Source: Gammaproteobacteria bacterium (GTDB lineage Bacteria; Pseudomonadota; Gammaproteobacteria; Steroidobacterales; Foliamicaceae). Taken from it: DNA of 64,000 nt. Shown here one piece after another: positions 1 through 64,000 of the stretch. Within the stretch, counting starts at the first letter, position 1; the number at the start of each line of letters is the position of its first letter. The translations under genes and the position numbers were made by a program. The notes below the pieces were generated by a model. It saw nothing but the letters and a program-made list of their open reading frames with translations, did no database searches and had not been told where the DNA came from. The DNA lies in assembly GCA_965213995.1 (NCBI GenBank), contig OZ243929.1, forward strand, positions 385,807 through 449,806. The letters run 5' to 3'.

Positions 1-966
1 CAGTTCGTGGTCCGCAATATGCGCGTTTCGGCGCGCAAGGCCCCGGAACGCGAGGATATTCCGCAGTACAGCAAGGCGGCCGTGTTCGAAGCGGTGGTCA
101 ATGCGGTCGCGCACCGCGACTATTCCATCTCTTCGCGGAGAATACGATTGTCCATGTTCAAAGACCGCTTGGAGATCGATTCGCCGGGCCAGCTTCCCAA
201 CGGCATGACCATCGACGGCATGGAGGCCAGCCAAGCCACGCGCAACGAAGTGATCGCATCCGTGTTCGGTCGAATTCCGGTCGCCGGCGTGGCGGGAGCG
301 GGCCACCGCAAATTCCTGATGGAACGCCGGGGGGACGGGGTGGCGATCATTCGCAAGGAAACCAGGGAAGCCACCGGCCTGGCTCCGGAATACGAACTCA
401 TCAACGGGTCCAGCCTCGCGCTGCGCATCCCTGCGGCGAAGCTTGATCTGGTTCCGGCCGCCGCGACCATCACGGTGCATTCCAAAGGGGAGCCTCTCGC
501 CAAAGTCGAAGTGCTCGCGCTTTTCCCTAACAAAACCTGGGTTCGGGGAACCACCGACGAGGCCGGAGACGCGGCTTTGGATCTATACACCGCCAATCTG
601 CCCATGACGGTTTATGCCGCCGCGCCGGGATACGCCGCCGGACTCAAGCGGGATTGGGCGCCCAATCGAGGTGGTTTGCTGATCGAGCTCAAACCCCTGG
701 AGTCGGGCGGCGCAACGATATTCGCCCAGAGCACGGGACATATCCCCGGCCTGCGGGGTCGCCTGGATCCGATCCGCGACACGTCCGATCGAACTTACTT
801 GTACGCGGACAACATCGCCATCAATGAAGGGCGGCAGCAACCGGTGCCGTTTCGCATAGGCAAGCGGATGCGCTTGACAGACGCCTTCGGGGCGGAACTG
901 TCCGTCACGGTCGTTGATATCCTCGGCCGATCGTCCCTGATCGAATACCAACCGTTCAAGCCATGA
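1..966 (+). CDS. HATPase_c_4-type (RecG-like C-terminal) ATP-binding / putative DNA-binding protein, 3' part; the 5' end lies outside the window
   Basis: The frame is open from base 1 (track ORF 7..966). The block FEAVVNAVAHRDYS...DRLEIDSPGQLPNGMT...ATRNEVIASVF matches the family core as I remember it. About 180 aa of unassigned C-terminal sequence follows. The gene is adjacent to the hsdR remnant. Confidence 0.6.
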   Translation, partial: QFVVRNMRVSARKAPEREDIPQYSKAAVFEAVVNAVAHRDYSISSRRIRLSMFKDRLEIDSPGQLPNGMTIDGMEASQATRNEVIASVFGRIPVAGVAGAGHRKFLMERRGDGVAIIRKETREATGLAPEYELINGSSLALRIPAAKLDLVPAAATITVHSKGEPLAKVEVLALFPNKTWVRGTTDEAGDAALDLYTANLPMTVYAAAPGYAAGLKRDWAPNRGGLLIELKPLESGGATIFAQSTGHIPGLRGRLDPIRDTSDRTYLYADNIAINEGRQQPVPFRIGKRMRLTDAFGAELSVTVVDILGRSSLIEYQPFKP

Positions 967-985
967 TGGCCCCTAGGATCGTTGT

Positions 986-2103
986 TTGCCGTTGAGCGTA
1001 TTGGCGGAATCCGTTGTTGAGGAGGCGGCGCTCGGGTGGCTTGCGGCGCTGGGCTACGCGGTGGCGCATGGGCCGGATATTGGGCCGGAAGGCGCGGCGC
1101 CGGAGCGCGGCAGCTACGGCGAGGTGCTGCTGGCGGAGCGGCTTCGCAAGGCGCTCGCGCGGCTCAACCCGCATCTGCCTGCCGAAACGCTGGAGGAGGC
1201 GCTGCGCAAGGTGCGGCAGGCGGAAACGCCTTCGCTGGTCGAGGAAAACCGCCGTCTGCACCGCTATCTGGTCGAGGGCGTGCCTGTTGAGGTTGCCCGC
1301 GAGGATGGGAGCACGGGCGGCGATACCGCTTGGCTGATCGATTTCTCCGATGCCGGCGCCAACGACTGGCTGGCGGTGAACCAGCTCACTGTAATCGAAG
1401 GGCGGAACAACCGGCGGCCCGATGTGGCGCTGTTCGTGAACGGCCTGCCGCTGGCCGTGATCGAATTGAAGAACCCCGGCGACGAGAACGCCACGCTTCA
1501 AGGCGCGTTCAACCAGCTTCAAACCTACAAGGACGAGATTCCGTCGCTGTTCCGCGCCAATGGCAGCGGCATATCGGCGGCAAGTCGCGCCGCGAGTTGC
1601 TGGCCAAGCGGATCAAAGGCCCGGACGATGCGCTCAAGCTTGTGATCGTGCGGGACATGTGGCTGACCGGGTTCGACGCGCCCAGCCTGCACACGATGTA
1701 TATCGACAAGCCCATGCGCGGACACGGGCTGATGCAGGCCATCGCCCGCGTCAACCGCGTATTCCGCGACAAGCCTGCCGGCCTGATCGTGGACTACATC
1801 GGCATCGCCCAGAACCTGAAGTCCGCGCTGGGCCAGTACTCGCGCGCCGACCGCGGGCACGCCGGCATCGACGAGGCGGAAGCTGTTGCCGTGATGCGCG
1901 AGAAATACGAGATCGTGCGCGCCATGTTCCACGGCTTCGATTACCAAAAAGGTCTTGGCGGATCACCGCAGGAGCGGCTGGTTGCGCTGGCCGGCGCTAT
2001 CGAATGGGTATTGGCCATGCAGCAAAGCGGCGCCGGGCGGACGCGCCCTCCGGCTGCGGCTCAGTGCGCCGCCGCGGCGTTGCAGCCCCAAGCGATACGG
2101 TAG
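986..2103 (+). pseudogene. hsdR: Type I restriction enzyme R-subunit (HsdR) remnant: an N-terminal fragment joined out of frame to a C-terminal fragment, with the helicase motor region missing
   Basis: ORF 986..1645 begins like HsdR (SVVEEAALGWLAALGY...[47 protein letters not shown]) and loses resemblance near 1560. A different frame (ORF 1330..2103) resumes HsdR C-terminal sequence from about 1594 ([57 protein letters not shown]). There are no helicase motifs between the two parts and no hsdM/hsdS nearby. Confidence 0.75.
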
Positions 2104-2207
2104 TATTCCCCGCGGACGATGCCTTGCATTGGACCGCTTTGAAAAACAAGGAACCTGCCGAACAAGGAAGCTAGGATAGCGAACGACCTGCCCGCCGCGC
2201 TTTTGCC

Positions 2208-3491
2208 ATGGAACAACTCAAGCTGATTCTGCAATCCGTCTTGGACACCGTGTTGTCGGTGGTCCCGGCCGGCGTCATGCTATGGGTAAGCCTGCTGCAG
2301 CTTGCGCTGGCCGCCGCGCTGTGCCTAGGCGCGTGGCTGATCAGCCGCCGCATGCATCCCGCAATCGCGGCCTGGTGCGAAACCCGGCCGCGCTGGGAAA
2401 ACGCGCGGCGGATCTTGGAGCCGCTGGTCTGGCCGCTCACTTGGCTGGTGTTCCTAAGCCTGCTGCTGGGCCTGTATGTCGCGGCGCAGCAAGACACCTG
2501 GCTGCTGGAAATCCTCGCCAGCTTGCTGGTGGCATGGGTTGTGGTGCGGCTGGTATCCCGGGCCATCCGCAACCCCATGCTTTCGCGCGTCACGGCGATC
2601 GTCGCCTATGGAATGGCCGTGCTCAGCATCTGGGACCTGCTCGGCCCCACGATCGAGATACTCAACGGGCCGCAATTCACGCTCACGCTGGGCGAATTCA
2701 GCCTGAGCGTTTACCAGGTGCTAGCGACCGCCATGCTGCTGGCGGCGCTATTAAGCCTCGCGGCCTTCGCCTCTCGGATCACCGAGCGGCAGCTGCGGGA
2801 TGCCGACTGGGTCACGCCCGCAGGCCGGGTTCTGCTCAACAAAACGCTGCGCATCGCCTTGTTCGTGTTCGCTTTCCTTATCACCATCGGCTCGGTGGGC
2901 ATCGACCTCACGGCGCTGGCGGTGATCGGCGGCGCGGTGGGCTTCGGGATCGGCTTCGGATTGCAGAAAGTATTCTCCAACCTCATCAGCGGGCTGATCC
3001 TGCTGCTGGACAAGTCGATCAAACCCGGCGACGTCATCACCGTGGAGAACACCTACGGCTGGGTCAACAGGCTCGGCGCCCGCTACGTGTCGATCATCAC
3101 CCGCGACGGCATCGAGCACCTGATACCGAACGAGACCATGATCACGGAACCCGTGTCCAACTGGACGCATACGGATGCCAACACGCGCCTGCGGATCCCG
3201 ATCGGCGTGCATTACAGCACCGACTTGGAGCTTGCCATACGCCTAGGCGTGGAAGCGGCCCAAAGCCAGTCGCGGGTGCTTGGCGAGCCCGCGCCCCGCT
3301 GCTTGGTGAAGGCTTTCGGCGAATCCGCCATTGAGCTGGAAATCCGGTTTTGGATCCAGGATGCCGACAGCGGCGTATCGAATATCAAAAGCGATGTCAT
3401 GCTGGAGGCTTGGCGGCTGTACCAGGCGCACGATATCGAGATCCCCTACCCGCAGCGCGATTTGCATATCAAAACCGGCGAGCTTGGGTAG
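2208..3491 (+). CDS. Mechanosensitive ion channel, MscS family (multi-TM N-terminal extension)
   Basis: 427-aa ORF with several hydrophobic helices followed by the MscS core (LQKVFSNLISGLILLLDKSIKPGDVITVENTYGWVNRLGARYVSIITRDGIEHLIPNETMITEPVSNW). Confidence 0.85.
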   Translation: MEQLKLILQSVLDTVLSVVPAGVMLWVSLLQLALAAALCLGAWLISRRMHPAIAAWCETRPRWENARRILEPLVWPLTWLVFLSLLLGLYVAAQQDTWLLEILASLLVAWVVVRLVSRAIRNPMLSRVTAIVAYGMAVLSIWDLLGPTIEILNGPQFTLTLGEFSLSVYQVLATAMLLAALLSLAAFASRITERQLRDADWVTPAGRVLLNKTLRIALFVFAFLITIGSVGIDLTALAVIGGAVGFGIGFGLQKVFSNLISGLILLLDKSIKPGDVITVENTYGWVNRLGARYVSIITRDGIEHLIPNETMITEPVSNWTHTDANTRLRIPIGVHYSTDLELAIRLGVEAAQSQSRVLGEPAPRCLVKAFGESAIELEIRFWIQDADSGVSNIKSDVMLEAWRLYQAHDIEIPYPQRDLHIKTGELG

Positions 3492-3494
3492 CGC

Positions 3495-3535
3495 AAAAAA
3501 AAAGCGGCAGGATCAACCTGCCGCAAGCCCTTTTC
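3495..3535. terminator. Rho-independent terminator hairpin between convergent genes, strongest for the minus-strand comEA-like gene
   Basis: GCGGCAGG (3504-3511), loop atcaa, CCTGCCGC (3517-3524). An A9 run on the plus strand at 3495-3503 gives a U9 tail after the hairpin on the minus-strand transcript. A weaker TTTT at 3531-3534 serves the plus-strand transcript. Confidence 0.65.
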
Positions 3536-3574
3536 AGGGAGGGGGGTGTTCGGTTAAGCCGGGAGGCGGCAAAA

Positions 3575-3862
3575 TCAGGAGCCGGTTTCGGAGGCGCTGC
3601 TTCCCTCGTCCTTGAGAAGTATATTATTCCTGTTATCTTGCAATACTTTAGAACCAATACCTTTAACCTTTAGAAGGTCATCCACCGCTTCAAAAGGTCC
3701 GTTGCTCTCACGGTAATCGACAATGGCCTGGGCCTTGGCGGGCCCTATTCCCTGCAGTTCGCGGGCTATGGTCTCCGCATCGGCTTTGTTGACGTTCACC
3801 GGACCCGCGAAAAGCAGGCAGGGGGCCAAGGCTGCGATCACTGCCGTTATCCATCTGTTCAT
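3575..3862 (-). CDS. comEA: ComEA-like helix-hairpin-helix DNA-binding protein with signal peptide
   Basis: 95 aa. N-terminal signal-like MNRWITAVIAALAPCLLFAG, then VNVNKADAETIARELQGIGPAKAQAIVDYRESNGPFEAVDDLLKVKGIGSKVL, a typical ComEA HhH pair. Confidence 0.8.
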   Translation of the reverse strand: MNRWITAVIAALAPCLLFAGPVNVNKADAETIARELQGIGPAKAQAIVDYRESNGPFEAVDDLLKVKGIGSKVLQDNRNNILLKDEGSSASETGS

Positions 3863-3994
3863 TCCTGGATCTCCTTGTGTCGTTGGGCGCCGCCCCGAAG
3901 CGGAGCGGACACATGCAGGGAGTCTGATCCGATGGAAGCGCCAAACGAAGGCCGAAAAGCGGCGCGTTTGGCGAAGAATAGCGCTGCGCGCCTT

Positions 3995-5113
3995 TCAGGC
4001 CGAAAACGGGGAAATTAAACGGGCTGTTTCCCAAGCTCCGCATTCCATGCACCGCCAAGCATGGGTTTCGTCCTCGTGGCCGCAATCGGCGCAGCGCCAG
4101 CGAGGCATGCCGCCCGCCGTCTTGCGCAATTCATCGCGGAGTTCGTTCAGCGATTGGGGGGCAAAAGCTTCGGGAGGACCTGCCGCATAAGTCCCGGCGT
4201 AGGCCGGGTGCGCTTCGCGCAAGGCATCGAACAGGCATTCCGCCGAACTGCGGCATAACAGGCCGGGCGCCATGAGCAACGATGTCGCCAGACGCGGCCT
4301 CAAGCCGGGATTGCCGTCCAGCAGCATGGAAAGCCCGCGTTCGATGGTCTCGGGCGAACCGCCGTCCTTTTCGCCCGATCGATCCAATATCAGTTCGGCG
4401 AACTCGGGATGGCTGGCGGCCGTCGCCAGACGCCTGCCTAACGGCTCATCGCCCATAAGCGCCCGGTCCACGGCGGGACGCGGACAAGCCTTGCTCTCCC
4501 GTGCCGCCTGCTTCCACAACTTCCGCGCCCGCTTTATATCTCCGGCCTGCGCCTGCTCCCGGGCAAGCTGGCATAAATAGTGGCAGCGCAGACGGCTGCC
4601 GTCCTCCGGGGCTTCGCGGGCCAGCTGCGCCGCCACCCGCATTGCCTGCTCCCAGTCCTGCAGTTGCTCGCACACGCCCAGCCTGCGGCGCAAGGCCTTG
4701 AGCCGGAGAGGGGCATATTCGGCGGTTCTTGCATAGGCCTCCCCGGCCCGGTCCAGCATTCCCGCGGAGCGATAATCGTCGCCGATCTCGAGACCGGCCC
4801 TGGCTCTGGCATCCGCCACAAGGTCGGTCCTGGCCGCAAGGGATTCATGGATCTGCAAAGCGCGCCGCCAATCCCCGGAAGCTCTGAAATAAGCAGCCAG
4901 TTCAAAGGCAGCCTCGGGTTGCTGCTGTTCCTTTTCCGCTTCGCGCAGGTAGGCATCGATCGCTTTCTCGGATCGTCTTGGCCGTCCGTCCAGGAATTCC
5001 CGGAAACGCCAATTGAGCCGGCTGGCAGTCTCTCCTGAACGGCCGAACCAATAGCCCAGAATGGCAACGACGATAATGATGCCGGCCAGCGTGACCGTTA
5101 AGTCGGATGGCAT
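3995..5113 (-). CDS. lapB: Lipopolysaccharide assembly protein B (LapB/YciM): N-terminal TM, TPR repeats, C-terminal rubredoxin-like zinc finger
   Basis: N-terminal TM (LTVTLAGIIIVVAILGYWF), TPR-like repeats, and a C-terminal WRCADCGHEDETHAWRCMECGAWET Cys4 motif. Located downstream of lapA/ihfB/rpsA as in other Gammaproteobacteria. Confidence 0.8.
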   Translation of the reverse strand: MPSDLTVTLAGIIIVVAILGYWFGRSGETASRLNWRFREFLDGRPRRSEKAIDAYLREAEKEQQQPEAAFELAAYFRASGDWRRALQIHESLAARTDLVADARARAGLEIGDDYRSAGMLDRAGEAYARTAEYAPLRLKALRRRLGVCEQLQDWEQAMRVAAQLAREAPEDGSRLRCHYLCQLAREQAQAGDIKRARKLWKQAARESKACPRPAVDRALMGDEPLGRRLATAASHPEFAELILDRSGEKDGGSPETIERGLSMLLDGNPGLRPRLATSLLMAPGLLCRSSAECLFDALREAHPAYAGTYAAGPPEAFAPQSLNELRDELRKTAGGMPRWRCADCGHEDETHAWRCMECGAWETARLISPFSA

Positions 5114-5171
5114 TGCTGGGCTCGTTCGGTGAAGCGGGTTTCGTATAGCGCCAAATGGCAGCCGGAAAGCG

Positions 5172-5462
5172 CTATTCGCTCGTGGCGCTCTCTCCAGCCG
5201 ACATCCCCTTTCCGCGTCCGGCGCGCCCCTTCAGCCACGCGCCGGCGGCGCAAAGCAGGCCGAACAGCCAGCCGAGCCCGAATACAACGGTAAAAGCGAG
5301 GGGTTTCGAGAGGGTGAATTCCGCAAAAGCCAAATCGACACTGATCTGCCCGCGGTTCAAAAGCGCAAGGATGCCGGCAGGCACAACCACCGCCAGCAGC
5401 AACAGCGTGTAAAGAACGCGCCTTCCCCAGCGCGCGATGCCCATCCCCACACGCCTCCGCAA
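5172..5462 (-). CDS. lapA: LapA/YciS-like small inner-membrane protein (DUF1049-like)
   Basis: 96 aa with two hydrophobic helices, positioned between ihfB and lapB. The start codon is uncertain (an alternative Met lies 6 codons in). Confidence 0.55.
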   Translation of the reverse strand: MRRRVGMGIARWGRRVLYTLLLLAVVVPAGILALLNRGQISVDLAFAEFTLSKPLAFTVVFGLGWLFGLLCAAGAWLKGRAGRGKGMSAGESATSE

Positions 5463-5475
5463 CCGGCAGCCGCGC

Positions 5476-5847
5476 TCAGCGCCCCGGGCTCGAAGCTCCA
5501 GCCGAGAGCCTGGCGGCGGCGTTTACGCGCTCGCGCAAACGCTTGCCTGGCCGAAACTTGGGCACGTATTTGCTGGGAAGCGCCACCGCTTGGCCGGTGC
5601 GAGGATTGCGCCCAATGCGCGCCCGTCGGTAACTGAGGTTGAAGCTGCCGAACCCGCGAATCTCAATGCCGCCGCCGCAGGCCAGCGTCTGCGCCATCAG
5701 ATCGATGACGTGCTTGATCGATGCCTCAAGCTCGGCTGAGGAAAAATAGCTGAACCGCTCATCTTCCAGCAGCCTGCGCATAACGATACGAACCAGCTCC
5801 GAGCGGGTGATAGCGCCCTTGGATGCCTTGGACGAGATTGAATTCAT
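5476..5847 (-). CDS. ihfB: Integration host factor subunit beta
   Basis: ITRSELV...IEIRGFGSFNLSYRRARIGRNPRTGQAVALPSKYVPKFRPGKRLRERV is close to E. coli IhfB. Start chosen at the MNSISS... Met (the track ORF extends to 5880). Confidence 0.9.
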   Translation of the reverse strand: MNSISSKASKGAITRSELVRIVMRRLLEDERFSYFSSAELEASIKHVIDLMAQTLACGGGIEIRGFGSFNLSYRRARIGRNPRTGQAVALPSKYVPKFRPGKRLRERVNAAARLSAGASSPGR

Positions 5848-5921
5848 AGCGCCTGTGCCCCCCTTGGGAATCTCAGGCAAGGGACGATACCGACCGCCCC
5901 TCGCTGATCCGGCTTATTCCG

Positions 5922-7616
5922 CTAGTCCTCTGCTTTACCGGTATCCTGGTCCTGCTGGCTTCGCAGCAATTCACCGAGAGTGGCGCCCTTGATTCGTTCG
6001 CCGACTTCCGCCTCGTAGTCCCGCAAGGCCTCGGCTTCGGCCTGCTCTTCCATGGCGCGCACCGATAGCGAAACCAGTCGGGATTTGCGGTCCACGCCAA
6101 CAATTCGAGCTTCGATGGACTGGCCCTGCTTGACCTGCATCCGCGCATCATCCACATGCTCGCGCGATAATTCCGCAGCCCGCATCCTGCCGCTCACTCC
6201 CTCCGCCAGCTCAAGATCCACCCGGCGTTGCTCCACGGAGGTCACAACGGCGGTAACGACGCTGCCCTTGGGATGGTCGCGCAGGAAACTGGCCAGCGGG
6301 TCGCCCTGCAGTTGCCGGATCCCCAAGGATATTCGCTCCCGGTCCGCATCAATGGAAAGCACCACGGCTTCCACCTCCTGGCCTTTGCGATAGTTCCGCA
6401 CCGCCTCCTCGCCGGGAATATCCCAGGACAGGTCCGAAAGATGAACCAGGCCATCAATATTCCCCTCAAGCCCGATGAAGATGCCGAAATCGGTCATGGA
6501 GCGGACCTTGCCCGCCACGCGGTCGTCCTTCTTGTGGTTGCTGGCGAAATCTTGCCAAGGATTTCCCATGCACTGCTTGAGGCCCAGTGAAACACGGCGC
6601 CGTTCCTCATTGATATCCAGCACCATCACTTCAACTTCCTGGCCCACATGGACAATCTTGCCGGGACTGACGTTCTTGCTGGTCCAATCCATTTCGGACA
6701 CATGGACCAGCCCTTCCACGCCTTCCTCGATCTGCACAAAGCAGCCGTAATCGGCCACGTTGGTGACTTTCCCGAACAGCCGCGTGTGCGGCGGGTAGCG
6801 CCGGGCGATATCGACCCACGGATCCTCGCCCAACTGCTTAAGCCCCAAGGAAACACGATTGCGCTCGCTGTCGAACCGGAGAATCTTGACCTGAAGCTCC
6901 TGCCCCACCTCGACCACTTCGGACGGATGCTTGACGCGCCTCCATGCCATATCGGTCACATGCAGCAAGCCGTCGATGCCGCCGAGGTCCACAAACGCGC
7001 CATACTCGGTCAGGTTCTTGACCACTCCGTCCACCACCTGCCCCTCTTCGAGGCTGGCGAGAAGAGCGGCGCGTTCAGCGCTGTGCAGCTCCTCAATCAC
7101 CGCCCGCCGCGATACCACCACGTTATTGCGCCGACGGTCGAGCTTGATGACCTTGAAATCGAGCTTGCGTCCCTCAAGGTAGGTGGTGTCGCGGATCGGA
7201 TGCATATCCACCAGCGAACCCGGCAGGAAGGCGCGCACATTTGAAACATCCACGGTAAAGCCGCCTTTTACGCGGCCGCTGATGGCTCCTTGCACGATCT
7301 CCTGCTGATCGAACGCGGATTCGAGCTTCTCCCATACGCGCGTCCGCTTGGCTCTTTCCCTCGACAGGCGGGTTTCGCCGAATCCGTCCTCCATCGAATC
7401 GAGGGCGACTTCCACCTCGTCGCCGATGTCCACTTCCAGTTCGCCGGTCTCGTCCATGAACTGGCTGGCGGGAATCAGCGCCTCGGACTTGAGTCCGGCG
7501 CTGACCGTAACGATTTCCGGATTGATATCGATCACTTGCGCCGAGAGTATCTCTCCCGGCCGGAAATTTATTTGGGCGAGATTGGCCTCGACCAACTCTG
7601 CGAAGCTTTCTGCCAT
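5922..7616 (-). CDS. rpsA: 30S ribosomal protein S1
   Basis: 564 aa with six S1 repeats. N-terminus [13 protein letters not shown]...; repeated G.V......G.FV.L motifs. Confidence 0.95.
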
Positions 7617-7711
7617 TCAGGGCCTCTTTATGCTGCGCGCGCGCTCTCCCTTGCGCCCGGGGTTACCTTGCTAACGCGCCCGCCTTCCGGGCAGGCGCCA
7701 CTGCCGATCCG

Positions 7712-8431
7712 CTATCCGGCTGCCATGCCGGGCCAGACTTCCGTGACTAGGCACCAGGCCGCATCTCTTGTTTCCAGTACAGTCAGCGCCGTGGTATCGA
7801 GCACCTCAGCTTGGCGCGCCTTTTTAAGCGGCGCCAGCGACCGGTCCCGATCTCGGCGGTCACGCGCCGCCAGATCGCGAATCAGATCGCCCATATTAGC
7901 ATTGATTCCCTTTTGCTTCAATTGCTTATGGCGGCGCTCGGCGCGTTTTTCGAGACTCGCATGAAGATAAATCCTAAGTGGCGCATCCGGAAACACCACC
8001 GATGCCATGTCGCGCCCTTCCGCCACCAGGCCGGGCATCCGGCGAAACCGGCGTTGCCGGACAAGCAAAAAGCGGCGAACTGCCGAAAGACTGGCGATGC
8101 GAGAAGCGGCCACGCCCACGCTCTCGGTGCGGATTTCGGCACTTAGGTCCGCGCCGTTCAGCAATACCCGATTACCCTCTGCAGCCGCATTGAATTCAAA
8201 GCGGCACTCTCTCAAATAGGCCTCGATGCGCGATTCGTCCGCATCCATCAGCCCCCCGCGCAGCAAGGCAAGGGCGACTGTCCGATAAAGGGCGCCGCTG
8301 TCGAGATAACGCCAACCCAGCCGTCCTGCGAGATAACCCGCGACCACGCCCTTGCCGGCCCCGGCAGGCCCGTCGATGCAGATCACCGGCGCCTTGGCCG
8401 CGGTTGGGCGGGATTCAGCCGGTGGGTTCAA
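7712..8431 (-). CDS. cmk: Cytidylate kinase
   Basis: P-loop APVICIDGPAGAGKGVVAGYLAGRLGWRYLDSGALYR. The track ORF (to 8647) overlaps aroA heavily. I place the start at an in-frame TTG at 8431 (MNPPAESRPTAAKAPVICIDG), but the start is uncertain. Confidence 0.85.
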   Translation of the reverse strand: MNPPAESRPTAAKAPVICIDGPAGAGKGVVAGYLAGRLGWRYLDSGALYRTVALALLRGGLMDADESRIEAYLRECRFEFNAAAEGNRVLLNGADLSAEIRTESVGVAASRIASLSAVRRFLLVRQRRFRRMPGLVAEGRDMASVVFPDAPLRIYLHASLEKRAERRHKQLKQKGINANMGDLIRDLAARDRRDRDRSLAPLKKARQAEVLDTTALTVLETRDAAWCLVTEVWPGMAAG

Positions 8432-9758
8432 AGAGCAATCCCAAGGACCGAGCAATCCTGGCGAAACCCGGGAATGAGGTATCCACCAGCTCAACGCCCT
8501 TGACTGTAACGGGCCCCTTGGCAACGAGCGCAAGAATCGAAAAGGCCATGGCGATGCGGTGATCGCCTTGCGCATCCACCTCTCCGCCGCGCACGGGTCC
8601 GCCATTGATGCTCGCTCCGTCCGGCGTCTCCCGGCACTCGACGCCAAGCGCCCTGAGGCCGGCCACCATCACGGCAATACGGTCGCTTTCCTTGACTCTC
8701 AGCTCGGCGGCGCCCTCAATCACGGTCTGGCCGCTGGCGCATGCCGCCGCCGCAAATACGGCGGGCATCTCGTCAATCGCCGAAGGCGCCAGCGAAGCCG
8801 GAAGGCGGGCGCCTTTCAGGGCAGCCGGCGCCGCCACCAGATCCGCTACCGGCTCGGCGCCCGCATGGCGGCGCGCCAAAATCCGGATCCCGGCGCCCAT
8901 CCGCTCCAGCGCTTGCAGGAATCCCGTGCGCCCGGGATTGATTCCCACGGAATCCGTGCGCACTTCAACCTGCCCGATCACGCCTGCCAAGAGGAGAAAC
9001 GCCGCTGAGGAAAAATCCCCAGGAACATCGATTCTCGCAGCGCGCAGCGGCTGCCGGCCTGTTAGGGAAACCGATCCGTTGGTGCGCTCAAGCGAGACGC
9101 TGAAACTTGGCAGCATCCGCTCCGTATGGTCCCGGGTGGGCGTGGATTCGCTCACGCTGGTCTTCCCCCGCGCGCCCAACCCCGCCAGCAGAATAGCGGA
9201 TTTCACCTGCGCGCTAGGCACGGACGGCGCCAAGGAGATGCCGCGCAGGCCTTCTCCCGGCTCGATCCGCAAAGGCGGCCGGCCACCCTGGCCCAAGACC
9301 TCGATACGCGCTCCCATGCGGCTCAAAGGATCCACCACTCGGCGCATCGGCCGGCGGCTCAGGGAGTCGTCTCCATGCAATTGCGCGGCCACGTTCTGGC
9401 CGGCGATCAGACCTGCCAGAAGACGCATCGCCGTGCCGGAATTGCCGCAGTCCAGCGGCTGGCCGGGGGAGCGCAATGGCTGCGCGCCCCGAACCAGCAA
9501 CCGGTCGCGGGCCAGCCACGTCATACGGCCCCCGAGGCTCTCCAGCGCTCCGACGGTGGCCAGACAGTCGCTGCCCGGCAGAAAATTGACGATCTCGCTT
9601 TCCCCTAGCGCCAGCGTGGCGAGCATGACTGCGCGATGCGAGATCGATTTATCCCCCGGCACAAGCAAGGTTTGCGGCGCTGAGGGAGCGCTGGTGCGGC
9701 TTACACGCCAGGAACCCACCAAACACCTTCTTGCGGTCCAGGCCGGATATTGCGCCAA
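8415..9758 (-). CDS. aroA: 3-phosphoshikimate 1-carboxyvinyltransferase (EPSP synthase)
   Basis: 447 aa with LVPGDKSISHRAVMLATLALGES and LDCGNSGTAMRLLAGL motifs. The N-terminal start may be slightly downstream. Confidence 0.9.
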   Translation of the reverse strand: MAQYPAWTARRCLVGSWRVSRTSAPSAPQTLLVPGDKSISHRAVMLATLALGESEIVNFLPGSDCLATVGALESLGGRMTWLARDRLLVRGAQPLRSPGQPLDCGNSGTAMRLLAGLIAGQNVAAQLHGDDSLSRRPMRRVVDPLSRMGARIEVLGQGGRPPLRIEPGEGLRGISLAPSVPSAQVKSAILLAGLGARGKTSVSESTPTRDHTERMLPSFSVSLERTNGSVSLTGRQPLRAARIDVPGDFSSAAFLLLAGVIGQVEVRTDSVGINPGRTGFLQALERMGAGIRILARRHAGAEPVADLVAAPAALKGARLPASLAPSAIDEMPAVFAAAACASGQTVIEGAAELRVKESDRIAVMVAGLRALGVECRETPDGASINGGPVRGGEVDAQGDHRIAMAFSILALVAKGPVTVKGVELVDTSFPGFARIARSLGLLFEPTG

Positions 9759-9766
9759 GAACCGGC

Positions 9767-10942
9767 CTAGGCAGCCCGTCCCAAGTCCCTGACCCTGAGA
9801 ATGCCCTCCATCTCCTTGAGCCGCTGAATGACCCTCTCGGGCGCCTGGTCGTTGAGATCCAGCATGGTATAGGCCAGTTGCCCCCGCGACATGTTCATCA
9901 TGTACTCGATATTAAGGTTCTCCTCCGCCAGCAGCGCCGATATATTGGCCACGATCCACGGAACGTTGGAATTGGCGATCGTCAGCCGGTAGCCGTCCCC
10001 GCGGGGCAGATCAATGACCGGAAAATTCACCGAGCCCCGCACGTTGCCGTCCTCTAGGTAGGCCCGCAGGTTCTCCGCGGCGATCACGGCGCAGTTGACT
10101 TCGGCCTCGGAAGTCGATGCGCCCAGATGGGGCAGCAGGATCGCCTTGGGATGGCGCACCAGCTCGGGCTCGGGAAAATCGCAGACATAGGCGGAAAGCC
10201 AGACCGAATCCAAGGCTTCGATCACGGCCTTGAGGTCCACAATGCCGCCGCGGGCGAAATTAAGCAGCACGCCGCCCTTGCGCATGCTGCGGATAAGGTC
10301 GCCGGACACTAGGTTGCGGGTGGCTTCCATGAGCGGCACATGGACGCTCACGAAATCGGCGCCGGCGAATACATGCTCCAGGCTTCGCCCCTTGCCGACC
10401 TGCGCCGAAAGCTCCCAAGCCCGGTCCAGCGACAGCGCGGGATCGTATCCGAACACCTTCATTCCCAAGGCGACCGTCGCGTTGGCCACCTTCACGCCCA
10501 CCGCGCCCAGCCCGACCACGCCCATGAACCGGCCCGACAGCTCCTGGCCGGCGAATTTCTTCTTCTGCGACTCGACGGCCTTGCGAAGCTGCTCAGGCGG
10601 AAGATCCAAAGCGCGCAAATGGTCCCATGCCGGAAGAATATTGCGCGCCGCCAGCAGCATGCCGGCCAGCACCACCTCCTTGACGGCGTTGGCGTTGGCG
10701 CCCGGCGCGTTGAGCACGGGGACGCCGCGCTCGGCCAAGGCATCCACCGGAATATTGTTGACGCCCGCGCCCGCCCGGGCCACCACCTGCACGCTTTGCG
10801 GAATCTCGACCGAATGCAGGTCGTGGGAGCGCAGCAGTATGCCGTCCGGCGCCTCATGGCCGGACGGCGCCGCATAGCGCTCGTCCGGCAGGCGCGCAAG
10901 GCCCTCGTTGGCGATATTGTTGTAGATTCGGATATTGAACAT
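9767..10942 (-). CDS. serA: D-3-phosphoglycerate dehydrogenase-type 2-hydroxyacid dehydrogenase with C-terminal ACT domain
   Basis: NAD fold GVVGLGAVGVKVA, catalytic-region HLGASTSEAE, and an ACT-like tail (YRLTIANSNVPWIVANISALLAEENLNIEYM). Adjacent to serC. Start chosen at MFNIRIYNN. Confidence 0.8.
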   Translation of the reverse strand: MFNIRIYNNIANEGLARLPDERYAAPSGHEAPDGILLRSHDLHSVEIPQSVQVVARAGAGVNNIPVDALAERGVPVLNAPGANANAVKEVVLAGMLLAARNILPAWDHLRALDLPPEQLRKAVESQKKKFAGQELSGRFMGVVGLGAVGVKVANATVALGMKVFGYDPALSLDRAWELSAQVGKGRSLEHVFAGADFVSVHVPLMEATRNLVSGDLIRSMRKGGVLLNFARGGIVDLKAVIEALDSVWLSAYVCDFPEPELVRHPKAILLPHLGASTSEAEVNCAVIAAENLRAYLEDGNVRGSVNFPVIDLPRGDGYRLTIANSNVPWIVANISALLAEENLNIEYMMNMSRGQLAYTMLDLNDQAPERVIQRLKEMEGILRVRDLGRAA

Positions 10943-11027
10943 GTTGGTCTTCCGGGCCTGAGCGACGATTTGCATCGGAACGACCGCCTTCCGCCTTGGC
11001 GTCCGGCGACCGTTCGCGTCAATAGAA

Positions 11028-12107
11028 TCAAGCTTTGCGCTCGAACTCCTCCATGAAACCCATCAGCGCCCGCACGCCCGCTTCAGGCATGGCATTGTAG
11101 ATCGAGGCGCGCATCCCGCCCACCGCGCGATGGCCCTTCAGCCCGTAGAGCCCTTGCTCCTCGGCCGTTTCAAGAAACCGCGCGTCAAGCGCCGGGTCTG
11201 CCAGCGTGAACGGCACATTCATCCATGAACGCCAGTTGGGATCCACCAGGTTGGCGTAAAAGTCCGAACCGTCGATATGGTCGTAGAGGAGATCGGCCTT
11301 GCGCCGGTTGCGCTCGGCCATGCCGGCGAGCCCGCCTTGGTCGGCCACCCACCGGAGCACGAGCGACGCCACGTACCAAGGGAAGGTGGCGGGCGTATTC
11401 AGCATGGAGCCGGCGGCGGCGATGCGGCGATAGTTCAACGCCAGCGGCGTGCTCTCCGGAACCCGCTCGATCAGCTCCGGGCTAATAATCACCACGGTCA
11501 CGCCGGCCGGCCCGATATTCTTCTGGGCGCAGGCGTAGATCAGGCCGAAGCGCTCCACCGGGATCGGCCGCGAAAGCAGCGTGGAGGACATATCGCACAC
11601 CAGCGGCGCGTAGTCCATATCCGGCGGCGGATCGATTTCCAGCCCATGAAGGGTTTCATTAGCGGTGTAGTGCAAATAGGCCGCATCCGCCCCGGCGTCC
11701 CACTCCTCCAAGGCCGGAACCGACCGGTAGCCGAGCGCCTCGCCGTCGGCAACCACGCGCATCGGGCGCAGCTTGGCAGCCTCGGACGCGGCCTTCTTGC
11801 CCCAATGGCCGGTGATCAGGTAATCGACGCTTTGCCCCGGCTGGGCCAGCGTCATGGGGACGGTGGCAAATTGCAGGGTGGCGCCGCCCTGCATGAAAAG
11901 CACGGCGTAATCGTCGGGAATTGAAAGCAAGGCGCGCAAATCCCTCTCGGAGCGCTCGGCCAGCTCCGCGAAGGCGCGGCCCCGGTGGCTGTCCTCCATC
12001 ACCGAAAGCCCGCGGCCCTGCCAGTCCAGCAGCTCGTCGCGCGCCTGCTCGAGCACCGGCAACGGCAGGTTCGCCGGTCCGGCGCTGAAGTTATAAACGC
12101 GCGGCAT
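11028..12107 (-). CDS. serC: Phosphoserine aminotransferase
   Basis: 359 aa: [29 protein letters not shown]..., with typical SerC N-terminus and length. The start overlaps the gyrA stop by 1 nt. Confidence 0.9.
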   Translation of the reverse strand: MPRVYNFSAGPANLPLPVLEQARDELLDWQGRGLSVMEDSHRGRAFAELAERSERDLRALLSIPDDYAVLFMQGGATLQFATVPMTLAQPGQSVDYLITGHWGKKAASEAAKLRPMRVVADGEALGYRSVPALEEWDAGADAAYLHYTANETLHGLEIDPPPDMDYAPLVCDMSSTLLSRPIPVERFGLIYACAQKNIGPAGVTVVIISPELIERVPESTPLALNYRRIAAAGSMLNTPATFPWYVASLVLRWVADQGGLAGMAERNRRKADLLYDHIDGSDFYANLVDPNWRSWMNVPFTLADPALDARFLETAEEQGLYGLKGHRAVGGMRASIYNAMPEAGVRALMGFMEEFERKA

Positions 12108-14671
12108 TAGGATTCCTCGTCGTTATCGCCGCCGCTCTCTTCCTGGCCGTCCGCCAAGGTGCAGAACACGGCCACGCGGTCGCCCTTGTCCGGCCGCATC
12201 AAGCGCACGCCATGCGAGTAGCGGCCTTGGATGGACACATCGCCAATCGCCGTTCGGATCAGCGTGCCGCCAGCTGTCATCAGCATGGCCTCATCGCCGT
12301 CGCGAACCAGCGCGGCGCCGATCAGCTTGCCGTTGCGCCCCTCGGTGCGAATAGAGATCACGCCTTGGCCGGCCCTGCCTTTTCGCGGAAATTCCGCCAC
12401 CGGCGTGCGCTTGCCAAAACCCTTGGTGGTTGCCTGAAGCACCCAAACGCCTTCGTCCGCGGCATCGTCCGCGCTGACGATCAGCGCCGCGACCACCGCT
12501 TGCTTTTTCTTTTGCAAGCGCTGGCCGATCACCCCGGCGGCGGTGCGCCCCATGGGCCGCACGGCCGTTTCCGGGAAACGCGCCGCACGGCCGTTGCTGG
12601 CCACAAGGATCACGTCGCTGCGGCCATCAGTGATCGCGGCCTCCACCAGCCGGTCCTCGTCCTTGAGGCTCAGCGCGTAGATTCCCGTGCGGCGGATGCT
12701 GGCGAAGGCATCCAGCCGGGTCTTCTTGACCCGCCCGCGGCTCGTGGCCATAAACACGAAACGCCCGGAGTCGAAGGATTCCACCGGCAGCACCGAATTG
12801 ACCCGCTCGCCCTCCTCCAAGCCGGGCAGCAGGTTGGCGATGGGCAAGCCGCGCGTTTCGCGGCTCTGGGTGGGAATCTCGAAGGGCCTGATTTGATAGA
12901 CCCGCGCCCGGTCGGTAAAGCACAGCAGGGTGGAATGCGAATTCGTGACCAGCAGCTGGTCGATGAAATCCTCCTCTCCCACCGAGGCGCCCCGCTTGCC
13001 CCTGCCGCCCCGCCCTTGGGTGCGGAAAGCATCCAGCTCCTGGGTCTTCACATAGCCGCGCCAAGACAGCGTAACCAGCAGGTCGCGGCGCGGAATGAGG
13101 TCCTCGTCGGCCACCCGGCTGTAATCGGCAATGATCTCGGTTCGGCGCTCGTCGCCGAACTCCTCGCGCAATTCGGCCAATTCGCCGCGCACCACCTCCA
13201 GCAGCCGGTCCGGATCGCGCAGAATTTCCGCCAGCTCCCGCATCCTTGCGAGCAGGTCGCCGTATTCCTTCAGAATGGCATGCTGCTCCAGCCCGGTCAG
13301 GCGTTGCAGGCGCAGCTCCAGAATGGCCCGCGCTTGGCGGTCCGAAAGCCGGTAGCCCCGTTCGCCGAGGTTCGGCAGCTCCTTGGGCGCGCCTTCGGTG
13401 CGCTCCAAAAGCCCGCGCACCGCGCCCGGGGCCCAGATCCTGCCGGTGAGCGCCTCGCGCGCCTCGGCGGCGTTGCCCGAAGCCTTGATCAGCGCCACCA
13501 CCTCGTCGATATTGGCCAGCGCCACCGTCAACCCCTCCAGAACATGGGCGCGCGCCTTGGCCTGGCGCAGATCGTGAACGCTGCGGCGGGTCACCACGTC
13601 GCGGCGGTGATCAAGGAAATGCCCCAGCAGCTCCTTGAGATTGAGCAACTGCGGGCGCCCGCCGCACAGCGCCACCATGTTGATACCGAAGCTCGATTCC
13701 AGCGGCGTGCGGCGGTAGAGATTGTTGAGCACGATTTCGGCGCTGGCATCGCGGCGCAGCTCCACCACCACGCGCAGCCCGTCCTTATCGGACTCGTCGC
13801 GCACTTCGTGGATTCCGGCAATGACCTTCTTGCGCGCCAGCTCCGCGATCTTCTCCACGCAGCGCGCCTTGTTGACGCGGTAGGGAAGCTCGGATACAAC
13901 AATGGCGCCGCGGGAAGCGCCCTGTTCGATTTCGGCCCGCGCCCTTAGCAGGATCGTTCCGCGTCCGGTGCGGTAGGCCGATGCCGCGCCCGAATCGTCC
14001 ACGATTTGCGCGGCGGTGGGAAAATCGGGCCCGGGCAGGATCTCCATCAGTTCCGCGATGCCGATTTCCGGGTCGCGGCTCAAAGCCAGGGCCGCGTCGA
14101 TCACTTCCCGAAGATTATGCGGCGGGATATTCGTGGCCATGCCCACGGCGATGCCCGAGGCGCCGTTCACGAGCAGATTGGGGAGCCGCGCCGGCAGCAC
14201 CGTGGGCTCCTGCTCGGCGCCATCGTAGTTCTCGACGAAATCCACGGTCTCGCGGTCGATATCGGCAAGCATGGGAGCGGCGATGGGCGCCATGCGGATC
14301 TCGGTGTAGCGCATGGCGGCCGGCGCGTCGCCGTCCATGGAGCCGAAATTGCCCTGGCCGTCCACCAGCGGATAGCGCAGCGAGAAATCCTGCGCCATGC
14401 GAACGATGGCATCGTACACCGCCGTGTCGCCGTGCGGATGGAAGCGGCCGATCACGTCGCCCACGATGCGCGCCGATTTCTTGTACGGGCGGTCGTGCAG
14501 GTTCCCCAGCTCCCGCATGGCGTGAAGAATGCGCCGGTGAACGGGCTTGAGGCCGTCGCGGACATCGGGGAGGGCGCGCCCCACGATGACGGACATCGCG
14601 TAGTCCAAGTAGGACCGGCGCATCTCCTCTTCGAGCTTTACCGGTACGATTTCAGGGGCAGACCCGGCCAT
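12107..14671 (-). CDS. gyrA: DNA gyrase subunit A
   Basis: 854 aa. [32 protein letters not shown]...[10 protein letters not shown] (active-site Tyr region) and C-terminal beta-pinwheel repeats. Confidence 0.95.
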
Positions 14672-14675
14672 TCAC

Positions 14676-14701
14676 AAAAAGCGCCGCAGGGAATGCGGCG
14701 C
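14676..14701 (-). promoter_or_regulatory. Terminator-like stem-loop plus U5 directly upstream of the gyrA start codon (possible leader or insulator structure)
   Basis: On the minus-strand transcript: GCGCCGCA-ttccc-TGCGGCGC (14701-14681), then TTTTT (14680-14676), GTGA, then ATG (14671). No obvious Shine-Dalgarno sequence between hairpin and ATG. Confidence 0.35.
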
Positions 14702-14902
14702 CAAGCATTAAAACGCTGGCATTCTACCACCAGACCATGTTTGCAACCCCGCTTCCGATCGTTCAGCCTTCGCCGCAGCGCCTCTCAAAACCTCCCGTCT
14801 CGACCGTCTGGCTCAATCCGCAGCGGGCAGCGGCGCACGGGTGTATAGTGCCGAAAGACGAGGCAGGCAGCACTAGGTCATGCCCCGGCAAAGCAAAACC
14901 GA

Positions 14903-17900
14903 TTGAGGAAGCGAGACATGCAAAAATCAGCAGGAATAATTCGCACAACCGCGAAGGGCCTCTTATGCTTGGCGATTGGAACCGGCTTAGCGCTGGGTCT
15001 GAACGTCGCTTGGGCGCAGGAGGAAACCGGCGGCGGCGCGGAAGAGGACGTGCTCGAGCTGCCTGCCGTGCGCGTGACCGGCAGCCGCCTCAACCGCCCG
15101 CCCTCGGAGTTGTCCGGCAACCTCATCATTCTCGACCGGGAGGATATCCGCGCATCCGGCGAACTCACGCTGGCCCGCGTTCTGCGGCAACTCCCGCAGA
15201 ATATTAACGGCACCACGGAAACCTTCGGCTCCCAGCTCAACGGCACGACCAATATTATCGGCGCCTCCACGGTTAACTTGCGCGGGCTGGGCAGCGAATA
15301 CACCTTGATATTGGTGGACGGGCGCCGCATCGGGCATAGCGGGGTCACCGGGGGAGTCAGCGATATATCGACGATTCCATTGGCCATGGTCGAGCGGATT
15401 GAAGTTCTCTTGGACGGCGCGTCCGCCATCTACGGGTCTGATGCCGTGGGAGGGGTCGTGAACGTGATTACGCGCAAGGACTACACCGGCGTTGATCTGG
15501 ATGTGAATTACTCGCGTCCCCATAAAAGCGGATTCGAGGAAACGCGAATCGGCGTTTCCACCGGTCTGGCTTGGAATGGCGGGCGGGCGAATATCGGCTA
15601 CGAATACTTCCGTGATTCCGGCTTGGACGCCTCTACGCGGGATTCGATCATCAACGCCAACCGCGACGACACCGGCGATCAGCAACGGGGGCAGCCCGGC
15701 CCGCAGGTGCGGCTATACAGCTATTTCTTCGACCGTTCATGCGACGCAGCCAAGGCCATCGTGTACGAACTCAACGGCGATATCCTCACTCGGGACGAGT
15801 TCGCCGCGCTGAATCCGGAAGCGCAGGCTATGGCGACCTGCCACTCGGATATTACCGTGCCGGCGGGCTTCATGCCCGGCGACGATCTCAACGGCATCGA
15901 AATCTTCGGCGCTCCAATGTGGGGAGAGGATACGGAGCTGGGCTATAGCCTGCGACCGGACAAGGAGCAAAACGCATTCAGCGCAGGGGTGGACCAGGCC
16001 ATCTCCGATGCCATCAATATTCATGCCAATCTGCGCTGGACAAGGGACGAGACGACCAGCTACCGAGGGCTTAACTCGTTCAATGGCTCGCTGCATCCGA
16101 ACAGCCCCTACAACCCCTTCGGCGTGCGCGTAACGGCGTTCGGACAGATCCTTGGCCCGCCGCCAAAGAACTTCGCATCTGAGCGCGACACTTTATTCAC
16201 CAGCCTAGGTTTTGACGGTCGGTTCAGCGAAATATGGTCTTGGGATGTGGAATTCAGTCGTGTTGCGAACGATTTGGCCTCCAATCAAGCCAGCGTGCTC
16301 GATGCCGATTCAGTGCGTGTCGGGATGAACAGCGATGGGGTCAGCGAAGCGTCAATTGGGCGGTTCAGTGGAATTGACGAGGCCGCATGCGCGGCCAAGC
16401 AAATGGAGCTTGGCGGAACCAGGTACAACTACTCTTCATTTTTTGGAGGCAATTGCACCGTATTCGGCCCCCCCCCCACGCCGATTAATCCATTTGGCGA
16501 CCTCTCTTCATACATCGCCGCAGGGCTTGGTTCCGGCTCGGAGAACAGGGAAACCCAGTTTGAAGCCTTGGTGCGCGGCGAATTGTTCTCGGCGCCTGGA
16601 GGGCCTGTCGCAGTGGTCGCTGGCTACGACTACCGCGAAGACGAATTGGACACTTTCTCCGAGTTCCATGCCGCCGTCGGGCGGTGCAGCCCCTTGATTT
16701 GCCCGAGCGGCAATCCGGCGGGCGCGCAGGCATTCAACACCTCGATCAGCCGCACCATTCAAGCGGGATTTTTCGAAGGCGCAGTTCCTCTGATCGGCGC
16801 GGGCAACGCCATGAACGGCGTGCAGCGCCTCAACCTGACGTTTTCCGGGCGCTATGACTCGTATTCGAATGTTGAAGTGCAATACCGGAATTCGGAATCC
16901 GGAGAGGCAGGAACCGACAACCCCCAGGACCCGGGAAGCGAATTCACCTACAGCGTCGGATTTCTGTATCAGATGAACGATAGCGTTCGTTTTAGAGGGC
17001 GGCAAGCCACATCCTTTATCGCCCCGCAAATGAACCATTTAATCCAGCGCACTCAGGACAGGGCCCCGGACAGCAGTTTCGCCCAGTTGTGCTTGCTCGA
17101 CCCGGACGGCAGCGGCTGCACATTTACGCGCGGCTCCACGTATTCGATCGCCGGGGCCAATGACAAGCTCGTTCCGGAAACAGCGGACAGCCTCAGCCTG
17201 ATTGCGGAAATTTCTCCCGCTTTCCTGCCAGGGGTCTCGCTGCGCGCGGCTTGGAGCGACACCGAGTACGAAAACCGGATACTTCAGCTATCGGGATCGC
17301 GCTTCAATATCGATCCCGACAACCTTCCCGGCTACATTATCTACCTGCCCGAAGAGGACATCTATCTGGTTGAAACCCGCTTCATCAATGTGGCCCAGCT
17401 CCAGCGGACCGGCGTGGACTACGAGCTGCGCTACGACTGGGAAATGGGAGCGAACGATTTTTCAATCCTGGTTCGCCGGTCGTACACCAACCGCTTCGAC
17501 ATTCAATTGGATCCGGCAGTTCCGTCGGTTCAAAACCTAGTCGAGACCCGGGATGACTCCGGGCCTCAGGATGCCCGGGTGGTTGAGCCGGTTTCCCGGC
17601 ATAAGACCAATGCGCAGCTCACTTGGAGCAACGGGGGGCTGTTCGCGAGCATCGACTTGGAGGGCGCATCAAGAGTTTCCACCCTTGTTTCCACGACCTC
17701 CGAGAGGGTCACAGAACCGGCGACGAGCTACGATTTGGTAATCGGCTACCAGTTTGGCCAAGACGACTTGTTCGACGCTCCCGCTTGGCTGCGTGGATGG
17801 CAGACGAACCTCACAATCAATAATCTTACGAACGCAGCCTCCCGCAATTACACCCTGAATCCCGAAACGGGCGATAGGGATATCTACAGCATCAACCCTT

Positions 17901-17956
17901 TCTGGGAGTGGAACCACGGACGATCCTATATTCTGAATGTTCGCAAGTCGTTCTGA
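14903..17956 (+). CDS. TonB-dependent outer-membrane receptor (large, 1017 aa)
   Basis: Signal peptide, plug region (LPAVRVTGSRL...IILDREDIRASGELTLARVLRQLP, VDGRRIG, IERIEVLLDGASAIYGSDAVGGVVNVITR), and a C-terminal ...YILNVRKSF ending in Phe. Confidence 0.9.
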   Translation: MRKRDMQKSAGIIRTTAKGLLCLAIGTGLALGLNVAWAQEETGGGAEEDVLELPAVRVTGSRLNRPPSELSGNLIILDREDIRASGELTLARVLRQLPQNINGTTETFGSQLNGTTNIIGASTVNLRGLGSEYTLILVDGRRIGHSGVTGGVSDISTIPLAMVERIEVLLDGASAIYGSDAVGGVVNVITRKDYTGVDLDVNYSRPHKSGFEETRIGVSTGLAWNGGRANIGYEYFRDSGLDASTRDSIINANRDDTGDQQRGQPGPQVRLYSYFFDRSCDAAKAIVYELNGDILTRDEFAALNPEAQAMATCHSDITVPAGFMPGDDLNGIEIFGAPMWGEDTELGYSLRPDKEQNAFSAGVDQAISDAINIHANLRWTRDETTSYRGLNSFNGSLHPNSPYNPFGVRVTAFGQILGPPPKNFASERDTLFTSLGFDGRFSEIWSWDVEFSRVANDLASNQASVLDADSVRVGMNSDGVSEASIGRFSGIDEAACAAKQMELGGTRYNYSSFFGGNCTVFGPPPTPINPFGDLSSYIAAGLGSGSENRETQFEALVRGELFSAPGGPVAVVAGYDYREDELDTFSEFHAAVGRCSPLICPSGNPAGAQAFNTSISRTIQAGFFEGAVPLIGAGNAMNGVQRLNLTFSGRYDSYSNVEVQYRNSESGEAGTDNPQDPGSEFTYSVGFLYQMNDSVRFRGRQATSFIAPQMNHLIQRTQDRAPDSSFAQLCLLDPDGSGCTFTRGSTYSIAGANDKLVPETADSLSLIAEISPAFLPGVSLRAAWSDTEYENRILQLSGSRFNIDPDNLPGYIIYLPEEDIYLVETRFINVAQLQRTGVDYELRYDWEMGANDFSILVRRSYTNRFDIQLDPAVPSVQNLVETRDDSGPQDARVVEPVSRHKTNAQLTWSNGGLFASIDLEGASRVSTLVSTTSERVTEPATSYDLVIGYQFGQDDLFDAPAWLRGWQTNLTINNLTNAASRNYTLNPETGDRDIYSINPFWEWNHGRSYILNVRKSF

Positions 17957-18016
17957 GCATGAGGAAGCACTCCTCTCGCTGTTCTGCTGGCAGGGCGGCG
18001 CCGCAATGAAGTAGCC

Positions 18017-18742
18017 ATGCGAGGCAGCAGCACCACATCGCGGGCGTTGGCGGCCATGTTGCCTGCGCTGTTGATGCTGCCGGTCGCCTTCGGGGCAAAT
18101 ATAGGCCCCGATGGAACCATATGCCCGGATAACGATAAATGGGTTCCGCCGCACTACATGCCGGTGGGCGACGGAGGCGAGTTGGTCTGGACCGAGGGCG
18201 GATGCGCCCCGAAGGAGTACGAGATACCGGAGCAGCCATCAATCCCGAACATAACGGTTATCGGCCACCCAGTTCCGCGTATTCGCATCCGGATTTACTT
18301 GCCTCCGCCGCCCCCGTCCACCCCTGTTGTCCTGCCCCGGTATGTTGCGCCTCCTCCAACTGCTAAGCCGAAGAAGAAAAAAACGGAATCCACATTTAGG
18401 TTTGGCATCTGTTCTCGACCGCTTGGGCAGGGTTACAGCCAAGGCAGAACCGATGAGGAATGGGAAAAAATCCAGCAGGCCTTGAACAGGCATGATGACG
18501 TAACTTGGAGCCAACCCCAAAAAGTAGGAGGAGGCAGCGGATGGGGACCTTGGTCATGGGACGAGAGAAAGGCAGCAGGATTGCATCCCGCTTCAGGAAA
18601 TTGGGGTGCGTTGCTGGTCGCCCAAAACGTGCCCGGAGTCATCAAGACCCCCCGCCATCTTCCGCCCGAAAGTGCATGTCAAATCCGATCAATCTCGGCG
18701 ATGCAATACGCGAAAGCCGCGAGCAAGGTGACAGAAGCCTAG
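18017..18742 (+). CDS. Hypothetical secreted protein with Pro-rich linker. The frame continues for 28 more codons after an in-frame TAG (to 18826).
   Basis: Signal-like N-terminus (ALAAMLPALLMLPVAFGA) and a Pro-rich stretch (YLPPPPPSTPVVLPRYVAPPPTAKPKKKK). TAG at 18740-18742 is followed in frame by ANPPTYNLWSYNCQDWAAEIDSAIRSAE and a second TAG at 18827-18829. Confidence 0.5.
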   Translation: MRGSSTTSRALAAMLPALLMLPVAFGANIGPDGTICPDNDKWVPPHYMPVGDGGELVWTEGGCAPKEYEIPEQPSIPNITVIGHPVPRIRIRIYLPPPPPSTPVVLPRYVAPPPTAKPKKKKTESTFRFGICSRPLGQGYSQGRTDEEWEKIQQALNRHDDVTWSQPQKVGGGSGWGPWSWDERKAAGLHPASGNWGALLVAQNVPGVIKTPRHLPPESACQIRSISAMQYAKAASKVTEA

Positions 18743-18877
18743 GCAAATCCGCCAACTTACAACCTATGGAGCTACAACTGCCAAGACTGGGCCGCGGAAA
18801 TTGACAGTGCTATCCGATCAGCAGAATAGTTTTGCAAAATCCGATACCGGCTGGCTGAATGTTGGAGGCCAGACGCC

Positions 18878-20368
18878 GTGAGCAGGCGCGCAACCCTTGC
18901 CTTCGCGCTGCTGGTCGCGGTTGCCGCGACATTGGTGCTGCCGCGCCTTTTCCAATTGCGAGAAGAACCAGAAGCGGCAATCAAGGCTCCTGCTGGAAGC
19001 TTGGTGTTGGACGAAGCATCGTTTCGACCATGGATGTTCGAGGCCAAGATAGGGCCATCGTCCGTTGCGGCACCAGTTTCAGACGAGGCAGCACTGATGC
19101 CCGGGGAAGTGATCGACAATCCTGGGCCGGAGTGCGGCCTGCATGTTGGCAAGGGCACCGCCAGCGGCACAGCGGTTGTGGTGATGCCCCCGCGAGCAGG
19201 AGGGTATGGAAGTGGCGCCCGCTTCTCGGTTTTGGACGGATCCGGGACGCTTTTCTCAGACACGTTGCCTTTCTATCCCTTCCAAGTTCAGCATGGCAGA
19301 ACAGGCCTCGAAAACGTGGTTGCGGGATTTGGCGGCATCAATGTGCGGGTGCCTAACAGCGCAAGCCTGCCTTTGCAGGGCGAAGGACTGCCCTTTCGGA
19401 TTTACAGAAACGCTCAATTGATATACGAAAAAGAAGATATATGGCTGTTCGATGTGGCCAGCGACGGCTCTTCCTTTTTCTACGTAGAGCCTTTAGGCAG
19501 CGACTTCTCATCACGCTTGGTGGTCGTGAATCTAGATCAAGGCACGGAAGCGCACTATGACTTGGGCACAATCTTCGCGCACCCGGAACGAAGGCTTCGA
19601 TATGTCGCAGCGTACAAGGCAAATAACGAAGAGATACACCTAGAGCCGATTTCCCAGCGCTATTCCCGAGGCCTCGGCACGCATTACTTTTTCAACTCCG
19701 CAGGCGACTGGCCCGGGCGCAGCTTCCACGCGCCCAACATCGGGCGGGATGACTTTGTCCATTCCGTATCTTCAGAGGAAGTGTATGTTTTCAACGAGGG
19801 AGCGGACAGTTCAGGCCACCTTCAGATACGAAAGATGCGGCTTGACTGGAGCGATATCCGAATTGCGACGGAATGGCATGCACAAGGCGCCGCCAGCACA
19901 GGAGTGACTGGTGTGCATACATCCCATGATGGCGCGTGGCTGTTGTTTGGGACAAGCACGGCGAGCACAGCCGACCGCCCTGCGAGAGACGAGGATAGGG
20001 TGTTTTATTTATTGGATGCGGCAACCGGCGAGGCGCAATTTGTACTGCCCAAAGGCAATGCCGCCCTACAGCTTCAACAACTCTCCAGCGTTCTGCCAGC
20101 GCAGGCGACAGAGGAGGATGTGGGCTGGTTCAACGGCGCTTTTTTCAGCGGCGATGATATGATGGTGGTACGGCGAGCCCCCGCATCTGATGACACCCGG
20201 CGGTTCTACGACGTGTACGACCTGAGCACGGTTTCCCTTTACGGACAGCCTGAGTTCCGGCTAGAGGGCAACCAGCACAGCTTCAACCAATGCGCCTCGC
20301 AGGGATTTCCCGGAAGCCTTTTTGCCACCTCCCAAGGCGAACTGGCCTATGCTAGAAGGCTGCCGTAG
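18878..20368 (+). CDS. Hypothetical exported/membrane-anchored protein (496 aa), no family recognised
   Basis: GTG start, N-terminal hydrophobic anchor (ATLAFALLVAVAATLVLP), a long ORF in a lower-G+C patch with few competing ORFs; beta-rich composition. Confidence 0.55.
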   Translation: MSRRATLAFALLVAVAATLVLPRLFQLREEPEAAIKAPAGSLVLDEASFRPWMFEAKIGPSSVAAPVSDEAALMPGEVIDNPGPECGLHVGKGTASGTAVVVMPPRAGGYGSGARFSVLDGSGTLFSDTLPFYPFQVQHGRTGLENVVAGFGGINVRVPNSASLPLQGEGLPFRIYRNAQLIYEKEDIWLFDVASDGSSFFYVEPLGSDFSSRLVVVNLDQGTEAHYDLGTIFAHPERRLRYVAAYKANNEEIHLEPISQRYSRGLGTHYFFNSAGDWPGRSFHAPNIGRDDFVHSVSSEEVYVFNEGADSSGHLQIRKMRLDWSDIRIATEWHAQGAASTGVTGVHTSHDGAWLLFGTSTASTADRPARDEDRVFYLLDAATGEAQFVLPKGNAALQLQQLSSVLPAQATEEDVGWFNGAFFSGDDMMVVRRAPASDDTRRFYDVYDLSTVSLYGQPEFRLEGNQHSFNQCASQGFPGSLFATSQGELAYARRLP

Positions 20369-20448
20369 CGCTCTGGCCAACAGCTTTCTACGGCACAAAA
20401 TACCGAAATCTCGGACTCAAGCTCCGATATTTCGTCTATACTGCTGCG

Positions 20449-21606
20449 ATGATTTCCCGCAACGAATATCTGCGGAGCTTGGCCGCCGCCGTGTCCCGAT
20501 CCCCGGTAACGGCGCTGCTAGGCCCCCGGCAAAGCGGCAAAACCACGCTGGCGCGCCAGTTTGCCGAAGGACGCGAATCCACGCTGTTCGATCTTGAGTC
20601 GGAGCAGGACATGCGCGCGCTCGCCAATCCCGAGATGGCGCTGGAAAACTTGGAAGGCCTGGTTGTGCTGGACGAAATCCAAATCATGCCCGCCCTCTTC
20701 CGAGCGCTGCGGGTGCTGGCCGACCGGCCCCGCGCCAACGCGCGCTTCCTGATCCTCGGCAGCGCATCGCCCGAATTGGTGCGTGGCGCCTCCGAATCAC
20801 TTGCAGGCCGTATCGAATTTATCGACCTCGCAGGCTTCGACTTGACCGAAACGGGAGCCGAAAGCGCGCTCACGCTATGGCGGCGAGGCGGATTCCCGCG
20901 GTCCTTTCTGGCGGCATCCGAGGCCGACAGCCTTAGCTGGCGCGAAAACTTCATCCGCAGTTTTCTCGAGCGCGATATTCCCCAACTTGGAATCCGCATC
21001 CCGGCGGCGGCCATGCGCCGCTTTTGGACCATGCTGGCGCATTGGCACGGCCAAACCTGGAATGCCTCGGAATTGGGCCGCTCGCTCGGAGTGTCCGATA
21101 AAACGGTTCGCGGCTACCTTGATCTGCTGAGCGGCACATTCATGGTGCGCCAGCTTCAGCCTTGGTTCGCCAATCTCGCCAAACGCCAAGTGAAGGCTCC
21201 AAAAGTGTATTTCCGCGACACCGGCCTGCTGCATGCCCTTCTCGGCGCGGGCAACGAGCGCGCCCTGCTTGGGCATCCCCGCGCGGGCGCCTCCTGGGAA
21301 GGTTTCATGGTTGAGCAGGTGCTGTGCTGCTTAGGGCGCCCCCAGCCTTGGTTTTGGGCCTCCCACGACGGCGGCGAACTCGATTTGCTGATTGAAAAAG
21401 CGGGTCGGCGGATCGGTTTCGAGATGAAATTCAGCGAAGCGCCTGCCGTGTCCCGGTCCATGCGCAATATTGCCGAAACGCTGGCGCTTGACCACCTGTT
21501 CGTGGTTTGTCCGGCGCGTCGGGAATATGCAGTGGACCAGGGGATCAGCGTGCTTCCGGCCACCCGAATCCCCGCGCTGCCCTCAATCATCGCGGCGCTG
21601 CCTTAG
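20449..21606 (+). CDS. AAA-family ATPase with DUF4143-like C-terminal domain
   Basis: Walker A LLGPRQSGKTTLARQF, Walker B-like LVVLDEIQ. The C-terminal part is typical of the ATPase(AAA_14)+DUF4143 family as I remember it. Confidence 0.75.
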   Translation: MISRNEYLRSLAAAVSRSPVTALLGPRQSGKTTLARQFAEGRESTLFDLESEQDMRALANPEMALENLEGLVVLDEIQIMPALFRALRVLADRPRANARFLILGSASPELVRGASESLAGRIEFIDLAGFDLTETGAESALTLWRRGGFPRSFLAASEADSLSWRENFIRSFLERDIPQLGIRIPAAAMRRFWTMLAHWHGQTWNASELGRSLGVSDKTVRGYLDLLSGTFMVRQLQPWFANLAKRQVKAPKVYFRDTGLLHALLGAGNERALLGHPRAGASWEGFMVEQVLCCLGRPQPWFWASHDGGELDLLIEKAGRRIGFEMKFSEAPAVSRSMRNIAETLALDHLFVVCPARREYAVDQGISVLPATRIPALPSIIAALP

Positions 21607-21725
21607 CCCGCAGCATATTGCGCCGAGCTGAAAGGACGCGGCCTCCGGCTCTTACAATAGCGGGCTGCGAGCGCCCGCTCAGTGGCTTCGGCGCTTGCGG
21701 CACTGCCGCTTCGGGGAGAACACGC

Positions 21726-22997
21726 ATGACCGCCAAGAAAAACCAGCAGGCCCGCATCGCAACGCATTGGGTTGCGCTCGCCGTAACGGGAATGGCCGCC
21801 TTGGCCGGATGCGCGGACCGCAGCGATGCTCCCGATGCGGCGGCGCAATACCGGATTGCCGGCAGCGTCGGCGAATTGCTTGAGCAAGGCGAAGCGGTAT
21901 TGAGCCGCAGCACCGGCGTGGTGGGCGGATCCGAGGAGATCGCCCGCGCGCCGCTCGCCGACGGCCGATTCGAGTTAAGCGGGGCGCTTCAACAAGGCGG
22001 CGTGGCGCGCCTGTCCGTGCGGGATGCGGAAGGCAACGGCAAGGGTTCGGCGCAGTTCATTCTGGAGCCAGGCGGCATAGAGGTTGAATACGCCGGCCCG
22101 GTGGCGGGCTTGCGGGCCAGCGGCGGGCCGTACAACCAGCAAGTGATTGCCTCCTGGCAGCGCAGCGAAGCCTATCAGGACGCGCTCGCAGCCTACCGGG
22201 ACATCATGGAGCGGCGCAAAGGCGTGGAGGAAGGCGACGAGGACTACCAAGCCTTGCTCGACGAATCCTGGGAGCGCTACCGGGCGCTGCAAGACGTGCG
22301 CTCAACCGCGCTGCGGGCCATTGCCGAGGCCGACGGCGACCCGCTAGCCAGCCTCTACGCGCTGCAACTCGGCGGCATGGGCGGCGAGGACGCGCTGGCG
22401 CGGCTCACCGAGCTGCAGCTGCGGGGCGGGCTGGGCGAACATCCGGCGCTGCTGGCCGCGCGCAGCCGCATCACCCACGGCATCCAAATGCGAACCGCCG
22501 CCCGGGCCATGAAGGAAGGCGCGCAGGTGGAGGATTTCTCGAGCACGGGGCTGGACGGGGCGGATTACCACTTGGCGGACTCGCGCAGCCATCACGACTA
22601 CACGCTCATCGAATTCTGGGCCTCCTGGTGCGGCCCTTGCCGGGCGGAAAACCCCAATCTGATCGCCACCTACGAAAACTACAAGCCGAAAGGCTTCGAG
22701 GTGTTCGCCTACTCGCTCGACGAGGACCGCGACGACTGGGCGGAAGCGAGCGAGGAGGACGGCATTCCGTGGATCAATACCAGCGACCTGCTAGCCTACG
22801 CCAGCCCCGTTCCCGAGCAATTCGGCGTGCTGGCGATTCCGATGAATTTCCTGATCGATTCGCAGGGCGTGGTGGTGGCGAGGAATTTGCGCGGCGCCAA
22901 GCTCGACCAGAAGCTGGCCGAGCTGATCGACGGCGTTGCGCCCGCCGCCGAGGAGCCGGACGGCGGCACGGCGCTGGCCCTTTCGGGCCGAGGCTGA
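21726..22997 (+). CDS. TlpA/ResA-like thiol:disulfide oxidoreductase lipoprotein (thioredoxin fold, long N-terminal domain)
   Basis: Lipobox MAALAGC; thioredoxin active site EFWASWCGPCRAENP. Start chosen at MTAKKNQQ (the track ORF starts at 21507, inside the upstream gene). Confidence 0.8.
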   Translation: MTAKKNQQARIATHWVALAVTGMAALAGCADRSDAPDAAAQYRIAGSVGELLEQGEAVLSRSTGVVGGSEEIARAPLADGRFELSGALQQGGVARLSVRDAEGNGKGSAQFILEPGGIEVEYAGPVAGLRASGGPYNQQVIASWQRSEAYQDALAAYRDIMERRKGVEEGDEDYQALLDESWERYRALQDVRSTALRAIAEADGDPLASLYALQLGGMGGEDALARLTELQLRGGLGEHPALLAARSRITHGIQMRTAARAMKEGAQVEDFSSTGLDGADYHLADSRSHHDYTLIEFWASWCGPCRAENPNLIATYENYKPKGFEVFAYSLDEDRDDWAEASEEDGIPWINTSDLLAYASPVPEQFGVLAIPMNFLIDSQGVVVARNLRGAKLDQKLAELIDGVAPAAEEPDGGTALALSGRG

Positions 22998-23001
22998 GGA
23001 A

Positions 23002-24270
23002 TCAGCCCTCGCCGCCCGCCTTTCCGAAGCGTTCGACGAGCGCCTCGTCGAGCTTGTGGCCGCGCAAATTCCTAGCGATGATTTCGCCGGAGCCTGCATC
23101 GACCAGGAAATTGGCCGGCACGCCGGTCACGCCGTAGGTTTCCGTGGCCGGGTGGTCCATGCCCATGCCGGCATTGATCCAAGGCAGCTGCTCCTCCTCG
23201 GACGCCTCCACCCAGTCCTCGCGCTCGTCATCCACGGTGAACGAGAAAATCTCGAATCCCTGCGGCCCGTAGTCCGCGTAAGCCTGCTTCATGTGCGGAA
23301 TCTCCACCCGGCAGGGCCCGCACCACGATGCCCAAAACTCAACCAGCACCACGTCCTTGCCTTGGCGCGCTCCGGCAATGCTCACCGTTTGGCCGTCCAG
23401 CGTCTCGGCCTCGAAATCGCGGATTTCCGCTCCCACCGCGAATTGGGCCTGCCTTTGCCGGGCCGCGGCGCGCTGGTCTTCCGCAGCCAGCGTGTCCGCC
23501 ACCCAAGGATCGTCCGGCATGATTTCGGCCAGCGCCCGAACCGCATCCTCGAACCAGCGGCCGCGCAGCCAAGTGGATTGCAAGGTCAGCTTGCGGGCCA
23601 GCGGATCCTCATGCTCCATGGCCACCTTCCTGCGCCCCTCGGTTTCCAAGTCCAGTATCGCGCTGTACGTGTCCGAGGCCTCGTCCGTCCGCGCCCGCCT
23701 TTCATCCTCGGTTTCCCCGTCCGCCGCCGCCGCTTTGCGGTTGTAGTCCTCCACCAGCGCGATGTATCCGGGCGACCGCTTCCACGAATTCACCACGATA
23801 TCGTTGTAATGGCCGCCCTCCACCAGGAATCGGGCCCTGGCGGTCATCGTGAGTTTGAGGTCGCCCTGCTCAAGAATAAATGCCTGGCCTTTCACGGGCG
23901 CCCAGCGCGCGCCTTCGGGGCTGACCGCGCCGAGCACATAGAAATACACATTGCGCGGCGCGTCCACCGTGCCCTCAAGGAAGAACTTGCCGTCAACGAT
24001 AGGCGCCTCGGCCACGATGTTGAGACTGTCCTTCAGGCTTGTTTGCGAATCGTCGGCAGCCGATGCCGGCGTGGCCGCCGCCATCCCCATGGCGCCGCCG
24101 CTTTCGCCTCTCGGCGCCGCAACCCAAACCACGAACTCGCCGTTGGAATAAACCGCGGACACATCGCCGGTCAGCGTGTAGCGATTCGATTCGGCATCGC
24201 CGCCGGCGCAGGCCGCGAAAAAGACGGCTGCGGCCGCCGCCAGCGAGCAAAGAAAACTGCGGTAGTGCAT
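23002..24270 (-). CDS. TlpA/ResA-like thiol:disulfide oxidoreductase lipoprotein (paralogue of 21726..22997)
   Basis: Lipobox VFFAAC; EFWASWCGPCRVEIP. The C-terminal ~110 aa align with the neighbouring paralogue (..DWxEASEEx..PWIN...NFLxD..G.xxARNLRGxKLD). Confidence 0.8.
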   Translation of the reverse strand: MHYRSFLCSLAAAAAVFFAACAGGDAESNRYTLTGDVSAVYSNGEFVVWVAAPRGESGGAMGMAAATPASAADDSQTSLKDSLNIVAEAPIVDGKFFLEGTVDAPRNVYFYVLGAVSPEGARWAPVKGQAFILEQGDLKLTMTARARFLVEGGHYNDIVVNSWKRSPGYIALVEDYNRKAAAADGETEDERRARTDEASDTYSAILDLETEGRRKVAMEHEDPLARKLTLQSTWLRGRWFEDAVRALAEIMPDDPWVADTLAAEDQRAAARQRQAQFAVGAEIRDFEAETLDGQTVSIAGARQGKDVVLVEFWASWCGPCRVEIPHMKQAYADYGPQGFEIFSFTVDDEREDWVEASEEEQLPWINAGMGMDHPATETYGVTGVPANFLVDAGSGEIIARNLRGHKLDEALVERFGKAGGEG

Positions 24271-24417
24271 TATGGCGCTCCTATGATTGCGCCGACAATC
24301 TTAACCCCTTACCCCAAAGCTCGCCGCGCGGCAGGAGCGCGCGGCGCGGCCAATGTGCTAGATTCGCTCGCCCTACCCCTTACGGGGCGAAACAAGCAAT
24401 TCGGAACGGAAAAAGCA

Positions 24418-26421
24418 ATGGCCGCACAAACATGGACCGGCGCATGGCCGACGGCGGCGCTTGCCGCAGCGCTGCTTAGCGCCTGCGGAGGAGGATCCGG
24501 GAGGAGCTCCCCGGCGCCTGCGCGCCCGCCGCCCAACCAGCCGCCATCGATCACGGTCGATTCCACCGCCTCGGTCGATGAGAACCATGCGGGCGCGGCG
24601 GTCACTTCCGTCGCAGCCAGCGATCCGGATGGCGATTCGGTTGCCTTTACCGTCAGCGACGAGCGCTTCGAGATCAGCGGCGGCGAACTCAAGCTCAAGG
24701 CCGGCGAATCGTTGGACCACGAAGCCGAGATGTCGGTGGAGGTCACGATAACCGCCAGCGACGGGACGGCTTCCGCCTCCGCCCGGGTCACGATTACGGT
24801 TAACGATATCGTGGCGAGCGTCACTTTCGCCGATGCCACCCCCGGTTCCGGCATCGCGTTCGAGCGCGGCTACACCGAATCGTCCGGCGGGAGCAGCCTG
24901 CCGCAGGATGCCGATGTGCGCGAGTTCGGCGGGGGCGTGGCGGCCGGCGACTACGACAACGACGGCTGGGTGGACCTGTTCGTGCTGCGCGGCGACCTCG
25001 GCCCCAACCTGCTGTACCGCAATCTGGGCAACAACACCTTCGAGGACCGGGCCGAGGAAGCAGGCGTGGCCAACCCCCGGGCCGCCTTCGGCAGCTTCCG
25101 GCATAGCGGGCCGGGATTCGCCGATATGGATGGCGACGGCGATATCGACCTTTTCCTTGGCGGCGTCATGGGCGACCGGGCGATTGTGTACCGGAACAAC
25201 GGCGACGGCACGTTCACCGACGCAACCGACGGCTCGGGGCTGGAAGGCATCAACGCCCGCTATACGATTTCGTCAGCCTTCGGCGATTACGATCTCGACG
25301 GCGACCTGGACCTGTTCCTGGCGCATTGGGGCACACCGCGCCCCAAGGACGATGAGAGTCGGCCCTGGCCCTACAGCACCGAGAGCCTATGGCGCAACGA
25401 CAGCGAAAACGGCGTGATCCGATTCACCGACGTGAGCCTGCCATCGGGCATCGCGCAAACCATCATCGAGGACAACCCCGTCGGGTCGTTCGGCGGCAGC
25501 GGCCACGACTATACCTTCAGCCCCGTCTTCGCGCGGATCACGGATGATCTCTATCCCGACCTCGTGATCGCCGCCGATTTCCTCACCTCGAAGTATTACG
25601 TGAACGAGCGCGACGGCACATTCCGCGATGCCACCAACCGCGAGGTGATCGTGGATGGCAACGGCATGGGCGCGGCGGTGGGCGATTACGACAATGACGG
25701 CGACTTGGACTGGTTCGTCAGCTCCATCTGGAGCGATCCGGATGAGAACGGCGAACAGATCTTCAAGCACGGCAACCGCTTGTACCGCAATGATGGCGGG
25801 GAGTTTTCGGACGCCACCGAAGAAGTCGGCGTGCGCGATGGAGGCTGGGGCTGGGGCTCCTGCTTCGCGGATTTCGACAACGACGGCCATCTGGATCTGT
25901 ACCACACCAACGGCTGGGTGCATGTGGAGCGCTTCGCCTCCGAAAAATACGATACCGACCCAAGTCGGCTGTTCATCTCCGACGGCGCGGGCGCCTTCAC
26001 GGAAATATCGGAAGAGGCGGGCATCGCCGATAGCGAGCGCGGCCACGGCATCGTGTGCGCGGACTTCGACAACGATGGCGATATCGATATCTTCCAAATG
26101 CACCGCAACGAAAACAACGCGGGCACGCTATGGCGTAATGAGGGCAGCGCGAACAACTACCTGAAGGTGAAACTCGAAGGCCGCGCGCCCAATACTGCTG
26201 CGGCCGGGGCCCGGATCACGCTCACGGCCGGCGGCCGGAGGCAGATGCGGGAAATCACTATCGGCAGCAACTTCACCTCGCAAAACCCGCTGGTGCAATT
26301 GTTCGGCCTAGGCGCTCACACGCAGGCGGACCTTACAGTGGAATGGCCGGACGGCGCCGCCACGACCCGGGAAAACGTGGCCGCAGGCCAACTCGTCACC
26401 ATCCAGCAGCCCGAAAACTAA
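24418..26421 (+). CDS. CRTAC1-like lipoprotein: cadherin-like repeat + FG-GAP/VCBS repeats + ASPIC/UnbV C-terminal domain
   Basis: Lipobox ALLSAC. Cadherin-like segment (SITVDSTASVDENHAGAAVTSVAASDPDGDSVAFTV...VTITVNDI). Repeated GDYDNDG.DL/FADxDGDGD motifs. ASPIC tail (NNYLKVKLEGRAPNTAAAGARITLTAGGRRQMREITIGSNFTSQN). The upstream 1.5 kb of track ORF 22936..26421 is antisense shadow. Confidence 0.85.
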   Translation: MAAQTWTGAWPTAALAAALLSACGGGSGRSSPAPARPPPNQPPSITVDSTASVDENHAGAAVTSVAASDPDGDSVAFTVSDERFEISGGELKLKAGESLDHEAEMSVEVTITASDGTASASARVTITVNDIVASVTFADATPGSGIAFERGYTESSGGSSLPQDADVREFGGGVAAGDYDNDGWVDLFVLRGDLGPNLLYRNLGNNTFEDRAEEAGVANPRAAFGSFRHSGPGFADMDGDGDIDLFLGGVMGDRAIVYRNNGDGTFTDATDGSGLEGINARYTISSAFGDYDLDGDLDLFLAHWGTPRPKDDESRPWPYSTESLWRNDSENGVIRFTDVSLPSGIAQTIIEDNPVGSFGGSGHDYTFSPVFARITDDLYPDLVIAADFLTSKYYVNERDGTFRDATNREVIVDGNGMGAAVGDYDNDGDLDWFVSSIWSDPDENGEQIFKHGNRLYRNDGGEFSDATEEVGVRDGGWGWGSCFADFDNDGHLDLYHTNGWVHVERFASEKYDTDPSRLFISDGAGAFTEISEEAGIADSERGHGIVCADFDNDGDIDIFQMHRNENNAGTLWRNEGSANNYLKVKLEGRAPNTAAAGARITLTAGGRRQMREITIGSNFTSQNPLVQLFGLGAHTQADLTVEWPDGAATTRENVAAGQLVTIQQPEN

Positions 26422-26433
26422 CCCCCGCACCCG

Positions 26434-26580
26434 CCTCAGCCCTTTGCCTGCCCCCGCCTCGCGCCAGCCTCAGCCTTTGCCTGCCCCCGCCTCGCGGGAG
26501 CGTCGGCGGCAGGAGCCGCCGCCGAGCCCCATGGATGGGTTCATGCGTCTCCCGCGAGGCGGGGGCAAGCAAAGGGCGAG
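26434..26580. repeat. Structured intergenic repeat, copy 1 (long hairpin with conserved asymmetric core; left arm tandemly duplicated)
   Basis: Left arm cctttgcctgcccccgcctcgcgggag (26474-26500) pairs with right arm ctcccgcgaggcgggggcaagcaaaggg (26549-26576). The 48-nt core cgtcggcggcaggagccgccgccgagccccatggatgggttcatgcgt is nearly identical to 60118-60165. An extra copy of the left arm sits at 26434-26463. Confidence 0.75.
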
Positions 26581-26637
26581 GAAAAACGACAGTAGAGGCG
26601 AGGAAAAGCTGGCTCGGTAGCAGGCAAGTAAGAACCG

Positions 26638-27663
26638 TCAGTAGGAACGCGGCATGCCCAGCACATGCTGACCGATATAGCTCAGAATCATATTGGTCGA
26701 TACCGGCGCCACTTGGTAGAGGCGGGTTTCGCGGAACTTCCGCTCCACGTCGTATTCCTCGGCGAAGCCGAACCCCCCGAAAGTCTGAACGCAAGCCTCC
26801 GCCGCTTCCCAAGCAGCCTCCGAAGCCAGCAGCTTGGCCATATTGGCCTCCTTGCCGACGGACAAGCCCCGGTCGAACTTCTCCGCAGCGCTCGCAACCA
26901 TCAGTGCCGCCGCCTCCACCGAGGCGTAGGCCCGCGCGATCGGAAACTGCACCCCTTGGTTGCGCCCTATGGGCCGTCCGAAAACCTCCCGCTCGCCAGC
27001 GTACGCGGATGCCTTGTCGATGAACCAGCGGCCATCCCCGACGCACTCCCCGGCGATCAAGGTGCGCTCCGCATTCATGCCGTCCAGGATATAGCGGAAG
27101 CCCTGCCCTTCCTCGCCGATCAGGTTCTCCTTCGGAACGCGGACATCATCAAGGAAAACCTGCGTGGTGGCGTGGTTCATCATGGTGCGGATGGGCGCGA
27201 TGCTCAATCCGGGCGCATCGCGCATATCGACCATCAGCACCGACAGGCCTTCCGTGCGCCGCTCGACCTCTTCGCGCGGCGTGGTGCGGGCCAGAAGCAC
27301 CATCAAGTCCGAGTGCTCGGCGCGCGAGGTCCATATCTTCTGACCGTTCACCACATAGTGCCCGTTATCGCGGCGGGCGGTGGTCCGCAGGGCCAGGGTG
27401 TCGCTGCCGCTGCCGGGCTCGGTCACGCCGAAGGCCTGCAAGCGCAACTTGCCGGAAGCAATCCCGGGCAGCCACTTCCGCTTCTGCTCCGAACTGCCAT
27501 GACGCAGCAGCGTGCCCATCGCGTACATCTGCGCATGGCAGGCGCCGGCATTGCATCCGCAGCGGTGGATTTCCTCCAGAATGGCCGCGGCCGCCGCCAG
27601 CCCGAGGCCGCTGCCGCCGTACTCCTCGGGAATCAGCGCGCCAAGAAAGCCGCTGTCGGTCAT
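26638..27663 (-). CDS. Acyl-CoA dehydrogenase family protein, apparently N-terminally shortened
   Basis: 341 aa starting at ...GFLGALIPEEYGGSGLG, a motif that normally lies some 45-55 residues into ACADs (from memory). The rest is complete (FGVTEPGSGSD, ...IGEEGQGF..., C-terminal EGT-like region ...YQVAPVSTNMILSYIGQHVLGMPRSY). Confidence 0.8.
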   Translation of the reverse strand: MTDSGFLGALIPEEYGGSGLGLAAAAAILEEIHRCGCNAGACHAQMYAMGTLLRHGSSEQKRKWLPGIASGKLRLQAFGVTEPGSGSDTLALRTTARRDNGHYVVNGQKIWTSRAEHSDLMVLLARTTPREEVERRTEGLSVLMVDMRDAPGLSIAPIRTMMNHATTQVFLDDVRVPKENLIGEEGQGFRYILDGMNAERTLIAGECVGDGRWFIDKASAYAGEREVFGRPIGRNQGVQFPIARAYASVEAAALMVASAAEKFDRGLSVGKEANMAKLLASEAAWEAAEACVQTFGGFGFAEEYDVERKFRETRLYQVAPVSTNMILSYIGQHVLGMPRSY

Positions 27664-27695
27664 GGCCCAAGCATTATGGCAGCACTGCCCCTGCC

Positions 27696-28793
27696 TCAGG
27701 GCCAGTCGCGGGAAACGCTGACAAATGAGCCGCGGGAGCGCGAAGCCATCATCCAGTAGTAGCCGGTCGCCGCCGGGTCGCCGTCGAGCGGATAGAACAG
27801 CACGTTGATGGGAATGCCGGGCGGCAGGTCGCGCACCGCGCGCTCAAAATGCCTCGAGCGGGCCCGCTGATCGACCCAACCGACCCGCGACGGCGGGCTG
27901 GCGCCTTGCGTGGGCAGTCCATCGGTCAGCAGGTAAACGTTGTCGGGCGATGGCTCCAGCGAGCGAACCGCCCGCACTGCCGCATGCATGCTGGTGCCGC
28001 CCTGCGGCGCGTGATCGCGCAGCGCCTCGACCGCTTCGCCGACCCGCGTTCCATCCGCAACGCTTAGCCATTGCCCGTCGGAGTCGTCCAGGATGCTGCG
28101 ATAGTCCTCGCCGTAGATATAGATCTGGAAGCGCTGCTGCGGCTCGAGCCGCGTGGTGATCCAATCGACCGAGTTGACCACTTGGCGCCACTTGGGGGCT
28201 CGCGGCTTCAACGCCTCGTTCATCAGCCTAAAGCGGATCACGTCGATATAGGTGCGTCCCAGCATGCTGGCGGAAGCGTCCACTAGGATCAGCACCCGCT
28301 CCCCGTCCATCCGCATGCCCGTAAGGTACTGGCGCGAACCGGCGCCTTCGAACTTTCTGATCTGCTGCCCTGCGCCCTCTTCCGACTCGGCAATCCGCGC
28401 CTCGAGCTCCTCCTGCATGTTGCGGAGCCGCTCCACGTCCGCGCGAAGCTTCTCGACCGACTCCTGGCTCCGCGTTCCTAGGCGCTCGTATTCCGACAGC
28501 TCCGCGAGCAAGGCGGCGAGCCGTTCCCTCAGCCTGCGCAGCTCCTCCGCCGCGCGGGCACGGCGGTCTTCCAGCTCATCGCGTTCCCCGCGAATCTGGA
28601 GCAGATCCTTGCGGCCTTCCAGCACCTCGTCCTCCAGCCGCGTGGTCTCGCTCAAAAGATCAATGCGCTCGGCATCGGCGCGCAAGCGCACCTGAGCGTT
28701 GATAATCACGAAAAACAACACCACGGCCCCGAAGCCGCAGGTAATGATGTCGAGAAACGACATGCTGAAAATATGAAACGGCCTACGCGCCAT
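27696..28793 (-). CDS. ExbD/TolR/MotB-type N-terminal TM helix + long coiled coil + vWA domain (intact MIDAS) protein
   Basis: MARRPFHIFSMSFLDIITCGFGAVVLFFVI (basic tail plus a TM helix carrying Asp, compare ExbD copies MVPLIDVVFILLLFFML and MIPLINVVFLLLAFFMI). About 130 aa of charged heptad-like sequence. vWA with VLILVDASASM, GGTSMHAA, YLLTDG. The start overlaps the upstream gene by 11 nt. Confidence 0.8.
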   Translation of the reverse strand: MARRPFHIFSMSFLDIITCGFGAVVLFFVIINAQVRLRADAERIDLLSETTRLEDEVLEGRKDLLQIRGERDELEDRRARAAEELRRLRERLAALLAELSEYERLGTRSQESVEKLRADVERLRNMQEELEARIAESEEGAGQQIRKFEGAGSRQYLTGMRMDGERVLILVDASASMLGRTYIDVIRFRLMNEALKPRAPKWRQVVNSVDWITTRLEPQQRFQIYIYGEDYRSILDDSDGQWLSVADGTRVGEAVEALRDHAPQGGTSMHAAVRAVRSLEPSPDNVYLLTDGLPTQGASPPSRVGWVDQRARSRHFERAVRDLPPGIPINVLFYPLDGDPAATGYYWMMASRSRGSFVSVSRDWP

Positions 28794-30204
28794 CGCGTTC
28801 CACCTCGCAGGTCACGAGAAATTCCAACGGACCGATGCCAACCCTGTCGCCCCCTCTCAGCGGCGCTGATTCCGCCACCGGAGCGCCGTTAAGGCGCGTG
28901 CCGTAACGGCTGTGATCGTGCAGCAAGGCTTGGCCGCTCTCCAGCAGCACGGTGCAGTGGTTGCGGGAAACGCCGCCTTCCGGCGACAGCGCGATGGCTA
29001 GGCCGTCCGGCTGCGGAGCGGAGCCAAGATGCAGCCCCTGCTCGTCGATGCGCCAGGCGCGCCCGCCAAGAACCAGATGGGTCGGCGTCAGCGCCCCTTC
29101 AGCCGCCTCCGCGCCCCCTGGCATAGCAGTGCCCAAAACCCCGGGATGATCGGGCCCGGCGCCGGCCGGCGCTTCCTGCGGCGGATCACTGGCCGCAAGG
29201 GAACGGAGCAGCATGTAGCGGTCCTTGCCGGCCGGCAGCGCCGGCACGCGGGCCAGCGCCCCAAGGGCCGAGGCCCCCGGCGGCAATGCCTCGACACCCT
29301 TCGGCAGCAAGCCCGCCAGCGCCTCGGCAACGCCCGGCATGGCGGCCAGCGCGGCCGAAAGCCGAACCAGCGCGGATCCGGGGCCGGCGCACCAGGAACG
29401 CAGCCGGTTGACAGGCGCCGCCAACTGCCGCTCCATTGCCGCCATGAATTCATCCCGGCGCAGCCTGGCCAAAGCCGGAATCGCCGCCCCGCTCACTTCA
29501 ACCTTCAGCTCGCCCTGCGCCACCAGGCTGCGCAGCCAGCCGTCTTGCTGTTCGGCAAGCTGCTGTTCCGTTTCCGGCAGGTCGAGAGGATCGAAGCGCG
29601 ATTCCGCCACAAAGCGCGCAGCCACATAAGCGACCGCCGCCGCTCGTAGATGCCGAAGGCCGGGACGGCCATTGAAGAGCAACTCCTCCGAGCAAATGCG
29701 TCCCTCATGCAGATCAAGCCGCGATGCCACAATGCGTTCCCCGTCGGCATCGATATGGACGCAGGAGCTGCCGGACGCGATTTCGCGCACGGCGGCCACG
29801 CCGCTCTCCACCAAGCCAGCCACTGGCAAGCCGACCTCCTCCGCGATGCCGAGAAGCAGCGCCAGACGATCATCGCCGGCGCCGGCCGGAACCACCAGGA
29901 TGACGCCTTCGATGCCCTCCGCCGATTTGCGGAAACGGGTCCACAATTCGGCTAGGTGGGCATGCGCCAAGTCCGCGAAGGTGCGCAGATTCCCGGCCGG
30001 CCTGGACAGCGGCGCTTCCGAAAGCAGGTCCCAGTAATTCCAGTAGCCCTGTCCGGGGTTGCGCCGCGCCGCGTCCGCCGCCGGCTTGCCGAACAGTACC
30101 CGGCGCTTTTCCGCGAAAGCCACACCCGGCTCATTGAACAGCACGCCGCCTTCGGCGGCGCCGATCAGCGCCGCGCCGTTGACCTCAAGGGCGACCCGCG
30201 CCAT
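28783..30204 (-). CDS. Soluble protein with degenerate Hsp70/actin-like N-terminal region and canonical C-terminal FHA domain
   Basis: C-terminus: GGVSRNHCTVLLESGQALLHDHSRYGTRLNGAPV...GDRVGIGPLEFLV (FHA signature). N-terminus: VILVVPAGAGDDRLALLLGIAEEVGLPVAGLVESGVAAV and VHIDADGERIVASRL resemble Hsp70 segments (VITVPAYFND.QR.AT.DAG.IAGL.V.RIINEPTAAA; V.DLGGGTFDVS), but the phosphate-1 DLGTTNS motif reads LEVNGAAL. Confidence 0.75.
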   Translation of the reverse strand: MARVALEVNGAALIGAAEGGVLFNEPGVAFAEKRRVLFGKPAADAARRNPGQGYWNYWDLLSEAPLSRPAGNLRTFADLAHAHLAELWTRFRKSAEGIEGVILVVPAGAGDDRLALLLGIAEEVGLPVAGLVESGVAAVREIASGSSCVHIDADGERIVASRLDLHEGRICSEELLFNGRPGLRHLRAAAVAYVAARFVAESRFDPLDLPETEQQLAEQQDGWLRSLVAQGELKVEVSGAAIPALARLRRDEFMAAMERQLAAPVNRLRSWCAGPGSALVRLSAALAAMPGVAEALAGLLPKGVEALPPGASALGALARVPALPAGKDRYMLLRSLAASDPPQEAPAGAGPDHPGVLGTAMPGGAEAAEGALTPTHLVLGGRAWRIDEQGLHLGSAPQPDGLAIALSPEGGVSRNHCTVLLESGQALLHDHSRYGTRLNGAPVAESAPLRGGDRVGIGPLEFLVTCEVERDGA

Positions 30205-30220
30205 CCGGCCCGCCGAAAAT

Positions 30221-31018
30221 TCAGCCGCCCTGCAAGCGCCTGATCAGCCGTTCGTCGCAGTAGTCTGCCGTTTCGAAGACCAGGCGCTCCTGCAGCAACT
30301 GAAGCTGATGAACCAGAAACATAATGAAGATGCTGACAAGCAAGGCGAAGAAGGTGGAATTGAAGGCCACGCCCAGGCTTTCAGTCACGCCGCTTATATC
30401 CCCTTCCACGGCCCGGTAGGCCAATGTCAGCGCCTCGCCGATTCCGCGCACCGTTCCGATAAAGCCAATCGACGGAATCGCCCAAGCGATATACCGGATC
30501 ATCGACAGCTCGGATTCCAGCCGCTCCGCCTCGGCATTGACCAGCGACTGGGTGGCGGACGACACGTCCTGCACATTTCCGGTGGCCCCGAACCGCTGCA
30601 ATGCGCTTAGCAGAACACGCGGAAGAAGCAGCCGCTGCTCTCCAGGCGGCAGCGCCCGCAACTGCCGCGCATGTTCGCGGGTATCTTCCGGCAGAATCCG
30701 CATTCCTTCGGCCAGAGGCAAGAGGTCACGCTGCAGCAGCGAACGCTCGCGCAGGGCCCCGCGGGCCTTGTAGCCCATGATCGCCAGCGCCCAGAGCGCC
30801 AGGATCAGGCAGGCCTCCTGCTCGAAGTCGCGCACGATCACGTAGAGGGATCGCTCCGGCACGTATTCCGAGTCCTGCTCCAGGCGGATGCGCTGCTCCT
30901 CCAGAACGGCGCTGGCCTGCGGGCGGATCCAGGCCACATACATCGCATGCACCAGAATCACCGCGAGAAACAGCGAGAACAACTGGAAAACGAACTCGAC
31001 CGGCAACTGCTTTCTCAT
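30221..31018 (-). CDS. MotA/TolQ/ExbB-family proton-channel-like protein (four predicted TM helices)
   Basis: Start at MRKQLPVEF (ATG 31018, overlapping the upstream stop as ATGA). C-terminal block IAWAIPSIGFIGTVRGIGEAL...SLGVAFNSTFFALLVSIFIMFL parallels ExbB/TolQ. The Arg/Gly-rich upstream extension of track ORF 30221..31429 is rejected. Confidence 0.8.
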   Translation of the reverse strand: MRKQLPVEFVFQLFSLFLAVILVHAMYVAWIRPQASAVLEEQRIRLEQDSEYVPERSLYVIVRDFEQEACLILALWALAIMGYKARGALRERSLLQRDLLPLAEGMRILPEDTREHARQLRALPPGEQRLLLPRVLLSALQRFGATGNVQDVSSATQSLVNAEAERLESELSMIRYIAWAIPSIGFIGTVRGIGEALTLAYRAVEGDISGVTESLGVAFNSTFFALLVSIFIMFLVHQLQLLQERLVFETADYCDERLIRRLQGG

Positions 31019-31557
31019 GGCTTTCCCTCCGGCGGCATCCGCCGAATCCGGGGCGGCCGGGGCATCAAAACCCGGCGCAGACGCCCGCTGCCTTCTTCCC
31101 AGACAGCGGCATGCGGAGCGGACCCAAACTCGAGCTCCGCCACCGCGCAGGTGGGAAACTTCCCGTGCAGGATCGCAAAAGCATCCGGCTCGCCCGATCC
31201 GGCCAGGTAGAGCGCCAGCTCCTGCAGCGCGGGATTGTGCCCCACCACCATCAGATCGCCCGCATCCCGCGGCAGCCCGCGAAGGCATCCCAGCACCGCT
31301 TGGGGGCTGAAGGTGTAAAGCGGGCGCAGAACGTCCACGCGCAAGTCCGCCGGCAAGGCCGGCAACACGCCGCACATTGTTTCCACCGCCCTGCGTCCCG
31401 CCGAGCACAGCACCCGCTTGGGCGCGCATCCGGCCGCCGCCAGCTTGCGACCCATCTCGGGCGCGTTGCGGCGCCCGCGAGGCGCCAGCGCGCGGGCGAA
31501 ATCATCCGCCGGCCAAGGCTCGGCCTTGGCGTGGCGAAGCAGCCATAAGCGAGTCAT
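31015..31557 (-). CDS. SixA-type histidine-phosphatase-superfamily protein
   Basis: MTRLWLLRHAKAE (RHA catalytic motif), SAGRRAVETM, and LMVVGHNPALQEL (second catalytic His in the SixA-type GHNP context). Start chosen at 31557; the longer track ORF is rejected. Confidence 0.8.
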   Translation of the reverse strand: MTRLWLLRHAKAEPWPADDFARALAPRGRRNAPEMGRKLAAAGCAPKRVLCSAGRRAVETMCGVLPALPADLRVDVLRPLYTFSPQAVLGCLRGLPRDAGDLMVVGHNPALQELALYLAGSGEPDAFAILHGKFPTCAVAELEFGSAPHAAVWEEGSGRLRRVLMPRPPRIRRMPPEGKP

Positions 31558-31633
31558 AGCGCTGATTCCGGCCACCCGGCATAAGGATCGAAGAATGCCC
31601 GCGCTGTCATGACTCCTGTATGCTACCCCGATC

Positions 31634-33832
31634 ATGGAGCCCATGCCACGACCGCTAAGTCCGGCGGAAAACGCCGGCGGCCGGCTGATCAACCGCGAGC
31701 TGTCGTGGCTGCAGTTCAACACCCGGGTTCTTGAGGAAGCCGGCAACGCCAACCATCCGCTGCTGGAGCGCGTGCGTTTCCTGTCGATTTCAGCGAGCAA
31801 CCTCGACGAGTTCTACATGGTGCGGGCGGCCGGCCTCATGGCCCAGGTGGCCGCAGGCGTCGCCCAGGCCAGCGCCGACGGCCTGCAGCCCAGCGAGCAA
31901 CTGCAGGCCATCCGCCAGCAGGTCAAGCGGCTGCTCAAGGCCCAATCGAAGCGCAGCGCAAAACTGCTGGACGAATGCCGCGAAGCGGGCGTGGCCGTGG
32001 CCGGCACCCGGGAACTGGGCGCAAAGGCCCGGGAATGGCTTTCCCGATGGTTCGAGGATCAGCTCTTTCCGGTGCTCACGCCTCAGGCCGTGGACCCCGC
32101 CCATCCGTTTCCGTTCATTCAAAGCGGCTGCCTCGTTTACGTGCTGCGGCTCAAGCGGCCGAGGGACAAGCGCGAATTCAACGGCCTTGTCCTGGTTCCT
32201 CCGCAGATCGAGCGCTTCGTTCGGGTGCCCGGCAAGTCGCTGCGCTTCGTGGCCGTGGAGGATATCGTGGCCCGGCATTTCGGACGCCTGTTCCCTGGCA
32301 TGGAGATACTAGGGCACGGCATATTCCGCATCAGCCGCGACAGCGATCTGGAGATCGACGAGGAAGCCGAGGATTTGGTCCGCACCTTTGAGACTGCCCT
32401 TTTGCGGCGGCGCAGGGGCAATGTGATCCGGGTGGAAGTGGCGGCCGGAATGCCTAAGAATTTCCGCAGATTCGTGCTCAGGGCGTTCGATGCCTCGCAT
32501 GCGCATGTGTTCGATATCGAAGGCATGCTCGGATTGGCGGATATCAAGCAGATCATCGCCGAGGAACGGGCGGACCTGCAGCACGAGCCGCTGAACGTGC
32601 GCTACCCCGAGCGGGTGCGGGAATACGGCGGCGATATTCTCGCCGCAATCCGCGCCAAGGATTTCGTGGTGCATCACCCCTACGAGAGCTTCGACGTGGT
32701 GGTGCAGTTCCTGCGCCGCGCCACCGCCGATCCGGCGGTGGTGGCGATTAAGCAAACCCTTTACCGCACATCGGAAGATTCGCCGATCGTGGAGGCGCTG
32801 ATCGCGGCCGCCGAGGCCGGCAAGCTGGTCACCGCCATGGTGGAGCTCAGGGCGCGTTTCGACGAAGCGGCGAATATTCGCTGGGCCCGCGAGATGGAGC
32901 GGGCCGGCGTGCAGGTGGTGTACGGTTTCGTGGAATTAAAAACCCACGCCAAGGTTTCGCTGGTGGTGCGGCGCGAGGGCGGCAAGCTCCGCACCTACAC
33001 GCATTTCGGAACCGGCAACTACCATCCGGTCAACGCCCGCGTTTACGTGGACCTCAGCTACTTCACCTGCGACGCGGCGCTGGGCCGCGACACGGCCCGC
33101 CTGTTCAACTACATGACCGGCTACGCCACCCCCGAAGATATGGAGAAGCTGGTTTACGCGCCCATGCAACTGAAGGATACGCTGGTGGATCTGATCGACG
33201 CGGAAACCGTGCATGCCCGGGCCGGCCGGCCGGCGGAAATCTGGGCCAAGCTCAATGCGCTGGTGGATCCGGAAATCATCGACTGCCTCTACCGGGCCAG
33301 CCAGGCAGGCGTATCCATCGAGCTCTATGTGCGCGGCATCTGCTGTCTGCGCCCGGGAATCATCGGGCTTTCGGAAAATATCCGTGTGCACAGCATGGTT
33401 GGAAGGTTCCTGGAGCACGCCCGCATCCTTTGCTTTGGCGCCGGACACCAGCTTCCCTCCACCGCAAGCAAGGTCTTTATTTCGTCCGCCGACTGGATGC
33501 CCAGGAACCTGCACAACCGCGTGGAAACCCTAGTGCCAATCGAGAACGAAACCGTTAAAAGGCAGCTGGTGGAACAAGTCCTCATGGCCAACCGCTTTGA
33601 CATCATGCAAAGTTGGGAAATGCAGCCGGACGGCTCCTACCAGCGCCTGCCGCAACCCCCCCGGGCATTCAACGCGCATACCTGGTTCATGACCCATCCC
33701 AGCTTGTCGGGGCGCGGAAGCGCGCTGCGTGAATCGCGCCCCGCCATGCCGGGCGAGCTCTTTCCCAAACACGGGGGCGCCGCGGCTGAAGAAAACGCGC
33801 CGTCCCCCGCCCTAGTGAAAGCCGCCGTCTGA
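31634..33832 (+). CDS. ppk: Polyphosphate kinase 1
   Basis: 732 aa. INRELSWLQFNTRVLEEA N-terminus; two PLD-like HKD-type regions (..THAKVSLVVRRE.., ..FLEHARILCFG..). Confidence 0.95.
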   Translation: MEPMPRPLSPAENAGGRLINRELSWLQFNTRVLEEAGNANHPLLERVRFLSISASNLDEFYMVRAAGLMAQVAAGVAQASADGLQPSEQLQAIRQQVKRLLKAQSKRSAKLLDECREAGVAVAGTRELGAKAREWLSRWFEDQLFPVLTPQAVDPAHPFPFIQSGCLVYVLRLKRPRDKREFNGLVLVPPQIERFVRVPGKSLRFVAVEDIVARHFGRLFPGMEILGHGIFRISRDSDLEIDEEAEDLVRTFETALLRRRRGNVIRVEVAAGMPKNFRRFVLRAFDASHAHVFDIEGMLGLADIKQIIAEERADLQHEPLNVRYPERVREYGGDILAAIRAKDFVVHHPYESFDVVVQFLRRATADPAVVAIKQTLYRTSEDSPIVEALIAAAEAGKLVTAMVELRARFDEAANIRWAREMERAGVQVVYGFVELKTHAKVSLVVRREGGKLRTYTHFGTGNYHPVNARVYVDLSYFTCDAALGRDTARLFNYMTGYATPEDMEKLVYAPMQLKDTLVDLIDAETVHARAGRPAEIWAKLNALVDPEIIDCLYRASQAGVSIELYVRGICCLRPGIIGLSENIRVHSMVGRFLEHARILCFGAGHQLPSTASKVFISSADWMPRNLHNRVETLVPIENETVKRQLVEQVLMANRFDIMQSWEMQPDGSYQRLPQPPRAFNAHTWFMTHPSLSGRGSALRESRPAMPGELFPKHGGAAAEENAPSPALVKAAV

Positions 33833-33838
33833 ACGCTC

Positions 33839-35335
33839 GTGCCAGGCGTGCTGCGAACCACCCCTGCTACCCCGGGCGAGGCGCCGGTGGCGGTCATCGA
33901 TGTGGGCTCCAACTCGGTGCGCTTGGTGGTGTACGAAAACAGCGGACGCGCGCCGCTGCCGATCTTTAACGAAAAGGCCTTGTGCGGCCTGGGCCGGGAA
34001 CTGGACCGCAGCGGCAGGATGGAGGAAAAATCGATCGGCCTGGCGATGGACAGCCTGCGCCGCTTCGCGCAATTATGCCCCCGAATGGGAGTGCGGGATA
34101 TCCATGCCGTGGCCACCGCGGCCGTTCGCGAAGCGAGCAACGGGCCGGAATTTCTGGATAAAGTGCGCGAGCAGTGCGGCCTTGATATCAAGCTGCTGTC
34201 CGGCGCCCGCGAAGCGGAAGTGTCCGCTGCCGGCGTCGTGAGCGCAATTCCCAATGCAAGCGGGCTGGCCGCCGATCTGGGCGGGGCGAGCCTGGAACTG
34301 ATTCTTCTCGATAGCGGCCGGGTCGCCGAGAGCATTTCCCTGCCGTTCGGCACAGTGCGCCGAAACAGCGCCGAACCGCTTGCCCAGAGCCGCAAGGCGG
34401 TTGCGTACCGGCTTGCGGCCCTGGATTGGCTGCGGCAGGCCCGGAGCCAGCGCCTATACCTGGTTGGGGGCGCCTGGCGGGCGCTGGCACAGATGCATAT
34501 GGATGAAACGGGCTACCCGCTGCATGTGATTCACCACTACGCGCTCGACGCGCGCGCTGCCGGCGATTTTTGCGCCGCGCTGGCCGGCTGGCCACGCGAG
34601 CGTCTGGAAGCCGCCAAGGGATTGCGCGCGGACAGGCTGGAATCGCTGCCGTTTGCGGCAGCCGTTATCGACTGCCTGCTACAGCGGACTTGCGCCGGCC
34701 AGATCGTGTTTTCCGCCAACGGATTGCGTGAAGGCTGCCTGTACAAAGCCCTGCCCCCGCTGGAGCGGGAAATGGATCCGCTTTTGTCGATATGCGAAAC
34801 CACAGCGCGACGCATGGGACGCGGCGGCTCCGGCGGCGATTTGCTGGCCGAATGGATCGCTCCGGCGCTCGACGGCGTGGCCCCGCGCAAGCTTCGTCTG
34901 GCTGCATGCCACTTGTCCGATATCGGCTGGTCCGAACACCCCGATTACCGCGCCGAGCAGGTATTTCTCCGCATACTGCGCATGCCGCTCACAGGCGCCG
35001 ATCACCGCGAACGGGTGATGCTGGGGCTGGCCGTCGCCTCGCGACACGCCTCTTTGGGTTCGAGCCTCAAGAGGCTGGGCCTGCGCCAGCTCATCAACAG
35101 GGAGGAAGAGCGCCAATCGACCGTGACCGGGCTGGCCATGCGCCTTGCCTACACGATCTCGGGCGGGGCCTTGAGCGTGCTCAGACAGTTTCGTTTGCAG
35201 CGGACATCGAAGACGCTGGTGCTGACCGGACCTGAGGATGGCCAAATACTGGTTGGAAACACCGTGCAGCGCCGCCTGCGCACGCTGGCGGAAAAACTGG
35301 GATTGGATCATGCCATTCGACTGTCGGGCCGCTAG
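33839..35335 (+). CDS. ppx: Exopolyphosphatase (Ppx/GppA family)
   Basis: VAVIDVGSNSVRLVVYE..., GGASLEL, and ~500 aa in total. Immediately downstream of ppk (6-nt gap, GTG start). Confidence 0.9.
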   Translation: MPGVLRTTPATPGEAPVAVIDVGSNSVRLVVYENSGRAPLPIFNEKALCGLGRELDRSGRMEEKSIGLAMDSLRRFAQLCPRMGVRDIHAVATAAVREASNGPEFLDKVREQCGLDIKLLSGAREAEVSAAGVVSAIPNASGLAADLGGASLELILLDSGRVAESISLPFGTVRRNSAEPLAQSRKAVAYRLAALDWLRQARSQRLYLVGGAWRALAQMHMDETGYPLHVIHHYALDARAAGDFCAALAGWPRERLEAAKGLRADRLESLPFAAAVIDCLLQRTCAGQIVFSANGLREGCLYKALPPLEREMDPLLSICETTARRMGRGGSGGDLLAEWIAPALDGVAPRKLRLAACHLSDIGWSEHPDYRAEQVFLRILRMPLTGADHRERVMLGLAVASRHASLGSSLKRLGLRQLINREEERQSTVTGLAMRLAYTISGGALSVLRQFRLQRTSKTLVLTGPEDGQILVGNTVQRRLRTLAEKLGLDHAIRLSGR

Positions 35336-35386
35336 CGGCTAGCGCCCGACAAGCTCCAGCGGCGCGACCCGCAACTCCGGAGCCCC

Positions 35387-35800
35387 TCAGATATCAGTCG
35401 GCCAGACGACGGGGTTGTCTGCCGAAAGCGGCTCGGACGGCGTGAATTCCTCCAGTACCTCCTCGTTCCCTAGCGCTTCCTCAATGCGCGCCAGATCCTC
35501 TTCGATGGAGGCGACCTCGGCGGACAACTCCGGTTGCGTATCTGGCGCATCTTCGCCTGAAGCTTCGGAACCAAGGGCTGCGTCGCTGAAAGACGGGAGG
35601 GCATTGTTGCCCGCAGGATCAATGCTCCCGCTCTCCGGAGAGGCTTCGATTCCAAGCAGCGCGCCATTCCCGGGCGACTCCGCCTCCGCGGCGGAGCGAT
35701 CCTGCGACTGGAACCCGAGCCAGCGGCCCGCCTGGCCGGCGGCCCAAGTGAGGCTGATGCCGAGACCGATAACAGCGATGACGCCGGATAATTTCCTCAT
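35387..35800 (-). CDS. Small acidic, probably secreted/anchored low-complexity protein
   Basis: 137 aa. N-terminal hydrophobic segment (VIAVIGLGISLTWAAG), then a Glu/Asp/Ser-rich sequence. Its ATG overlaps the upstream stop (ATGA at 35797-35800). Confidence 0.5.
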   Translation of the reverse strand: MRKLSGVIAVIGLGISLTWAAGQAGRWLGFQSQDRSAAEAESPGNGALLGIEASPESGSIDPAGNNALPSFSDAALGSEASGEDAPDTQPELSAEVASIEEDLARIEEALGNEEVLEEFTPSEPLSADNPVVWPTDI

Positions 35801-38214
35801 TCCTGTGCCTGCAACTCCGCATGGCGGGCCAAACGAAATCCTACATCGACCCGTTCCTCGGCACCGAAATCCCGGAACGCCCAGCGCAATTCGCGCAGAG
35901 TGCCATGCAGCCAGCTTGAGCCCCGTATCACCTTGAAGCGTCCTTCCTGCGGCCCCTGCGGATCGATCTCCACGCCGGGGTAGAGCGTATCCGCGCTGTA
36001 GTAATCACCCATCCACTCGGCCGCGTTGCCGCTAAGATCGTGGAATCCGAGCGGATTGGCCGGAAAGCTGCCCACCGGCGCGGTAAAAGCGAAATTGTCG
36101 TTGTAGCTCGCGAGCACGTTGCTTACCAGAGCGCTGGCCGACTGATCGGCGTAGTTGCCGGCGCGCGATGGCGGCGGCATCCGCTCGCCCCAAGGGTACC
36201 GCGAGCTGCCGCCGCCCTGGTAGCGCGCCGCCCAAACCCATTCGGCCTCGCTGGGCAGCCGATATCCTGCGCCCGGCTCGGCCACCGGAACCAGCCGGCC
36301 GGCTCGACTCTGGTACTGAAGCGGCAAACCCTCCTGCGAGCTTAGCCAGTTGCAGAAAGCGGCCGCTGCCTGCCAATCCATATTCACCGCAGGGCTGGAC
36401 TCGTTGGCCAGCGCGCGAAAACGCTCCGCGCCCGAGGTATGAGTGGGCGCAAAGGCCTTGAATTCGCGGTTCGTCACTTCCTTCACGCCCAAGTAATAGC
36501 GCTTGGTGATCCGCACCTTGCGGAGCACCTCATTGCTTCGCCAGCCCTGCGAGCCGCGCTGCGCGCCCATCTCGAATTCGCCCGGAAACAGCATCACCAT
36601 TCTGGCCCCCTGCGAGGTTTCGATTTCCTTGGGTTGCTGCGCCAGCCTATGCTCCTGCGGCGTGAGCAGCTCGACAGCCACTTCCTGCGGATAGGCGGGT
36701 TGAGGCACCACCTTGCGCTGCTGGGCCACGTAGCCTTCCCGCCGAAATTCGAGTTCGTGCTCGGTGGCCGGCAGTTGCAGCTCGATGGGAGCATGTCCCG
36801 CCAGCTCGCCGTTCACCAGCACCGCCGCCCCCTCAGGCCGACTCAGCGCCCGAATGGCTCCCAAGCGCGGCTCAAGGCGGATATTGAGCGTTTGCTCAGC
36901 GCCCCGCGCCAGCGTAACGAGGCGTTCCTGCGACTCATAGCCTGCGCGCGCCGCCACCACCCGGTGGGCGCGGTCCGGAACCACTTCCACAGTGGCAGGC
37001 GTGCCGCCGCGAAAGTCGCCGTTCACGGTGATGCTGGCGCCAGGAGGATCGGTGAGCACCCGAAGAACGCCCGCTGCGGGCTGGAGGCGCACGGTGGGCA
37101 GCACTTGCGGCGAACCGGCCACTACAGCCAACTCTTCGCGGTGTGTTGCGTACCCCGGCCGGGAAAAAGCCAGCACACGCTGGCCGGACAGCAATTCCAC
37201 AGTGGCGGGCGTGGTTCCCAGCAGCCTATTCCCCGAGCGAAGCTCGGCGCCGGCGGGCTCGCTGCTCACAGTGATCGCCGCCCAGTCCGGTTCCAGTTGC
37301 GCCGCGAAGATCTCCCGTTCGCCGCCGCCACCCACGGTTAGCGGAATATCCAGGTTCTTGTAGCGGGGCGCGCTGATGGACAGCGCCCAGGTTCCGGGCT
37401 CCAGCGCGATTTCCTCGCCGGACGCGAAAACGCCTTCCACTCCCCCCACCCGGATTTCCGCGCCGTCCACGCTATCCACGACCACAAGCCCGGGCAGAAG
37501 CCGCAAATCAAAGCGAAACGCCTCGTCTCCGCCGCCAAGCACTTCGATTCGCTCGTCGAGCGGATGATGCCGCGCGAGCTCTGCCCGCACCCGGTATTCG
37601 CCTTTCCAAAGCAGATAGCGCGGCCCTATGTGCGGGGCAACCAGCGCCCCGTCAACTTCAACGCTGGCTTCCGGCGGCGACACCTCGATCAGAACGCCTT
37701 CGGCGGTAAACACGAAGATGGCGCTCGCCGCAAGGAGCGCGAGGGCCAGCCCCGCCGCCATGCGCAGCCACAGACCGCCCTTGCGCGATCGCGCAGGCCG
37801 GACGCTGGCGGCGGGCCTTTGAACGCGGATCGATTCGCCCGATTCGATATCGCCGGCCAGCTCCGGCGGACGGGTATCCCAAGCCCGCGCCAAGTACCGC
37901 GCGCTCAGCCGCATCGCCTGCGGAGAAACCGAGTCAACCGTCACTTCCGCCCCGGCGATGGACAAACGGTCGCCCTCGCCGAGCCAGCGGGCGCCGCTCA
38001 CGGCCTGTCCGTTCAATTGCAGGCCGGAAACGCCCGCATAGCACTGCACCAGCGCCCGGCCGTCGAGAACATTGATGCTGGCCGCCGGAGGCGCGGAGGG
38101 CGGGCCGGGCAAGCGGATATGCGAACCCGCGCCGCTGCCGAGAAGAACGGGCAAATCACCCGCCCGAAGAACGCGCTCGCCTTCCGGCAGCCCGAGAATC
38201 ACTTCAGCCGTCAT
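35797..38214 (-). CDS. Degenerate FHA-like N-domain + TM + five PEGA repeats + C-terminal FGE/SUMF1-type (formylglycine-generating-enzyme-like) domain
   Basis: N-terminus ..LLGSGAGSHIRLPG...LQLNGQAV...GDRLSIAGAEVTV. TM GLWLRMAAGLALALLAASAIFVF. PEGA-type repeats (SSEPAGAELRSGNRLLGTTP..., TDPPGASITVNGDFRGGTP..., SRPEGAAVLVNGELAGHAP...). FGE block (GEFEMGAQRG...YYLGVKEVTNREFKAF...YRLPSEAEWVWAAR...HDLSGNAAEWMGDYY...VIRGSSW...GFRLAR). Confidence 0.85.
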   Translation of the reverse strand: MTAEVILGLPEGERVLRAGDLPVLLGSGAGSHIRLPGPPSAPPAASINVLDGRALVQCYAGVSGLQLNGQAVSGARWLGEGDRLSIAGAEVTVDSVSPQAMRLSARYLARAWDTRPPELAGDIESGESIRVQRPAASVRPARSRKGGLWLRMAAGLALALLAASAIFVFTAEGVLIEVSPPEASVEVDGALVAPHIGPRYLLWKGEYRVRAELARHHPLDERIEVLGGGDEAFRFDLRLLPGLVVVDSVDGAEIRVGGVEGVFASGEEIALEPGTWALSISAPRYKNLDIPLTVGGGGEREIFAAQLEPDWAAITVSSEPAGAELRSGNRLLGTTPATVELLSGQRVLAFSRPGYATHREELAVVAGSPQVLPTVRLQPAAGVLRVLTDPPGASITVNGDFRGGTPATVEVVPDRAHRVVAARAGYESQERLVTLARGAEQTLNIRLEPRLGAIRALSRPEGAAVLVNGELAGHAPIELQLPATEHELEFRREGYVAQQRKVVPQPAYPQEVAVELLTPQEHRLAQQPKEIETSQGARMVMLFPGEFEMGAQRGSQGWRSNEVLRKVRITKRYYLGVKEVTNREFKAFAPTHTSGAERFRALANESSPAVNMDWQAAAAFCNWLSSQEGLPLQYQSRAGRLVPVAEPGAGYRLPSEAEWVWAARYQGGGSSRYPWGERMPPPSRAGNYADQSASALVSNVLASYNDNFAFTAPVGSFPANPLGFHDLSGNAAEWMGDYYSADTLYPGVEIDPQGPQEGRFKVIRGSSWLHGTLRELRWAFRDFGAEERVDVGFRLARHAELQAQE

Positions 38215-38255
38215 GCTGCGGCCTCAACCGGCCATCGTGCAGAAGAAGCCGGTCA

Positions 38256-40595
38256 TCAAACCGGTTCGGTGCAGATCAGCACCAAAGGCTCGGGAAGCCC
38301 CTCGGGCGCAACGACAAACTCGCGGCGCACATCGCGATAGCCATTGCGTGTGCCCACGGCCGTATAGGCGCCGGGCCGGAGCTGAAGGACGCGGTTGTCA
38401 AAGCTCCCCAGGCGACCGACGTGATAAATGGTGACCTCGGTGAGGCCATCGGAGCGCAGCCGCACCGGAGCCGGCGTGGCGGCCACCCGCAGGGTCTGGT
38501 CCAGCCGCTCAATCTGACCGCTCAGCCGCGGCCCCGGAGCCGCAATGCCGGCCGCCTCGTCGAGCAGGCTTCGGCCCTGCTGCCAGGCATCGTCGCGATT
38601 CAGCCTGCGGCTGTTGGCAATAGTGCTTTCCAGATCGTCATCGAGGCCCGCCCGCCGCTGCGCCTCAGCCAGCCCCCGTTGCGCGGCGACGATATTTGAA
38701 TCGATCTCCAGCATTGCGCGGTAGCTGTCCGCAGCCTTGCGCCAATCTTCCGAAAACTTGCCGGCCATCGCCGCCGCCTGCAATTGGGCTAGGCGCTGGC
38801 CGCGTTCCTCCAGCTCCAGCGCCGCCAGCGCCTCGGCTGGCGCCGGATCGCCGGGGCGCTGTTTCAGCGCCGCCTCGAAAGCGGTGCGGGCAACCGCCAC
38901 GTCCCCCTCCGCCAGGGCCGCATGGCCGCGCGACATGCGCGAGACAAAAAGACGTCGTTCGATAGCGGCATTCACCTCAGCCAGCGCTGAGCGCGCCGAA
39001 TTGCGCCCAGGATCAATATCCAGCACGGCGCGCCAGGCGGCGCGCTGCTCCTCAAGGCCGCCTTCCCGCCTAGCGGCCCGGGCTGCGGCCACCGCTTGCA
39101 TGATTTCGGGAAGCCTGGCGGCCCGGCCGTACGCCGATTGGACCTCGGGATCGGTTTCCCCCAGCAGTATGCGGGCCTTCTCAAGCTCCGCCATTGCGCC
39201 AGCCTGGTCGCCCGACTCGATCGCCTCCAACGCTGCCTCCAGGGCGTTGCGGCCGATCTCCGGCGCCTGCCCGCGCAGTTCGCGCAGCATGCCACCTGCC
39301 TTGCCGTATGCGACTCGCGCCTGCGGATACTCGCGCCGCCGATAGGCATCGTCGCCCTTTTGCTCCTCCTCGAGCGCCCGCTCCCAGAGTCCGCCCGACC
39401 ACAGCGACGGCTGCAGCGAGGCCAAGTAGTTGCGATCCTGCAGCATTCCGCCCATCGCCTCGTCGGCCGCGTCCCGTTGCATCCGCATCAGTTGCATGTC
39501 CTGGCGAGGCGCCTCCTCCGGCTCCCGAACAATGCGCTCGACAACCGGCCGATTCTCCGCGCGCTCCTCAACCATTCGAGGCAAAACCAGGAACAATACC
39601 GCTGCGGCAACCAGCAGCAGGCCGCCTAGCGCATACGCCAGCCAGACCGGAACCCCCGCGCGCCTCTGTAGCGCGGGCGACGGCGAACGGTCAGCGGCGC
39701 GCGCGCGCGCCACAATCGCAGATGCTTGGGCCGACCCTTCCTCCGCTGCGGATTCCGTCAGGATTTCCTCAAAACCAACCCTTGCCGCCTGCGCCGTTAC
39801 AGGCCTGCGCGCCTTGTCATGCGACAGCATCGCCGCCACGAGTTCCACCAAAGCCTCCGGAAGCGGCGGCAGCCCCTCGGGCGCCGCAGGTCCAGCGGGC
39901 GGCCCGGCGCGAATGCGCTCCTCGCTAATATCCGGCGCATGGGGCGGAAAACCGCACAGCAACTCGTAGGCAACGCAGCCCAGCGCATAGATATCGTCGC
40001 TGGCTTGGGCAGGTTCGCCCGCGCACTGCTGCGGGCTCATGTAGGCCAGCGAACCGCCCTCTCGCCGGATACGCCCGTCCGGCTCGGCATCTGCCAGCCG
40101 GGCGGCGCCGAAATCGGTGAGCCGGGCAGCGCCGGACTCGTCCAGCAGGATATTCCGCGGTTTGAGATCGCCATGGATCACTCCCTTGCGATGCGCGTAC
40201 GCCAGCGCGTCGCAAACCGGCAGAAGCCGCCGCAGGCTTTCGCTCCATGGCTTGCACGGCGATTCGCCGATAGAGCCCCCCGAAAAGGCGGGCATGGTCA
40301 GGAAGTGGCAGCCATCTTCCGAGTGAAATTCAATCGGGCGGGCGATGCCCGGATGAACCAGGGACTGCGCCAGGTCAAATTCGCGGCGGAAGCGATCGAG
40401 CAAAGCCGGATGCCGGGCATGGTCATCGGCGAGCACCTTCACCGCCAACTGCGCGCCTGCGGCTGCATCCTCGGCAAGCCAAACCTCGCTCGACCCGCCG
40501 GCGCCCAGCTTGCGAACCAGACGGTAGCGCGATGCCAGCAGTTCTCCTTGTTTTCGGTTCGTCATGGCGGGAGGAGCCGCAAGAAGGGAGGGCAT
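38256..40595 (-). CDS. Hanks-type Ser/Thr protein kinase + TM + TPR-like periplasmic region + C-terminal PEGA-like module
   Basis: LGAGGSSEVW (Gly loop), LAVKVL (VAIK), HGDLKPRNILL (catalytic loop, HGD i.e. non-RD), DFGAA, YMSPQQ. TM VWLAYALGGLLLVAAAVLFLVL. The tail LRPGAYTAVGTRNGYRDVRREFVV is PEGA-like. Confidence 0.9.
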   Translation of the reverse strand: MPSLLAAPPAMTNRKQGELLASRYRLVRKLGAGGSSEVWLAEDAAAGAQLAVKVLADDHARHPALLDRFRREFDLAQSLVHPGIARPIEFHSEDGCHFLTMPAFSGGSIGESPCKPWSESLRRLLPVCDALAYAHRKGVIHGDLKPRNILLDESGAARLTDFGAARLADAEPDGRIRREGGSLAYMSPQQCAGEPAQASDDIYALGCVAYELLCGFPPHAPDISEERIRAGPPAGPAAPEGLPPLPEALVELVAAMLSHDKARRPVTAQAARVGFEEILTESAAEEGSAQASAIVARARAADRSPSPALQRRAGVPVWLAYALGGLLLVAAAVLFLVLPRMVEERAENRPVVERIVREPEEAPRQDMQLMRMQRDAADEAMGGMLQDRNYLASLQPSLWSGGLWERALEEEQKGDDAYRRREYPQARVAYGKAGGMLRELRGQAPEIGRNALEAALEAIESGDQAGAMAELEKARILLGETDPEVQSAYGRAARLPEIMQAVAAARAARREGGLEEQRAAWRAVLDIDPGRNSARSALAEVNAAIERRLFVSRMSRGHAALAEGDVAVARTAFEAALKQRPGDPAPAEALAALELEERGQRLAQLQAAAMAGKFSEDWRKAADSYRAMLEIDSNIVAAQRGLAEAQRRAGLDDDLESTIANSRRLNRDDAWQQGRSLLDEAAGIAAPGPRLSGQIERLDQTLRVAATPAPVRLRSDGLTEVTIYHVGRLGSFDNRVLQLRPGAYTAVGTRNGYRDVRREFVVAPEGLPEPLVLICTEPV

Positions 40596-40640
40596 CCTGC
40601 GCCTGCTAAAGGCTCAATGAGGGCTTGATGTCCCCGTTCG

Positions 40641-41846
40641 CTATTGCTCCCCAAGGCCCGGCATGTCCAAGGCGCCGGTCTCGCGGCTGTAGATTTCCTG
40701 CAAAAGACGGCGCCATTCACGAAACCGCTCCTCGGCGGACCCGGTCAACCGCCGGGTCTGGCCTTCCAGCTCCACCACCACCGGCTCGGCTTCGGACTCG
40801 AACGACTCGCCCGCCTCGCGCAGCGCCTCGGCATGCAACCGGGCTTCCTCCCGGCGGCTCAGGCCGCTCTGGATCCCCATAAAGCCGCCCTGAACGGCAG
40901 TGGTCGTTACACCCATGTTGTCGCCGCCACTGGCCTCGTAGGCAATGGCGCCCAGTATGCTGAGCACCCCCAGCAACATGCGCGTATTGGCCGACCGGCG
41001 CATTTCCTCGTAGCTCATGCGGCCTTCACGGGCCATGCGCCGCCAGTCTGTATAGGTTTGATCCAGGCCGTGGTAAAGGTTGGCGTAGTGCTCGTTGACG
41101 GCATCGATCAGCGCGTATTCCCGCTCCCGAACCTTGCGCATCCGGGCGACCATGGGTTCGCTGGACGCTGGCAGGCGCTTGACTTGGTAGCGCCCGTCCC
41201 CATCCTGCTCCAAGTAACCCTCGAAAGCCTGCGGGACTAGGCTGAGGCCGTAGCGCAAATCGCTCACATCGCGAATTCGCTGCAGCTCGCGATCGCTGAG
41301 TTGAGCCCGGGCCTTGAGAAGATCATTCGCGATCTCGTTATAGATTTTCTGATACGGATCCTGGCCAGGTCCGGTATTGCGGACATAAGCTTGTTCGGCC
41401 ACCTCCATCTCGTACTTTTTCTCGAACCACTCGCGGCCGGAAGCGTCCCAGGCGCCCACGCGCAGTTTCGCGCTATAGCCGTCGGAATGGTCGATCCGCG
41501 CGGCGATATGAATATCCGTAACGGGACTGAAATCGGGCAGCACGCTGACGGCGCCCCAGAATCCGGTGGATTCCAGCGTATTCTTGAGGTGATAGGGCAT
41601 GTAGCGCGCTTCCGCGCGGCGGATCTCCGGAAAGATGAACCGGTTGTTGAGTTCCTGCTCGCCGACATCATCGGGCACTCCCGCGTCAAAAACCAGAATG
41701 CCCACGCTCAGCAGCTGCTCCTGCGCGATATCGGTTTCCGTCCGTGCCAGAGGCACCTCGATATACTGCACCTCGCGCGACGATGTGCATGCCGCCAGCA
41801 TGGCCGCGCAGGCCAGCATGCCGAAAAATGCGTTGGTTTTTTTCAC
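40641..41846 (-). CDS. Lipoprotein of unknown function (401 aa)
   Basis: GTG start at 41846 overlaps the upstream stop (GTGA) and is preceded by GGGAG. Lipobox AMLAAC. No family recognised. A hydrophobic/Gly-rich C-terminal segment is present (LLGVLSILGAIAYEASGG). Confidence 0.65.
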   Translation of the reverse strand: MKKTNAFFGMLACAAMLAACTSSREVQYIEVPLARTETDIAQEQLLSVGILVFDAGVPDDVGEQELNNRFIFPEIRRAEARYMPYHLKNTLESTGFWGAVSVLPDFSPVTDIHIAARIDHSDGYSAKLRVGAWDASGREWFEKKYEMEVAEQAYVRNTGPGQDPYQKIYNEIANDLLKARAQLSDRELQRIRDVSDLRYGLSLVPQAFEGYLEQDGDGRYQVKRLPASSEPMVARMRKVREREYALIDAVNEHYANLYHGLDQTYTDWRRMAREGRMSYEEMRRSANTRMLLGVLSILGAIAYEASGGDNMGVTTTAVQGGFMGIQSGLSRREEARLHAEALREAGESFESEAEPVVVELEGQTRRLTGSAEERFREWRRLLQEIYSRETGALDMPGLGEQ

Positions 41847-42874
41847 TTTGCTCCCAGCCCCATGTGCTTGCGGTACTCCTCCCACAAGGCTTCGCGTATG
41901 CGCGAATCCTCTTCCTGCTCCGCCGCTTCGCGGATCTGCCGCGCCACTTGGTCCTCGCTGCCGGCGGCTTTGGCGATATCCTCGGGAATCTCGACCTTCG
42001 GCTCCGACCGGGCATCCGCTGCGCCGCCTCTGCCGCCGCCCTCCTGCGGACCGCCGCCGCTTTCGCCGCCGCCGTCACCTGCTGGCTTGCCGTCCGTGCG
42101 GGCATTGCCGGAACTCCGGCCGCCGCCGCTCTCGCCGCCGGAGGCATTCGGAATCGTGACCATCGGCCCGCCTGCGCCGCCAGCGCCACCCATCATGCCG
42201 CCCATGCCGCCGGAGCCGCTGGCGGCGCCCTGTCCGGACGCAGCCATGGCGCCGCGCTCACGAGCAATTTCGCGGTCGTAGCCTTCCATGGATTCACGCA
42301 ATACGCCTTCGAGGTCGCCTTGCCCGCCGGCTCCGCGCTCCCTGCCTGATCCGCCTCTCTGAGCGGCGGAACCGCTGGATGCGCCCCGTCCGCCGGTTGA
42401 ACCCATCGAGCCGCCCGTAGATCCCCGTGAACTGCCCGACGATCCTACCGAAACGCTGGGAGAGCCTACCCTGGCGCTCGGAGATCCCACCGAGCCGCCG
42501 GATGAACCACCCATTGAACCCGCCGAGACGCCAGGAGAGCCCACCGAGGCGCTCGGAGAACCCACCGAGCCGCCGGATGAACCGCCCATTGAACCCGCCG
42601 AAACGCTAGGGGAACCCACCGACGCGCTCGGAGAGCCCACCGAACCGCCGGACGAGCCGCCCATTGAACCCGCCGAAACGCCGGGAGAACCTGCCGACGC
42701 GCTCGGAGAGCCTGCCGAGCGACCGGAGGAACCCGGGCTTCCGCCAGCTGGCGGCATGGATACCGGAGGACCGCCCGCCGGCGAGGCAACGCCGCCTGTT
42801 GTATTGCAGCCGCCAGCAACCAGCGCTGCGGAAAGCGCCAAGGAAACACTCAGCAAACAATGGGTCGGTTTCAT
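41843..42874 (-). CDS. Gly/Ser-rich tandem-repeat lipoprotein with charged helical C-terminus
   Basis: MKPTHCLLSVSLALSAALVAGGC (probable lipobox). About 3.9 copies of a 25-aa unit (SAGSMGGSSGGSVGSPSASVGSPxV). C-terminal EDIAKAAGSEDQVARQIREAAEQEEDSRIREALWEEYRKH. The upstream extension of the track ORF is rejected. Confidence 0.65.
   Translation of the reverse strand: MKPTHCLLSVSLALSAALVAGGCNTTGGVASPAGGPPVSMPPAGGSPGSSGRSAGSPSASAGSPGVSAGSMGGSSGGSVGSPSASVGSPSVSAGSMGGSSGGSVGSPSASVGSPGVSAGSMGGSSGGSVGSPSARVGSPSVSVGSSGSSRGSTGGSMGSTGGRGASSGSAAQRGGSGRERGAGGQGDLEGVLRESMEGYDREIARERGAMAASGQGAASGSGGMGGMMGGAGGAGGPMVTIPNASGGESGGGRSSGNARTDGKPAGDGGGESGGGPQEGGGRGGAADARSEPKVEIPEDIAKAAGSEDQVARQIREAAEQEEDSRIREALWEEYRKHMGLGAK
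42450..42745. repeat. 75-bp tandem repeat, ~3.9 copies, inside the lipoprotein gene
   Basis: The landmark ccattgaacc recurs at 42511, 42586 and 42661 (period 75). The units are near-identical with scattered substitutions and keep the reading frame (25 codons). Confidence 0.9.
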
Positions 42875-42960
42875 TTCACAGTCCAGTGAGCCGCGTTGAG
42901 TAAGGATAGTATCACCTGCACACGAACGAGACGTTGGCCTATATCCATCAGATGCGCTAA

Positions 42961-43161
42961 TCAGCCTCCGCGTTGCTTTTGGTACTCCTCGTAACTCAGG
43001 CGGCCGCCGCGAACCGCCGGCGGATAGTGCCCATACCGCTCTTGCTCGCGATTCTGCCGATACCGCCGCGCCAGCCAAGCCGCTAGATTGAACAGCACAA
43101 AAGCCACCGCCAGCACGGCGCCGAAATTATCAATCACAGACCAGAACAGATCCAAGGCCAA
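42961..43161 (-). CDS. Possible small single-TM protein (66 aa), first ORF of the kinase operon
   Basis: TTG start. TM FGAVLAVAFVLFNLAAWLA, then a basic/polar tail. There is no clear RBS, and a short ORF in G+C-rich DNA could be spurious. Confidence 0.3.
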   Translation of the reverse strand: MALDLFWSVIDNFGAVLAVAFVLFNLAAWLARRYRQNREQERYGHYPPAVRGGRLSYEEYQKQRGG

Positions 43162-43265
43162 CTCGCCTCATCTTTCGCGCAAAAGCAATCGCACCGCATT
43201 TTATTTTACGCGGACAGCAGTAGTACCATCGAAGCCATGAACCCCGCTGCGCCGCGCTCCGGCTG

Positions 43266-43784
43266 ATGCGCGTCCGATACCGAAACCTGATTGCCGCCGT
43301 TTTCCTGGCAGGCGTGATCGCTGCCATTTGGCGGCTTCAGGACAGCGAGGCCAGCACCACCTTGCTTCTATTGACGGCAGCCGAGCGGCTGGCCGGGGAC
43401 TCGGCCTCGCTAAGCGCTGCCGGCCTGGCCAGGGCCGAGGCCTTGAGCCGTCTGGCGGGGGAGCTTGCGAGGCCGGAAATGCTGGCTGGCATCTTTAGCG
43501 CCGGCGGAGAGCCGGAGCGCGAAACAGTGCGCCTGCTGTCCGAACGGCTTGGGCAACCGATCAGCGATGTTCTGATCGAGGATCCGGGCGCTTTCGCGCA
43601 CGGTCTGGCGAGGCAGCACCGCGGCAAGGTCGTGGTGGTGGTGGCCCGCGCCGAACTGGCTTCCGCCTTGCTGGCCGAGTGGGACGCCGCCGCCCTGAAT
43701 CTGGAAGGACCCGCTCCCGGGCGGCTGCATCTGATCAGCCTGCCCGCATTCGGCCAACCGCGCACCCTGATGCTGAATTACTGA
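43266..43784 (+). CDS. Hypothetical membrane-anchored protein; possible catalytically dead histidine-phosphatase-fold (SixA-like) protein
   Basis: N-terminal anchor (LIAAVFLAGVIAAIW). TLLLLTAAERL / IFSAGGEPERETVRLL / KVVVVVARAELASALL line up with LWLLRHAKAE / VLCSAGRRAVETMCGV / LMVVGHNPALQELALYL of the SixA-like gene at 31015..31557, but RH reads TA and H reads A. Confidence 0.45.
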   Translation: MRVRYRNLIAAVFLAGVIAAIWRLQDSEASTTLLLLTAAERLAGDSASLSAAGLARAEALSRLAGELARPEMLAGIFSAGGEPERETVRLLSERLGQPISDVLIEDPGAFAHGLARQHRGKVVVVVARAELASALLAEWDAAALNLEGPAPGRLHLISLPAFGQPRTLMLNY

Positions 43785-43866
43785 TTGCCAGCCCGCAGCT
43801 GAAGCCTTTCCCCGCGCCCTGCGCCCCCCCGTTGGCGCAATCTGCGGGGCGGCCGCCAGCGCGGGG

Positions 43867-44841
43867 TTATCCCAACAGCTTGCTGAAGGTGGCGATGTCG
43901 ATATTGGAGCCGCACAGCAGCACGCCCACATGCCTGTTCCTCAACCGCTCGCGCAATGGGCCCAGCGCGGCCGCCGTGGCGGTGGCGCAGGCGGGCTCCA
44001 CCACCATTTTCAGCTCCTGCAAAATAAGCCGCATCGCCGCCCGGATCTCGTCGTCGCTCACTTGGCCGAGGCCATCCATATAGCGTTGCGCCAGCGCAAA
44101 GCTGTACGCGCGCGCGCTGGGCGCCCGCAGGCTGTCGGCAATCGAATCGAGCCGCCGGGCTTGAACCGGCTCGTTGCGCTCAAGGCTTCGGAACATCGAA
44201 TCCGCGCCTAGCGGCTCCGCCCCGAAAACGCTTATTGACGGACGGATGCGCTTTGCGGCGGCGGCAATCCCGGCAACCAGCCCCCCGCCACCCACCGGGA
44301 CCACCAGCGCATCCAGCTCCGGCGCCTGCTCCAGCCATTCCATCCCCAGGTCGCCGGCACCGATGGCGATCGGGCGGCCCTCGAACGGATGCACCAGAAC
44401 CTTGCCTTCCTCCCGCTCGATGCTCTGGACACGCTGGAAGGCATCTGCGGCATTGTCGCTCAACTCCACCTTCGCGCCCCAAGCGCGCACCTGTTCGATT
44501 CGAGCCGGGTTGGCCGGCGAAATAATCACGACATGGGCCGGGGCGCCCATCACGCGCGCCGCCCAGGACACTGCAATGGCGTGGTTGCCGGCGCTCACCG
44601 CGGTCACGCCCCTGTCGAGCTGTTCCTTGGGCAAAGAGAGCATCCAGGCCAGCGCGCCCCTGGCCTTGAACGTGCCGGTCATTTGCAGCAACTCGAACTT
44701 CAGCGATATCCGCAAATCCGGCGCCCGCTTCCCGATTTCCGTGCCGCGCCATTCGTGAACCGGCGTGCGCACTATACGGTCCTTGACCGCTTCCCTGTAG
44801 GCGCGGATATCGCTGAGCGAAGGAGGCTTGTGGACACTCAT
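43867..44841 (-). CDS. PLP-dependent threonine/serine dehydratase (threonine ammonia-lyase-like)
   Basis: LQMTGTFKARGA (PLP Lys), SAGNHAIAVS, VPVGGGGLVAG. Start chosen at MSVHKPPSL (44841). Confidence 0.85.
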   Translation of the reverse strand: MSVHKPPSLSDIRAYREAVKDRIVRTPVHEWRGTEIGKRAPDLRISLKFELLQMTGTFKARGALAWMLSLPKEQLDRGVTAVSAGNHAIAVSWAARVMGAPAHVVIISPANPARIEQVRAWGAKVELSDNAADAFQRVQSIEREEGKVLVHPFEGRPIAIGAGDLGMEWLEQAPELDALVVPVGGGGLVAGIAAAAKRIRPSISVFGAEPLGADSMFRSLERNEPVQARRLDSIADSLRAPSARAYSFALAQRYMDGLGQVSDDEIRAAMRLILQELKMVVEPACATATAAALGPLRERLRNRHVGVLLCGSNIDIATFSKLLG

Positions 44842-44956
44842 TGCGTTGCTCCCCCTGCGGCTTGCACGCCTCCGGCATGGCATCCGCCCAGCCTCCGGGC
44901 GCGAATGCAGTCCGGCAGGGCCGGGCCGCTGCGGCTGGGCCGGCGAGCCGGAAACA

Positions 44957-46222
44957 TCACGCAAACCTTGCCAAGGCGTAGTCGCCCAGCGGCAGATCCG
45001 GCCTTGCGCCGGTCAGATGCTGCGCCAGCGCCTTGCCGGTGCCCGCCGCCATCGACCAACCGAGATGCCCATGCCCGGTGGCCAAGTGCAGGCCTTCCAC
45101 CGGCGTGGGGCCAATGATGGGCACGCCATCCGGGGAGGCTGCCCTCAGCCCGCACCAAGGCCGGATATCAGCGGTCGCGATCCGCTCCGCATGCCGGGGC
45201 AGAACGGCAGCCAGAAGGCGGCGCAAATTGGCCACGCGCGCAGGCGGAAGATCATGGTTGAAGCCGGTGAATTCCACCGTCCCGCCCACCCGGATCCGCC
45301 CCCCAAGCGGAACCACGCCGGCCTTGTAGCGGTCATCCAGAACGGCGTGCCCCAAAGGCCGCAAGCCCCCCGGCATCGGCGCCGTCAGCGAATAGCCCTT
45401 TGCCGGACACACCGGAACCCTGATCCCCGCCGGGCGAGCCAGAGCCGGCGTATAGCTGCCGGCCGCCACCACCACGCGGTCGGCCTGAATCTCCTCCCCG
45501 CCAAGCAAGCGCACGCCGCGCATCCGCCCGCGCGCCGAAAGCAGCGTCTCGACGGTATCGCCGAAGCGCAGCGCAGCGCCGTTTTCCTCAGCCTTTCGCG
45601 CCAAGGCGCAACTGAATTTATGCGCATCCCCCACTTGGTCCGCCCGAAAATAAAATCCGCCGGCCAGTTCCCCGGCAATAGGCTCAAGCGCCGGCTCGCG
45701 CTCCACCACTGCGCCGGGATCCAGCTCCTCGGTCGGCACCTCGGCAGCGCCCAGAAACCGGCTGCGCTCCCGCCCCCTGCTCATCGCCGCCTCGTCGCGG
45801 CACACCTCGATGATTCCGGAATGGTCGGAATCAAAATCCACCAAATCATTGGAAGCTATTTCATCCATTATTTCAATTGAATAATTGCATAACCTCAAAT
45901 TTTTCTTCATATTGAGCTTATGCCTTGCGGGGCTGCTGTCGCACAGGAACCGGTAGCCCCAAGCGAGCAGGCCGGGAAACGCGGACGGCCTCACTAAAAG
46001 CGCGGCCTCCATGCGCCCCAGATACTTCAACAGCGTGCGCCAAACGCCCGGGGAATTCCACGGCGAGGACAAGCTGGGCGTGAGCATGCTCGCGTTGGCG
46101 AAACTGGTCTCAAGCGCCGGCCCCTCGCGCCGCTCCACCACGGTCACGGACGCGCCCGACCGATTAAGAAACCACGCGGCAGTGGCCCCGATCACGCCAC
46201 AACCCACAATCACTACATGCAT
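44957..46222 (-). CDS. dadA: D-amino acid dehydrogenase-like FAD oxidoreductase
   Basis: MHVVIVGCGVIGATAAWFLNRSGASVTVVERREGPALETSFANA... is collinear with E. coli DadA along its length, including the C-terminal ..ATGHGHLGWSMAAGTG. Confidence 0.85.
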   Translation of the reverse strand: MHVVIVGCGVIGATAAWFLNRSGASVTVVERREGPALETSFANASMLTPSLSSPWNSPGVWRTLLKYLGRMEAALLVRPSAFPGLLAWGYRFLCDSSPARHKLNMKKNLRLCNYSIEIMDEIASNDLVDFDSDHSGIIEVCRDEAAMSRGRERSRFLGAAEVPTEELDPGAVVEREPALEPIAGELAGGFYFRADQVGDAHKFSCALARKAEENGAALRFGDTVETLLSARGRMRGVRLLGGEEIQADRVVVAAGSYTPALARPAGIRVPVCPAKGYSLTAPMPGGLRPLGHAVLDDRYKAGVVPLGGRIRVGGTVEFTGFNHDLPPARVANLRRLLAAVLPRHAERIATADIRPWCGLRAASPDGVPIIGPTPVEGLHLATGHGHLGWSMAAGTGKALAQHLTGARPDLPLGDYALARFA

Positions 46223-46497
46223 GAGCGAATCAAAACCGCCTTAATCACCGCCCCGCCGACAAATTGCATGAATCCGGTGCGGTAGCGCAAAACGGAGAAA
46301 TCGATGATGCCGGACGATTTGGTAAACTTTTGGAAAGCGAGAGCGAGGTTTGGGGATTCATGGCACTGAGTCACTCGCGATATGGATCGAGAATGATCAG
46401 ATATTCTAGCGAAAAAAAGTTCGCAACTTATCGCAAATTTCTGCGGCTGCAGATCCGTGAACGGTTAGGATCAGGGCGATTGCTCGACGCGGGCGCC

Positions 46498-47649
46498 ATG
46501 GCGATGAGGGTGCTGATTGCTTGCGTGCTCGTTGGGCACTCAGCAACGGCGCAAGAGCCAAGGGATCTGGCGGACGAATACCGCCGCCTGCCTGCTGAAT
46601 GGCCTGCCTTTATCGTCGATCCAAGCGTGCAGGCCGAGGATATCGGTCCGCTGCCGCCCTTGCCGCCCATTGCTTGGCATACGCCCGTAAGCGAAGCGCT
46701 GGGCAAGCTGCTTTTCTTCGATCCGCGGCTTTCGGGCTCCGGCCAACTGGCATGCGTCAGCTGCCATGATCCGCAGCTGGGCTGGGGCGACGGCAGGCGC
46801 GTGTCTGCGGGGCACGGACGGCGAGCCGGACGGCGCAATGCGATGACCCTCCTCAACGCCGCTTATTTCGAGCGGCTGTTCTGGGACGGGCGCGCGGAAG
46901 GCCTGCTCGACCTGGCGCTTCAACCGATCCGAAGCCCTGACGAAATGAATGCGAATATCGCCGATATCATTGCGCGGCTTGAATCTGTCGGCGGCTATCC
47001 TGAGGCGTTCGAGGCCGCCTTCGGCTCGCCGGACGTTTCCGGGCAGCGAATCGCGCAAGCCATCGCGTCGTTCGTCCGCGCGCTGGTCTCCTCGCCAAGC
47101 CGCTTCGACCGCTTTGCCCGGGGCGAATACGCCCGCCTGAGCGAAAAGGAGATCGAAGGCTTGCACCTGTTCCGCACCCGGGCCGGCTGCATGAACTGCC
47201 ATAGCGGCCCACTTTTCTCCGACGGCGGGTTCCACCACACGGGGCTAAGCTATTACGGAAGGCGGTTCGAAGATCTCGGAAGATTTGAAATCACCGGAAA
47301 TCCCGAGGACCGCGGCAGGTTCCGCACCCCCTCGCTGCGCAATATCCGGCATACTGGGCCGTGGATGCATAACGGGCTGTTCACTAACTTCGAGGGGATT
47401 CTGCGCATGTATAACCAAGGCATCACGTTTGCCGCCCGCCCGCGCCCGGGCGCCCCCAGCTTATCGCCGCTGATCCGTCCGCTGGGTCTGGACAGTGGGG
47501 AACTGGAGGCGCTGGAGGCCTTTCTCGGAGCTTTGGGCCGCAAGCCGCCATTCATGGAGCCGCCTGCGCTGCCGGGCATGGCCCAATCCGCAAACAGCGC
47601 CAAGGCGGCATCCTTCGCCGCCGCCCATGCAGCCGCCACAGGCACGTAA
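46498..47649 (+). CDS. Di-haem cytochrome c peroxidase / MauG-family protein
   Basis: Two CxxCH motifs (CVSCH, CMNCH) and FRTPSLRNIRHTGPWMHNG. Signal peptide from MAMRVLIACVLVGHSATA (start 46498; the longer track ORF is rejected). Confidence 0.85.
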   Translation: MAMRVLIACVLVGHSATAQEPRDLADEYRRLPAEWPAFIVDPSVQAEDIGPLPPLPPIAWHTPVSEALGKLLFFDPRLSGSGQLACVSCHDPQLGWGDGRRVSAGHGRRAGRRNAMTLLNAAYFERLFWDGRAEGLLDLALQPIRSPDEMNANIADIIARLESVGGYPEAFEAAFGSPDVSGQRIAQAIASFVRALVSSPSRFDRFARGEYARLSEKEIEGLHLFRTRAGCMNCHSGPLFSDGGFHHTGLSYYGRRFEDLGRFEITGNPEDRGRFRTPSLRNIRHTGPWMHNGLFTNFEGILRMYNQGITFAARPRPGAPSLSPLIRPLGLDSGELEALEAFLGALGRKPPFMEPPALPGMAQSANSAKAASFAAAHAAATGT

Positions 47650-47660
47650 AGAAACACGCC

Positions 47661-50204
47661 ATGAGCACTTTGAAATCGTCATCCGTTCTGGCAGCCGGCC
47701 TGCTGCTCGCCCCCCTCTCGATTTTTGCCCAGCAGCCCGAATCAGAATCCGATGCCAGCCCGGACGAGGGCGAAGCCGTGGTTGTGCCCATCGACGTGGA
47801 AGCCCCCGAGCTGCGTGTGCAGCAGGGCCGCAGCGAGTACAACGCCGATTTCATCGAGACCATGCCCACCGGCCAAGGCGACTTGGCCGACTTGCTGCGC
47901 ATGAATCCGGCGGTGGAGTTCTCGCGCAGCGCCGACCTGTCCGCAGGCGCGGGAACGCTGCGGCCGGCGGAAATCTCGATTCACGGCCAGTTGTTCTACC
48001 AAAACCTTTTCCTGATCGACGGAGCGGACACCACCAGCGATATCGACCCGGCAGTATCGCCCACGCTCCTGAACCGAAGCCCCGCAGGGGATTTGTTCAG
48101 CGTGCCGAGCCTGGTTCAGCCGGTCGGCGGAAGCTCGCCCCAAGGCTATTACCTCGATGTGGAGCTGCTTGAGAAAGTGGAGGTTTACGACAGCAATATA
48201 CCGGTCGAGTACGGCGGCTTCACGGGCGGCGTTGTAGCCGCCGCGATCAAATCCTACCAAGGGGAGGACACTTTTTCCTGGCATTTCGGAATGCAGCGCG
48301 ATGAATGGGAGGAGTTTCATATCGCCGAGGACGACATCACCGCTAACGACCGCTATAACGGGGTTTACACGCCGGACTACCAAAAATCCAATTTCGGCAT
48401 CAGCCTGCGGCAGGGCTTGGGAGACGATCTTGGACTGACTTTGGGCCTGACCCGGCGCCAGTCCCGGTTTGCCCAGGAATACGAGGACGACACCGACACC
48501 CTGCGGATGGTGGAATACGAGGACCATATCGACAACCTCATGGGCCGGCTGGACACCCGTCTGGGCAATACCGACACGGCTCTCTCCTTTCGATACTCGA
48601 CAAGGCGGCATGACGGCGTCACTTCAACAACGTACACCGGAGGCTTCGAGAAGGAGCACGAAGGCTACGGGCTGACCCTCGATCTGGGCAGGCCGCTGGC
48701 CGCCAGCATGCTGTACCTGAAGCTCTCATTTGACCGGGTGTCTGATTCGCTTGACAGCGAATACAGCTTCTTCACGTTTCATGAATACTTGGAAGGCAGC
48801 GGCGAATCGCGCTATGAGGGAGCGTTCGGAGATGTGGAGCAACGCCAAACCCGCATCGCCCTCAAGCCGAAATGGAGCCTCGATCCTATCAGCCTGGCCG
48901 GACGCGAGCATACCTTCACGGTGGGCGGCGACTACCGCAATACCCGCAGCTACTACGAGCGCCCGGAGGATGTCGTGTTTGAGAGATACGACTGCATCCG
49001 CGACATGGGCCGCGAAGGCTGCCAAGACCAGGACGGCAGCGGAGGCAGCAGCGCCGGCGATGAAATTTTGGGCACGCGCGCCTTTTACTACGCCGGCAAG
49101 GCCAACTTGTCCTACAACGAATGGGCTGCCTACGCCGAGGACCGCATCGACCTTGGCGCATGGCAGATCAACTTGGGCGCGCGGGGCGATTGGGACAGCT
49201 ACCTGGAGAATTTCAATGTATCGCCCAGGTTCAGCTTTGCATGGTCGCCGTTCGAGGACGGAAACGGCGAGCTGACGGCAGGCGCCAGCCGCTATTACGG
49301 CCGGAGCTTCTTTCGCTACCAGCTGAACGATGCGATTTATGGCTGGCGCGAAACCTATCAGAACCTGAGCCGCCCGCGCGGCCGGGCCGGGGAGGAGGTT
49401 CCGTGCTCCGATCCGGACTTTGTTAATTGCCGACACCTTCTCTTCGAGAACCGCAGCGGCGCCTCGGAGCTGGAAACCCCCTACTCCGATGAAATTTCGC
49501 TAGGGTGGCGCCAGAGGATCGGCGCCTTTGAAGGCAAGCTGCAGCTGCTGACCCGGGAAAGCCGCAAGGGCGTTTCGCGGCGGCGCGAAGACGACGGGCT
49601 TTACTACTACAACAACGAAGGCCGCAGTTCCACGCGCAGCGCCACGCTGGAATTGACCAATTCCACGCCGCTCACCCTCGGCTTGACGGAAACGCGTTTC
49701 ACGATGGGCCTAGGGTACCGCGACACTGAAAGCAACCGCTATGACGATGAAAGCTACGACGACGCGCTCGAAACCGACCTGATCTATTACCGGGGCAGCC
49801 TGATTCCGCCGGAAGCGCTGCCGGCCTGGGACTACAACGTGCCGTTGGGCTTCCGGCTGAACTCCGTCACCGAAATCCCGAAATGGGGATTGACCTGGTC
49901 GAATTTCTATATCATCCGCCGCGGCGGAACAGTGGCCCGCGATTCCGGGGAAAACTACCAGAGCCCCGAGACCGGCGCGGCCTACGATGTTTACGAGGAC
50001 TACGAATTCTCCAGCCTGTTCACGATCAATTCGCGGGTCCAATGGAGCCGCATGCTGACCAGTCGATCGGAAGCCTATCTGCGTTTTGAAATCCATAATC
50101 TGCTTGACCGGGTCGTCGATACGGAAACCCGGCGGAACGCGACGAGGCGAAGAAATACTCAGGGAAGGCGTTTCTGGGTGGAAGCGGGAATGCGCTATTT
50201 CTAG
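47661..50204 (+). CDS. TonB-dependent outer-membrane receptor
   Basis: 847 aa with a signal peptide, a plug region, and a C-terminal ...FWVEAGMRYF ending in Phe. Followed by exbB-exbD-exbD-tonB. Confidence 0.9.
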   Translation: MSTLKSSSVLAAGLLLAPLSIFAQQPESESDASPDEGEAVVVPIDVEAPELRVQQGRSEYNADFIETMPTGQGDLADLLRMNPAVEFSRSADLSAGAGTLRPAEISIHGQLFYQNLFLIDGADTTSDIDPAVSPTLLNRSPAGDLFSVPSLVQPVGGSSPQGYYLDVELLEKVEVYDSNIPVEYGGFTGGVVAAAIKSYQGEDTFSWHFGMQRDEWEEFHIAEDDITANDRYNGVYTPDYQKSNFGISLRQGLGDDLGLTLGLTRRQSRFAQEYEDDTDTLRMVEYEDHIDNLMGRLDTRLGNTDTALSFRYSTRRHDGVTSTTYTGGFEKEHEGYGLTLDLGRPLAASMLYLKLSFDRVSDSLDSEYSFFTFHEYLEGSGESRYEGAFGDVEQRQTRIALKPKWSLDPISLAGREHTFTVGGDYRNTRSYYERPEDVVFERYDCIRDMGREGCQDQDGSGGSSAGDEILGTRAFYYAGKANLSYNEWAAYAEDRIDLGAWQINLGARGDWDSYLENFNVSPRFSFAWSPFEDGNGELTAGASRYYGRSFFRYQLNDAIYGWRETYQNLSRPRGRAGEEVPCSDPDFVNCRHLLFENRSGASELETPYSDEISLGWRQRIGAFEGKLQLLTRESRKGVSRRREDDGLYYYNNEGRSSTRSATLELTNSTPLTLGLTETRFTMGLGYRDTESNRYDDESYDDALETDLIYYRGSLIPPEALPAWDYNVPLGFRLNSVTEIPKWGLTWSNFYIIRRGGTVARDSGENYQSPETGAAYDVYEDYEFSSLFTINSRVQWSRMLTSRSEAYLRFEIHNLLDRVVDTETRRNATRRRNTQGRRFWVEAGMRYF

Positions 50205-50270
50205 CCCGCCTAGTGTGCCGAAGGACGTGAAGGCCACGCAGGATTTTTCCCGCCTGCGCGCGCTCGCGAT

Positions 50271-50960
50271 ATGAACGGCGCTGACGGCGCTCTTGCCCGC
50301 GCCGCCGCCCTCCTTGAAGCGGGCGGCCCGGTGGTCTGGCTGCTGCTTGCGATATCCGTGGGCGCGCTGAGCGTGGTGCTGCTCAAAGCATGGCAGTTTT
50401 TGCGGTTGCGGCCGGAGCGCAATGAAGAGCTGCCCAGCGCGCTATCCGCTTGGCGGCAGGGACAGCACGATCAGGCATGGCGCCTGCTCAAGGTCGAACG
50501 CTTCACTTCGGAAATCCTAGTATTGGCCATGCGCCAACTGGCCCGGGGAGCAATGGACTCGGCAACGCTTCGCGAGGAAATCGAGCGTGTCGCGGCGGCC
50601 AAGCTAAGCCGCCTGCGCGCCCAGTTGCCAACGCTGGAAGTGATCGGCACGCTCACTCCCCTGCTGGGATTGCTGGGAACCGTCCTAGGCATGATCGCGG
50701 CCTTCCGGGCGATGGAGGCGGCCGGCAGCCAAGTCGATCCCGCAACGCTCTCCGGAGGGATATGGCAGGCCCTGCTGACCACCGCGATGGGGCTTGCCAT
50801 CGCCATCCCGGTCATGGCGGCCTATAACTGGATGGACCGCAAAACGCAGCGGGTGGCGGAACAGATCAATGATGCCGTCACCCAAATCTTCACGCTCTAC
50901 AACAGCCGGCGGACCCTGGACAGCGCGGATTCCTCCGCAGCGGAAATTCATGCGGCTTGA
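50271..50960 (+). CDS. exbB: ExbB (MotA/TolQ/ExbB proton channel)
   Basis: TPLLGLLGTVLGMIAAF...GIWQALLTTAMGLAIAIPVMAAYNW; three TM helices; ExbD genes lie downstream. Confidence 0.9.
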   Translation: MNGADGALARAAALLEAGGPVVWLLLAISVGALSVVLLKAWQFLRLRPERNEELPSALSAWRQGQHDQAWRLLKVERFTSEILVLAMRQLARGAMDSATLREEIERVAAAKLSRLRAQLPTLEVIGTLTPLLGLLGTVLGMIAAFRAMEAAGSQVDPATLSGGIWQALLTTAMGLAIAIPVMAAYNWMDRKTQRVAEQINDAVTQIFTLYNSRRTLDSADSSAAEIHAA

Positions 50961-51348
50961 TCGACTGGTCGGGCGGCACAGGCGGGCTATAAGCATGGTG
51001 CCGCTAATCGATGTCGTCTTCATCCTTCTTCTTTTCTTCATGCTGTCCACCAGCCTGATCCAGGCGCGCGAGCTGTCGGTCGATTTCCCCGCACCGGAAT
51101 CCGGGCCGTTGGATCCGCAAATCAGCATCATCCGCCTAGAGTCCGAAGACGGCCTTTTTTCGTTAGAGGGGGCGAGCCACCTCTCATCGGACATGGAAGC
51201 GATGCGCCGCCTGGTTGCGCAAAATCCGCAAGCCCACTATGCCATCGACACGGCGCCCGGCGTGAGCACCCAAGCGCTTGTCACGCTTCTGGACCGTCTG
51301 GCTCTGGCCGGCGCGGAAAGCCTTTCGCTGATGGAGGGAAAGCCGTGA
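50950..51348 (+). CDS. exbD: ExbD/TolR biopolymer transport protein, copy 1
   Basis: MRLDRLVGRHRRAISMVPLIDVVFILLLFFML, ~130 aa. Start chosen at 50950 (11-nt overlap with exbB). Confidence 0.85.
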   Translation: MRLDRLVGRHRRAISMVPLIDVVFILLLFFMLSTSLIQARELSVDFPAPESGPLDPQISIIRLESEDGLFSLEGASHLSSDMEAMRRLVAQNPQAHYAIDTAPGVSTQALVTLLDRLALAGAESLSLMEGKP

Positions 51349-51773
51349 ATTTCCACCGCCCGCGCCGCCTCCAAGACCAAGAGAACAGCATGATCCCGCT
51401 CATCAACGTGGTGTTCCTGCTGCTGGCGTTCTTCATGATCCTAGGGCAGATCGAGAGCACGGACGCGGTCAAGCTGGAGCCTCCGCATTCGCTGAGCCGC
51501 AAGGCCCAAGGCGAATATTCAGCGATCTTGCTGGTCACCGCCAACCAATCGCTGCACCTGAATAATCGTCCCCTCAAGGCCGGCCAGCTTGCGGGACAAA
51601 TCCGCCGGCTTCTTGAGCAGGCCGCCAATCCGCAAAGCGTCCGCGTGCTGGTGAAAGCGGACGGCTCGCTGCCCGCCGCCGAACTGCGCCAAGTGCTCGC
51701 TCGCCTGCGCGCCGGCGGCCTGTTGCGGGTTTCGCTGGCCACCAAGGCGAAGATCGGCCCGCCCAACGCATAG
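51345..51773 (+). CDS. exbD: ExbD/TolR biopolymer transport protein, copy 2
   Basis: ...ENSMIPLINVVFLLLAFFMILGQ, 142 aa. 4-nt overlap with copy 1. Confidence 0.85.
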   Translation: MNFHRPRRLQDQENSMIPLINVVFLLLAFFMILGQIESTDAVKLEPPHSLSRKAQGEYSAILLVTANQSLHLNNRPLKAGQLAGQIRRLLEQAANPQSVRVLVKADGSLPAAELRQVLARLRAGGLLRVSLATKAKIGPPNA

Positions 51774-51778
51774 GGCCG

Positions 51779-52597
51779 ATGTTCCCCGAAAGCAAGGCGC
51801 CGCAATGGGCTGCGGCCATTGCGGCGGCGCTCGCTGTCCACAGCCTGCTGTTTCTGGGATACGTGGGAATGGGCGGCGACGGCGCGGCGGGAGAGGGTCT
51901 AGGGGGGATCGAAATCGGCCTCGGCTTGCTCGGAAGCATGGGCGAGGCGACAGTCGATTCCGACGCGGGCGAAATCCATCAACAGATGCCCGAGCCAATA
52001 GCGCAGCCAACATCGCCGGAACCGCAGATGCCAGACCTTCCGCGGCCGCAACTGCCGCAAGCGCAACCTGAGCCGCAACCGGACGCTTTCGCGGCGGAAC
52101 CCGCGCAACAACTCGCTGAAGTGGCGGTGTCCGCCAAAACAAGCGCGCTGGCGGCCGCACCGAGGCGAAACAAGCCGGGAGCGGCGATTGCGGCCAATCC
52201 GCCGTCGGAAGGAGGCGCGGCGGGCGATGCAGCCGTCACGCAAAGGCGCCGGTCGTCAGGAACCGGGGACTCCGGCAGCGGCGGCGGAACGGCAGGGCGC
52301 AGCGCCTCCTACGTGGCGCAACTGACCGTCCGGCTGAACCGCCACAAGCACTACCCCATGGCTGCCCGCCGCGCTAGGCAGGAGGGAACCGTCACGCTCT
52401 TGCTGGCGATCCGGCGCGATGGCTCGGTGGCCGATTTCAGGATCAGCCAAAGTTCCGGATGGGACGCGCTGGACGCAGCCGCATTGCGCATGCTGGAGCG
52501 GGCGCAGCCCTTGCCGCCCTTCCCCGCATCCATGCAGGAAGATGAGTTCCAAGTAGCGCTGCCCGTTTCATTCTCGCTAACCCGCATGTTGCGTTAA
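51779..52597 (+). CDS. tonB: Energy transducer TonB
   Basis: N-terminal TM, a Pro/Glu/Gln-rich spacer (PEPQMPDLPRPQLPQAQPEPQP), and a C-terminal TonB domain (YPMAARRARQEGTVTLLLAIRRDGSVADFRISQSSGWDALDAAALRMLERAQPLPPFP). Confidence 0.85.
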   Translation: MFPESKAPQWAAAIAAALAVHSLLFLGYVGMGGDGAAGEGLGGIEIGLGLLGSMGEATVDSDAGEIHQQMPEPIAQPTSPEPQMPDLPRPQLPQAQPEPQPDAFAAEPAQQLAEVAVSAKTSALAAAPRRNKPGAAIAANPPSEGGAAGDAAVTQRRRSSGTGDSGSGGGTAGRSASYVAQLTVRLNRHKHYPMAARRARQEGTVTLLLAIRRDGSVADFRISQSSGWDALDAAALRMLERAQPLPPFPASMQEDEFQVALPVSFSLTRMLR

Positions 52598-52654
52598 CAA
52601 GACGGGCAAGGCGCTGGCTACCTATCTATCGCTGGCGGCGCATCGGCTGGCGAA

Positions 52655-53377
52655 TCAATCAGCGGCGGCGACGAGCTGCGCGAAACGGGAATACATCCGC
52701 CGGCCCAGTTCCATGGAGCGGGCCATGTGGGTGCGGGTGTCGGCCAGAATCCGCTCCGCGCTGATGCGGCCTTCCCTGCCCAGCCAGCCCCGCGCGGCAT
52801 CCCTCCGCACCCATTCCTCAATCATCGGTTGAAGAATCTCCAGGTGGAACTGGATGGCGTACGCGTTTTCTCCGTAGCGGAATGCCTGGTTGGGGCAATC
52901 AGGCGAAGATGCCAGCAGCACTGCGCCCTCGGGCAGATCAAAAGTATCGCCATGCCACTGCAGCACCACCTCCTGCGCGGCCAGCCCGGAAAACAGGGAG
53001 TCGCGGCTGGCGGCCCCGGTAATCGCCAAGTCGTACCAGCCCACCTCACGCACCGGATTGGCCCGCACCTCGCTGCCGAGCGTCTTGGCCATGATTTGAG
53101 CGCCCAAGCAAACGCCCGCCAGCGGAACTGCCCGCTCCATCGCTTCGGCGCACAGCCGCTCCACCTTCCGGAGATGCGGAAAACGCTCCGTATCGTTGGC
53201 CCCCATGGGGCCGCCCATCACCACCAGGCCGGCATAGCCATCAAGCGCAGGCTGCGCCAAGGGCTCCCGCTGAAAATCGACGATATCGAGCTCCAAGCCC
53301 TGCTCGCGAAGCAGCGGCTCAAGCATGCCCTCTGTTTCATAGCTGACGTTACGAACGACAAGCACGGATTTGATCAC
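52655..53377 (-). CDS. Class I glutamine amidotransferase-like protein (GMP synthase N-domain-like)
   Basis: 240 aa. GLVVMGGPMGAND and the GVCLGAQIMAK nucleophile elbow (Cys). HGD..../..QFH His region. Confidence 0.8.
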   Translation of the reverse strand: MIKSVLVVRNVSYETEGMLEPLLREQGLELDIVDFQREPLAQPALDGYAGLVVMGGPMGANDTERFPHLRKVERLCAEAMERAVPLAGVCLGAQIMAKTLGSEVRANPVREVGWYDLAITGAASRDSLFSGLAAQEVVLQWHGDTFDLPEGAVLLASSPDCPNQAFRYGENAYAIQFHLEILQPMIEEWVRRDAARGWLGREGRISAERILADTRTHMARSMELGRRMYSRFAQLVAAAD

Positions 53378-53540
53378 GGCGGAATGCTCCTAGAGGGACC
53401 GCATTGTACTTGCGGCAATGCGGTAGCTGCCGCGACATTTTCAACGCCACCGTCCGTCGAGACGGTTGCGAGGGCGCGAGGCACGCTATGCGTTTAGCTA
53501 AACCCGGCAAGCGGCCCCGGCGAGGCCGATTGCTGCTTGC

Positions 53541-54443
53541 TCACGCACTTCCCGTTTCTATCAAGCGCTCAAGTTCGCGAACGATCACGATCGCCGACTG
53601 CGCCTTAGCGGATGGAATTTTCTGCTTGCTCTTGAGCCGCTTCCTAAGCCTCTCCAAAGCTTGCCGAGCCGAAGCGTCGTTCGTGCTCTCTTGAAATGTC
53701 CTCAAGAAATCCCGCCAATACACTGTGCTGATGCCGCATAGAGGTATGCCGTCAAGCTTTTGCTTGTATTCATCCATAAGCCCGGTCCGGGCAAGCCGTC
53801 CAAAATTGCCGCCGCCGTCCTGAGCGGGCTTGTCCAGAATCTGGTCTGATTTGCTTGGGTATGGAGCAACGCCCTCGGCAACAGTTATCCTGGTGTCTTG
53901 CCGGGTCCTGCGAACTCTCTGCCAGAAGTAGTTGCGATAATCCGCCGCGAACTTCGCAGATTCAACAAACGGTTCGAACAGCACAGGAGAGCCGCTAATG
54001 ACGTTGCCCAAGACCCAAGGGACAACGACAACTAGGTCTTGCTTGGCGCATGCTGCCGCAGTGGTCTGGAATCTCAGGCTGGGCTCCGCTTCCTTGGCTA
54101 GCAAATACCAGCCTTTGAGCTCAATGCCAAGCAAAATTTCTCCACTTGCCGCGCTGCGCAATAGCACATCCGGGAAGGTTTGGGCCTGCCTGGCAAAATT
54201 GAATAGCGCGTACTGATCCTGCGGGTCCCAAGTGTTGCGCGACAGATTCAAGGTGCGAACCACCTGCTCCTCGATCGTGGCCCCAAGAACTGTGTTCAGA
54301 GTATGAAGATCTGTAGCCATCACACCCGATATGTTTGTTTCCGTCCGGAAATATATGGGAAGGCTGCTGATCGCCTCCCGAACACCCTGATAGAGTTGGA
54401 AATGTTCCCAATCCCTACTTGGAATCCTGCGTTCAGGCTCCAT
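53541..54443 (-). CDS. Probable type II restriction endonuclease (PD-(D/E)xK candidate) paired with the upstream methyltransferase
   Basis: 300-aa ORF directly downstream (14-nt gap) of a DNA MTase, in a visibly lower-G+C patch. Candidate catalytic motif TFPDVLL...(13 aa)...GIELKGWY. No family recognised by eye. Confidence 0.5.
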   Translation of the reverse strand: MEPERRIPSRDWEHFQLYQGVREAISSLPIYFRTETNISGVMATDLHTLNTVLGATIEEQVVRTLNLSRNTWDPQDQYALFNFARQAQTFPDVLLRSAASGEILLGIELKGWYLLAKEAEPSLRFQTTAAACAKQDLVVVVPWVLGNVISGSPVLFEPFVESAKFAADYRNYFWQRVRRTRQDTRITVAEGVAPYPSKSDQILDKPAQDGGGNFGRLARTGLMDEYKQKLDGIPLCGISTVYWRDFLRTFQESTNDASARQALERLRKRLKSKQKIPSAKAQSAIVIVRELERLIETGSA

Positions 54444-54457
54444 GATGCTGCTTCCGG

Positions 54458-55615
54458 TTAAAGAGACCGCAGCCTATCAACTGCGGCGCTGAAGAACTCT
54501 GGATTCATCTCGGCGCCAAAATATCTTCGATCTAGATGGTAAGAAACGACAGCGCCGGGACATAAGCCGCCAAAAGGCTCCCATACCACGTCACCATTTT
54601 CCGTCGACGCCTTGACGATCATCTCGATAAAACGCAACGGCTTCTGGCTGCCATGCAAGCTGCGAAATTTATAGCGCATCCCGCTTCGATGCCCTTGGAT
54701 GCGCTCGGAACCGCCTACTTGAGGCGCACGCCAGACATTCGTGATTCCGACATCGCAGGAAAACTTGGCTCGCATTCTCGCCCATTCATCACCCGCTATC
54801 GGACGCCGTCCATTCATGCTGAAATAGGGCCGCCCCCGAGGGTTGCCGCGTTCATTGGCAAATAAAGCCAGCCGCACGAATGCATCAACAGGCGGGTAGT
54901 ACCAATGATGGTCCGCCGTCAGGTACTTTCTTGTTGCTGCGTTGGCCACGCCGCAAGCTTCGTTTGCCAGCCTGAAAGGAAGGCCGGTGCGCTTCCACTC
55001 GCTGCGGAGCCATTCCTGCATGGTCAGCAAAGCCCCGTTGGACTCAAAGCGCGGCGGCTTCACGTAATGCGCGCAAACCTCCGTGACCACTGGAAATTTC
55101 CGAAGTGTTTGAGTATTGGCATTGCCCGCGACATGGCTTAAACCCTTGTCCCAGATATTGCAGCACCGGTATTCCCAGCCAAATTCCATCAGCAAAGGGT
55201 GAATGTTCGCCCACCCAACCTCAGTGCTCCAAAACCAGAGCGTTGTTTCAGCGGTGGAACGGCTGCTCCAAGCTCTGATATGCGGCAGATACCAATCCGC
55301 CAAGGAGGTGGCGGTAGGCATGTCGCCCGGAAATCCGTTAACGCCGTACGGACCATCGGCGACAATGCATGTTGGTTCAGGCCAAGCAGCGTAGCACCGC
55401 TCCGCCAAATCAAAATGAATGGTTGATTGCCGCCGCGCGTATTTCTGTCCTTGGGTCATTTCGGACGGCCCCGACGCTGGGCGGGAAATCAGTTGAGTCT
55501 GTAGCAATTCCGCATCCTTGCTCGCATGGCGATCGATGGTTGCAATCATACCCCCCTTTGCCCGCCATTTAATCTTTGTTCTTTGCGCTCTCTTGTTTGC
55601 CTTGCGGTCGCGCAT
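54458..55615 (-). CDS. DNA methyltransferase, beta-class N4/N6 type (motif IV before motif I)
   Basis: CIVADGPYGVNGFPGD (DPPY-type motif IV variant DGPY) and C-terminal VWEPFGGLCPGAVVSYHLDRRYFGAEMNPEF (AdoMet motif I). The start codon is uncertain (several in-frame Met). Confidence 0.8.
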   Translation of the reverse strand: MRDRKANKRAQRTKIKWRAKGGMIATIDRHASKDAELLQTQLISRPASGPSEMTQGQKYARRQSTIHFDLAERCYAAWPEPTCIVADGPYGVNGFPGDMPTATSLADWYLPHIRAWSSRSTAETTLWFWSTEVGWANIHPLLMEFGWEYRCCNIWDKGLSHVAGNANTQTLRKFPVVTEVCAHYVKPPRFESNGALLTMQEWLRSEWKRTGLPFRLANEACGVANAATRKYLTADHHWYYPPVDAFVRLALFANERGNPRGRPYFSMNGRRPIAGDEWARMRAKFSCDVGITNVWRAPQVGGSERIQGHRSGMRYKFRSLHGSQKPLRFIEMIVKASTENGDVVWEPFGGLCPGAVVSYHLDRRYFGAEMNPEFFSAAVDRLRSL

Positions 55616-55714
55616 GGCCAGAGCAAGGCATTGAAGAGCACTGCCGACATGTTGGCGAATGCGTTGTGGCGGCTTTGGGGGCTTGCCTGCGAAATCCGCC
55701 GCTAAAACGGAGGG

Positions 55715-56662
55715 TCAGGCGCGTTGGGCGAAGTGTTGGGCCAGGGCGGCGAACCGGCGCTTGAGCGAACGCTCGGACATGGGAGCAGGCAGATTATCGA
55801 AGCTATGCGGCGCGCCCGGAACGATTTCAAGGTCCACCGCCACCCCGCTTTCGCGCAGGCGGCGGGCGTATTCGAGCGATTCCCCGTGGAACAGATCTTC
55901 GTCGCCGATGCAGAGATAGGCAGGCGGAAGCCCTTGCAACTGATTGGCCCTAGCCGGAGATGCGAACGGCGACACGCTGCCGGACGGATCGTTCGGCCCC
56001 AGATAGCAATCCCAAGCGAAGCGGTTTTTCTCGTGGTCCCATAGGAAGCATTCCCTCGCTTCACCAGCGGCAGGCGCCACGTTGCGGTGGTCGAGCATCG
56101 GATAGATCAGGCACTGATAACGGATGGCGCCCGATCGCTGCTCGCGGGCGCGCAAAGCCAGCGCCGCCGCCAGTCCGCCGCCGGCGCTGGCCCCTCCGAG
56201 CGCCAGCGATCCTGTGTCGATGCGGAGCCCGCCCGAATGCTCAAGCATCCAGCCCAAGGCCGCGTCGCAATCGTCGAGGCCCGCAGGCCAAGGATGCTCG
56301 GGGGCCAATCGGTAATCCGGCGCAACAACCAAGCAGCCAAGTTCGTGGGCCATGCGGCACAGCTGCAACTCGTCCATTTCCGGCGAACCCAGAATATAGC
56401 CGCCGCCATGGATCCACAGCAGGCCGGGGCGCATTCCCGAATCCTTCGAGCGCGCGTACAGCCTCAGGCGCAATTTGCCGCCGCCGCGCGGCCGGTCGAT
56501 GAACTCGTCGGACACATCGATATGATCGAATCCCTCAAGCTCATCCGCCGCCTGCTTCGATAGCCTGTTCAGTTCCCGCCGGACGGCGGCAAGATTCTCC
56601 CGGGTCAACTCCAGCGCCGGAAATTGATCGAGAAAAGGCAGCAGTTCCGGGGCGATGCCCAC
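55715..56662 (-). CDS. Alpha/beta hydrolase, hormone-sensitive-lipase-like esterase family
   Basis: LWIHGGGYILGS (HGGG oxyanion motif), the GGASAGGGLAAA nucleophile elbow (GxSxG), and a C-terminal His region (PGAPHSFD). Confidence 0.85.
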   Translation of the reverse strand: MGIAPELLPFLDQFPALELTRENLAAVRRELNRLSKQAADELEGFDHIDVSDEFIDRPRGGGKLRLRLYARSKDSGMRPGLLWIHGGGYILGSPEMDELQLCRMAHELGCLVVAPDYRLAPEHPWPAGLDDCDAALGWMLEHSGGLRIDTGSLALGGASAGGGLAAALALRAREQRSGAIRYQCLIYPMLDHRNVAPAAGEARECFLWDHEKNRFAWDCYLGPNDPSGSVSPFASPARANQLQGLPPAYLCIGDEDLFHGESLEYARRLRESGVAVDLEIVPGAPHSFDNLPAPMSERSLKRRFAALAQHFAQRA

Positions 56663-56664
56663 AT

Positions 56665-58134
56665 TCAGCCTCTAGCCGCTCCGGCGGGCAGCGGATTCAC
56701 CCGCATCTTGACGTGTTTCGGTTCAAGGAAGGCATCCAGGCCCTCAGGCCCCAGCTCGCGCCCGAAACCGCTGAGCTTCCAGCCGCCGAAGGGCGCCTGC
56801 AGTTCCGAGGTATCGGACACGTTGATGCCCACCGCGCCGAATTCCAGGCGGTCGGCCAGCGCCCAAGCCCGCTCCAGGTTCTCGGAGTACACATAAGCAG
56901 CGAGGCCGAACCGCAGGCTGTTCGACACCTCCAGCAGCTCATCAAGCGAGCCGCACTGCCTGATCGCGGCCACCGGCCCGTAGGTTTCCTCGGTCATCGG
57001 CAGGCTGTCCAGCGGCGCATCGTCGAGCAGCGTCGGCTGGAAGAACAATCCCCGCCCCAACCTGCCGGAAGTTTCAGGGCGGCCGCCTGCGATCACCTTG
57101 GCGCCCTTGCCCGTCGCGTCGTCAATATGCCGCTGCGAGCGCTCGATAACGGCGGATGTTGTGACCGGGCCGTAGAGGGCGCCCGGATCAAGGCCGGACG
57201 CCAATTCGATTTTCCGCGTTTCCTCAACCAGCGCGTCCACGAACGGCGCATGCACCTCAGGGTGAGTGAGGATGCGGTTGACGGTGATGCATATCTGCCC
57301 CATGTTGGAGAATGACCGGCGCATGGCGGCCTTGGCCGCCGATTCGATATCCGCATCCGGCAGAACGATAAACGGCGCGTGGCCGCCCAGTTCCAGCGAC
57401 AGGCGCTTCAGGTTCCCGGCGGCATTGCGCATGATGTCCTGGCCGGCCGGGACCGAAGCCGTGGCGGAAACGCAGGCAATGCCGGGATGCCTGGCCAATG
57501 CGGCGCCGGCTGCGGGACCGGTCCCCGGCACGTTGGCCAATACGCCGGCGGGCGCGCCGGCCTCGCAAAAGCACTCCAGAACCGCCTGGATCGCAAACGG
57601 CGTCTCATGCGGAGGCTTGACCACGACGGGGCATCCGGCGGCCAAGGCCGGAGCGACCTTCCAGCAATACAGGTCCACGGGGTAGTTCCAAGGCACGATA
57701 GCCCCCGCCACGCCCACCGGGAAATATCCCACCACGTTCTTGATATTCGGCAGCGAGGACGGGCGCAGCGTGCCGAACCGCCGCCGGCCCTCCTCCGCGT
57801 AGTAGCGAACCACCCGGGTTCCGAAGCGGATCTCCTTTCGGCTGTCGCGAAGCGGCTTGCCCTGCTCCCTGGTCAGCAGCACGGCGATTTCATCCAACCG
57901 CGCGTCGATAAGGTCCGCCGCCCGGCGAAGGATGGCGGCGCGCTCATCGGGGCGGGTTTGCGACCAGCCAAGCCGCGCCTTCAGCGCATGCCCGACGGCC
58001 CGGTCAACATCCTTGGCGCTTGCCAGCGCGCAGCGCCCGACCAGGCTCCCGTCGGCCGGGTTCTTTACCTCGTGCCATTCATCCGATGCCGGGGCGCGGG
58101 AAGCCCCGCCGTAAAAGAGCGCGCACTCAAGCAT
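56665..58134 (-). CDS. NAD(P)-dependent aldehyde dehydrogenase
   Basis: VGVAGAIVPWNYP, LELGGHAP, the catalytic-Cys region (FSNMGQICITVNRIL), and EETYGPV. Start chosen at MLECALFYGG (58134). Confidence 0.9.
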   Translation of the reverse strand: MLECALFYGGASRAPASDEWHEVKNPADGSLVGRCALASAKDVDRAVGHALKARLGWSQTRPDERAAILRRAADLIDARLDEIAVLLTREQGKPLRDSRKEIRFGTRVVRYYAEEGRRRFGTLRPSSLPNIKNVVGYFPVGVAGAIVPWNYPVDLYCWKVAPALAAGCPVVVKPPHETPFAIQAVLECFCEAGAPAGVLANVPGTGPAAGAALARHPGIACVSATASVPAGQDIMRNAAGNLKRLSLELGGHAPFIVLPDADIESAAKAAMRRSFSNMGQICITVNRILTHPEVHAPFVDALVEETRKIELASGLDPGALYGPVTTSAVIERSQRHIDDATGKGAKVIAGGRPETSGRLGRGLFFQPTLLDDAPLDSLPMTEETYGPVAAIRQCGSLDELLEVSNSLRFGLAAYVYSENLERAWALADRLEFGAVGINVSDTSELQAPFGGWKLSGFGRELGPEGLDAFLEPKHVKMRVNPLPAGAARG

Positions 58135-58145
58135 GGGAGCGAAGA

Positions 58146-58910
58146 TTACCGGCTGGACAGGCGCCGCCACAACTCGGCGTAGTTGAGATCGTTCTGCCGG
58201 TTGGCCCGGGCCTTGTCCGTCGTGTTGGGGCTCACCATCACCATGGGCTCGCATCCCCGCGCCGCCAGCTTTTCCGCGGTGGCGGCGTTGATGGCCTGCC
58301 CCACGGCAATCGCCACGCTGGTGGAAGTGGCGCCCACGCTGTCTTCCAGCCCGTCAACCGAAATGCCGGCATCGCCCAGCGGCGCGCCGGTGTCGATGGC
58401 GATATCGGCCGCCTCGAACAGGCGCTTGCCGGAGGAGTGCCGGGACGGCACTTGCGATGAATGCGGAATGCTGGTGACGCCGATCACGGTCATCCCGATT
58501 TCCTTCGCTCCCAGCGCAATGTCCATGGTGACCGCGTTGATGCCTGAATGCGAGAAGATCAGCATGGAATCATCCGGACCGGTCTGGTGCGAGGACAGGA
58601 TGGCCTTGCCATAGCCCTCTTGCGCGTGGATAAACCGGTACTGCCGCGCCCCCATGTCGCCAAGCACCCGGTGAAAGGAGATCATGGTGCTCTCCACGAT
58701 CGGCCGGAAACCCACCACAGTGCCGGTGCGAGGAAACATCTCCAGCGCCGCGAACGAGCCGTGGCCGGTGCCGAAAGTGAACACCAGCTTGCCCTTGCCA
58801 ATGCTATCGGCGCAGACTTCCGCCGCGCTCCCGATTTGAGCCTCCTGATTGTCGAATACCAGCGCGAGCTTCTCGTCAAGCAGCCGGCGGTATTGCTGAA
58901 CGATGCTCAT
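58146..58910 (-). CDS. SIS (sugar isomerase) domain protein, UPF0309-like
   Basis: 254 aa. KLVFTFGTGHGSFAALEMF... and ...MLIFSHSGINAVTMD, typical of SIS phosphosugar-binding folds. 4-nt overlap with the upstream MFS gene. Confidence 0.75.
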   Translation of the reverse strand: MSIVQQYRRLLDEKLALVFDNQEAQIGSAAEVCADSIGKGKLVFTFGTGHGSFAALEMFPRTGTVVGFRPIVESTMISFHRVLGDMGARQYRFIHAQEGYGKAILSSHQTGPDDSMLIFSHSGINAVTMDIALGAKEIGMTVIGVTSIPHSSQVPSRHSSGKRLFEAADIAIDTGAPLGDAGISVDGLEDSVGATSTSVAIAVGQAINAATAEKLAARGCEPMVMVSPNTTDKARANRQNDLNYAELWRRLSSR

Positions 58911-60064
58911 GCCCTTGCCTGAGCGGCGGGCGGCCCGCCGCTGCGGGCGCCCGGCCGCAGCGTGGCAAGAATCATGATCGCGCTAAGCGCCAGCACGGCC
59001 GCCGCGACCAAGATGAGCAGGCGGTATCCTCCGGCATCCGCGGCGGCGCCGCCCAGCCAAGGGCCCATCGCCGAGCCGATCCCCTGCGCCGCGGCAATCA
59101 GCACCACGAACCGGCTTTTGCTGTCCAGCGCCGCGATGTTCCCCATCTGATAAGGCAGCACGAACCCCACGGCGAATCCGAGGCCCGCAACGGCAACCGC
59201 ATAGATTCGGAAATCCGCCAACTTCATCAAAGCGAGCATCGAAATCAGCATCATCAGCATCCCGGCCAGCAGCGGGATCAACCGGCCGGCGCGCATGCCC
59301 AGCAGCGTGGCGACCACCGAACCCAATGCCGAGGCAAGCAGGTTCGACGCAATGACGGGACTGATTGTCGAGGCATCGTAGCCCGCGCTCACGCCAATGC
59401 GTTCGGCAAACGCCCATACCGCCGCGAACGCGAACCCCGTGCCCAGAATGCCCAGCAGGGCCAGCGCAAGCGGCCGCGAAGGTCTTCCCAAGGCTTCCCC
59501 TTGGCCTTGCTCAGCGGCAGCGCCCTCCCCCGGCAGCAGCAAAGCCGATAACGCCAGAACCAAAATAAGAACGCCGAGAAAATAACTGGCCCCGGCCAAG
59601 CCGTGCTGCTCGACGAAGAACCGCCCCACAACGTAACTGACCAGTGCCAGCGCCGAATACGACACCACAATGCCAATGGCGAAACTCCGCTCCGGGTTGC
59701 CGCTTGCGCTGAATATCCGATAAGCGATGGTCCACAACGCGCCCATCATCAGGCCGATCGCGAGCACGGCCGCCAAGCTGGCGGGATAGTTGCCGCCAGC
59801 GCGCGCCAAAGCGAGCAAAGCGGCGACCACGACCCCTGCGGCGACCAGGCTTAGAGCGCGCCAGTTGAAGCGGCGCGCCCACCAAAGGGCCGTTAGCGAA
59901 GCAGCGGAGAAGCCCGCCAGATAAACCGTTCCCAGCGACCCCGCCTGCGCTTGGCTGAATCCTCCCGACGAGATATTCAGCCCGACGAAAAACGGCAGGA
60001 AAGCCCAGAACAGCCCCCCGATCGTGTAAATGCCCAAGGCACCGACTAAGCTGCGGTTGATCAT
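58907..60064 (-). CDS. MFS transporter
   Basis: 385 aa with about 12 hydrophobic segments and a Gly/Ala/Leu-rich composition typical of the major facilitator superfamily. Confidence 0.8.
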   Translation of the reverse strand: MINRSLVGALGIYTIGGLFWAFLPFFVGLNISSGGFSQAQAGSLGTVYLAGFSAASLTALWWARRFNWRALSLVAAGVVVAALLALARAGGNYPASLAAVLAIGLMMGALWTIAYRIFSASGNPERSFAIGIVVSYSALALVSYVVGRFFVEQHGLAGASYFLGVLILVLALSALLLPGEGAAAEQGQGEALGRPSRPLALALLGILGTGFAFAAVWAFAERIGVSAGYDASTISPVIASNLLASALGSVVATLLGMRAGRLIPLLAGMLMMLISMLALMKLADFRIYAVAVAGLGFAVGFVLPYQMGNIAALDSKSRFVVLIAAAQGIGSAMGPWLGGAAADAGGYRLLILVAAAVLALSAIMILATLRPGARSGGPPAAQARA

Positions 60065-60088
60065 TACCCAGCGCCCCGCGCCATCTAA

Positions 60089-60194
60089 AGCCCGGAGCTT
60101 GCCCGCGCCTCGCGGGAGCGTCGGCGGCAGAAGCCGCCGCCGAGCCCCAAGGATGGGTTCATGCGTCTCCCGCGAGGCGCGGGCAAGCTCCGGG
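60089..60194. repeat. Structured intergenic repeat, copy 2 (between the TonB-dependent receptor stop and the MFS start)
   Basis: Left arm gcccggagcttgcccgcgcctcgcgggag (60089-60117) is perfectly complementary to right arm ctcccgcgaggcgcgggcaagctccgggc (60166-60194). The core at 60118-60165 differs from copy 1 at two positions. Confidence 0.75.
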
Positions 60195-60208
60195 CGAGGG
60201 ACAGCACC

Positions 60209-62524
60209 CTAGAAATTGCGGGTCACCTCAAGGCCGAACGTTCTGGGATAGCTATAGTTGCCGGCCGCAATATAAAAGCCGAACCCAAGCACTTCATAGG
60301 CTTCGGTCAGGTATTGCTCGTCCGTGAGATTGCGCACCCAGAAAGCCGCATCCCACTTGTCGTCGGCCGACCGCAGCGCAAGCCGCATATCCACATCGAT
60401 ATGCGCTCGGGTGAAGAGCGCCGGCGAAGCGCGCAAATCCCTCGGAATATCGTCCTCCCAGTAGAAATCCAACTGGCCGATAAAGCGCCATCCATCATTG
60501 ACAGGCCATACCGCGGTGGCGGACGAATTAACGCTTAGCTCGGGCGCGTTGGGAATCCGGTTGCCGCTGAGATCGGTCAGCGTTGATCCGAATACCGGGG
60601 CATTATCGGGATAGGAACTGCCGACGCCGGCGCCGGCAATGGAGGTAACGAGGTTGCCGTATTCGCTGTCGATGTAGGCCGCGCCAAAGCTCAGCTCCAG
60701 CCAGTCCGAGGCAAGCGTGCGAAGCTGCACTTCGGCGCCCTGCATCCTCGAGTCGTCGGCATTGATCAGGAAATTAGCCGAAATCATGCTTAATGGCTCG
60801 ACGGCCACCACTTGGGGGTCGGTCGCGGCGTAGTAGTAGAGCGCCGCTTCAATGTTGGCGCGCCCGCCGGCCAATGTTGATTTCAGGCCCGCCTCGTAGG
60901 CCGTCAGCGATTCCGATTTTGTCGGCGCCAGATTCTCGACGGCATCCAGAAACTGGCTATTGAAGGTTCCGGCGTTGAAGCCCCGCGAGACGCTGGCGTA
61001 TATCAGGGTATCGTTATCCACGCTCCAATCCAGCGCCAACCGAAGCGAATAGTCGCTGTCCGAAAACGAATTGCTGGCCCCGGCCCGCAGTTCCGCAGCC
61101 GCGAAAGCTCCGGTTGTGCGGTAATGGAAATCGCGCCGGACATCCGACCAGCGGCCGCCGGCGGTGAACGCAAGGTTGGCGGCCACCGGGTACTCGACTT
61201 GTCCGAACACGCCCAAGGTGTCGGTTTCCAGCGTCGAGTAGTCCTGCCGGCCGCCGGAATCGAAGGACGGATCGCCTTCCAGTTCGTCGGTCGAAAAATA
61301 AACCCCGGCCAGCCACTGCATCCCCCCGCCCGAATTGGATGCAAGCCGCAGTTCCTGCGAAAACTGCGAAACATCGGATTGGCGAACATCGTCGAGCGCC
61401 GTGGTCGGCCCCGCGTCCTCATCAAGCATATCTTCACGCTCGAAGTCGTCCCAGCCGGTCACCGCGGCCAGGGCCATGCCGGCGAAATCCCAGTTCAGTT
61501 CGGCGGAAACGCCGCTCGACCGGTAGTTATGGCTGCCGATCGCGTTCTGGTTGATGGTGTAAGGGTCGCCGTCGGCATCGTTGAAGGTATCGCCGCTCAC
61601 GAAGGGGTCCCGCGCCAAGCAGCGAACAGCCGCGGCTTCAAAATCCCCCCGCGCATACTCGGGGCAGATCTGATCGGGAATGCCGTCGCCATCCGTGTCC
61701 TGCCCCGCCGGAATCAGCGCAAAAGGCCAGACATCGGAGTTATCGCGCCCGGCGTGAACGCGCACCAGCAACTCCGCATCGTCGCCGAGGCGGAACAAAA
61801 GGGAGCCGCGCGCCTTGAATTGATCGACTTCGCCGCCGTCATCCTGGCCCGGATACACGTTGGCAAGGGGGCTGTCGGTTTGGCGGAGCATCTTGACGGC
61901 AAAGCGGCCGGCGGCCGCATCGGATAGCGGGCCGCCGTAAGCCGCCTCGATCGAGGCCCTCGAGTAGCGGCCGAACCCCGCGCTGGCGTAGCCGCCGGGC
62001 TCGAAGGCGGGCCGCTTGGAAATAAGATTAATCGCCCCGGCGATGGTGTTGCGCCCGTATATGGTTCCTTGGGGCCCCTTCAGCACTTCCATGCGTTCCA
62101 GATCGAGCAAGCGAAACGCCTGCATGGGCGGTTGCGAAACATAGATGCCGTCGGCGTACACGCCCGTGGACTGCGGCAGCGTTTCGATGAATCCGTCGGT
62201 GTTCACGCCGCGTATCGCGATCAGCGGGTAGCCGAACTCGCCGAAGGGGGTTTGCACGTTGAGGCCCGGGGAGTATTTTCCCACTTCGATCAGGGACAGC
62301 GCGCCGGCCTCGCGCAGCCGGTCGCCGCTGATCACATCCACCGCAATGCCCACATCGGCGAGCGTTTCCTCCCGCTTTTGCGCGGTCACGACGATTTCCT
62401 CAAGAACCGCTGCCGATTGCCGCGCAAGCACGGTATCCGCAAACACCAGCTGCGACGCGAAGGCGGTCAGAACGAACAGCTTCTTTCCCATGACGAATCC
62501 TCTAGATGGAATGGTTTGCCGCAT
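60209..62524 (-). CDS. TonB-dependent outer-membrane receptor
   Basis: 771 aa. Signal peptide; plug (LEEIVVTAQKREETLADVGIAVDVISGDRL, ..IRGV.., MERMEVLKGPQGTIYGRNTIAGAINLISK); C-terminal ..TFGLEVTRNF. Confidence 0.9.
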   Translation of the reverse strand: MRQTIPSRGFVMGKKLFVLTAFASQLVFADTVLARQSAAVLEEIVVTAQKREETLADVGIAVDVISGDRLREAGALSLIEVGKYSPGLNVQTPFGEFGYPLIAIRGVNTDGFIETLPQSTGVYADGIYVSQPPMQAFRLLDLERMEVLKGPQGTIYGRNTIAGAINLISKRPAFEPGGYASAGFGRYSRASIEAAYGGPLSDAAAGRFAVKMLRQTDSPLANVYPGQDDGGEVDQFKARGSLLFRLGDDAELLVRVHAGRDNSDVWPFALIPAGQDTDGDGIPDQICPEYARGDFEAAAVRCLARDPFVSGDTFNDADGDPYTINQNAIGSHNYRSSGVSAELNWDFAGMALAAVTGWDDFEREDMLDEDAGPTTALDDVRQSDVSQFSQELRLASNSGGGMQWLAGVYFSTDELEGDPSFDSGGRQDYSTLETDTLGVFGQVEYPVAANLAFTAGGRWSDVRRDFHYRTTGAFAAAELRAGASNSFSDSDYSLRLALDWSVDNDTLIYASVSRGFNAGTFNSQFLDAVENLAPTKSESLTAYEAGLKSTLAGGRANIEAALYYYAATDPQVVAVEPLSMISANFLINADDSRMQGAEVQLRTLASDWLELSFGAAYIDSEYGNLVTSIAGAGVGSSYPDNAPVFGSTLTDLSGNRIPNAPELSVNSSATAVWPVNDGWRFIGQLDFYWEDDIPRDLRASPALFTRAHIDVDMRLALRSADDKWDAAFWVRNLTDEQYLTEAYEVLGFGFYIAAGNYSYPRTFGLEVTRNF

Positions 62525-62577
62525 TTCCCTGAAAACAGGGAACAGGCAACGACATCAGCCAAAATATAGCCATTCAG

Positions 62578-62589
62578 TTGACTAGTCAA
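62578..62589. promoter_or_regulatory. Perfect 12-bp palindrome TTGACTAGTCAA, candidate HutC/GntR operator in the divergent promoter region
   Basis: Lies 28 nt upstream of the GntR ATG (62617) and 54 nt from the divergently transcribed receptor start (62524). In context AGTTGACTAGTCAAGT it has the same geometry as DasR/NagR-type sites (ACTGGTCTAGACCACT, from memory). Confidence 0.45.
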
Positions 62590-62616
62590 GTACTCATCTG
62601 GAAAATCTTGGGTAAC

Positions 62617-63423
62617 ATGTATTCCTTGATGATTCCTCAACAAAAATCCGGCAAGCCGCGCTACGTTGTCCTCTCGGACGCGCTTCGCGACGGTATTCGC
62701 GCAGGCAAATGGACGGCGGGGGACTTGCTGCCCAGCGAAGCCCAGCTATGCCGGCAGTTCGGCGTCAGCCGGGGCACGGCGGTCAAAGCCATTGACGTGC
62801 TGCTGGCCCAAGGTCTTCTGCAACGCCGCCAAGGCGTGGGAACTTTCGTTTCCCGGCCCGCCCTGCACCGGTCCCCCGGCTACCTGCGCGGCTTTTCGGA
62901 AACCGTTCGCCGCCAAGGGCGGGTTCCCGCCCACCGTCTGATCGGGCAGCGGCAGCTGGACCGCAACGAGGCCCTGCAGTTCGGCTGCGATGAGCCCGCG
63001 CTGCTTCTTGAGCGCATCCGACTGGTCGATGGCTTGCCGTGGGCCATCCATACGGCGCTGGTGCCCCTGCGCATCGCCGGCGGCGTTGCCGCATTGACAG
63101 GCCCGGCGAGCCGCGTGGCGGAAAGCGATTTTTCCTTGTACAGCGCCTTCGACGAGGCGGGGCTGGAAATCGACCATGCCGACGAACGCATCAACGTTCG
63201 CCTGGCCACCCGCAAGGAGGCGGAGCATCTGGGCATTGAGCGCCCTTCGGCGGTCATGCTTGTGCATCGCAAGAGTTTCGACAGCCGGGGCGATCTCATG
63301 GAACTGATCGAAGCCGTGTATCTCCAGGACTGCTACACCTATGATGCCCGCCTGGCGCGCTCCCACCCGGTGTCAGTGCTGCGCCAGGGCAGCGGGCGCA
63401 AGCCCTCGCGGCAGAACCTGTGA
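62617..63423 (+). CDS. GntR-family transcriptional regulator, HutC subfamily (wHTH + UTRA effector domain)
   Basis: LPSEAQLCRQFGVSRGTAVKAIDVLLAQGLLQRRQGVGTFV, then a UTRA-like C-terminal domain. Start chosen at ATG 62617 (the track's TTG start at 62578 lies inside the palindrome). Confidence 0.85.
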   Translation: MYSLMIPQQKSGKPRYVVLSDALRDGIRAGKWTAGDLLPSEAQLCRQFGVSRGTAVKAIDVLLAQGLLQRRQGVGTFVSRPALHRSPGYLRGFSETVRRQGRVPAHRLIGQRQLDRNEALQFGCDEPALLLERIRLVDGLPWAIHTALVPLRIAGGVAALTGPASRVAESDFSLYSAFDEAGLEIDHADERINVRLATRKEAEHLGIERPSAVMLVHRKSFDSRGDLMELIEAVYLQDCYTYDARLARSHPVSVLRQGSGRKPSRQNL

Positions 63424-63995
63424 GCGGGCATCCGGGCAACGGCGCTGCCGCCGCGCTGCTGTTGATCGACGTGCAGAATTCGTTTTTCCACAAAGCGGGG
63501 CGGAACTACTATCCGCAAAGCGCCGAGGCGCTTCCGGCCTTGCGGCAGCTGCTGCAAGCTGCGCGCCAAGCGAAGCGTCCGGTTATTTTCGCCGCTGAGC
63601 GCCACCGGGCCGGACTGGACGATTTCGAGGCCGCAAAACTGCCCCGGCATTGCGTGGCGGGCGAGTTCGACGCTGAGCTGGTGGAAGGCTTCGGCCCGCA
63701 GGCTCCTAGGGAAATCCTGCTTCCAAAGCGGCGCATGAGCGCCTTTCATGCCACCGATCTGGATTTGCTGCTAAGGGAGCTTCGGATTGGCGCGCTCATC
63801 ATCGGCGGCGTGAAAACCAATGTGTGCGTTCGCGCCACCGTCCAGGACGGCTTCTCGCTTGGCTACCGCTGCCACGTGGTGCGCGAGGCCGTGAATTCCA
63901 ACCGCAGGCGCCTTGCGGAAGCCTCGCTCGAGGATATTGACCGCTATCTGGGCTGGATCGTCACGCTGGAGGACGGGCTGAGGATGCTGGCATGA
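63420..63995 (+). CDS. Isochorismatase-family cysteine hydrolase
   Basis: AALLLIDVQNSFF (catalytic Asp), ..ERHR.., and GGVKTNVCVRATVQDG (catalytic Cys). The GTG start overlaps the GntR stop (GTGA). Confidence 0.85.
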   Translation: MSGHPGNGAAAALLLIDVQNSFFHKAGRNYYPQSAEALPALRQLLQAARQAKRPVIFAAERHRAGLDDFEAAKLPRHCVAGEFDAELVEGFGPQAPREILLPKRRMSAFHATDLDLLLRELRIGALIIGGVKTNVCVRATVQDGFSLGYRCHVVREAVNSNRRRLAEASLEDIDRYLGWIVTLEDGLRMLA

Positions 63996-64000
63996 GGCAG

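Follow-up and report, generated by a model that had tools for sequence, protein, structure and literature searches.

A MotA-like protein and an Asp-helix vWA protein as candidate parts of an ion-driven motor in a kinase- and FHA-linked gene cluster

The locus and its gene cluster

The window analysed here is a 64,000-nucleotide stretch of DNA from a Gammaproteobacteria bacterium (OZ243929.1:385807-449806). Four minus-strand genes at 27696-31557, encoding a SixA-like, a MotA-like, an FHA/Hsp70-fold and a vWA protein (Table 1), had been presented in the original prediction as one operon for a candidate undescribed, ion-driven and phospho-regulated envelope system. Its three coupled junctions are all confirmed by reading the minus-strand sequence. 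The stop TGA of the SixA-like gene overlaps the start ATG of the MotA-like gene (ccATGAgaa at 31018-31015), with GGAGGG lying 6-7 nt upstream of this start. A 16-nt gap (30205-30220) separates the MotA-like stop (TGA, 30223-30221) from the FHA start (ATG, 30204), and the FHA stop (TAG, 28785-28783) and vWA start (ATG, 28793) form an 11-nt overlap. As a set, the four genes hold up in part: all are real and three are the core of a cluster, but the SixA-like gene is a local add-on. The unit proper comprises 8-9 genes and extends beyond these four, with intact genes for two candidate lipoproteins, a Hanks kinase, an FHA-like/PEGA/FGE-fold protein and a small acidic protein at 35387-42874. The earlier reading missed this wider cluster, the Hsp70-NBD-like domain of the FHA protein and a second vWA paralog found in relatives.

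Table 1. Genes, domains and residues of the locus (window coordinates)
Feature	Position	Strand	Length	Basis or remark
Asp-TM-vWA protein, candidate B-type subunit	27696-28793	-	365 aa	Conservation, AF2 model, Foldseek
Asp15 codon (vWA protein)	28751-28749	-
MIDAS DxSxS (vWA protein)	28280-28266	-
FHA/Hsp70-fold protein, candidate cytoplasmic adaptor	28783-30204	-	473 aa	AF2, Foldseek, Pfam FHA
Hsp70-NBD/actin-fold domain	29191-30204	-		Residues 1-338
FHA domain	28795-29091	-		Residues ~372-470
MotA-like protein, A-type subunit, MotA/ExbB/TolQ family	30221-31018	-	265 aa	Pfam, TolQ alignment, conservation
Thr189 codon (MotA-like protein)	30454-30452	-
Thr222 codon (MotA-like protein)	30355-30353	-
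SixA-like protein, histidine-phosphatase superfamily	31015-31557	-		Weak family scores; lineage-specific neighbour
ppk1 (31634-33832) and ppx (33839-35335)	31634-35335	+		ORFs; opposite-strand insertion
Small exported acidic protein	35387-35800	-	137 aa	N-terminal hydrophobic segment; relatives
FHA-like/PEGA/FGE-fold membrane protein	35797-38214	-	805 aa	Pfam, hhalign
Hanks-type Ser/Thr kinase	38256-40595	-	779 aa	Pfam Pkinase, 122 bits
Candidate lipoprotein	40641-41819	-		Lipobox LAAC in MLACAAMLAAC; no family match
Gly/Ser-rich lipoprotein candidate	41843-42874	-		Conserved C-terminal segment ...IREALWEEYRKHMG
Reference ExbB and two ExbD genes	50214-51773

The MotA-like protein and its vWA neighbour

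The MotA-like protein matches Pfam MotA_ExbB with 54 bits (cut-off 22.9, E = 1.8e-14) and contains four hydrophobic segments (residues 4-33, 65-86, 173-191 and 214-244), in agreement with the four helices and ExbB-type relation originally assigned to it. The ExbB and two ExbD copies that had served for comparison were likewise found in the window. In a HMMER alignment to TolQ (8odt), Thr189 and Thr222 fall on TolQ Thr145 and Thr178, and both show at least 95% conservation among 75 MotA-like orthologs. This protein is the most conserved of the cluster, with identities typically of 57-73% (49-52% in four loci), compared with 39-52% for the vWA protein.

The vWA protein has the architecture that had been read from it, i.e., a short basic N-terminal tail, a transmembrane (TM) helix carrying Asp15, a helical stalk of ~100-120 residues and a MIDAS vWA head. 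A single TM segment (~7-37) is present, and the AF2 monomer model contains helices at 14-104 and 110-136 followed by an alpha/beta domain at 160-365. The pLDDT of this domain is mostly 72-94 (average ~87) and Foldseek matches it to vWA domains (prob 1.00), with Pfam VWA_2 below its cut-off (22.5 vs. 27); over the TM helix and stalk the pLDDT is low (34-71), which counts against the motor model discussed below. The MIDAS residues D172/S174/S176, T267 and D291 are conserved. D15, F13, C19, G22 and L26 are invariant across 32 vWA-protein sequences, down to 28% identity, the Asp-TM motif is kept in 83 orthologs, and the Asp also occurs in the second vWA paralog of relatives (SLSFLDAITCGFGAV). In 79 orthologs, the net charge of the flanks of the TM helix amounts to +2.6 N-terminally and -0.7 C-terminally, a positive-inside bias favouring a predicted N-in orientation. 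An hhalign comparison of this helix with the ExbD/TolR/MotB type places Asp on Asp, yet with only 5% probability, and neither Pfam nor a PDB-sequence profile search gave an ExbD/TolR/MotB match for it; membership in that family is not demonstrable by sequence.

Across genomes, the MotA-like gene is linked to the vWA gene in 71 of 72 loci and an FHA ortholog lies between them in 75 of 76, the lineages including Gammaproteobacteria, Desulfobacterales, Acidobacteriota, Verrucomicrobiota-type bacteria and others. The neighbourhood survey thus bears out the expected linkage for these three genes, but not for sixA. The FGE-fold protein (58/59 loci) and the kinase (54/55) are present cluster-wide, and an ortholog of the 40641-41819 lipoprotein stands at the cluster head in 49 of 52 loci. 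A second Asp-TM-vWA paralog (paralog B) occurs in 71 of 73 loci and is absent from the window's cluster. A search of 82 loci gave no ExbD/TolR match, with queries that do recover the ExbD genes of the window, and neither a MotB gene nor any other B-type subunit gene lies nearby. The genes keep a stable order, and many lineages share flanking synteny (Pterin_4a in 28 loci). The vWA family comprises 423 clusters at 50% identity (E<=1e-30), with at least 594 genomic matches. One locus, L070 (Kiritimatiellae), holds a vWA pair with no MotA/FHA genes upstream, which counts against a motor.

Adaptor, kinase and envelope proteins

The protein encoded between the MotA-like and vWA genes joins its Hsp70-NBD/actin-fold domain through a disordered linker (340-370) to a C-terminal FHA domain, the latter confirmed, as predicted for this gene, by Pfam FHA (residues 404-458, 34 bits vs. 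a cut-off of 20.7). In its AF2 model (mean pLDDT 86), the N-terminal domain finds its best Foldseek matches among DnaK/Hsp70 NBDs (E ~1e-13 down to 1.6e-15, TM 0.6-0.7 on target). The invariant residues of this domain include no conserved phosphate-binding motifs, and its role may be limited to that of a scaffold. In the FHA domain, the arginine of the usual Gly-Arg pair is missing (LHLGS, with GS in its place), a point against a phospho-reading motor.

The Hanks kinase consists of a kinase domain (24-270), a TM segment (313-344) and a periplasmic TPR-like region with TPR matches in its C-terminal part. The 805-aa protein combines a cytoplasmic FHA-like domain (~1-100), a TM segment (148-179), periplasmic PEGA repeats (Pfam, 124 bits) and an FGE-sulfatase fold at 537-797 (140.8 bits). 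Its N-terminus aligns with the FHA domain of the adaptor by hhalign (prob 97%, E 6.6e-11), and its best NCBIfam match is GldK/PorK (E 4.4e-28, below the family's cut-off). The start of the small acidic gene overlaps the stop of the next upstream gene by 4 nt; its product has a TM/signal segment (4-22) and a conserved C-terminal motif, EEFxPSxPLxAD..V.WP.DI, with a counterpart at the equivalent position in relatives (small105 in L001). The 40641-41819 lipoprotein candidate matches no known domain or family in Pfam or NCBIfam, and in many loci the region upstream of the gene for this lipoprotein contains C-terminal matches to the Gly/Ser-rich candidate (e.g., L004).

Phospho-regulation had originally been read from the FHA protein and SixA. 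The idea does not rest on SixA but on the Hanks kinase and the second FHA-like domain at 35797-40595. Neither a conserved Ser/Thr phosphatase nor a phospho-acceptor site was identified in the cluster, which weighs against a phospho-gated motor.

A possible motor and its alternatives

The MotA-like and Asp-TM-vWA proteins are probably the two components of an ion-driven, 5:2-type motor in the membrane, which would be coupled to the kinase and FHA protein. A pentamer of the MotA/TolQ-like protein would enclose a dimer of the single-pass vWA protein, with Asp15 of the N-terminal helix as the putative ion-binding residue facing a ring of Thr189 and Thr222. The axle would continue into the periplasm as the helical stalk and MIDAS head, replacing a peptidoglycan-binding or TolR-type domain. 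The head may grip an envelope partner, for which the FGE-fold/PEGA protein, the two lipoproteins and the small acidic protein are candidates in the cluster. The transmembrane kinase, with its periplasmic TPR domain, would phosphorylate some component, with the FHA domain of the Hsp70-fold protein as the reader of this mark. Adhesion, surveillance or a force exerted on the outer membrane are possible outputs. The window's cluster is a derived form, split by ppk1-ppx-sixA and missing the second vWA paralog, and its axle would therefore be a homodimer.

With ExbB-ExbD, TolQ-TolR and MotA-MotB, the locus shares a MotA_ExbB A subunit with both pore threonines (four hydrophobic segments, as in MotA, and the best score against TolQ) and a linked gene for a predicted N-in, single-pass partner with Asp at the essential position. 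In contrast to these systems, the partner lacks a plug, an OmpA-like peptidoglycan-binding domain and a periplasmic domain of ExbD/TolR type, bearing instead a long stalk and vWA head, and the linked genes include those for a cytoplasmic FHA/Hsp70-fold protein and a kinase. GldLM/PorLM, the 5:2 motor that acts with the GldK/PorK-GldN ring in type IX secretion and gliding, is similar in layout, having a long-stalk, periplasm-spanning axle and an FGE-sulfatase-fold envelope partner, and the FGE domain here scores best against GldK/PorK. However, the cluster's proteins are unrelated in sequence to GldL/GldM, the match to GldK does not reach the family cut-off, T9SS genes are absent, and the FGE-fold protein is anchored in the inner membrane with a cytoplasmic FHA-like domain. 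In the Agl-Glt gliding machinery of Myxococcus (AglRQS, TonB-like GltG/J, CglB), a PMF motor connects across the periplasm with a vWA adhesin (PMC11761067); there, the Asp subunits AglS/AglQ are distinct from CglB, an outer-membrane lipoprotein, whereas the Asp helix and vWA domain of the window form one polypeptide.

The closest parallel is a computational study (Mol Biol Evol 2025, PMC12204202) that proposed "transpore-helix vWA" (TPH-vWA) force transducers as partners for a TolQ-like pentamer; its AlphaFold3 5:2 model places Asp-bearing vWA helices inside the pore. The core pairing is therefore not undescribed. Of the stator-like unit first proposed, the MotA-family protein with its Asp-TM-stalk-vWA partner and intervening FHA gene stands, but SixA membership and novelty do not. 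In the published family as in the window, the gene for a TM-tethered vWA protein adjoins a TolQ/MotA-like gene without tolR/exbD, and the TM Asp and A-subunit Thr ring are conserved; heterologous vWA pairs, as in the window's relatives, and Proteobacteria and Verrucomicrobia-type lineages also recur. The window differs in its single vWA paralog and ppk1-ppx-sixA insertion, and PMC12204202 makes no mention of an FHA/Hsp70-fold gene, kinase, FGE-fold/PEGA protein or lipoproteins. Membership in that family, whose seed is from Idiomarina loihiensis, is suggested by these shared features. No literature was found on the wider kinase-linked context of the pair.

An unlikely alternative is that the cluster is an envelope-sensing Ser/Thr-kinase module, in which the MotA-like and vWA proteins form a gated channel or sensor rather than a rotary motor. 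Its repertoire parallels the T6SS threonine phosphorylation pathway (TagQ-TagR-PpkA-Fha1-PppA), with an outer-membrane lipoprotein, an FGE-fold TagR (COG1262), a receptor Hanks kinase, an FHA reader and a vWA domain; PpkA carries a periplasmic vWA domain. That pathway senses membrane damage and gates an envelope machine upon envelope perturbation. However, in the window it is the putative motor subunit rather than the kinase that carries the vWA domain, the cluster includes a MotA-like protein, and it has no T6SS or other obvious output genes, no PP2C phosphatase and no TagST. The MotA-like gene is the most constrained, and conservation is strict for the triad of pore Thr and Asp residues that typifies energy-converting 5:2 motors.

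It is distinctly improbable that the vWA protein is instead a TolA/TonB-like peripheral transducer outside a MotA/ExbB pentamer whose ExbD/TolR-type axle is encoded elsewhere, e.g., at 50950-51773. PVC bacteria do encode such vWA-headed transducers beside tolQR-like genes (PMC12204202), spare ExbD genes are available in the window, and the TM helix has no significant ExbD similarity. However, the vWA protein has an invariant Asp in place of an SHLS/His motif, the window's ExbD genes belong to their own ExbB-ExbD-ExbD operon, the 82 loci are devoid of ExbD/TolR, and a paralog pair with matching stalk lengths suits a dimeric axle.

A single functional operon at 27696-31557, with SixA dephosphorylating a motor component, is very improbable. 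The ATGA overlap preceded by GGAGGG would suit it, the cluster holds no other phosphatase, and phospho-proteins can be substrates of histidine phosphatase superfamily enzymes. However, sixA is found in just 2 of the 70 loci whose flanks are long enough, always with ppk1-ppx, and is oriented divergently from ppk1, with 76 nt between them; in L003 a HicB-like gene stands between sixA and motA, and a 10-nt gap replaces the overlap in L007. Because its family scores are weak (His_Phos_1 at threshold, 22.0 vs. 21.7; TIGR00249 sixA 45.6 bits, under the 74.5 cut-off), the product is termed SixA-like rather than taken as a confirmed equivalog of SixA. The cluster-splitting ppk1-ppx insertion is found in the Foliamicus lineage only; L003 and L007 share the arrangement, and 57 of the 59 other informative loci lack it. 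SixA arrived along with this insertion and is not supported as a component of the system. Its coupling to motA varies even within the genus.

A Zorya-like anti-phage defence is highly improbable, even though 5:2 motors are able to serve as defence sensors in Zorya and ZorAB is likewise a non-flagellar MotAB-type motor with unusual extensions. The ZorA match is marginal (E 0.029), and vWA, kinase and FGE-fold domains are recurrent components of conflict systems (PMC7159879), but PADLOC matches are non-significant coiled-coil noise, ZorB/C/D-like and effector (nuclease etc.) genes are absent, no plasmid copy was found, and the stable order and Pterin_4a flank over many lineages are unlike defence islands. 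In Zorya, moreover, the extension is a long cytoplasmic tail of ZorA, and ZorB binds peptidoglycan.

The predicted motor pair

Four co-directional genes lie on the minus strand with the junctions originally predicted, i.e., an ATGA stop/start overlap at 31018-31015 with GGAGGG ahead of it, a 16-nt gap at 30205-30220 and an 11-nt overlap at 28783-28793. The observation behind the original prediction, a MotA/ExbB-type protein and an Asp-helix vWA protein set together with an FHA protein and a SixA-type phosphatase, is confirmed, and its interpretation as an undescribed, phospho-regulated ion-driven motor is partly supported.

Features of the cluster, its surroundings and related loci (window coordinates unless a locus is named)
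Feature	Coordinates	Strand	Remarks
Acyl-CoA dehydrogenase ORF	26638-27663	minus	32 nt past the vWA stop
vWA protein (Asp-TM-vWA)	27696-28793	minus	365 aa
RQYLTG motif of vWA protein	28332-28315		residues 154-159
FHA protein	28783-30204	minus	473 aa
MotA-like protein	30221-31018	minus	265 aa
SixA-like protein	31015-31557	minus	
sixA-ppk1 spacer	31557-31634		76 nt, genes divergent
sixA, ppk1 and ppx region	31015-35335		
Small acidic protein gene	35387-35800		
FGE-fold protein	35797-38214		805 aa; FHA-like N-terminus, TM segment, PEGA repeats, FGE-sulfatase-fold domain
Hanks kinase	38256-40595		catalytic Lys and Asp and DFG present; TM segment; periplasmic TPR-like region
Lipoproteins	40641-41819; 41843-42874		
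ExbB-ExbD-ExbD operon	50214-51773	plus	
HicB-like antitoxin-type ORF	L003:7215-7742		Ca. Foliamicus chromosome
vWA-A/vWA-B pair	L070:4950-7051		Kiritimatiellae MAG
Pterin_4a gene	L001:10179-10523		pterin-4a-carbinolamine dehydratase; also in 27 other loci
OmpA-like accessory gene	L011:2424-3170; L021:4742-5584; L040:11129-11884		about 18 other loci

The assignment of the MotA-like protein to the pore-forming (A) subunits was borne out: it has four hydrophobic segments and is a member of Pfam PF01618, MotA_ExbB (54 bits vs. a cut-off of 22.9, E 1.8e-14, residues 133-247), and the precomputed PF01618 annotation is found on every listed homolog. Pores of this class are lined by threonines on the last two TM helices, T145/T178 in TolQ and T148/T181 in ExbB. 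A gap-free HMMER alignment to 8odt equates T189 and T222 of the MotA-like protein with T145 and T178 of TolQ, and both are conserved at 95% or more among 75 MotA-like orthologs. The loop between TM2 and TM3 (residues 89-172) contains a conserved RF..T146. The best-supported arrangement would be a MotA-like pentamer around a B-subunit dimer, the form in which PMC12204202 models a related family.

The vWA protein has a single, N-terminal TM segment. Its AF2 model shows helices at 14-104 and 110-136 followed by a confident alpha/beta domain, which Foldseek matches best to vWA domains (4fx5, ITIH1, CMG2 and CLCA1, prob 1.00); the Pfam VWA_2 score is under its cut-off. The MIDAS residues are conserved (D172/S174/S176, G266-T267 and D291). 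In alignments down to 28% identity, F13, D15, C19, G22 and L26 in the TM helix do not vary, nor do S174, D291 and the C-terminal W364-P365, while D172, S176 and G266 are present in at least 90% of the sequences. Model, Foldseek and residue conservation together uphold the claimed TM helix, helical stalk and MIDAS vWA head. D15 is invariant in sets of 24, 32 and 83 sequences. The flanks of the TM segment carry charges of +2.6 N-terminally and − 0.7 C-terminally (79 orthologs), which supports an N-in orientation with the stalk and vWA head predicted to lie in the periplasm. The family is large, with 2939 matches at E ≤ 1e-5 among the 90% clusters scored and 423 clusters at E ≤ 1e-30 in an exhaustive 50% library. 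The RQYLTG motif sits directly ahead of the first vWA strand, in a linker modelled at low confidence. It is strongly conserved down to 28% identity, G159 without exception and Y156 at 90% or more, and may be a hinge, a ligand or a modification site. In one protein, P0302 (542 aa), the same head is joined to a BlaR1/M56-like multi-pass membrane domain with HExxH, which replaces the Asp helix and stalk; this fusion could reflect either a different membrane anchor or an artefact of assembly.

The vWA protein had also been classed with ExbD/TolR/MotB, the Asp-helix (B) subunits. What holds of this is the single N-in Asp helix and the lack of any other B subunit, whereas profile membership was not found. 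Pfam and NCBIfam detect no ExbD, MotB or OmpA domain in the full product, and five N-terminal 47-mers give no ExbD/TolR/MotB match at E ≤ 10. An N-terminal profile run against PDB sequences recovers no ExbD/TolR/MotB chain, its sole match being NDUFB4, by chance. An hhalign comparison with four ExbD/TolR N-termini, two of them from E. coli, does pair D with D (P 0.0076, probability 5%); neither Pfam nor the PDB-sequence profile nor hhalign connects the Asp helix significantly with ExbD/TolR/MotB. Gene content supports a B-subunit role: the MotA-like gene is present in 71/72 loci and ExbD/TolR homologs in 0/82, with the same queries recovering the window's own ExbD genes as a positive control (TolR query, E 1.8e-6), so that the vWA protein is the sole B-type candidate encoded with the A subunit. 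A 5:2 motor built from the MotA-like and Asp-helix vWA subunits is the best-supported reading.

The conserved cluster and its derived form in the window

Scanning species-representative genomes confirmed at least 594 relatives; the best 80 loci were analysed together with two metagenomic loci, presence being counted only where enough flank was available. The gene order is nearly invariant: a Gly/Ser-rich lipoprotein, a lipoprotein, the Hanks kinase, the FHA-like/PEGA/FGE-fold membrane protein and a small acidic exported protein, then the MotA-like, FHA and vWA proteins and a second vWA paralog. The FHA protein occurs in 75/76 loci, the FGE-fold protein in 58/59, the kinase in 54/55 and the second paralog in 71/73, and the predicted linkage of MotA-like, FHA and vWA genes holds across several phyla. 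Carriers include Woeseiaceae, Steroidobacteraceae, Chromatiales, Pseudomonadales, Desulfobacterales, a Myxococcales MAG, Vicinamibacteria, Spirochaetales, Kiritimatiellae and Puniceicoccaceae; tblastn against plasmids found no match to the cluster. The second paralog (330 aa in locus L001) shares the helix (SLSFLDAITCGFGAV) and has a stalk of like length and its own DTSGS MIDAS. In the Kiritimatiellae MAG, the region upstream of the vWA pair holds genes for cation efflux and an EEP-family protein, and neither a MotA-like nor an FHA gene is present there.

All-against-all ORF clustering, noisy from spurious ORFs at high GC, yielded only one further conserved gene, an OmpA-like accessory gene found after the cluster in 21 loci, and no conserved phosphatase gene was found in the cluster. 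In Woeseia-type loci this gene lies downstream of the second vWA paralog. Its product combines a signal peptide with a Gly-zipper, a coiled coil and a C-terminus of the OmpA-like, peptidoglycan-binding kind, and might anchor in trans a motor that has no peptidoglycan-binding domain of its own. The Pterin_4a gene, which follows the cluster directly in 28 loci mostly of Woeseiaceae/Chromatiales type, was set aside as a component, its position being probably inherited synteny of these lineages.

The nearest relatives of the window's copy are in Candidatus Foliamicus (Gammaproteobacteria). In the window and in two loci of the same lineage (L003 and L007), an insertion of ppx, ppk1 and sixA separates motA from the small acidic protein gene, and the second vWA paralog is missing from the locus; tblastn of the paralog against the window returns only the vWA gene itself. 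The window's cluster is a rearranged, single-paralog derived form, and its upstream half (kinase, FGE-fold protein and lipoproteins) is intact. Where relatives have the second paralog, the window has the acyl-CoA dehydrogenase ORF, whose match to the Pfam N-domain begins at position 40 of the profile, consistent with an alternative start or an N-terminal truncation.

The proposal that the SixA-type phosphatase belongs to the system did not survive the survey: sixA is found in 2/70 informative loci, each time with ppk1. It is separated from motA by 10 nt in L007 and by the HicB-like ORF in L003, which marks the junction as an insertion hotspot in the Foliamicus lineage. Given this rarity and the differing junctions, the ATGA overlap in the window is best read as a local accident of insertion. 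SixA, ppk1 and ppx are bystanders, ruled out as members by synteny, and SixA illustrates that operon-like junctions in one genome do not amount to functional coupling. The protein is SixA-like, though weakly: it falls below the equivalog level (TIGR00249, 45.6 bits vs. a cut-off of 74.5), scores 22.0 vs. 21.7 for His_Phos_1 and carries an RHA(K) catalytic-type motif at residues 8-10. sixA and ppk1 are divergent in the window, and all three loci of the Foliamicus lineage have them as a set with ppx. PPK1 works through a phospho-His intermediate, and a tie between SixA-like phosphatases and PPK1 is a lead; a functional sixA-ppk1 link, unrelated to the motor, is possible.

The FHA/Hsp70-fold and FGE-fold proteins

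The third gene had been described as encoding a soluble FHA protein. The C-terminal FHA domain is indeed recognised by Pfam (34.1 bits vs. a cut-off of 20.7), but the protein is more than that, since its N-terminal domain adopts the fold of the Hsp70/DnaK nucleotide-binding domain (Foldseek E about 1e-13 to 1.6e-15, TM 0.6-0.7; model pLDDT 86) and is followed in the model by a disordered linker and then the FHA domain. The latter keeps S413, H416, S432, T436 and N439 without exception and R414 in 90% or more of the sequences, and the arginine of the Gly-Arg motif is replaced (LHLGS). The invariant columns of the Hsp70-like domain in a 34-sequence alignment, judged by eye and not by structural superposition, include no DxG or GGGT phosphate-binding motif, so the domain may be a scaffold.

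Pfam sees no FHA domain in the 805-aa FGE-fold protein; local hhalign aligns its ~100 N-terminal residues with the FHA domain of the FHA protein at 97% probability. The best curated match of the FGE-fold domain, under the family cut-off, is GldK/PorK, the ring lipoprotein of T9SS. True FGEs have two catalytic cysteines. The segment RGSSWLHGTLRELRW of the FGE-fold domain has neither, suggesting a binding rather than an enzymatic role.

Relation to known systems and a tentative mechanism

The core motor had been thought undescribed; the pairing with an Asp-helix vWA protein is already predicted in a 2025 computational paper in Mol Biol Evol (PMC12204202), in which TM-tethered vWA proteins co-occur tightly with tolQ homologs and have no tolR/exbD neighbours. 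Their "transpore helix" has a conserved Asp, the vWA pairs are mostly heterologous and occur in Proteobacteria and Verrucomicrobia, and an AlphaFold3 model places the Asp pair within the pentamer's Thr ring. The window shares the tethered vWA, the TolQ-like neighbour, the lack of tolR/exbD, the Asp helix and the Thr ring; all tested features match except the heterologous pair, which is found in relatives but is missing from the window, L003 and L007. By these shared features the motor core is taken as a member of this family, whose seed protein is from Idiomarina loihiensis. The FHA, kinase, Hsp70-fold and FGE-fold neighbours are not discussed in that paper, a full-text search found nothing beyond it on the combined gene set, and a survey of conflict systems (PMC7159879) does not mention TolQ/ExbB; the wider context appears to be new. 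Zorya or another catalogued defence system was rejected, with no PADLOC family assigned and ZorA reached only at E 0.029; other PADLOC matches fall on the coiled-coil stalk (residues ~30-150), to long helical SMC/JetC/LmuB-type proteins.

Two precedents make the architecture plausible: in T9SS the GldLM motor works with the FGE-fold GldK ring, and in the T6SS threonine-phosphorylation pathway a receptor kinase and an FHA reader join the FGE-fold TagR (COG1262) and a lipoprotein in sensing envelope damage. The cluster may be an unrecognised 8-9-gene trans-envelope machine with a PMF-driven 5:2 rotary motor, a vWA-headed axle, periplasmic partners and a kinase/FHA switch, a reading proposed tentatively and with somewhat less than even confidence. 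In the best-supported reading, the MotA-like pentamer would encircle an Asp-helix dimer, heterodimeric in most lineages but presumably homodimeric in the window, whose coiled-coil stalk would hold the MIDAS vWA heads out in the periplasm. A peptidoglycan-binding domain being absent, whatever the heads bind would determine anchoring or activation, the obvious candidate partners being the FGE-fold/PEGA protein, the lipoproteins and the small acidic protein encoded in the cluster, the first two of which would serve as periplasmic co-workers. The receptor Ser/Thr kinase would act as the switch through FHA domains and the actin/Hsp70-fold adaptor; this motor-kinase coupling we infer from strict gene linkage only.

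The known roles of 5:2 ion-driven motors are few, i.e., flagellar rotation, TonB uptake, Tol-Pal, gliding/T9SS and Zorya, and we know of no phosphorylation control for any of them. If the proposed machine exists, it would be the first phospho-gated motor of the MotAB/ExbBD/TolQR class, conserved in several phyla, mostly among uncultured bacteria from marine and sediment habitats. The branch with an adhesion-type head on the axle itself is widespread and was flagged solely in silico, in 2025. Here the motor pair sits in a strongly conserved cluster that also encodes a Hanks kinase, an Hsp70-fold protein, a GldK-like FGE-fold protein, lipoproteins and two FHA-type domains, which yields testable hypotheses on the motor's partners and its phosphorylation control.

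Elsewhere in the window, the second ExbD of the ExbB-ExbD-ExbD operon has Asn at the essential TM Asp position (SMIPLINVVF vs. SMVPLIDVVF in the first copy), suggesting that this pair may form an asymmetric heterodimer with a single ion-binding site.

Follow-up and report, generated by a model that had tools for sequence, protein, structure and literature searches.

A conserved gammaproteobacterial gene cluster joining a Hanks-type kinase operon to a putative MotA-family envelope motor

A kinase operon and a MotA-like/FHA/vWA operon lying a few kilobases apart in a gammaproteobacterial genome are, with strong support, the two halves of one conserved and uncharacterised cluster of about nine genes. 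The window analysed comprises 64,000 nucleotides of contig OZ243929.1 (lineage Foliamicaceae). From the sequences, we consider it probable that the kinase operon represents the regulatory and periplasmic half of an envelope-spanning system in which the kinase and an FHA adaptor would control a proton-driven motor. An earlier note on this DNA had described six co-directional genes with GTGA (41843-41846) and ATGA (35797-35800) overlaps, and all six minus-strand ORFs and both overlaps are present; the operon is not a unit by itself, however, but part of the larger cluster, split here by a lineage-specific ppk-ppx/SixA insertion. The features of the region are:

27696..28793, minus strand: vWA protein with a TolR/ExbD-like helix (weak VWA_2 match)
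28783..30204, minus strand: cytoplasmic adaptor, 473 aa (Pfam FHA, E 3.6e-8)
30221..31018, minus strand: MotA/TolQ/ExbB-family proton-channel subunit, 265 aa (Pfam MotA_ExbB, E 4e-14)
30668..30697, minus strand: ILPEDTREHA motif with Thr113 in the MotA cytoplasmic loop, candidate FHA-adaptor docking site or phospho-site
31015..31557, minus strand: SixA-like protein of the histidine-phosphatase superfamily, 180 aa (His_Phos_1, E 1.4e-4)
31634..35335, plus strand: ppk-ppx block, inserted in a lineage-specific manner and in the opposite orientation, splitting the cluster
31634-33832, plus strand: ppk (Pfam)
33839-35335, plus strand: ppx (Pfam)
35387..35800, minus strand: small acidic protein, secreted, 137 aa (signal peptide and a low-complexity acidic stretch)
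35797..38214, minus strand: PEGA-FGE protein, putative bitopic scaffold/co-receptor, 805 aa (Pfam, hhalign; 61 homologues)
37861..37881, minus strand: WDTRPPE, T-x-P-P island with Thr114 in the cytoplasmic linker of the PEGA-FGE protein, candidate phospho-acceptor
38256..40595, minus strand: bitopic Hanks Ser/Thr kinase, 779 aa (Pfam Pkinase 24-270, E 3.5e-35)
40641..41846, minus strand: 401-aa lipoprotein, lipo401 (GTG start, lipobox LAAC)
41843..42874, minus strand: Gly/Ser-rich lipoprotein, 343 aa (lipobox LVAGGC)
42448..42733, strand not assigned: 75-bp tandem repeat, 3.8 copies, encoding a 25-aa G/S repeat (TRF)
42962..43161, minus strand: small protein with one TM, 66 aa, encoded at the head of the operon (ORF)

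Outside Foliamicales, the two operons are directly contiguous on one strand in the order lipo401, kinase, PEGA-FGE, small protein, MotA, FHA adaptor and vWA, with median gene gaps of -3, +18 and -7 nt. Among the non-Foliamicales genome loci with enough DNA (Woeseiaceae and Steroidobacteraceae), this arrangement holds in 41/41 loci for PEGA-FGE, 37/37 for the kinase and 32/32 for lipo401, and vWA-anchored metagenome loci give 41/41, 34/34 and 21/21, respectively. Altogether, the kinase operon adjoins MotA/FHA/vWA in more than 100 loci from three family- or order-level lineages, and the conservation of order and strand in so many related loci is far more than expected by chance. The earlier note had proposed that the kinase operon acts on the operon at 27696-31557 and had called for a co-occurrence analysis of the two; they occur together wherever the flanking DNA of a related genome suffices, and the proposal is strongly supported by their contiguous, same-strand synteny.

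The MotA-like protein contains four hydrophobic segments and a cytoplasmic loop (~84-172); judging from its homologues, it would start at MRKQLPVE rather than at the beginning of a 402-aa ORF. No TolR/ExbD gene exists in the cluster. The vWA protein carries a transpore helix resembling that of TolR/ExbD (FSMSFLDIITCGFGAVVLFFVII, with Asp15, which is invariant in this protein and its paralogue), followed by a coiled coil about 100 residues long and, in the periplasm, by a vWA domain whose MIDAS is complete (D172-x-S174-x-S176, T267, D296). It may therefore supply the missing stator partner, as a putative dimer which, with the MotA-like protein, would form a motor of 5:2 stoichiometry. In TolQ and ExbB, two Thr are spaced 33 residues apart. 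As in the 5:2 motors MotAB, ExbBD and TolQR, the window has a MotA_ExbB domain, whose last two TM helices hold two invariant Thr at a distance of 33 positions (Thr189 and Thr222), and a partner helix bearing an Asp of the essential type; unlike them, the partner has a coiled coil and a vWA domain instead of the TolR/ExbD/MotB periplasmic domain, and no TonB/TolA-type transducer is found in the cluster. A further likeness is provided by the putative motors formed by TolQ-like and TPH-vWA proteins, which an in-silico study pointed out in 2025 (Origin and Evolution of Bacterial Periplasmic Force Transducers, Mol Biol Evol, PMC12204202). They also have a MotA/TolQ-family gene tightly linked to TM-anchored vWA genes without tolR/exbD, a transpore helix of TolR type that carries a conserved Asp, and conserved Thr residues in the TolQ-like subunit. 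In most relatives the vWA genes form a heterologous pair, another shared feature, whereas the window has a single one; the likeness is to the class as described in PMC12204202. That paper mentions no kinase (the word occurs 0 times), FHA protein, FGE-fold protein or lipoproteins, and no link between Ser/Thr signalling and a MotA-type motor with a vWA head was found in the literature searched.

In the kinase, a cytoplasmic kinase domain and a TM segment (~323-345) are followed by a helical/TPR-like region in the periplasm and, at the C-terminus, by a conserved PEGA-like beta domain. The motifs LGAGGSSEVW, LAVKVL, HGDLKPRNILL and DFGAA reported earlier are all in its translation, and all catalytic residues are present (K53, HGD141-143, N148, DFG161-163). 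These residues are kept across 40 homologues except for the beta3 Lys, which is Arg in 8/40; such proteins may be weak kinases or pseudokinases. The non-RD HGD is found in 5/40 family members, most having HRD. Regarding the periplasmic half, the PEGA-like character ascribed to the tail has moderate support (hhalign Prob 70-86%), while the TPR-like call is weak (TPR_2, E 1e-4, under the Pfam cut-off).

The 805-aa protein encoded next has a degenerate cytoplasmic FHA-like domain (~1-100), a linker, a TM segment (~158-180) and, on the periplasmic side, five PEGA repeats with an FGE fold at the C-terminus, as anticipated from its translation. By Pfam, PEGA (E 2e-36) and FGE-sulfatase (537-797, E 8e-41) were detected, and hhalign placed the repeats at 174-237, 242-309, 312-372, 382-449 and 452-516. 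The N-domain matches no Pfam family, aligns with the FHA domain of the neighbouring adaptor family (hhalign Prob 95.9%, E 5.9e-9, 82 columns) and lacks the phosphothreonine-binding residues GR and S-x-x-H. The YscD/PrgH-type proteins of type III secretion systems share this layout of a degenerate cytoplasmic FHA-like domain not of the phosphopeptide type, a single TM and beta domains repeated in the periplasm; the likeness is one of architecture, the periplasmic repeats here being PEGA plus an FGE fold. In the FGE-fold domain the active-site Cys pair is replaced (RGSSWLHGTLRELRW), and the domain is, on these residues, non-catalytic. Its best NCBIfam match is GldK (E 4e-28), at 98.7 bits against a cut-off of 350, and it also matches PorK structures (E 2.8e-13). 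The gliding/T9SS machinery (GldLM-PorLM) offers a parallel, with a proton-driven inner-membrane motor, a single-TM partner spanning the periplasm, a non-catalytic FGE-fold periplasmic protein (PorK/GldK) and lipoproteins. This is an analogy only: the FGE protein of the window is bitopic rather than a lipoprotein, the window has no further T9SS gene, and the host is a gammaproteobacterium.

The remaining products of the operon are predicted envelope proteins; both the localisation of the lipoproteins and the formation of a complex are predictions. Lipo401 is a core component of a fold family unassigned by Pfam: it is 38-45% identical in the 32 non-Foliamicales loci counted above, and its 628 homologues are all unnamed and without a Pfam match. 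Its AF2 model (mean pLDDT 65.9) has a well-modelled N-domain; Foldseek gave weak matches only, to TolB-N/LptE/PqiC-like lipoprotein folds (E 4e-3). The Gly/Ser-rich lipoprotein, also without a Pfam family, combines a long low-complexity tether with a conserved C-terminal acidic helix (...VARQIREAAEQEEDSRIREALWEEYRKH), and this architecture and motif are found directly upstream of the lipo401 gene in nearly all related loci. The copy number of its repeat is polymorphic, the 99%-identical strain L065 being shorter here by exactly 75 bp. At its extreme C-terminus the small secreted protein is conserved (...EEFTPSEPLSADNPVVWPTDI; motif F[VIT]P[ST][EQ]..xD....[FW]P[ST][DN]I), and nearly all loci, including the kinase-less L147, have an ORF of like design between the PEGA-FGE and MotA genes. 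The small TM gene, on the other hand, was seen in Foliamicales relatives only (called, with 62-65 aa, in L001, L065 and L066; the L001 homologue is 67% identical), and its product has no Pfam family.

The adaptor, encoded between the MotA and vWA genes, is composed of an Hsp70/DnaK-NBD-like actin-fold domain (1-340), a disordered linker (341-370) and a C-terminal FHA domain. Its AF2 model (pLDDT 86.3) matches the DnaK NBD in Foldseek (E 1e-15, TM 0.72); its profile gives weak Ssz1/Hsp110 matches among PDB sequences, and the ATP motifs are degenerate. The family is large (1243 clusters at 50% identity, E<=1e-30). In the FHA domain, S413, R414, H416, S432 and N439 are conserved and the canonical GR arginine is replaced, so phosphothreonine binding is not assured.

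Kinase domain and adaptor come and go together. As detected by HMM, both are present in 69 loci and neither in 7; one locus has the adaptor alone and none the kinase alone. The kinase-less loci belong to at least two separate lineages on the vWA+MotA tree, and the co-variation amounts to two to three independent evolutionary events only. The periplasmic half of the kinase is present without the kinase domain in 8 loci, and the lineages lacking kinase domain and adaptor keep this TM-TPR-PEGA-like part together with the PEGA-FGE protein, the two lipoproteins and the small secreted protein. Since these parts persist, they appear to be core parts of the motor, and the optional regulatory layer would comprise the kinase domain and the FHA adaptor only. 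The operon would thus be more than the cascade feeding a separate output that had been proposed for it, its other parts belonging to the core machine. Two cytoplasmic motifs follow the same pattern. ILPEDTRE tracks the adaptor in all four lineage types: MotA position 113 is T95/S5/A4/V1 in adaptor-bearing loci (n=105), within a near-invariant motif, and T3/S1/A5 in 9 adaptor-lacking loci, with the motif degenerate in all 9; Thr146 (104 Thr and 1 Ser in adaptor loci), Thr189 and Thr222 are invariant or nearly so with and without the adaptor. The co-varying motif fits the MotA-like loop as a target, as the earlier note had suggested. The T-x-P-P motif, in an otherwise variable linker, largely tracks the kinase. 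The motif, with its Thr114, is invariant in 46/46 kinase-bearing loci; a nested kinase-less clade lost the PP and retained the Thr, and the kinase-less outgroup L147 retains T-L-L-P-P-P-E.

A model can be proposed on these grounds, its core machine drawn from what is conserved, from the domains present and from one published in-silico model, and its regulatory layer from co-variation. The core would consist of the MotA/TolQ-like channel subunit; its partner, in which an N-terminal TolR-like helix provides the proton-binding Asp and a coiled coil raises the MIDAS-competent vWA head through the periplasm; two bitopic proteins of the inner membrane, each with a large part in the periplasm (TM-TPR-PEGA-like and FHA-like-TM-5xPEGA-FGE-fold); both lipoproteins; and the small acidic secreted protein, whose C-terminal peptide is conserved. 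In most lineages, including the window, the regulatory layer would add a cytoplasmic Hanks kinase domain to the TPR protein and the Hsp70-NBD-like/FHA adaptor. The kinase would respond to the state of the periplasmic assembly and phosphorylate a conserved cytoplasmic Thr, the best candidates being Thr114 of PEGA-FGE and Thr113 of the MotA loop; the phosphothreonine would be recognised by the adaptor, which would bind the MotA loop and so switch or assemble the proton-driven motor. The closest mechanistic precedent is found in Agrobacterium tumefaciens, where PpkA phosphorylates a Thr in a cytoplasmic segment of the inner-membrane protein TssL and Fha binds the phosphothreonine, activating the machine (PMC3953482); that target is a T6SS membrane-complex protein, and the candidates here are a MotA-family loop or a PEGA-FGE linker. 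Alternatively, the kinase might phosphorylate the adaptor itself, or the adaptor might bind the kinase once this is autophosphorylated, the MotA-loop and T-x-P-P motifs being constitutive interfaces. Such a relay is known from the prototype threonine phosphorylation pathway (TPP), in which PpkA phosphorylates Fha1/TagH (PMC13584744), and would be in agreement with the 30-residue disordered linker of the adaptor; in addition, L092 and L096 retain adaptor and ILPEDTRE without a kinase domain in the locus, as expected for a phosphorylation-independent MotA-adaptor interface. We regard it as unlikely, because the linker has no conserved Ser/Thr (conserved positions sit in the folded parts), the juxtamembrane region of the kinase has no conserved Thr, and in L096, where the kinase domain alone was lost, the T-x-P-P motif is gone too, while close sisters retain DTAPP.

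The model of a phospho-regulated motor shares its logic with the H1-T6SS TPP of Pseudomonas aeruginosa (PpkA/PppA/Fha1/TagQRST). Common to both are a bitopic Hanks kinase, a cytoplasmic FHA protein, a periplasmic FGE fold (COG1262, as in TagR), lipoprotein(s), a vWA domain somewhere in the system and, as predicted here, a path from envelope state to phosphothreonine mark to FHA reader. This parts list, put forward earlier, holds as shared logic and fails as membership. That the operon is the TPP of a T6SS encoded elsewhere in the genome, its proximity to MotA/vWA being incidental, is highly improbable: TagH is the best NCBIfam match of the adaptor FHA domain, but at 31 bits against a cut-off of 120, and the adjacency to MotA/FHA/vWA across three lineages speaks against coincidence. 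The cluster has no PP2C-type phosphatase and no TagS/T, the periplasmic domain of the kinase is TPR-like and the vWA domain resides on the motor partner, the FGE fold is fused to a PEGA-repeat membrane protein, the FHA protein carries an Hsp70-like domain, and the proposed output is a MotA-family motor. In agreement with the earlier note, no T6SS family was matched among the larger ORFs scanned across the window, and no T6SS gene is found among the Pfam-annotated calls flanking eight related loci (L001-L005, L065, L066 and L147). The resemblance is thus one of analogy, all the more so as the association of kinases with FGE-sulfatase domains is a general one in the Ser/Thr kinases of proteobacteria (bioRxiv 10.1101/2025.01.12.632604). 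If the model is true, T6SS threonine-phosphorylation logic has been applied to a different output.

Two further readings have very little probability. Zorya anti-phage defence also relies on a MotAB-like motor, the kinase domain matches PADLOC Ser/Thr-kinase models (e.g., PD-T4-6 and mad6) and an RHS/YD-shell gene follows the cluster in L147; but these kinase matches are generic, the vWA protein gives weak coiled-coil-type PADLOC matches only (E 5e-4 to 6e-3), and MotA, adaptor, PEGA-FGE and lipoprotein sequences give none. Moreover, no nuclease or other effector is conserved, GC is uniform, the context is housekeeping, and the cluster is inherited with conserved synteny across whole families, not patchily. 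Equally far-fetched is a role of the kinase module in polyphosphate metabolism, suggested by ppk, ppx and the SixA-like gene lying inside the cluster in all Foliamicales loci. Both ppk and ppx are on the opposite strand and missing from all Woeseiaceae/Steroidobacteraceae cluster loci, and in L066 an IS element and a TonB-dependent receptor occupy this gap, which thus behaves like a site of insertion; ppk-ppx is not part of the kinase/motor system. The SixA-like gene, coupled to the MotA start by ATGA, scores 45.6 bits against TIGR00249 sixA (cut-off 74.5), and its tblastn matches are confined to the 13 Foliamicales loci.

All six co-directional genes that the earlier note had assigned to a kinase operon were found on the minus strand, as listed here.

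Genes of the kinase operon in the window
43161-42962, minus strand: translated ORF of 66 aa with a single TM segment
42874-41843, minus strand: Gly/Ser-rich lipoprotein of 343 aa, lipobox LVAGGC
41846-40641, minus strand: lipoprotein of 401 aa, starts with GTG, GTGA overlap with the stop of the preceding gene
40595-38256, minus strand: Hanks kinase of 779 aa, Pfam Pkinase
38214-35797, minus strand: 805-aa protein, Pfam PEGA and FGE-sulfatase (the PEGA-FGE protein)
35800-35387, minus strand: acidic secreted protein of 137 aa, ATGA overlap

The Pkinase, PEGA and FGE-sulfatase assignments were upheld by Pfam, and every kinase motif quoted earlier was recovered from the kinase translation, in which the catalytic residues are intact. 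The non-RD 'HGD' motif is present in this kinase, yet it is a minority state in the family (5 of 40 members); in the periplasmic part, the proposed PEGA-like tail received moderate support, whereas the TPR-like region gave only a weak match. In eight of the 40 kinases (those of the related loci L003, L029, L030, L038, L039, L057, L058, and L064) the beta3 catalytic Lys is replaced by Arg and the Gly loop is degenerate. These kinases form one Steroidobacteraceae-like subclade, keep the HRD...N and DFG motifs within otherwise complete clusters, and may be pseudokinases or atypical kinases. Across loci, the G-rich lipoprotein has maintained its lipobox, a G/S tether that varies, and a C-terminal helix under strong conservation. 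In the window its gene carries a 75-bp tandem repeat (3.8 copies, 42448-42733), and exactly one 75-bp (25-aa) unit separates the window from a strain about 99% identical to it, found on a 3.18-Mb ENA contig (L065); this is a copy-number polymorphism of the repeat within the G/S tether. Features that the small secreted protein shares across loci are its signal peptide, a low-complexity stretch of acidic character, and, at the C-terminus, a motif ending in ...F/W-P-S/T-D/N-I. The 401-aa lipoprotein belongs to a family of 628 unnamed members, none of them with a Pfam match, and a PDB sequence-profile search with it came back empty; its Foldseek matches to TolB-N/LptE/PqiC-like folds (E 4e-3 or weaker, on an AF2 model of moderate quality) do not suffice for a fold assignment. 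No match in Pfam, NCBIfam, or PADLOC was obtained for the small TM protein, the two lipoproteins, or the small secreted protein. Divergent from the operon lies a gene for a hypothetical protein of 172 aa that has a TM at its N-terminus and no family match (43266-43784, plus strand), whose position is kept in the Foliamicales loci L001, L065, and L066. A promoter and terminator scan was uninformative in this 65% GC DNA.

The kinase operon had also been tied to the operon at 27696-31557, which contains the following genes.

Genes of the second operon
30221-31018, minus strand: MotA-like gene
28783-30204, minus strand: FHA protein of 473 aa (the adaptor)
27696-28793, minus strand: vWA protein (vWA1)

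This tie is supported, since in relatives outside the Foliamicales the two operons form one contiguous same-strand cluster; the unit is larger than the six genes proposed and organised differently. The order in relatives is G-rich lipoprotein, 401-aa-type lipoprotein, kinase, PEGA-FGE protein, small protein, MotA_ExbB, FHA protein, and vWA protein; homologues of the 805-aa protein (34-39% identity) occupy their place in that order, on one strand and with tiny gaps or overlaps between genes. A scan of a genome collection seeded on the FHA protein yielded 59 loci from Foliamicales, Woeseiaceae, and Steroidobacteraceae, and the same gene order was seen in all loci onto which the window proteins were mapped. 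Wherever enough upstream DNA was available outside the Foliamicales, the PEGA-FGE gene (41/41), the kinase gene (37/37), and the lipoprotein gene (32/32) were present. A metagenome scan based on a vWA alignment, which recovers the same family only (41-50% identity) and has distant TPH-vWA systems of the Idiomarina type beyond its reach, gave 41/41, 34/34, and 21/21 for these genes, respectively. An absence of co-occurrence had been set beforehand as the outcome that would speak against the link; co-occurrence was found, and the link between the operons is therefore supported. The family is abundant in Woeseiaceae from marine sediment, Steroidobacteraceae from soil, and Foliamicales that are sponge symbionts. 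The nearest relatives of the window are sponge-associated and other 'Candidatus Foliamicus'/Foliamicales MAGs, and the window itself is a chromosomal stretch of 65% GC with housekeeping genes (gyrA, rpsA, aroA, cmk) and TonB systems.

It is only in Foliamicales that ppx-ppk, on the opposite strand, and a SixA-like gene separate the halves of the cluster. In the window ppk-ppx occupies 31634-35335 (plus strand), in opposite orientation, and the pair lies exactly between the cluster halves in all Foliamicales; a linkage of ppk/ppx to the cluster was rejected because it is lineage-specific. In the Foliamicales locus L066 the gap (17068-21230) also holds a DDE transposase of an IS element and a TonB-dependent receptor, and the junction behaves as an insertion hotspot. 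The SixA-like gene (31015-31557, minus strand, 180 aa; histidine-phosphatase superfamily, His_Phos_1), confined to Foliamicales loci, overlaps the start of the MotA gene by ATGA and is thereby translationally coupled to it; its product might take the place of a phosphatase in a system devoid of PP2C, for which no dedicated phosphatase was found, or the gene could merely be part of the insertion.

Motors of the MotA/TolQ/ExbB type drive flagella, TonB uptake, Tol-Pal, gliding and the T9SS, and Zorya defence; to our knowledge, the way in which they are switched on and off is largely unexplained outside flagella. The MotA-like protein of the cluster has 265 aa (true start of the gene at 31018) and four hydrophobic segments, and matches PF01618 with 52.8 bits (cut-off 22.9). 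Its Thr189 and Thr222, 33 residues apart in the last two helices, are invariant in all 115 alignments that reach them. The vWA protein begins with FSMSFLDIITCGFGAVVLFFVII, a TolR/ExbD-like helix in which Asp15 is invariant, the downstream paralogue included, and continues with a coiled coil of about 100 residues and a vWA domain with a complete MIDAS; no TolR, ExbD, or MotB gene occurs in the cluster. A second vWA paralogue (vWA2), present in most relatives, follows the first in Woeseiaceae and Steroidobacteraceae loci; no second copy was found in the window, and no vWA2-type match in Foliamicales loci. Just downstream of vWA2, 24 Woeseiaceae loci encode an OmpA-family peptidoglycan-binding protein with a glycine zipper and a coiled coil (for example at 17512-18234 of L002), and Steroidobacteraceae-type loci carry instead an extra lipoprotein upstream and another downstream; all of these are absent from the window. 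The adaptor is modelled as an Hsp70-NBD-like actin-fold domain that a disordered linker joins to an FHA domain at the C-terminus (AF2 pLDDT 86.3; Foldseek to DnaK NBDs at E ~1e-15 and TM 0.72). The Hsp70-like part spans the N-terminal 340 residues and its ATP-binding motifs look degenerate, and the FHA domain retains S413, R414, H416, S432, and N439 and is devoid of the 'GR' arginine. The full-length architecture was found in about 1,243 clusters at 50% identity in a full HMMER search. A recent genome mining study described TolQ-like genes paired with 'transpore-helix' (TPH) vWA proteins of no known function, in which kinases and FHA proteins go unmentioned (PMC12204202, 2025). As in that class, a tolQ-like gene is accompanied here by a TM-anchored vWA protein with an Asp-containing helix, with neither tolR nor exbD; the vWA genes of that class, however, come as a heterologous pair, whereas the window has a single one.

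The earlier reading of the 805-aa protein stood up well. Its FHA-like N-domain has no Pfam match, and the fold was upheld when a profile of 46 homologues was compared by hhalign with the FHA domain of the adaptor family encoded nearby (Prob 95.9%, E 5.9e-9); across the family this domain retains N-G and is devoid of the GR and SxxH phosphothreonine-binding residues. Comparison of the profile with itself separated the five PEGA repeats, and the C-terminal domain has a true FGE fold (PF03781, 140.8 bits), with matches to solved FGE structures at E 1e-17 and to PorK at 2.8e-13. The catalytic cysteine pair of FGE lies after the RGGS motif. It is absent here: the sequence reads RGSSWLHGTLRELRWAFR, without Cys, and where FGE has '...GGSFLCH' the alignment ends in 'GSSWL.H'.

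Several known systems share parts with this cluster. The T6SS threonine phosphorylation pathway (TPP; PpkA, PppA, Fha1/TagH, and TagQRST) shares its proposed logic. An FGE-fold domain and lipoproteins occur here, which may or may not be orthologous to TagR (periplasmic, FGE fold, COG1262) and the TagQ lipoprotein, and ABC-type genes like the TagS/T pair are absent. In line with the earlier note, no T6SS core gene (tss, hcp, vgrG) was detected among the larger ORFs of the window, nor in the flanks with Pfam annotation at eight related loci. Neither the scanned ORFs of the window nor the conserved cluster contained a PP2C of the PppA kind; the Woeseiaceae locus L002 has a PP2C_2 gene about 5 kb upstream, which is not conserved. 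Moreover, PpkA bears a periplasmic vWA, whereas the window kinase bears TPR-like and PEGA-like regions and the vWA resides on a separate protein. The adaptor reaches 31.3 bits against TIGR03354 (VI_FHA), far below the cut-off of 120.25, over its FHA domain only, and its Hsp70-NBD-like N-terminus further sets it apart from the Fha1/TagH family. With no T6SS genes, PP2C, or TagS/T nearby, the cluster falls outside the TPP. The pairing of kinases with FGE-sulfatase domains is, in addition, a generic theme of proteobacterial Ser/Thr kinases (bioRxiv 10.1101/2025.01.12.632604). As for the T9SS, the 805-aa protein scores 98.7 bits against the PorK/GldK model TIGR03525 (cut-off 350), and PorK/GldK is a lipoprotein, whereas the 805-aa protein lacks a lipobox and contains an internal TM. 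Regarding defence, the proteins MotA, adaptor, PEGA-FGE, and small protein as well as the lipoproteins did not match any PADLOC model, the vWA protein had weak coiled-coil-type matches only, and nothing beyond the generic kinase domain places the cluster in Zorya or another known anti-phage system. No description of the cluster was found in the literature searched, and a paper on conflict systems (PMC7159879) does not cover it.

Natural variants help to tell the core of the system from its regulator. HMM searches of both strands found no kinase catalytic domain in eight loci; their 'kinase' gene consists of the TM-TPR-PEGA-like part alone, aligning with residues ~330-779 of the window kinase. 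Seven of these (L147/L148, L075, L081, L082, L083, and L086) have no Hsp70-like/FHA gene either, so that the MotA gene abuts the vWA gene, and the eighth, L096, retains it. By HMM scoring, in counts that include duplicate or closely related loci, kinase domain and adaptor occur together in 69 loci, neither occurs in 7, the adaptor occurs alone in 1 (L096), and the kinase domain alone in 0. In a tree of vWA and MotA proteins, the loci devoid of both form two separate lineages, one basal and the other nested. From this joint presence and absence, kinase domain and adaptor evolve like a single module that was joined to a core machine, and the pattern is the strongest evidence that the two probably work together. 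In the kinase-less loci the lipoproteins are still encoded, as are the PEGA-FGE protein (in most cases with the FHA-like domain, which persists in these lineages), the small protein, and MotA together with the two vWA paralogues. Since the periplasmic proteins are retained without the kinase domain, they appear as parts of the machine, beyond sensors. The trans-envelope sensing cascade put forward earlier stands as regards the link between the operons and a non-T6SS output, but the unit is more than a cascade that feeds a separate output. At the kinase-less basal variant, labelled as a Planctomycetota MAG, a >1000-aa RHS/YD-shell gene follows the second vWA on the same strand (L147 15979-19059, L148 11815-13779), which may hint at a cargo or be a coincidence.

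Among the cytoplasmic Ser/Thr positions, two threonines vary with these states and are candidates for contact or phosphorylation. In the MotA loop (residues 108-117), the motif ILPEDTRE[FHY]A, containing Thr113, hardly varies in loci with the adaptor (T95/S5/A4/V1 of 105) and is degenerate in all nine adaptor-less loci (T3/S1/A5), and it persists in L092/L096, which have the adaptor without the kinase domain. The MotA residues T146, T189, and T222, on the other hand, are conserved with or without the adaptor, and Thr146 (T-x-x-I/V) was dropped as a candidate FHA site, as it does not vary in lineages without the adaptor either. The other candidate is Thr114 of the PEGA-FGE protein, which lies in a T-x-P-P island of a linker that otherwise varies; this Thr is found in 46/46 homologues. 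L096 has lost this motif along with the kinase domain, and its close sister loci retain DTAPP; the nested kinase-less clade has lost the PP, and the basal kinase-less L147 retains a similar motif. These patterns suggest, as we infer from few independent events, that the T-x-P-P site may go with the kinase, and the MotA motif with the adaptor. The L096 (and L092) lineage is the only mixed state, without kinase domain and T-x-P-P and with adaptor and ILPEDTRE.

A mechanism can be proposed in which a proton-driven MotA-like/TPH-vWA motor would sit in a periplasm-spanning scaffold comprising the PEGA-FGE and TPR proteins, both lipoproteins, and a secreted peptide as ligand. Either T114 of the PEGA-FGE protein or T113 of MotA would be phosphorylated by the kinase domain that the TPR protein carries, and the Hsp70-like/FHA adaptor would read the phosphothreonine and engage the MotA loop, thereby gating or assembling the motor. 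The closest precedent for the kinase/adaptor step is found in Agrobacterium, where PpkA phosphorylates TssL and Fha binds the phosphothreonine (PMC3953482). The cluster is a putatively phospho-regulated, uncharacterised, and widespread variant of the MotA/TolQ-family motor systems. More tentatively, and with some doubt on our part, it could represent an unrecognised class of trans-envelope machine, in which a MotA-family proton motor, whose stator partner ends in a vWA/MIDAS head, is gated by Ser/Thr phosphorylation via a dedicated Hsp70-like/FHA adaptor, with the PEGA/FGE/TPR scaffold, the lipoproteins, and the secreted ligand as an outer-membrane-coupling apparatus. If true, this would be the first Hanks-kinase control of a MotA/TolQ/ExbB-type motor, and the coupling apparatus would be new and have a cellular role of its own, for instance in force-dependent adhesion, in remodelling of the outer membrane, or in export. 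The cluster is a compact case of a eukaryote-like kinase and an FHA reader apparently added to a MotA-type motor, with natural minus-regulator variants available for comparison. It gives a full parts list to the orphan TolQ-like/TPH-vWA motors described in silico in 2025, shows that the logic of the TPP is not specific to the T6SS, and singles out MotA Thr113, PEGA-FGE Thr114, and vWA Asp15 as residues of note.

Other features of the window deserve mention. A 1161-aa FG-GAP/ASPIC-UnbV protein with a cadherin/Big_9-like domain is encoded a few kb from the cluster (22936-26421, plus strand), and an FG-GAP protein is found near the cluster in L066 as well. A separate, conventional TonB system (46264-52597), with ExbB at 50271-50960, TonB at 51779-52597, a di-haem cytochrome c peroxidase, and a TonB-dependent receptor, has no obvious link to the cluster. 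Finally, fragments resembling restriction-modification or defence genes occur at 7-1645, 20449-21606, and 54458-55615, and comprise a HATPase_c_4 ORF (recG C-terminal type), an N-terminal fragment of a type I HsdR, a DUF4143 AAA ATPase, and an N6/N4 DNA methylase.
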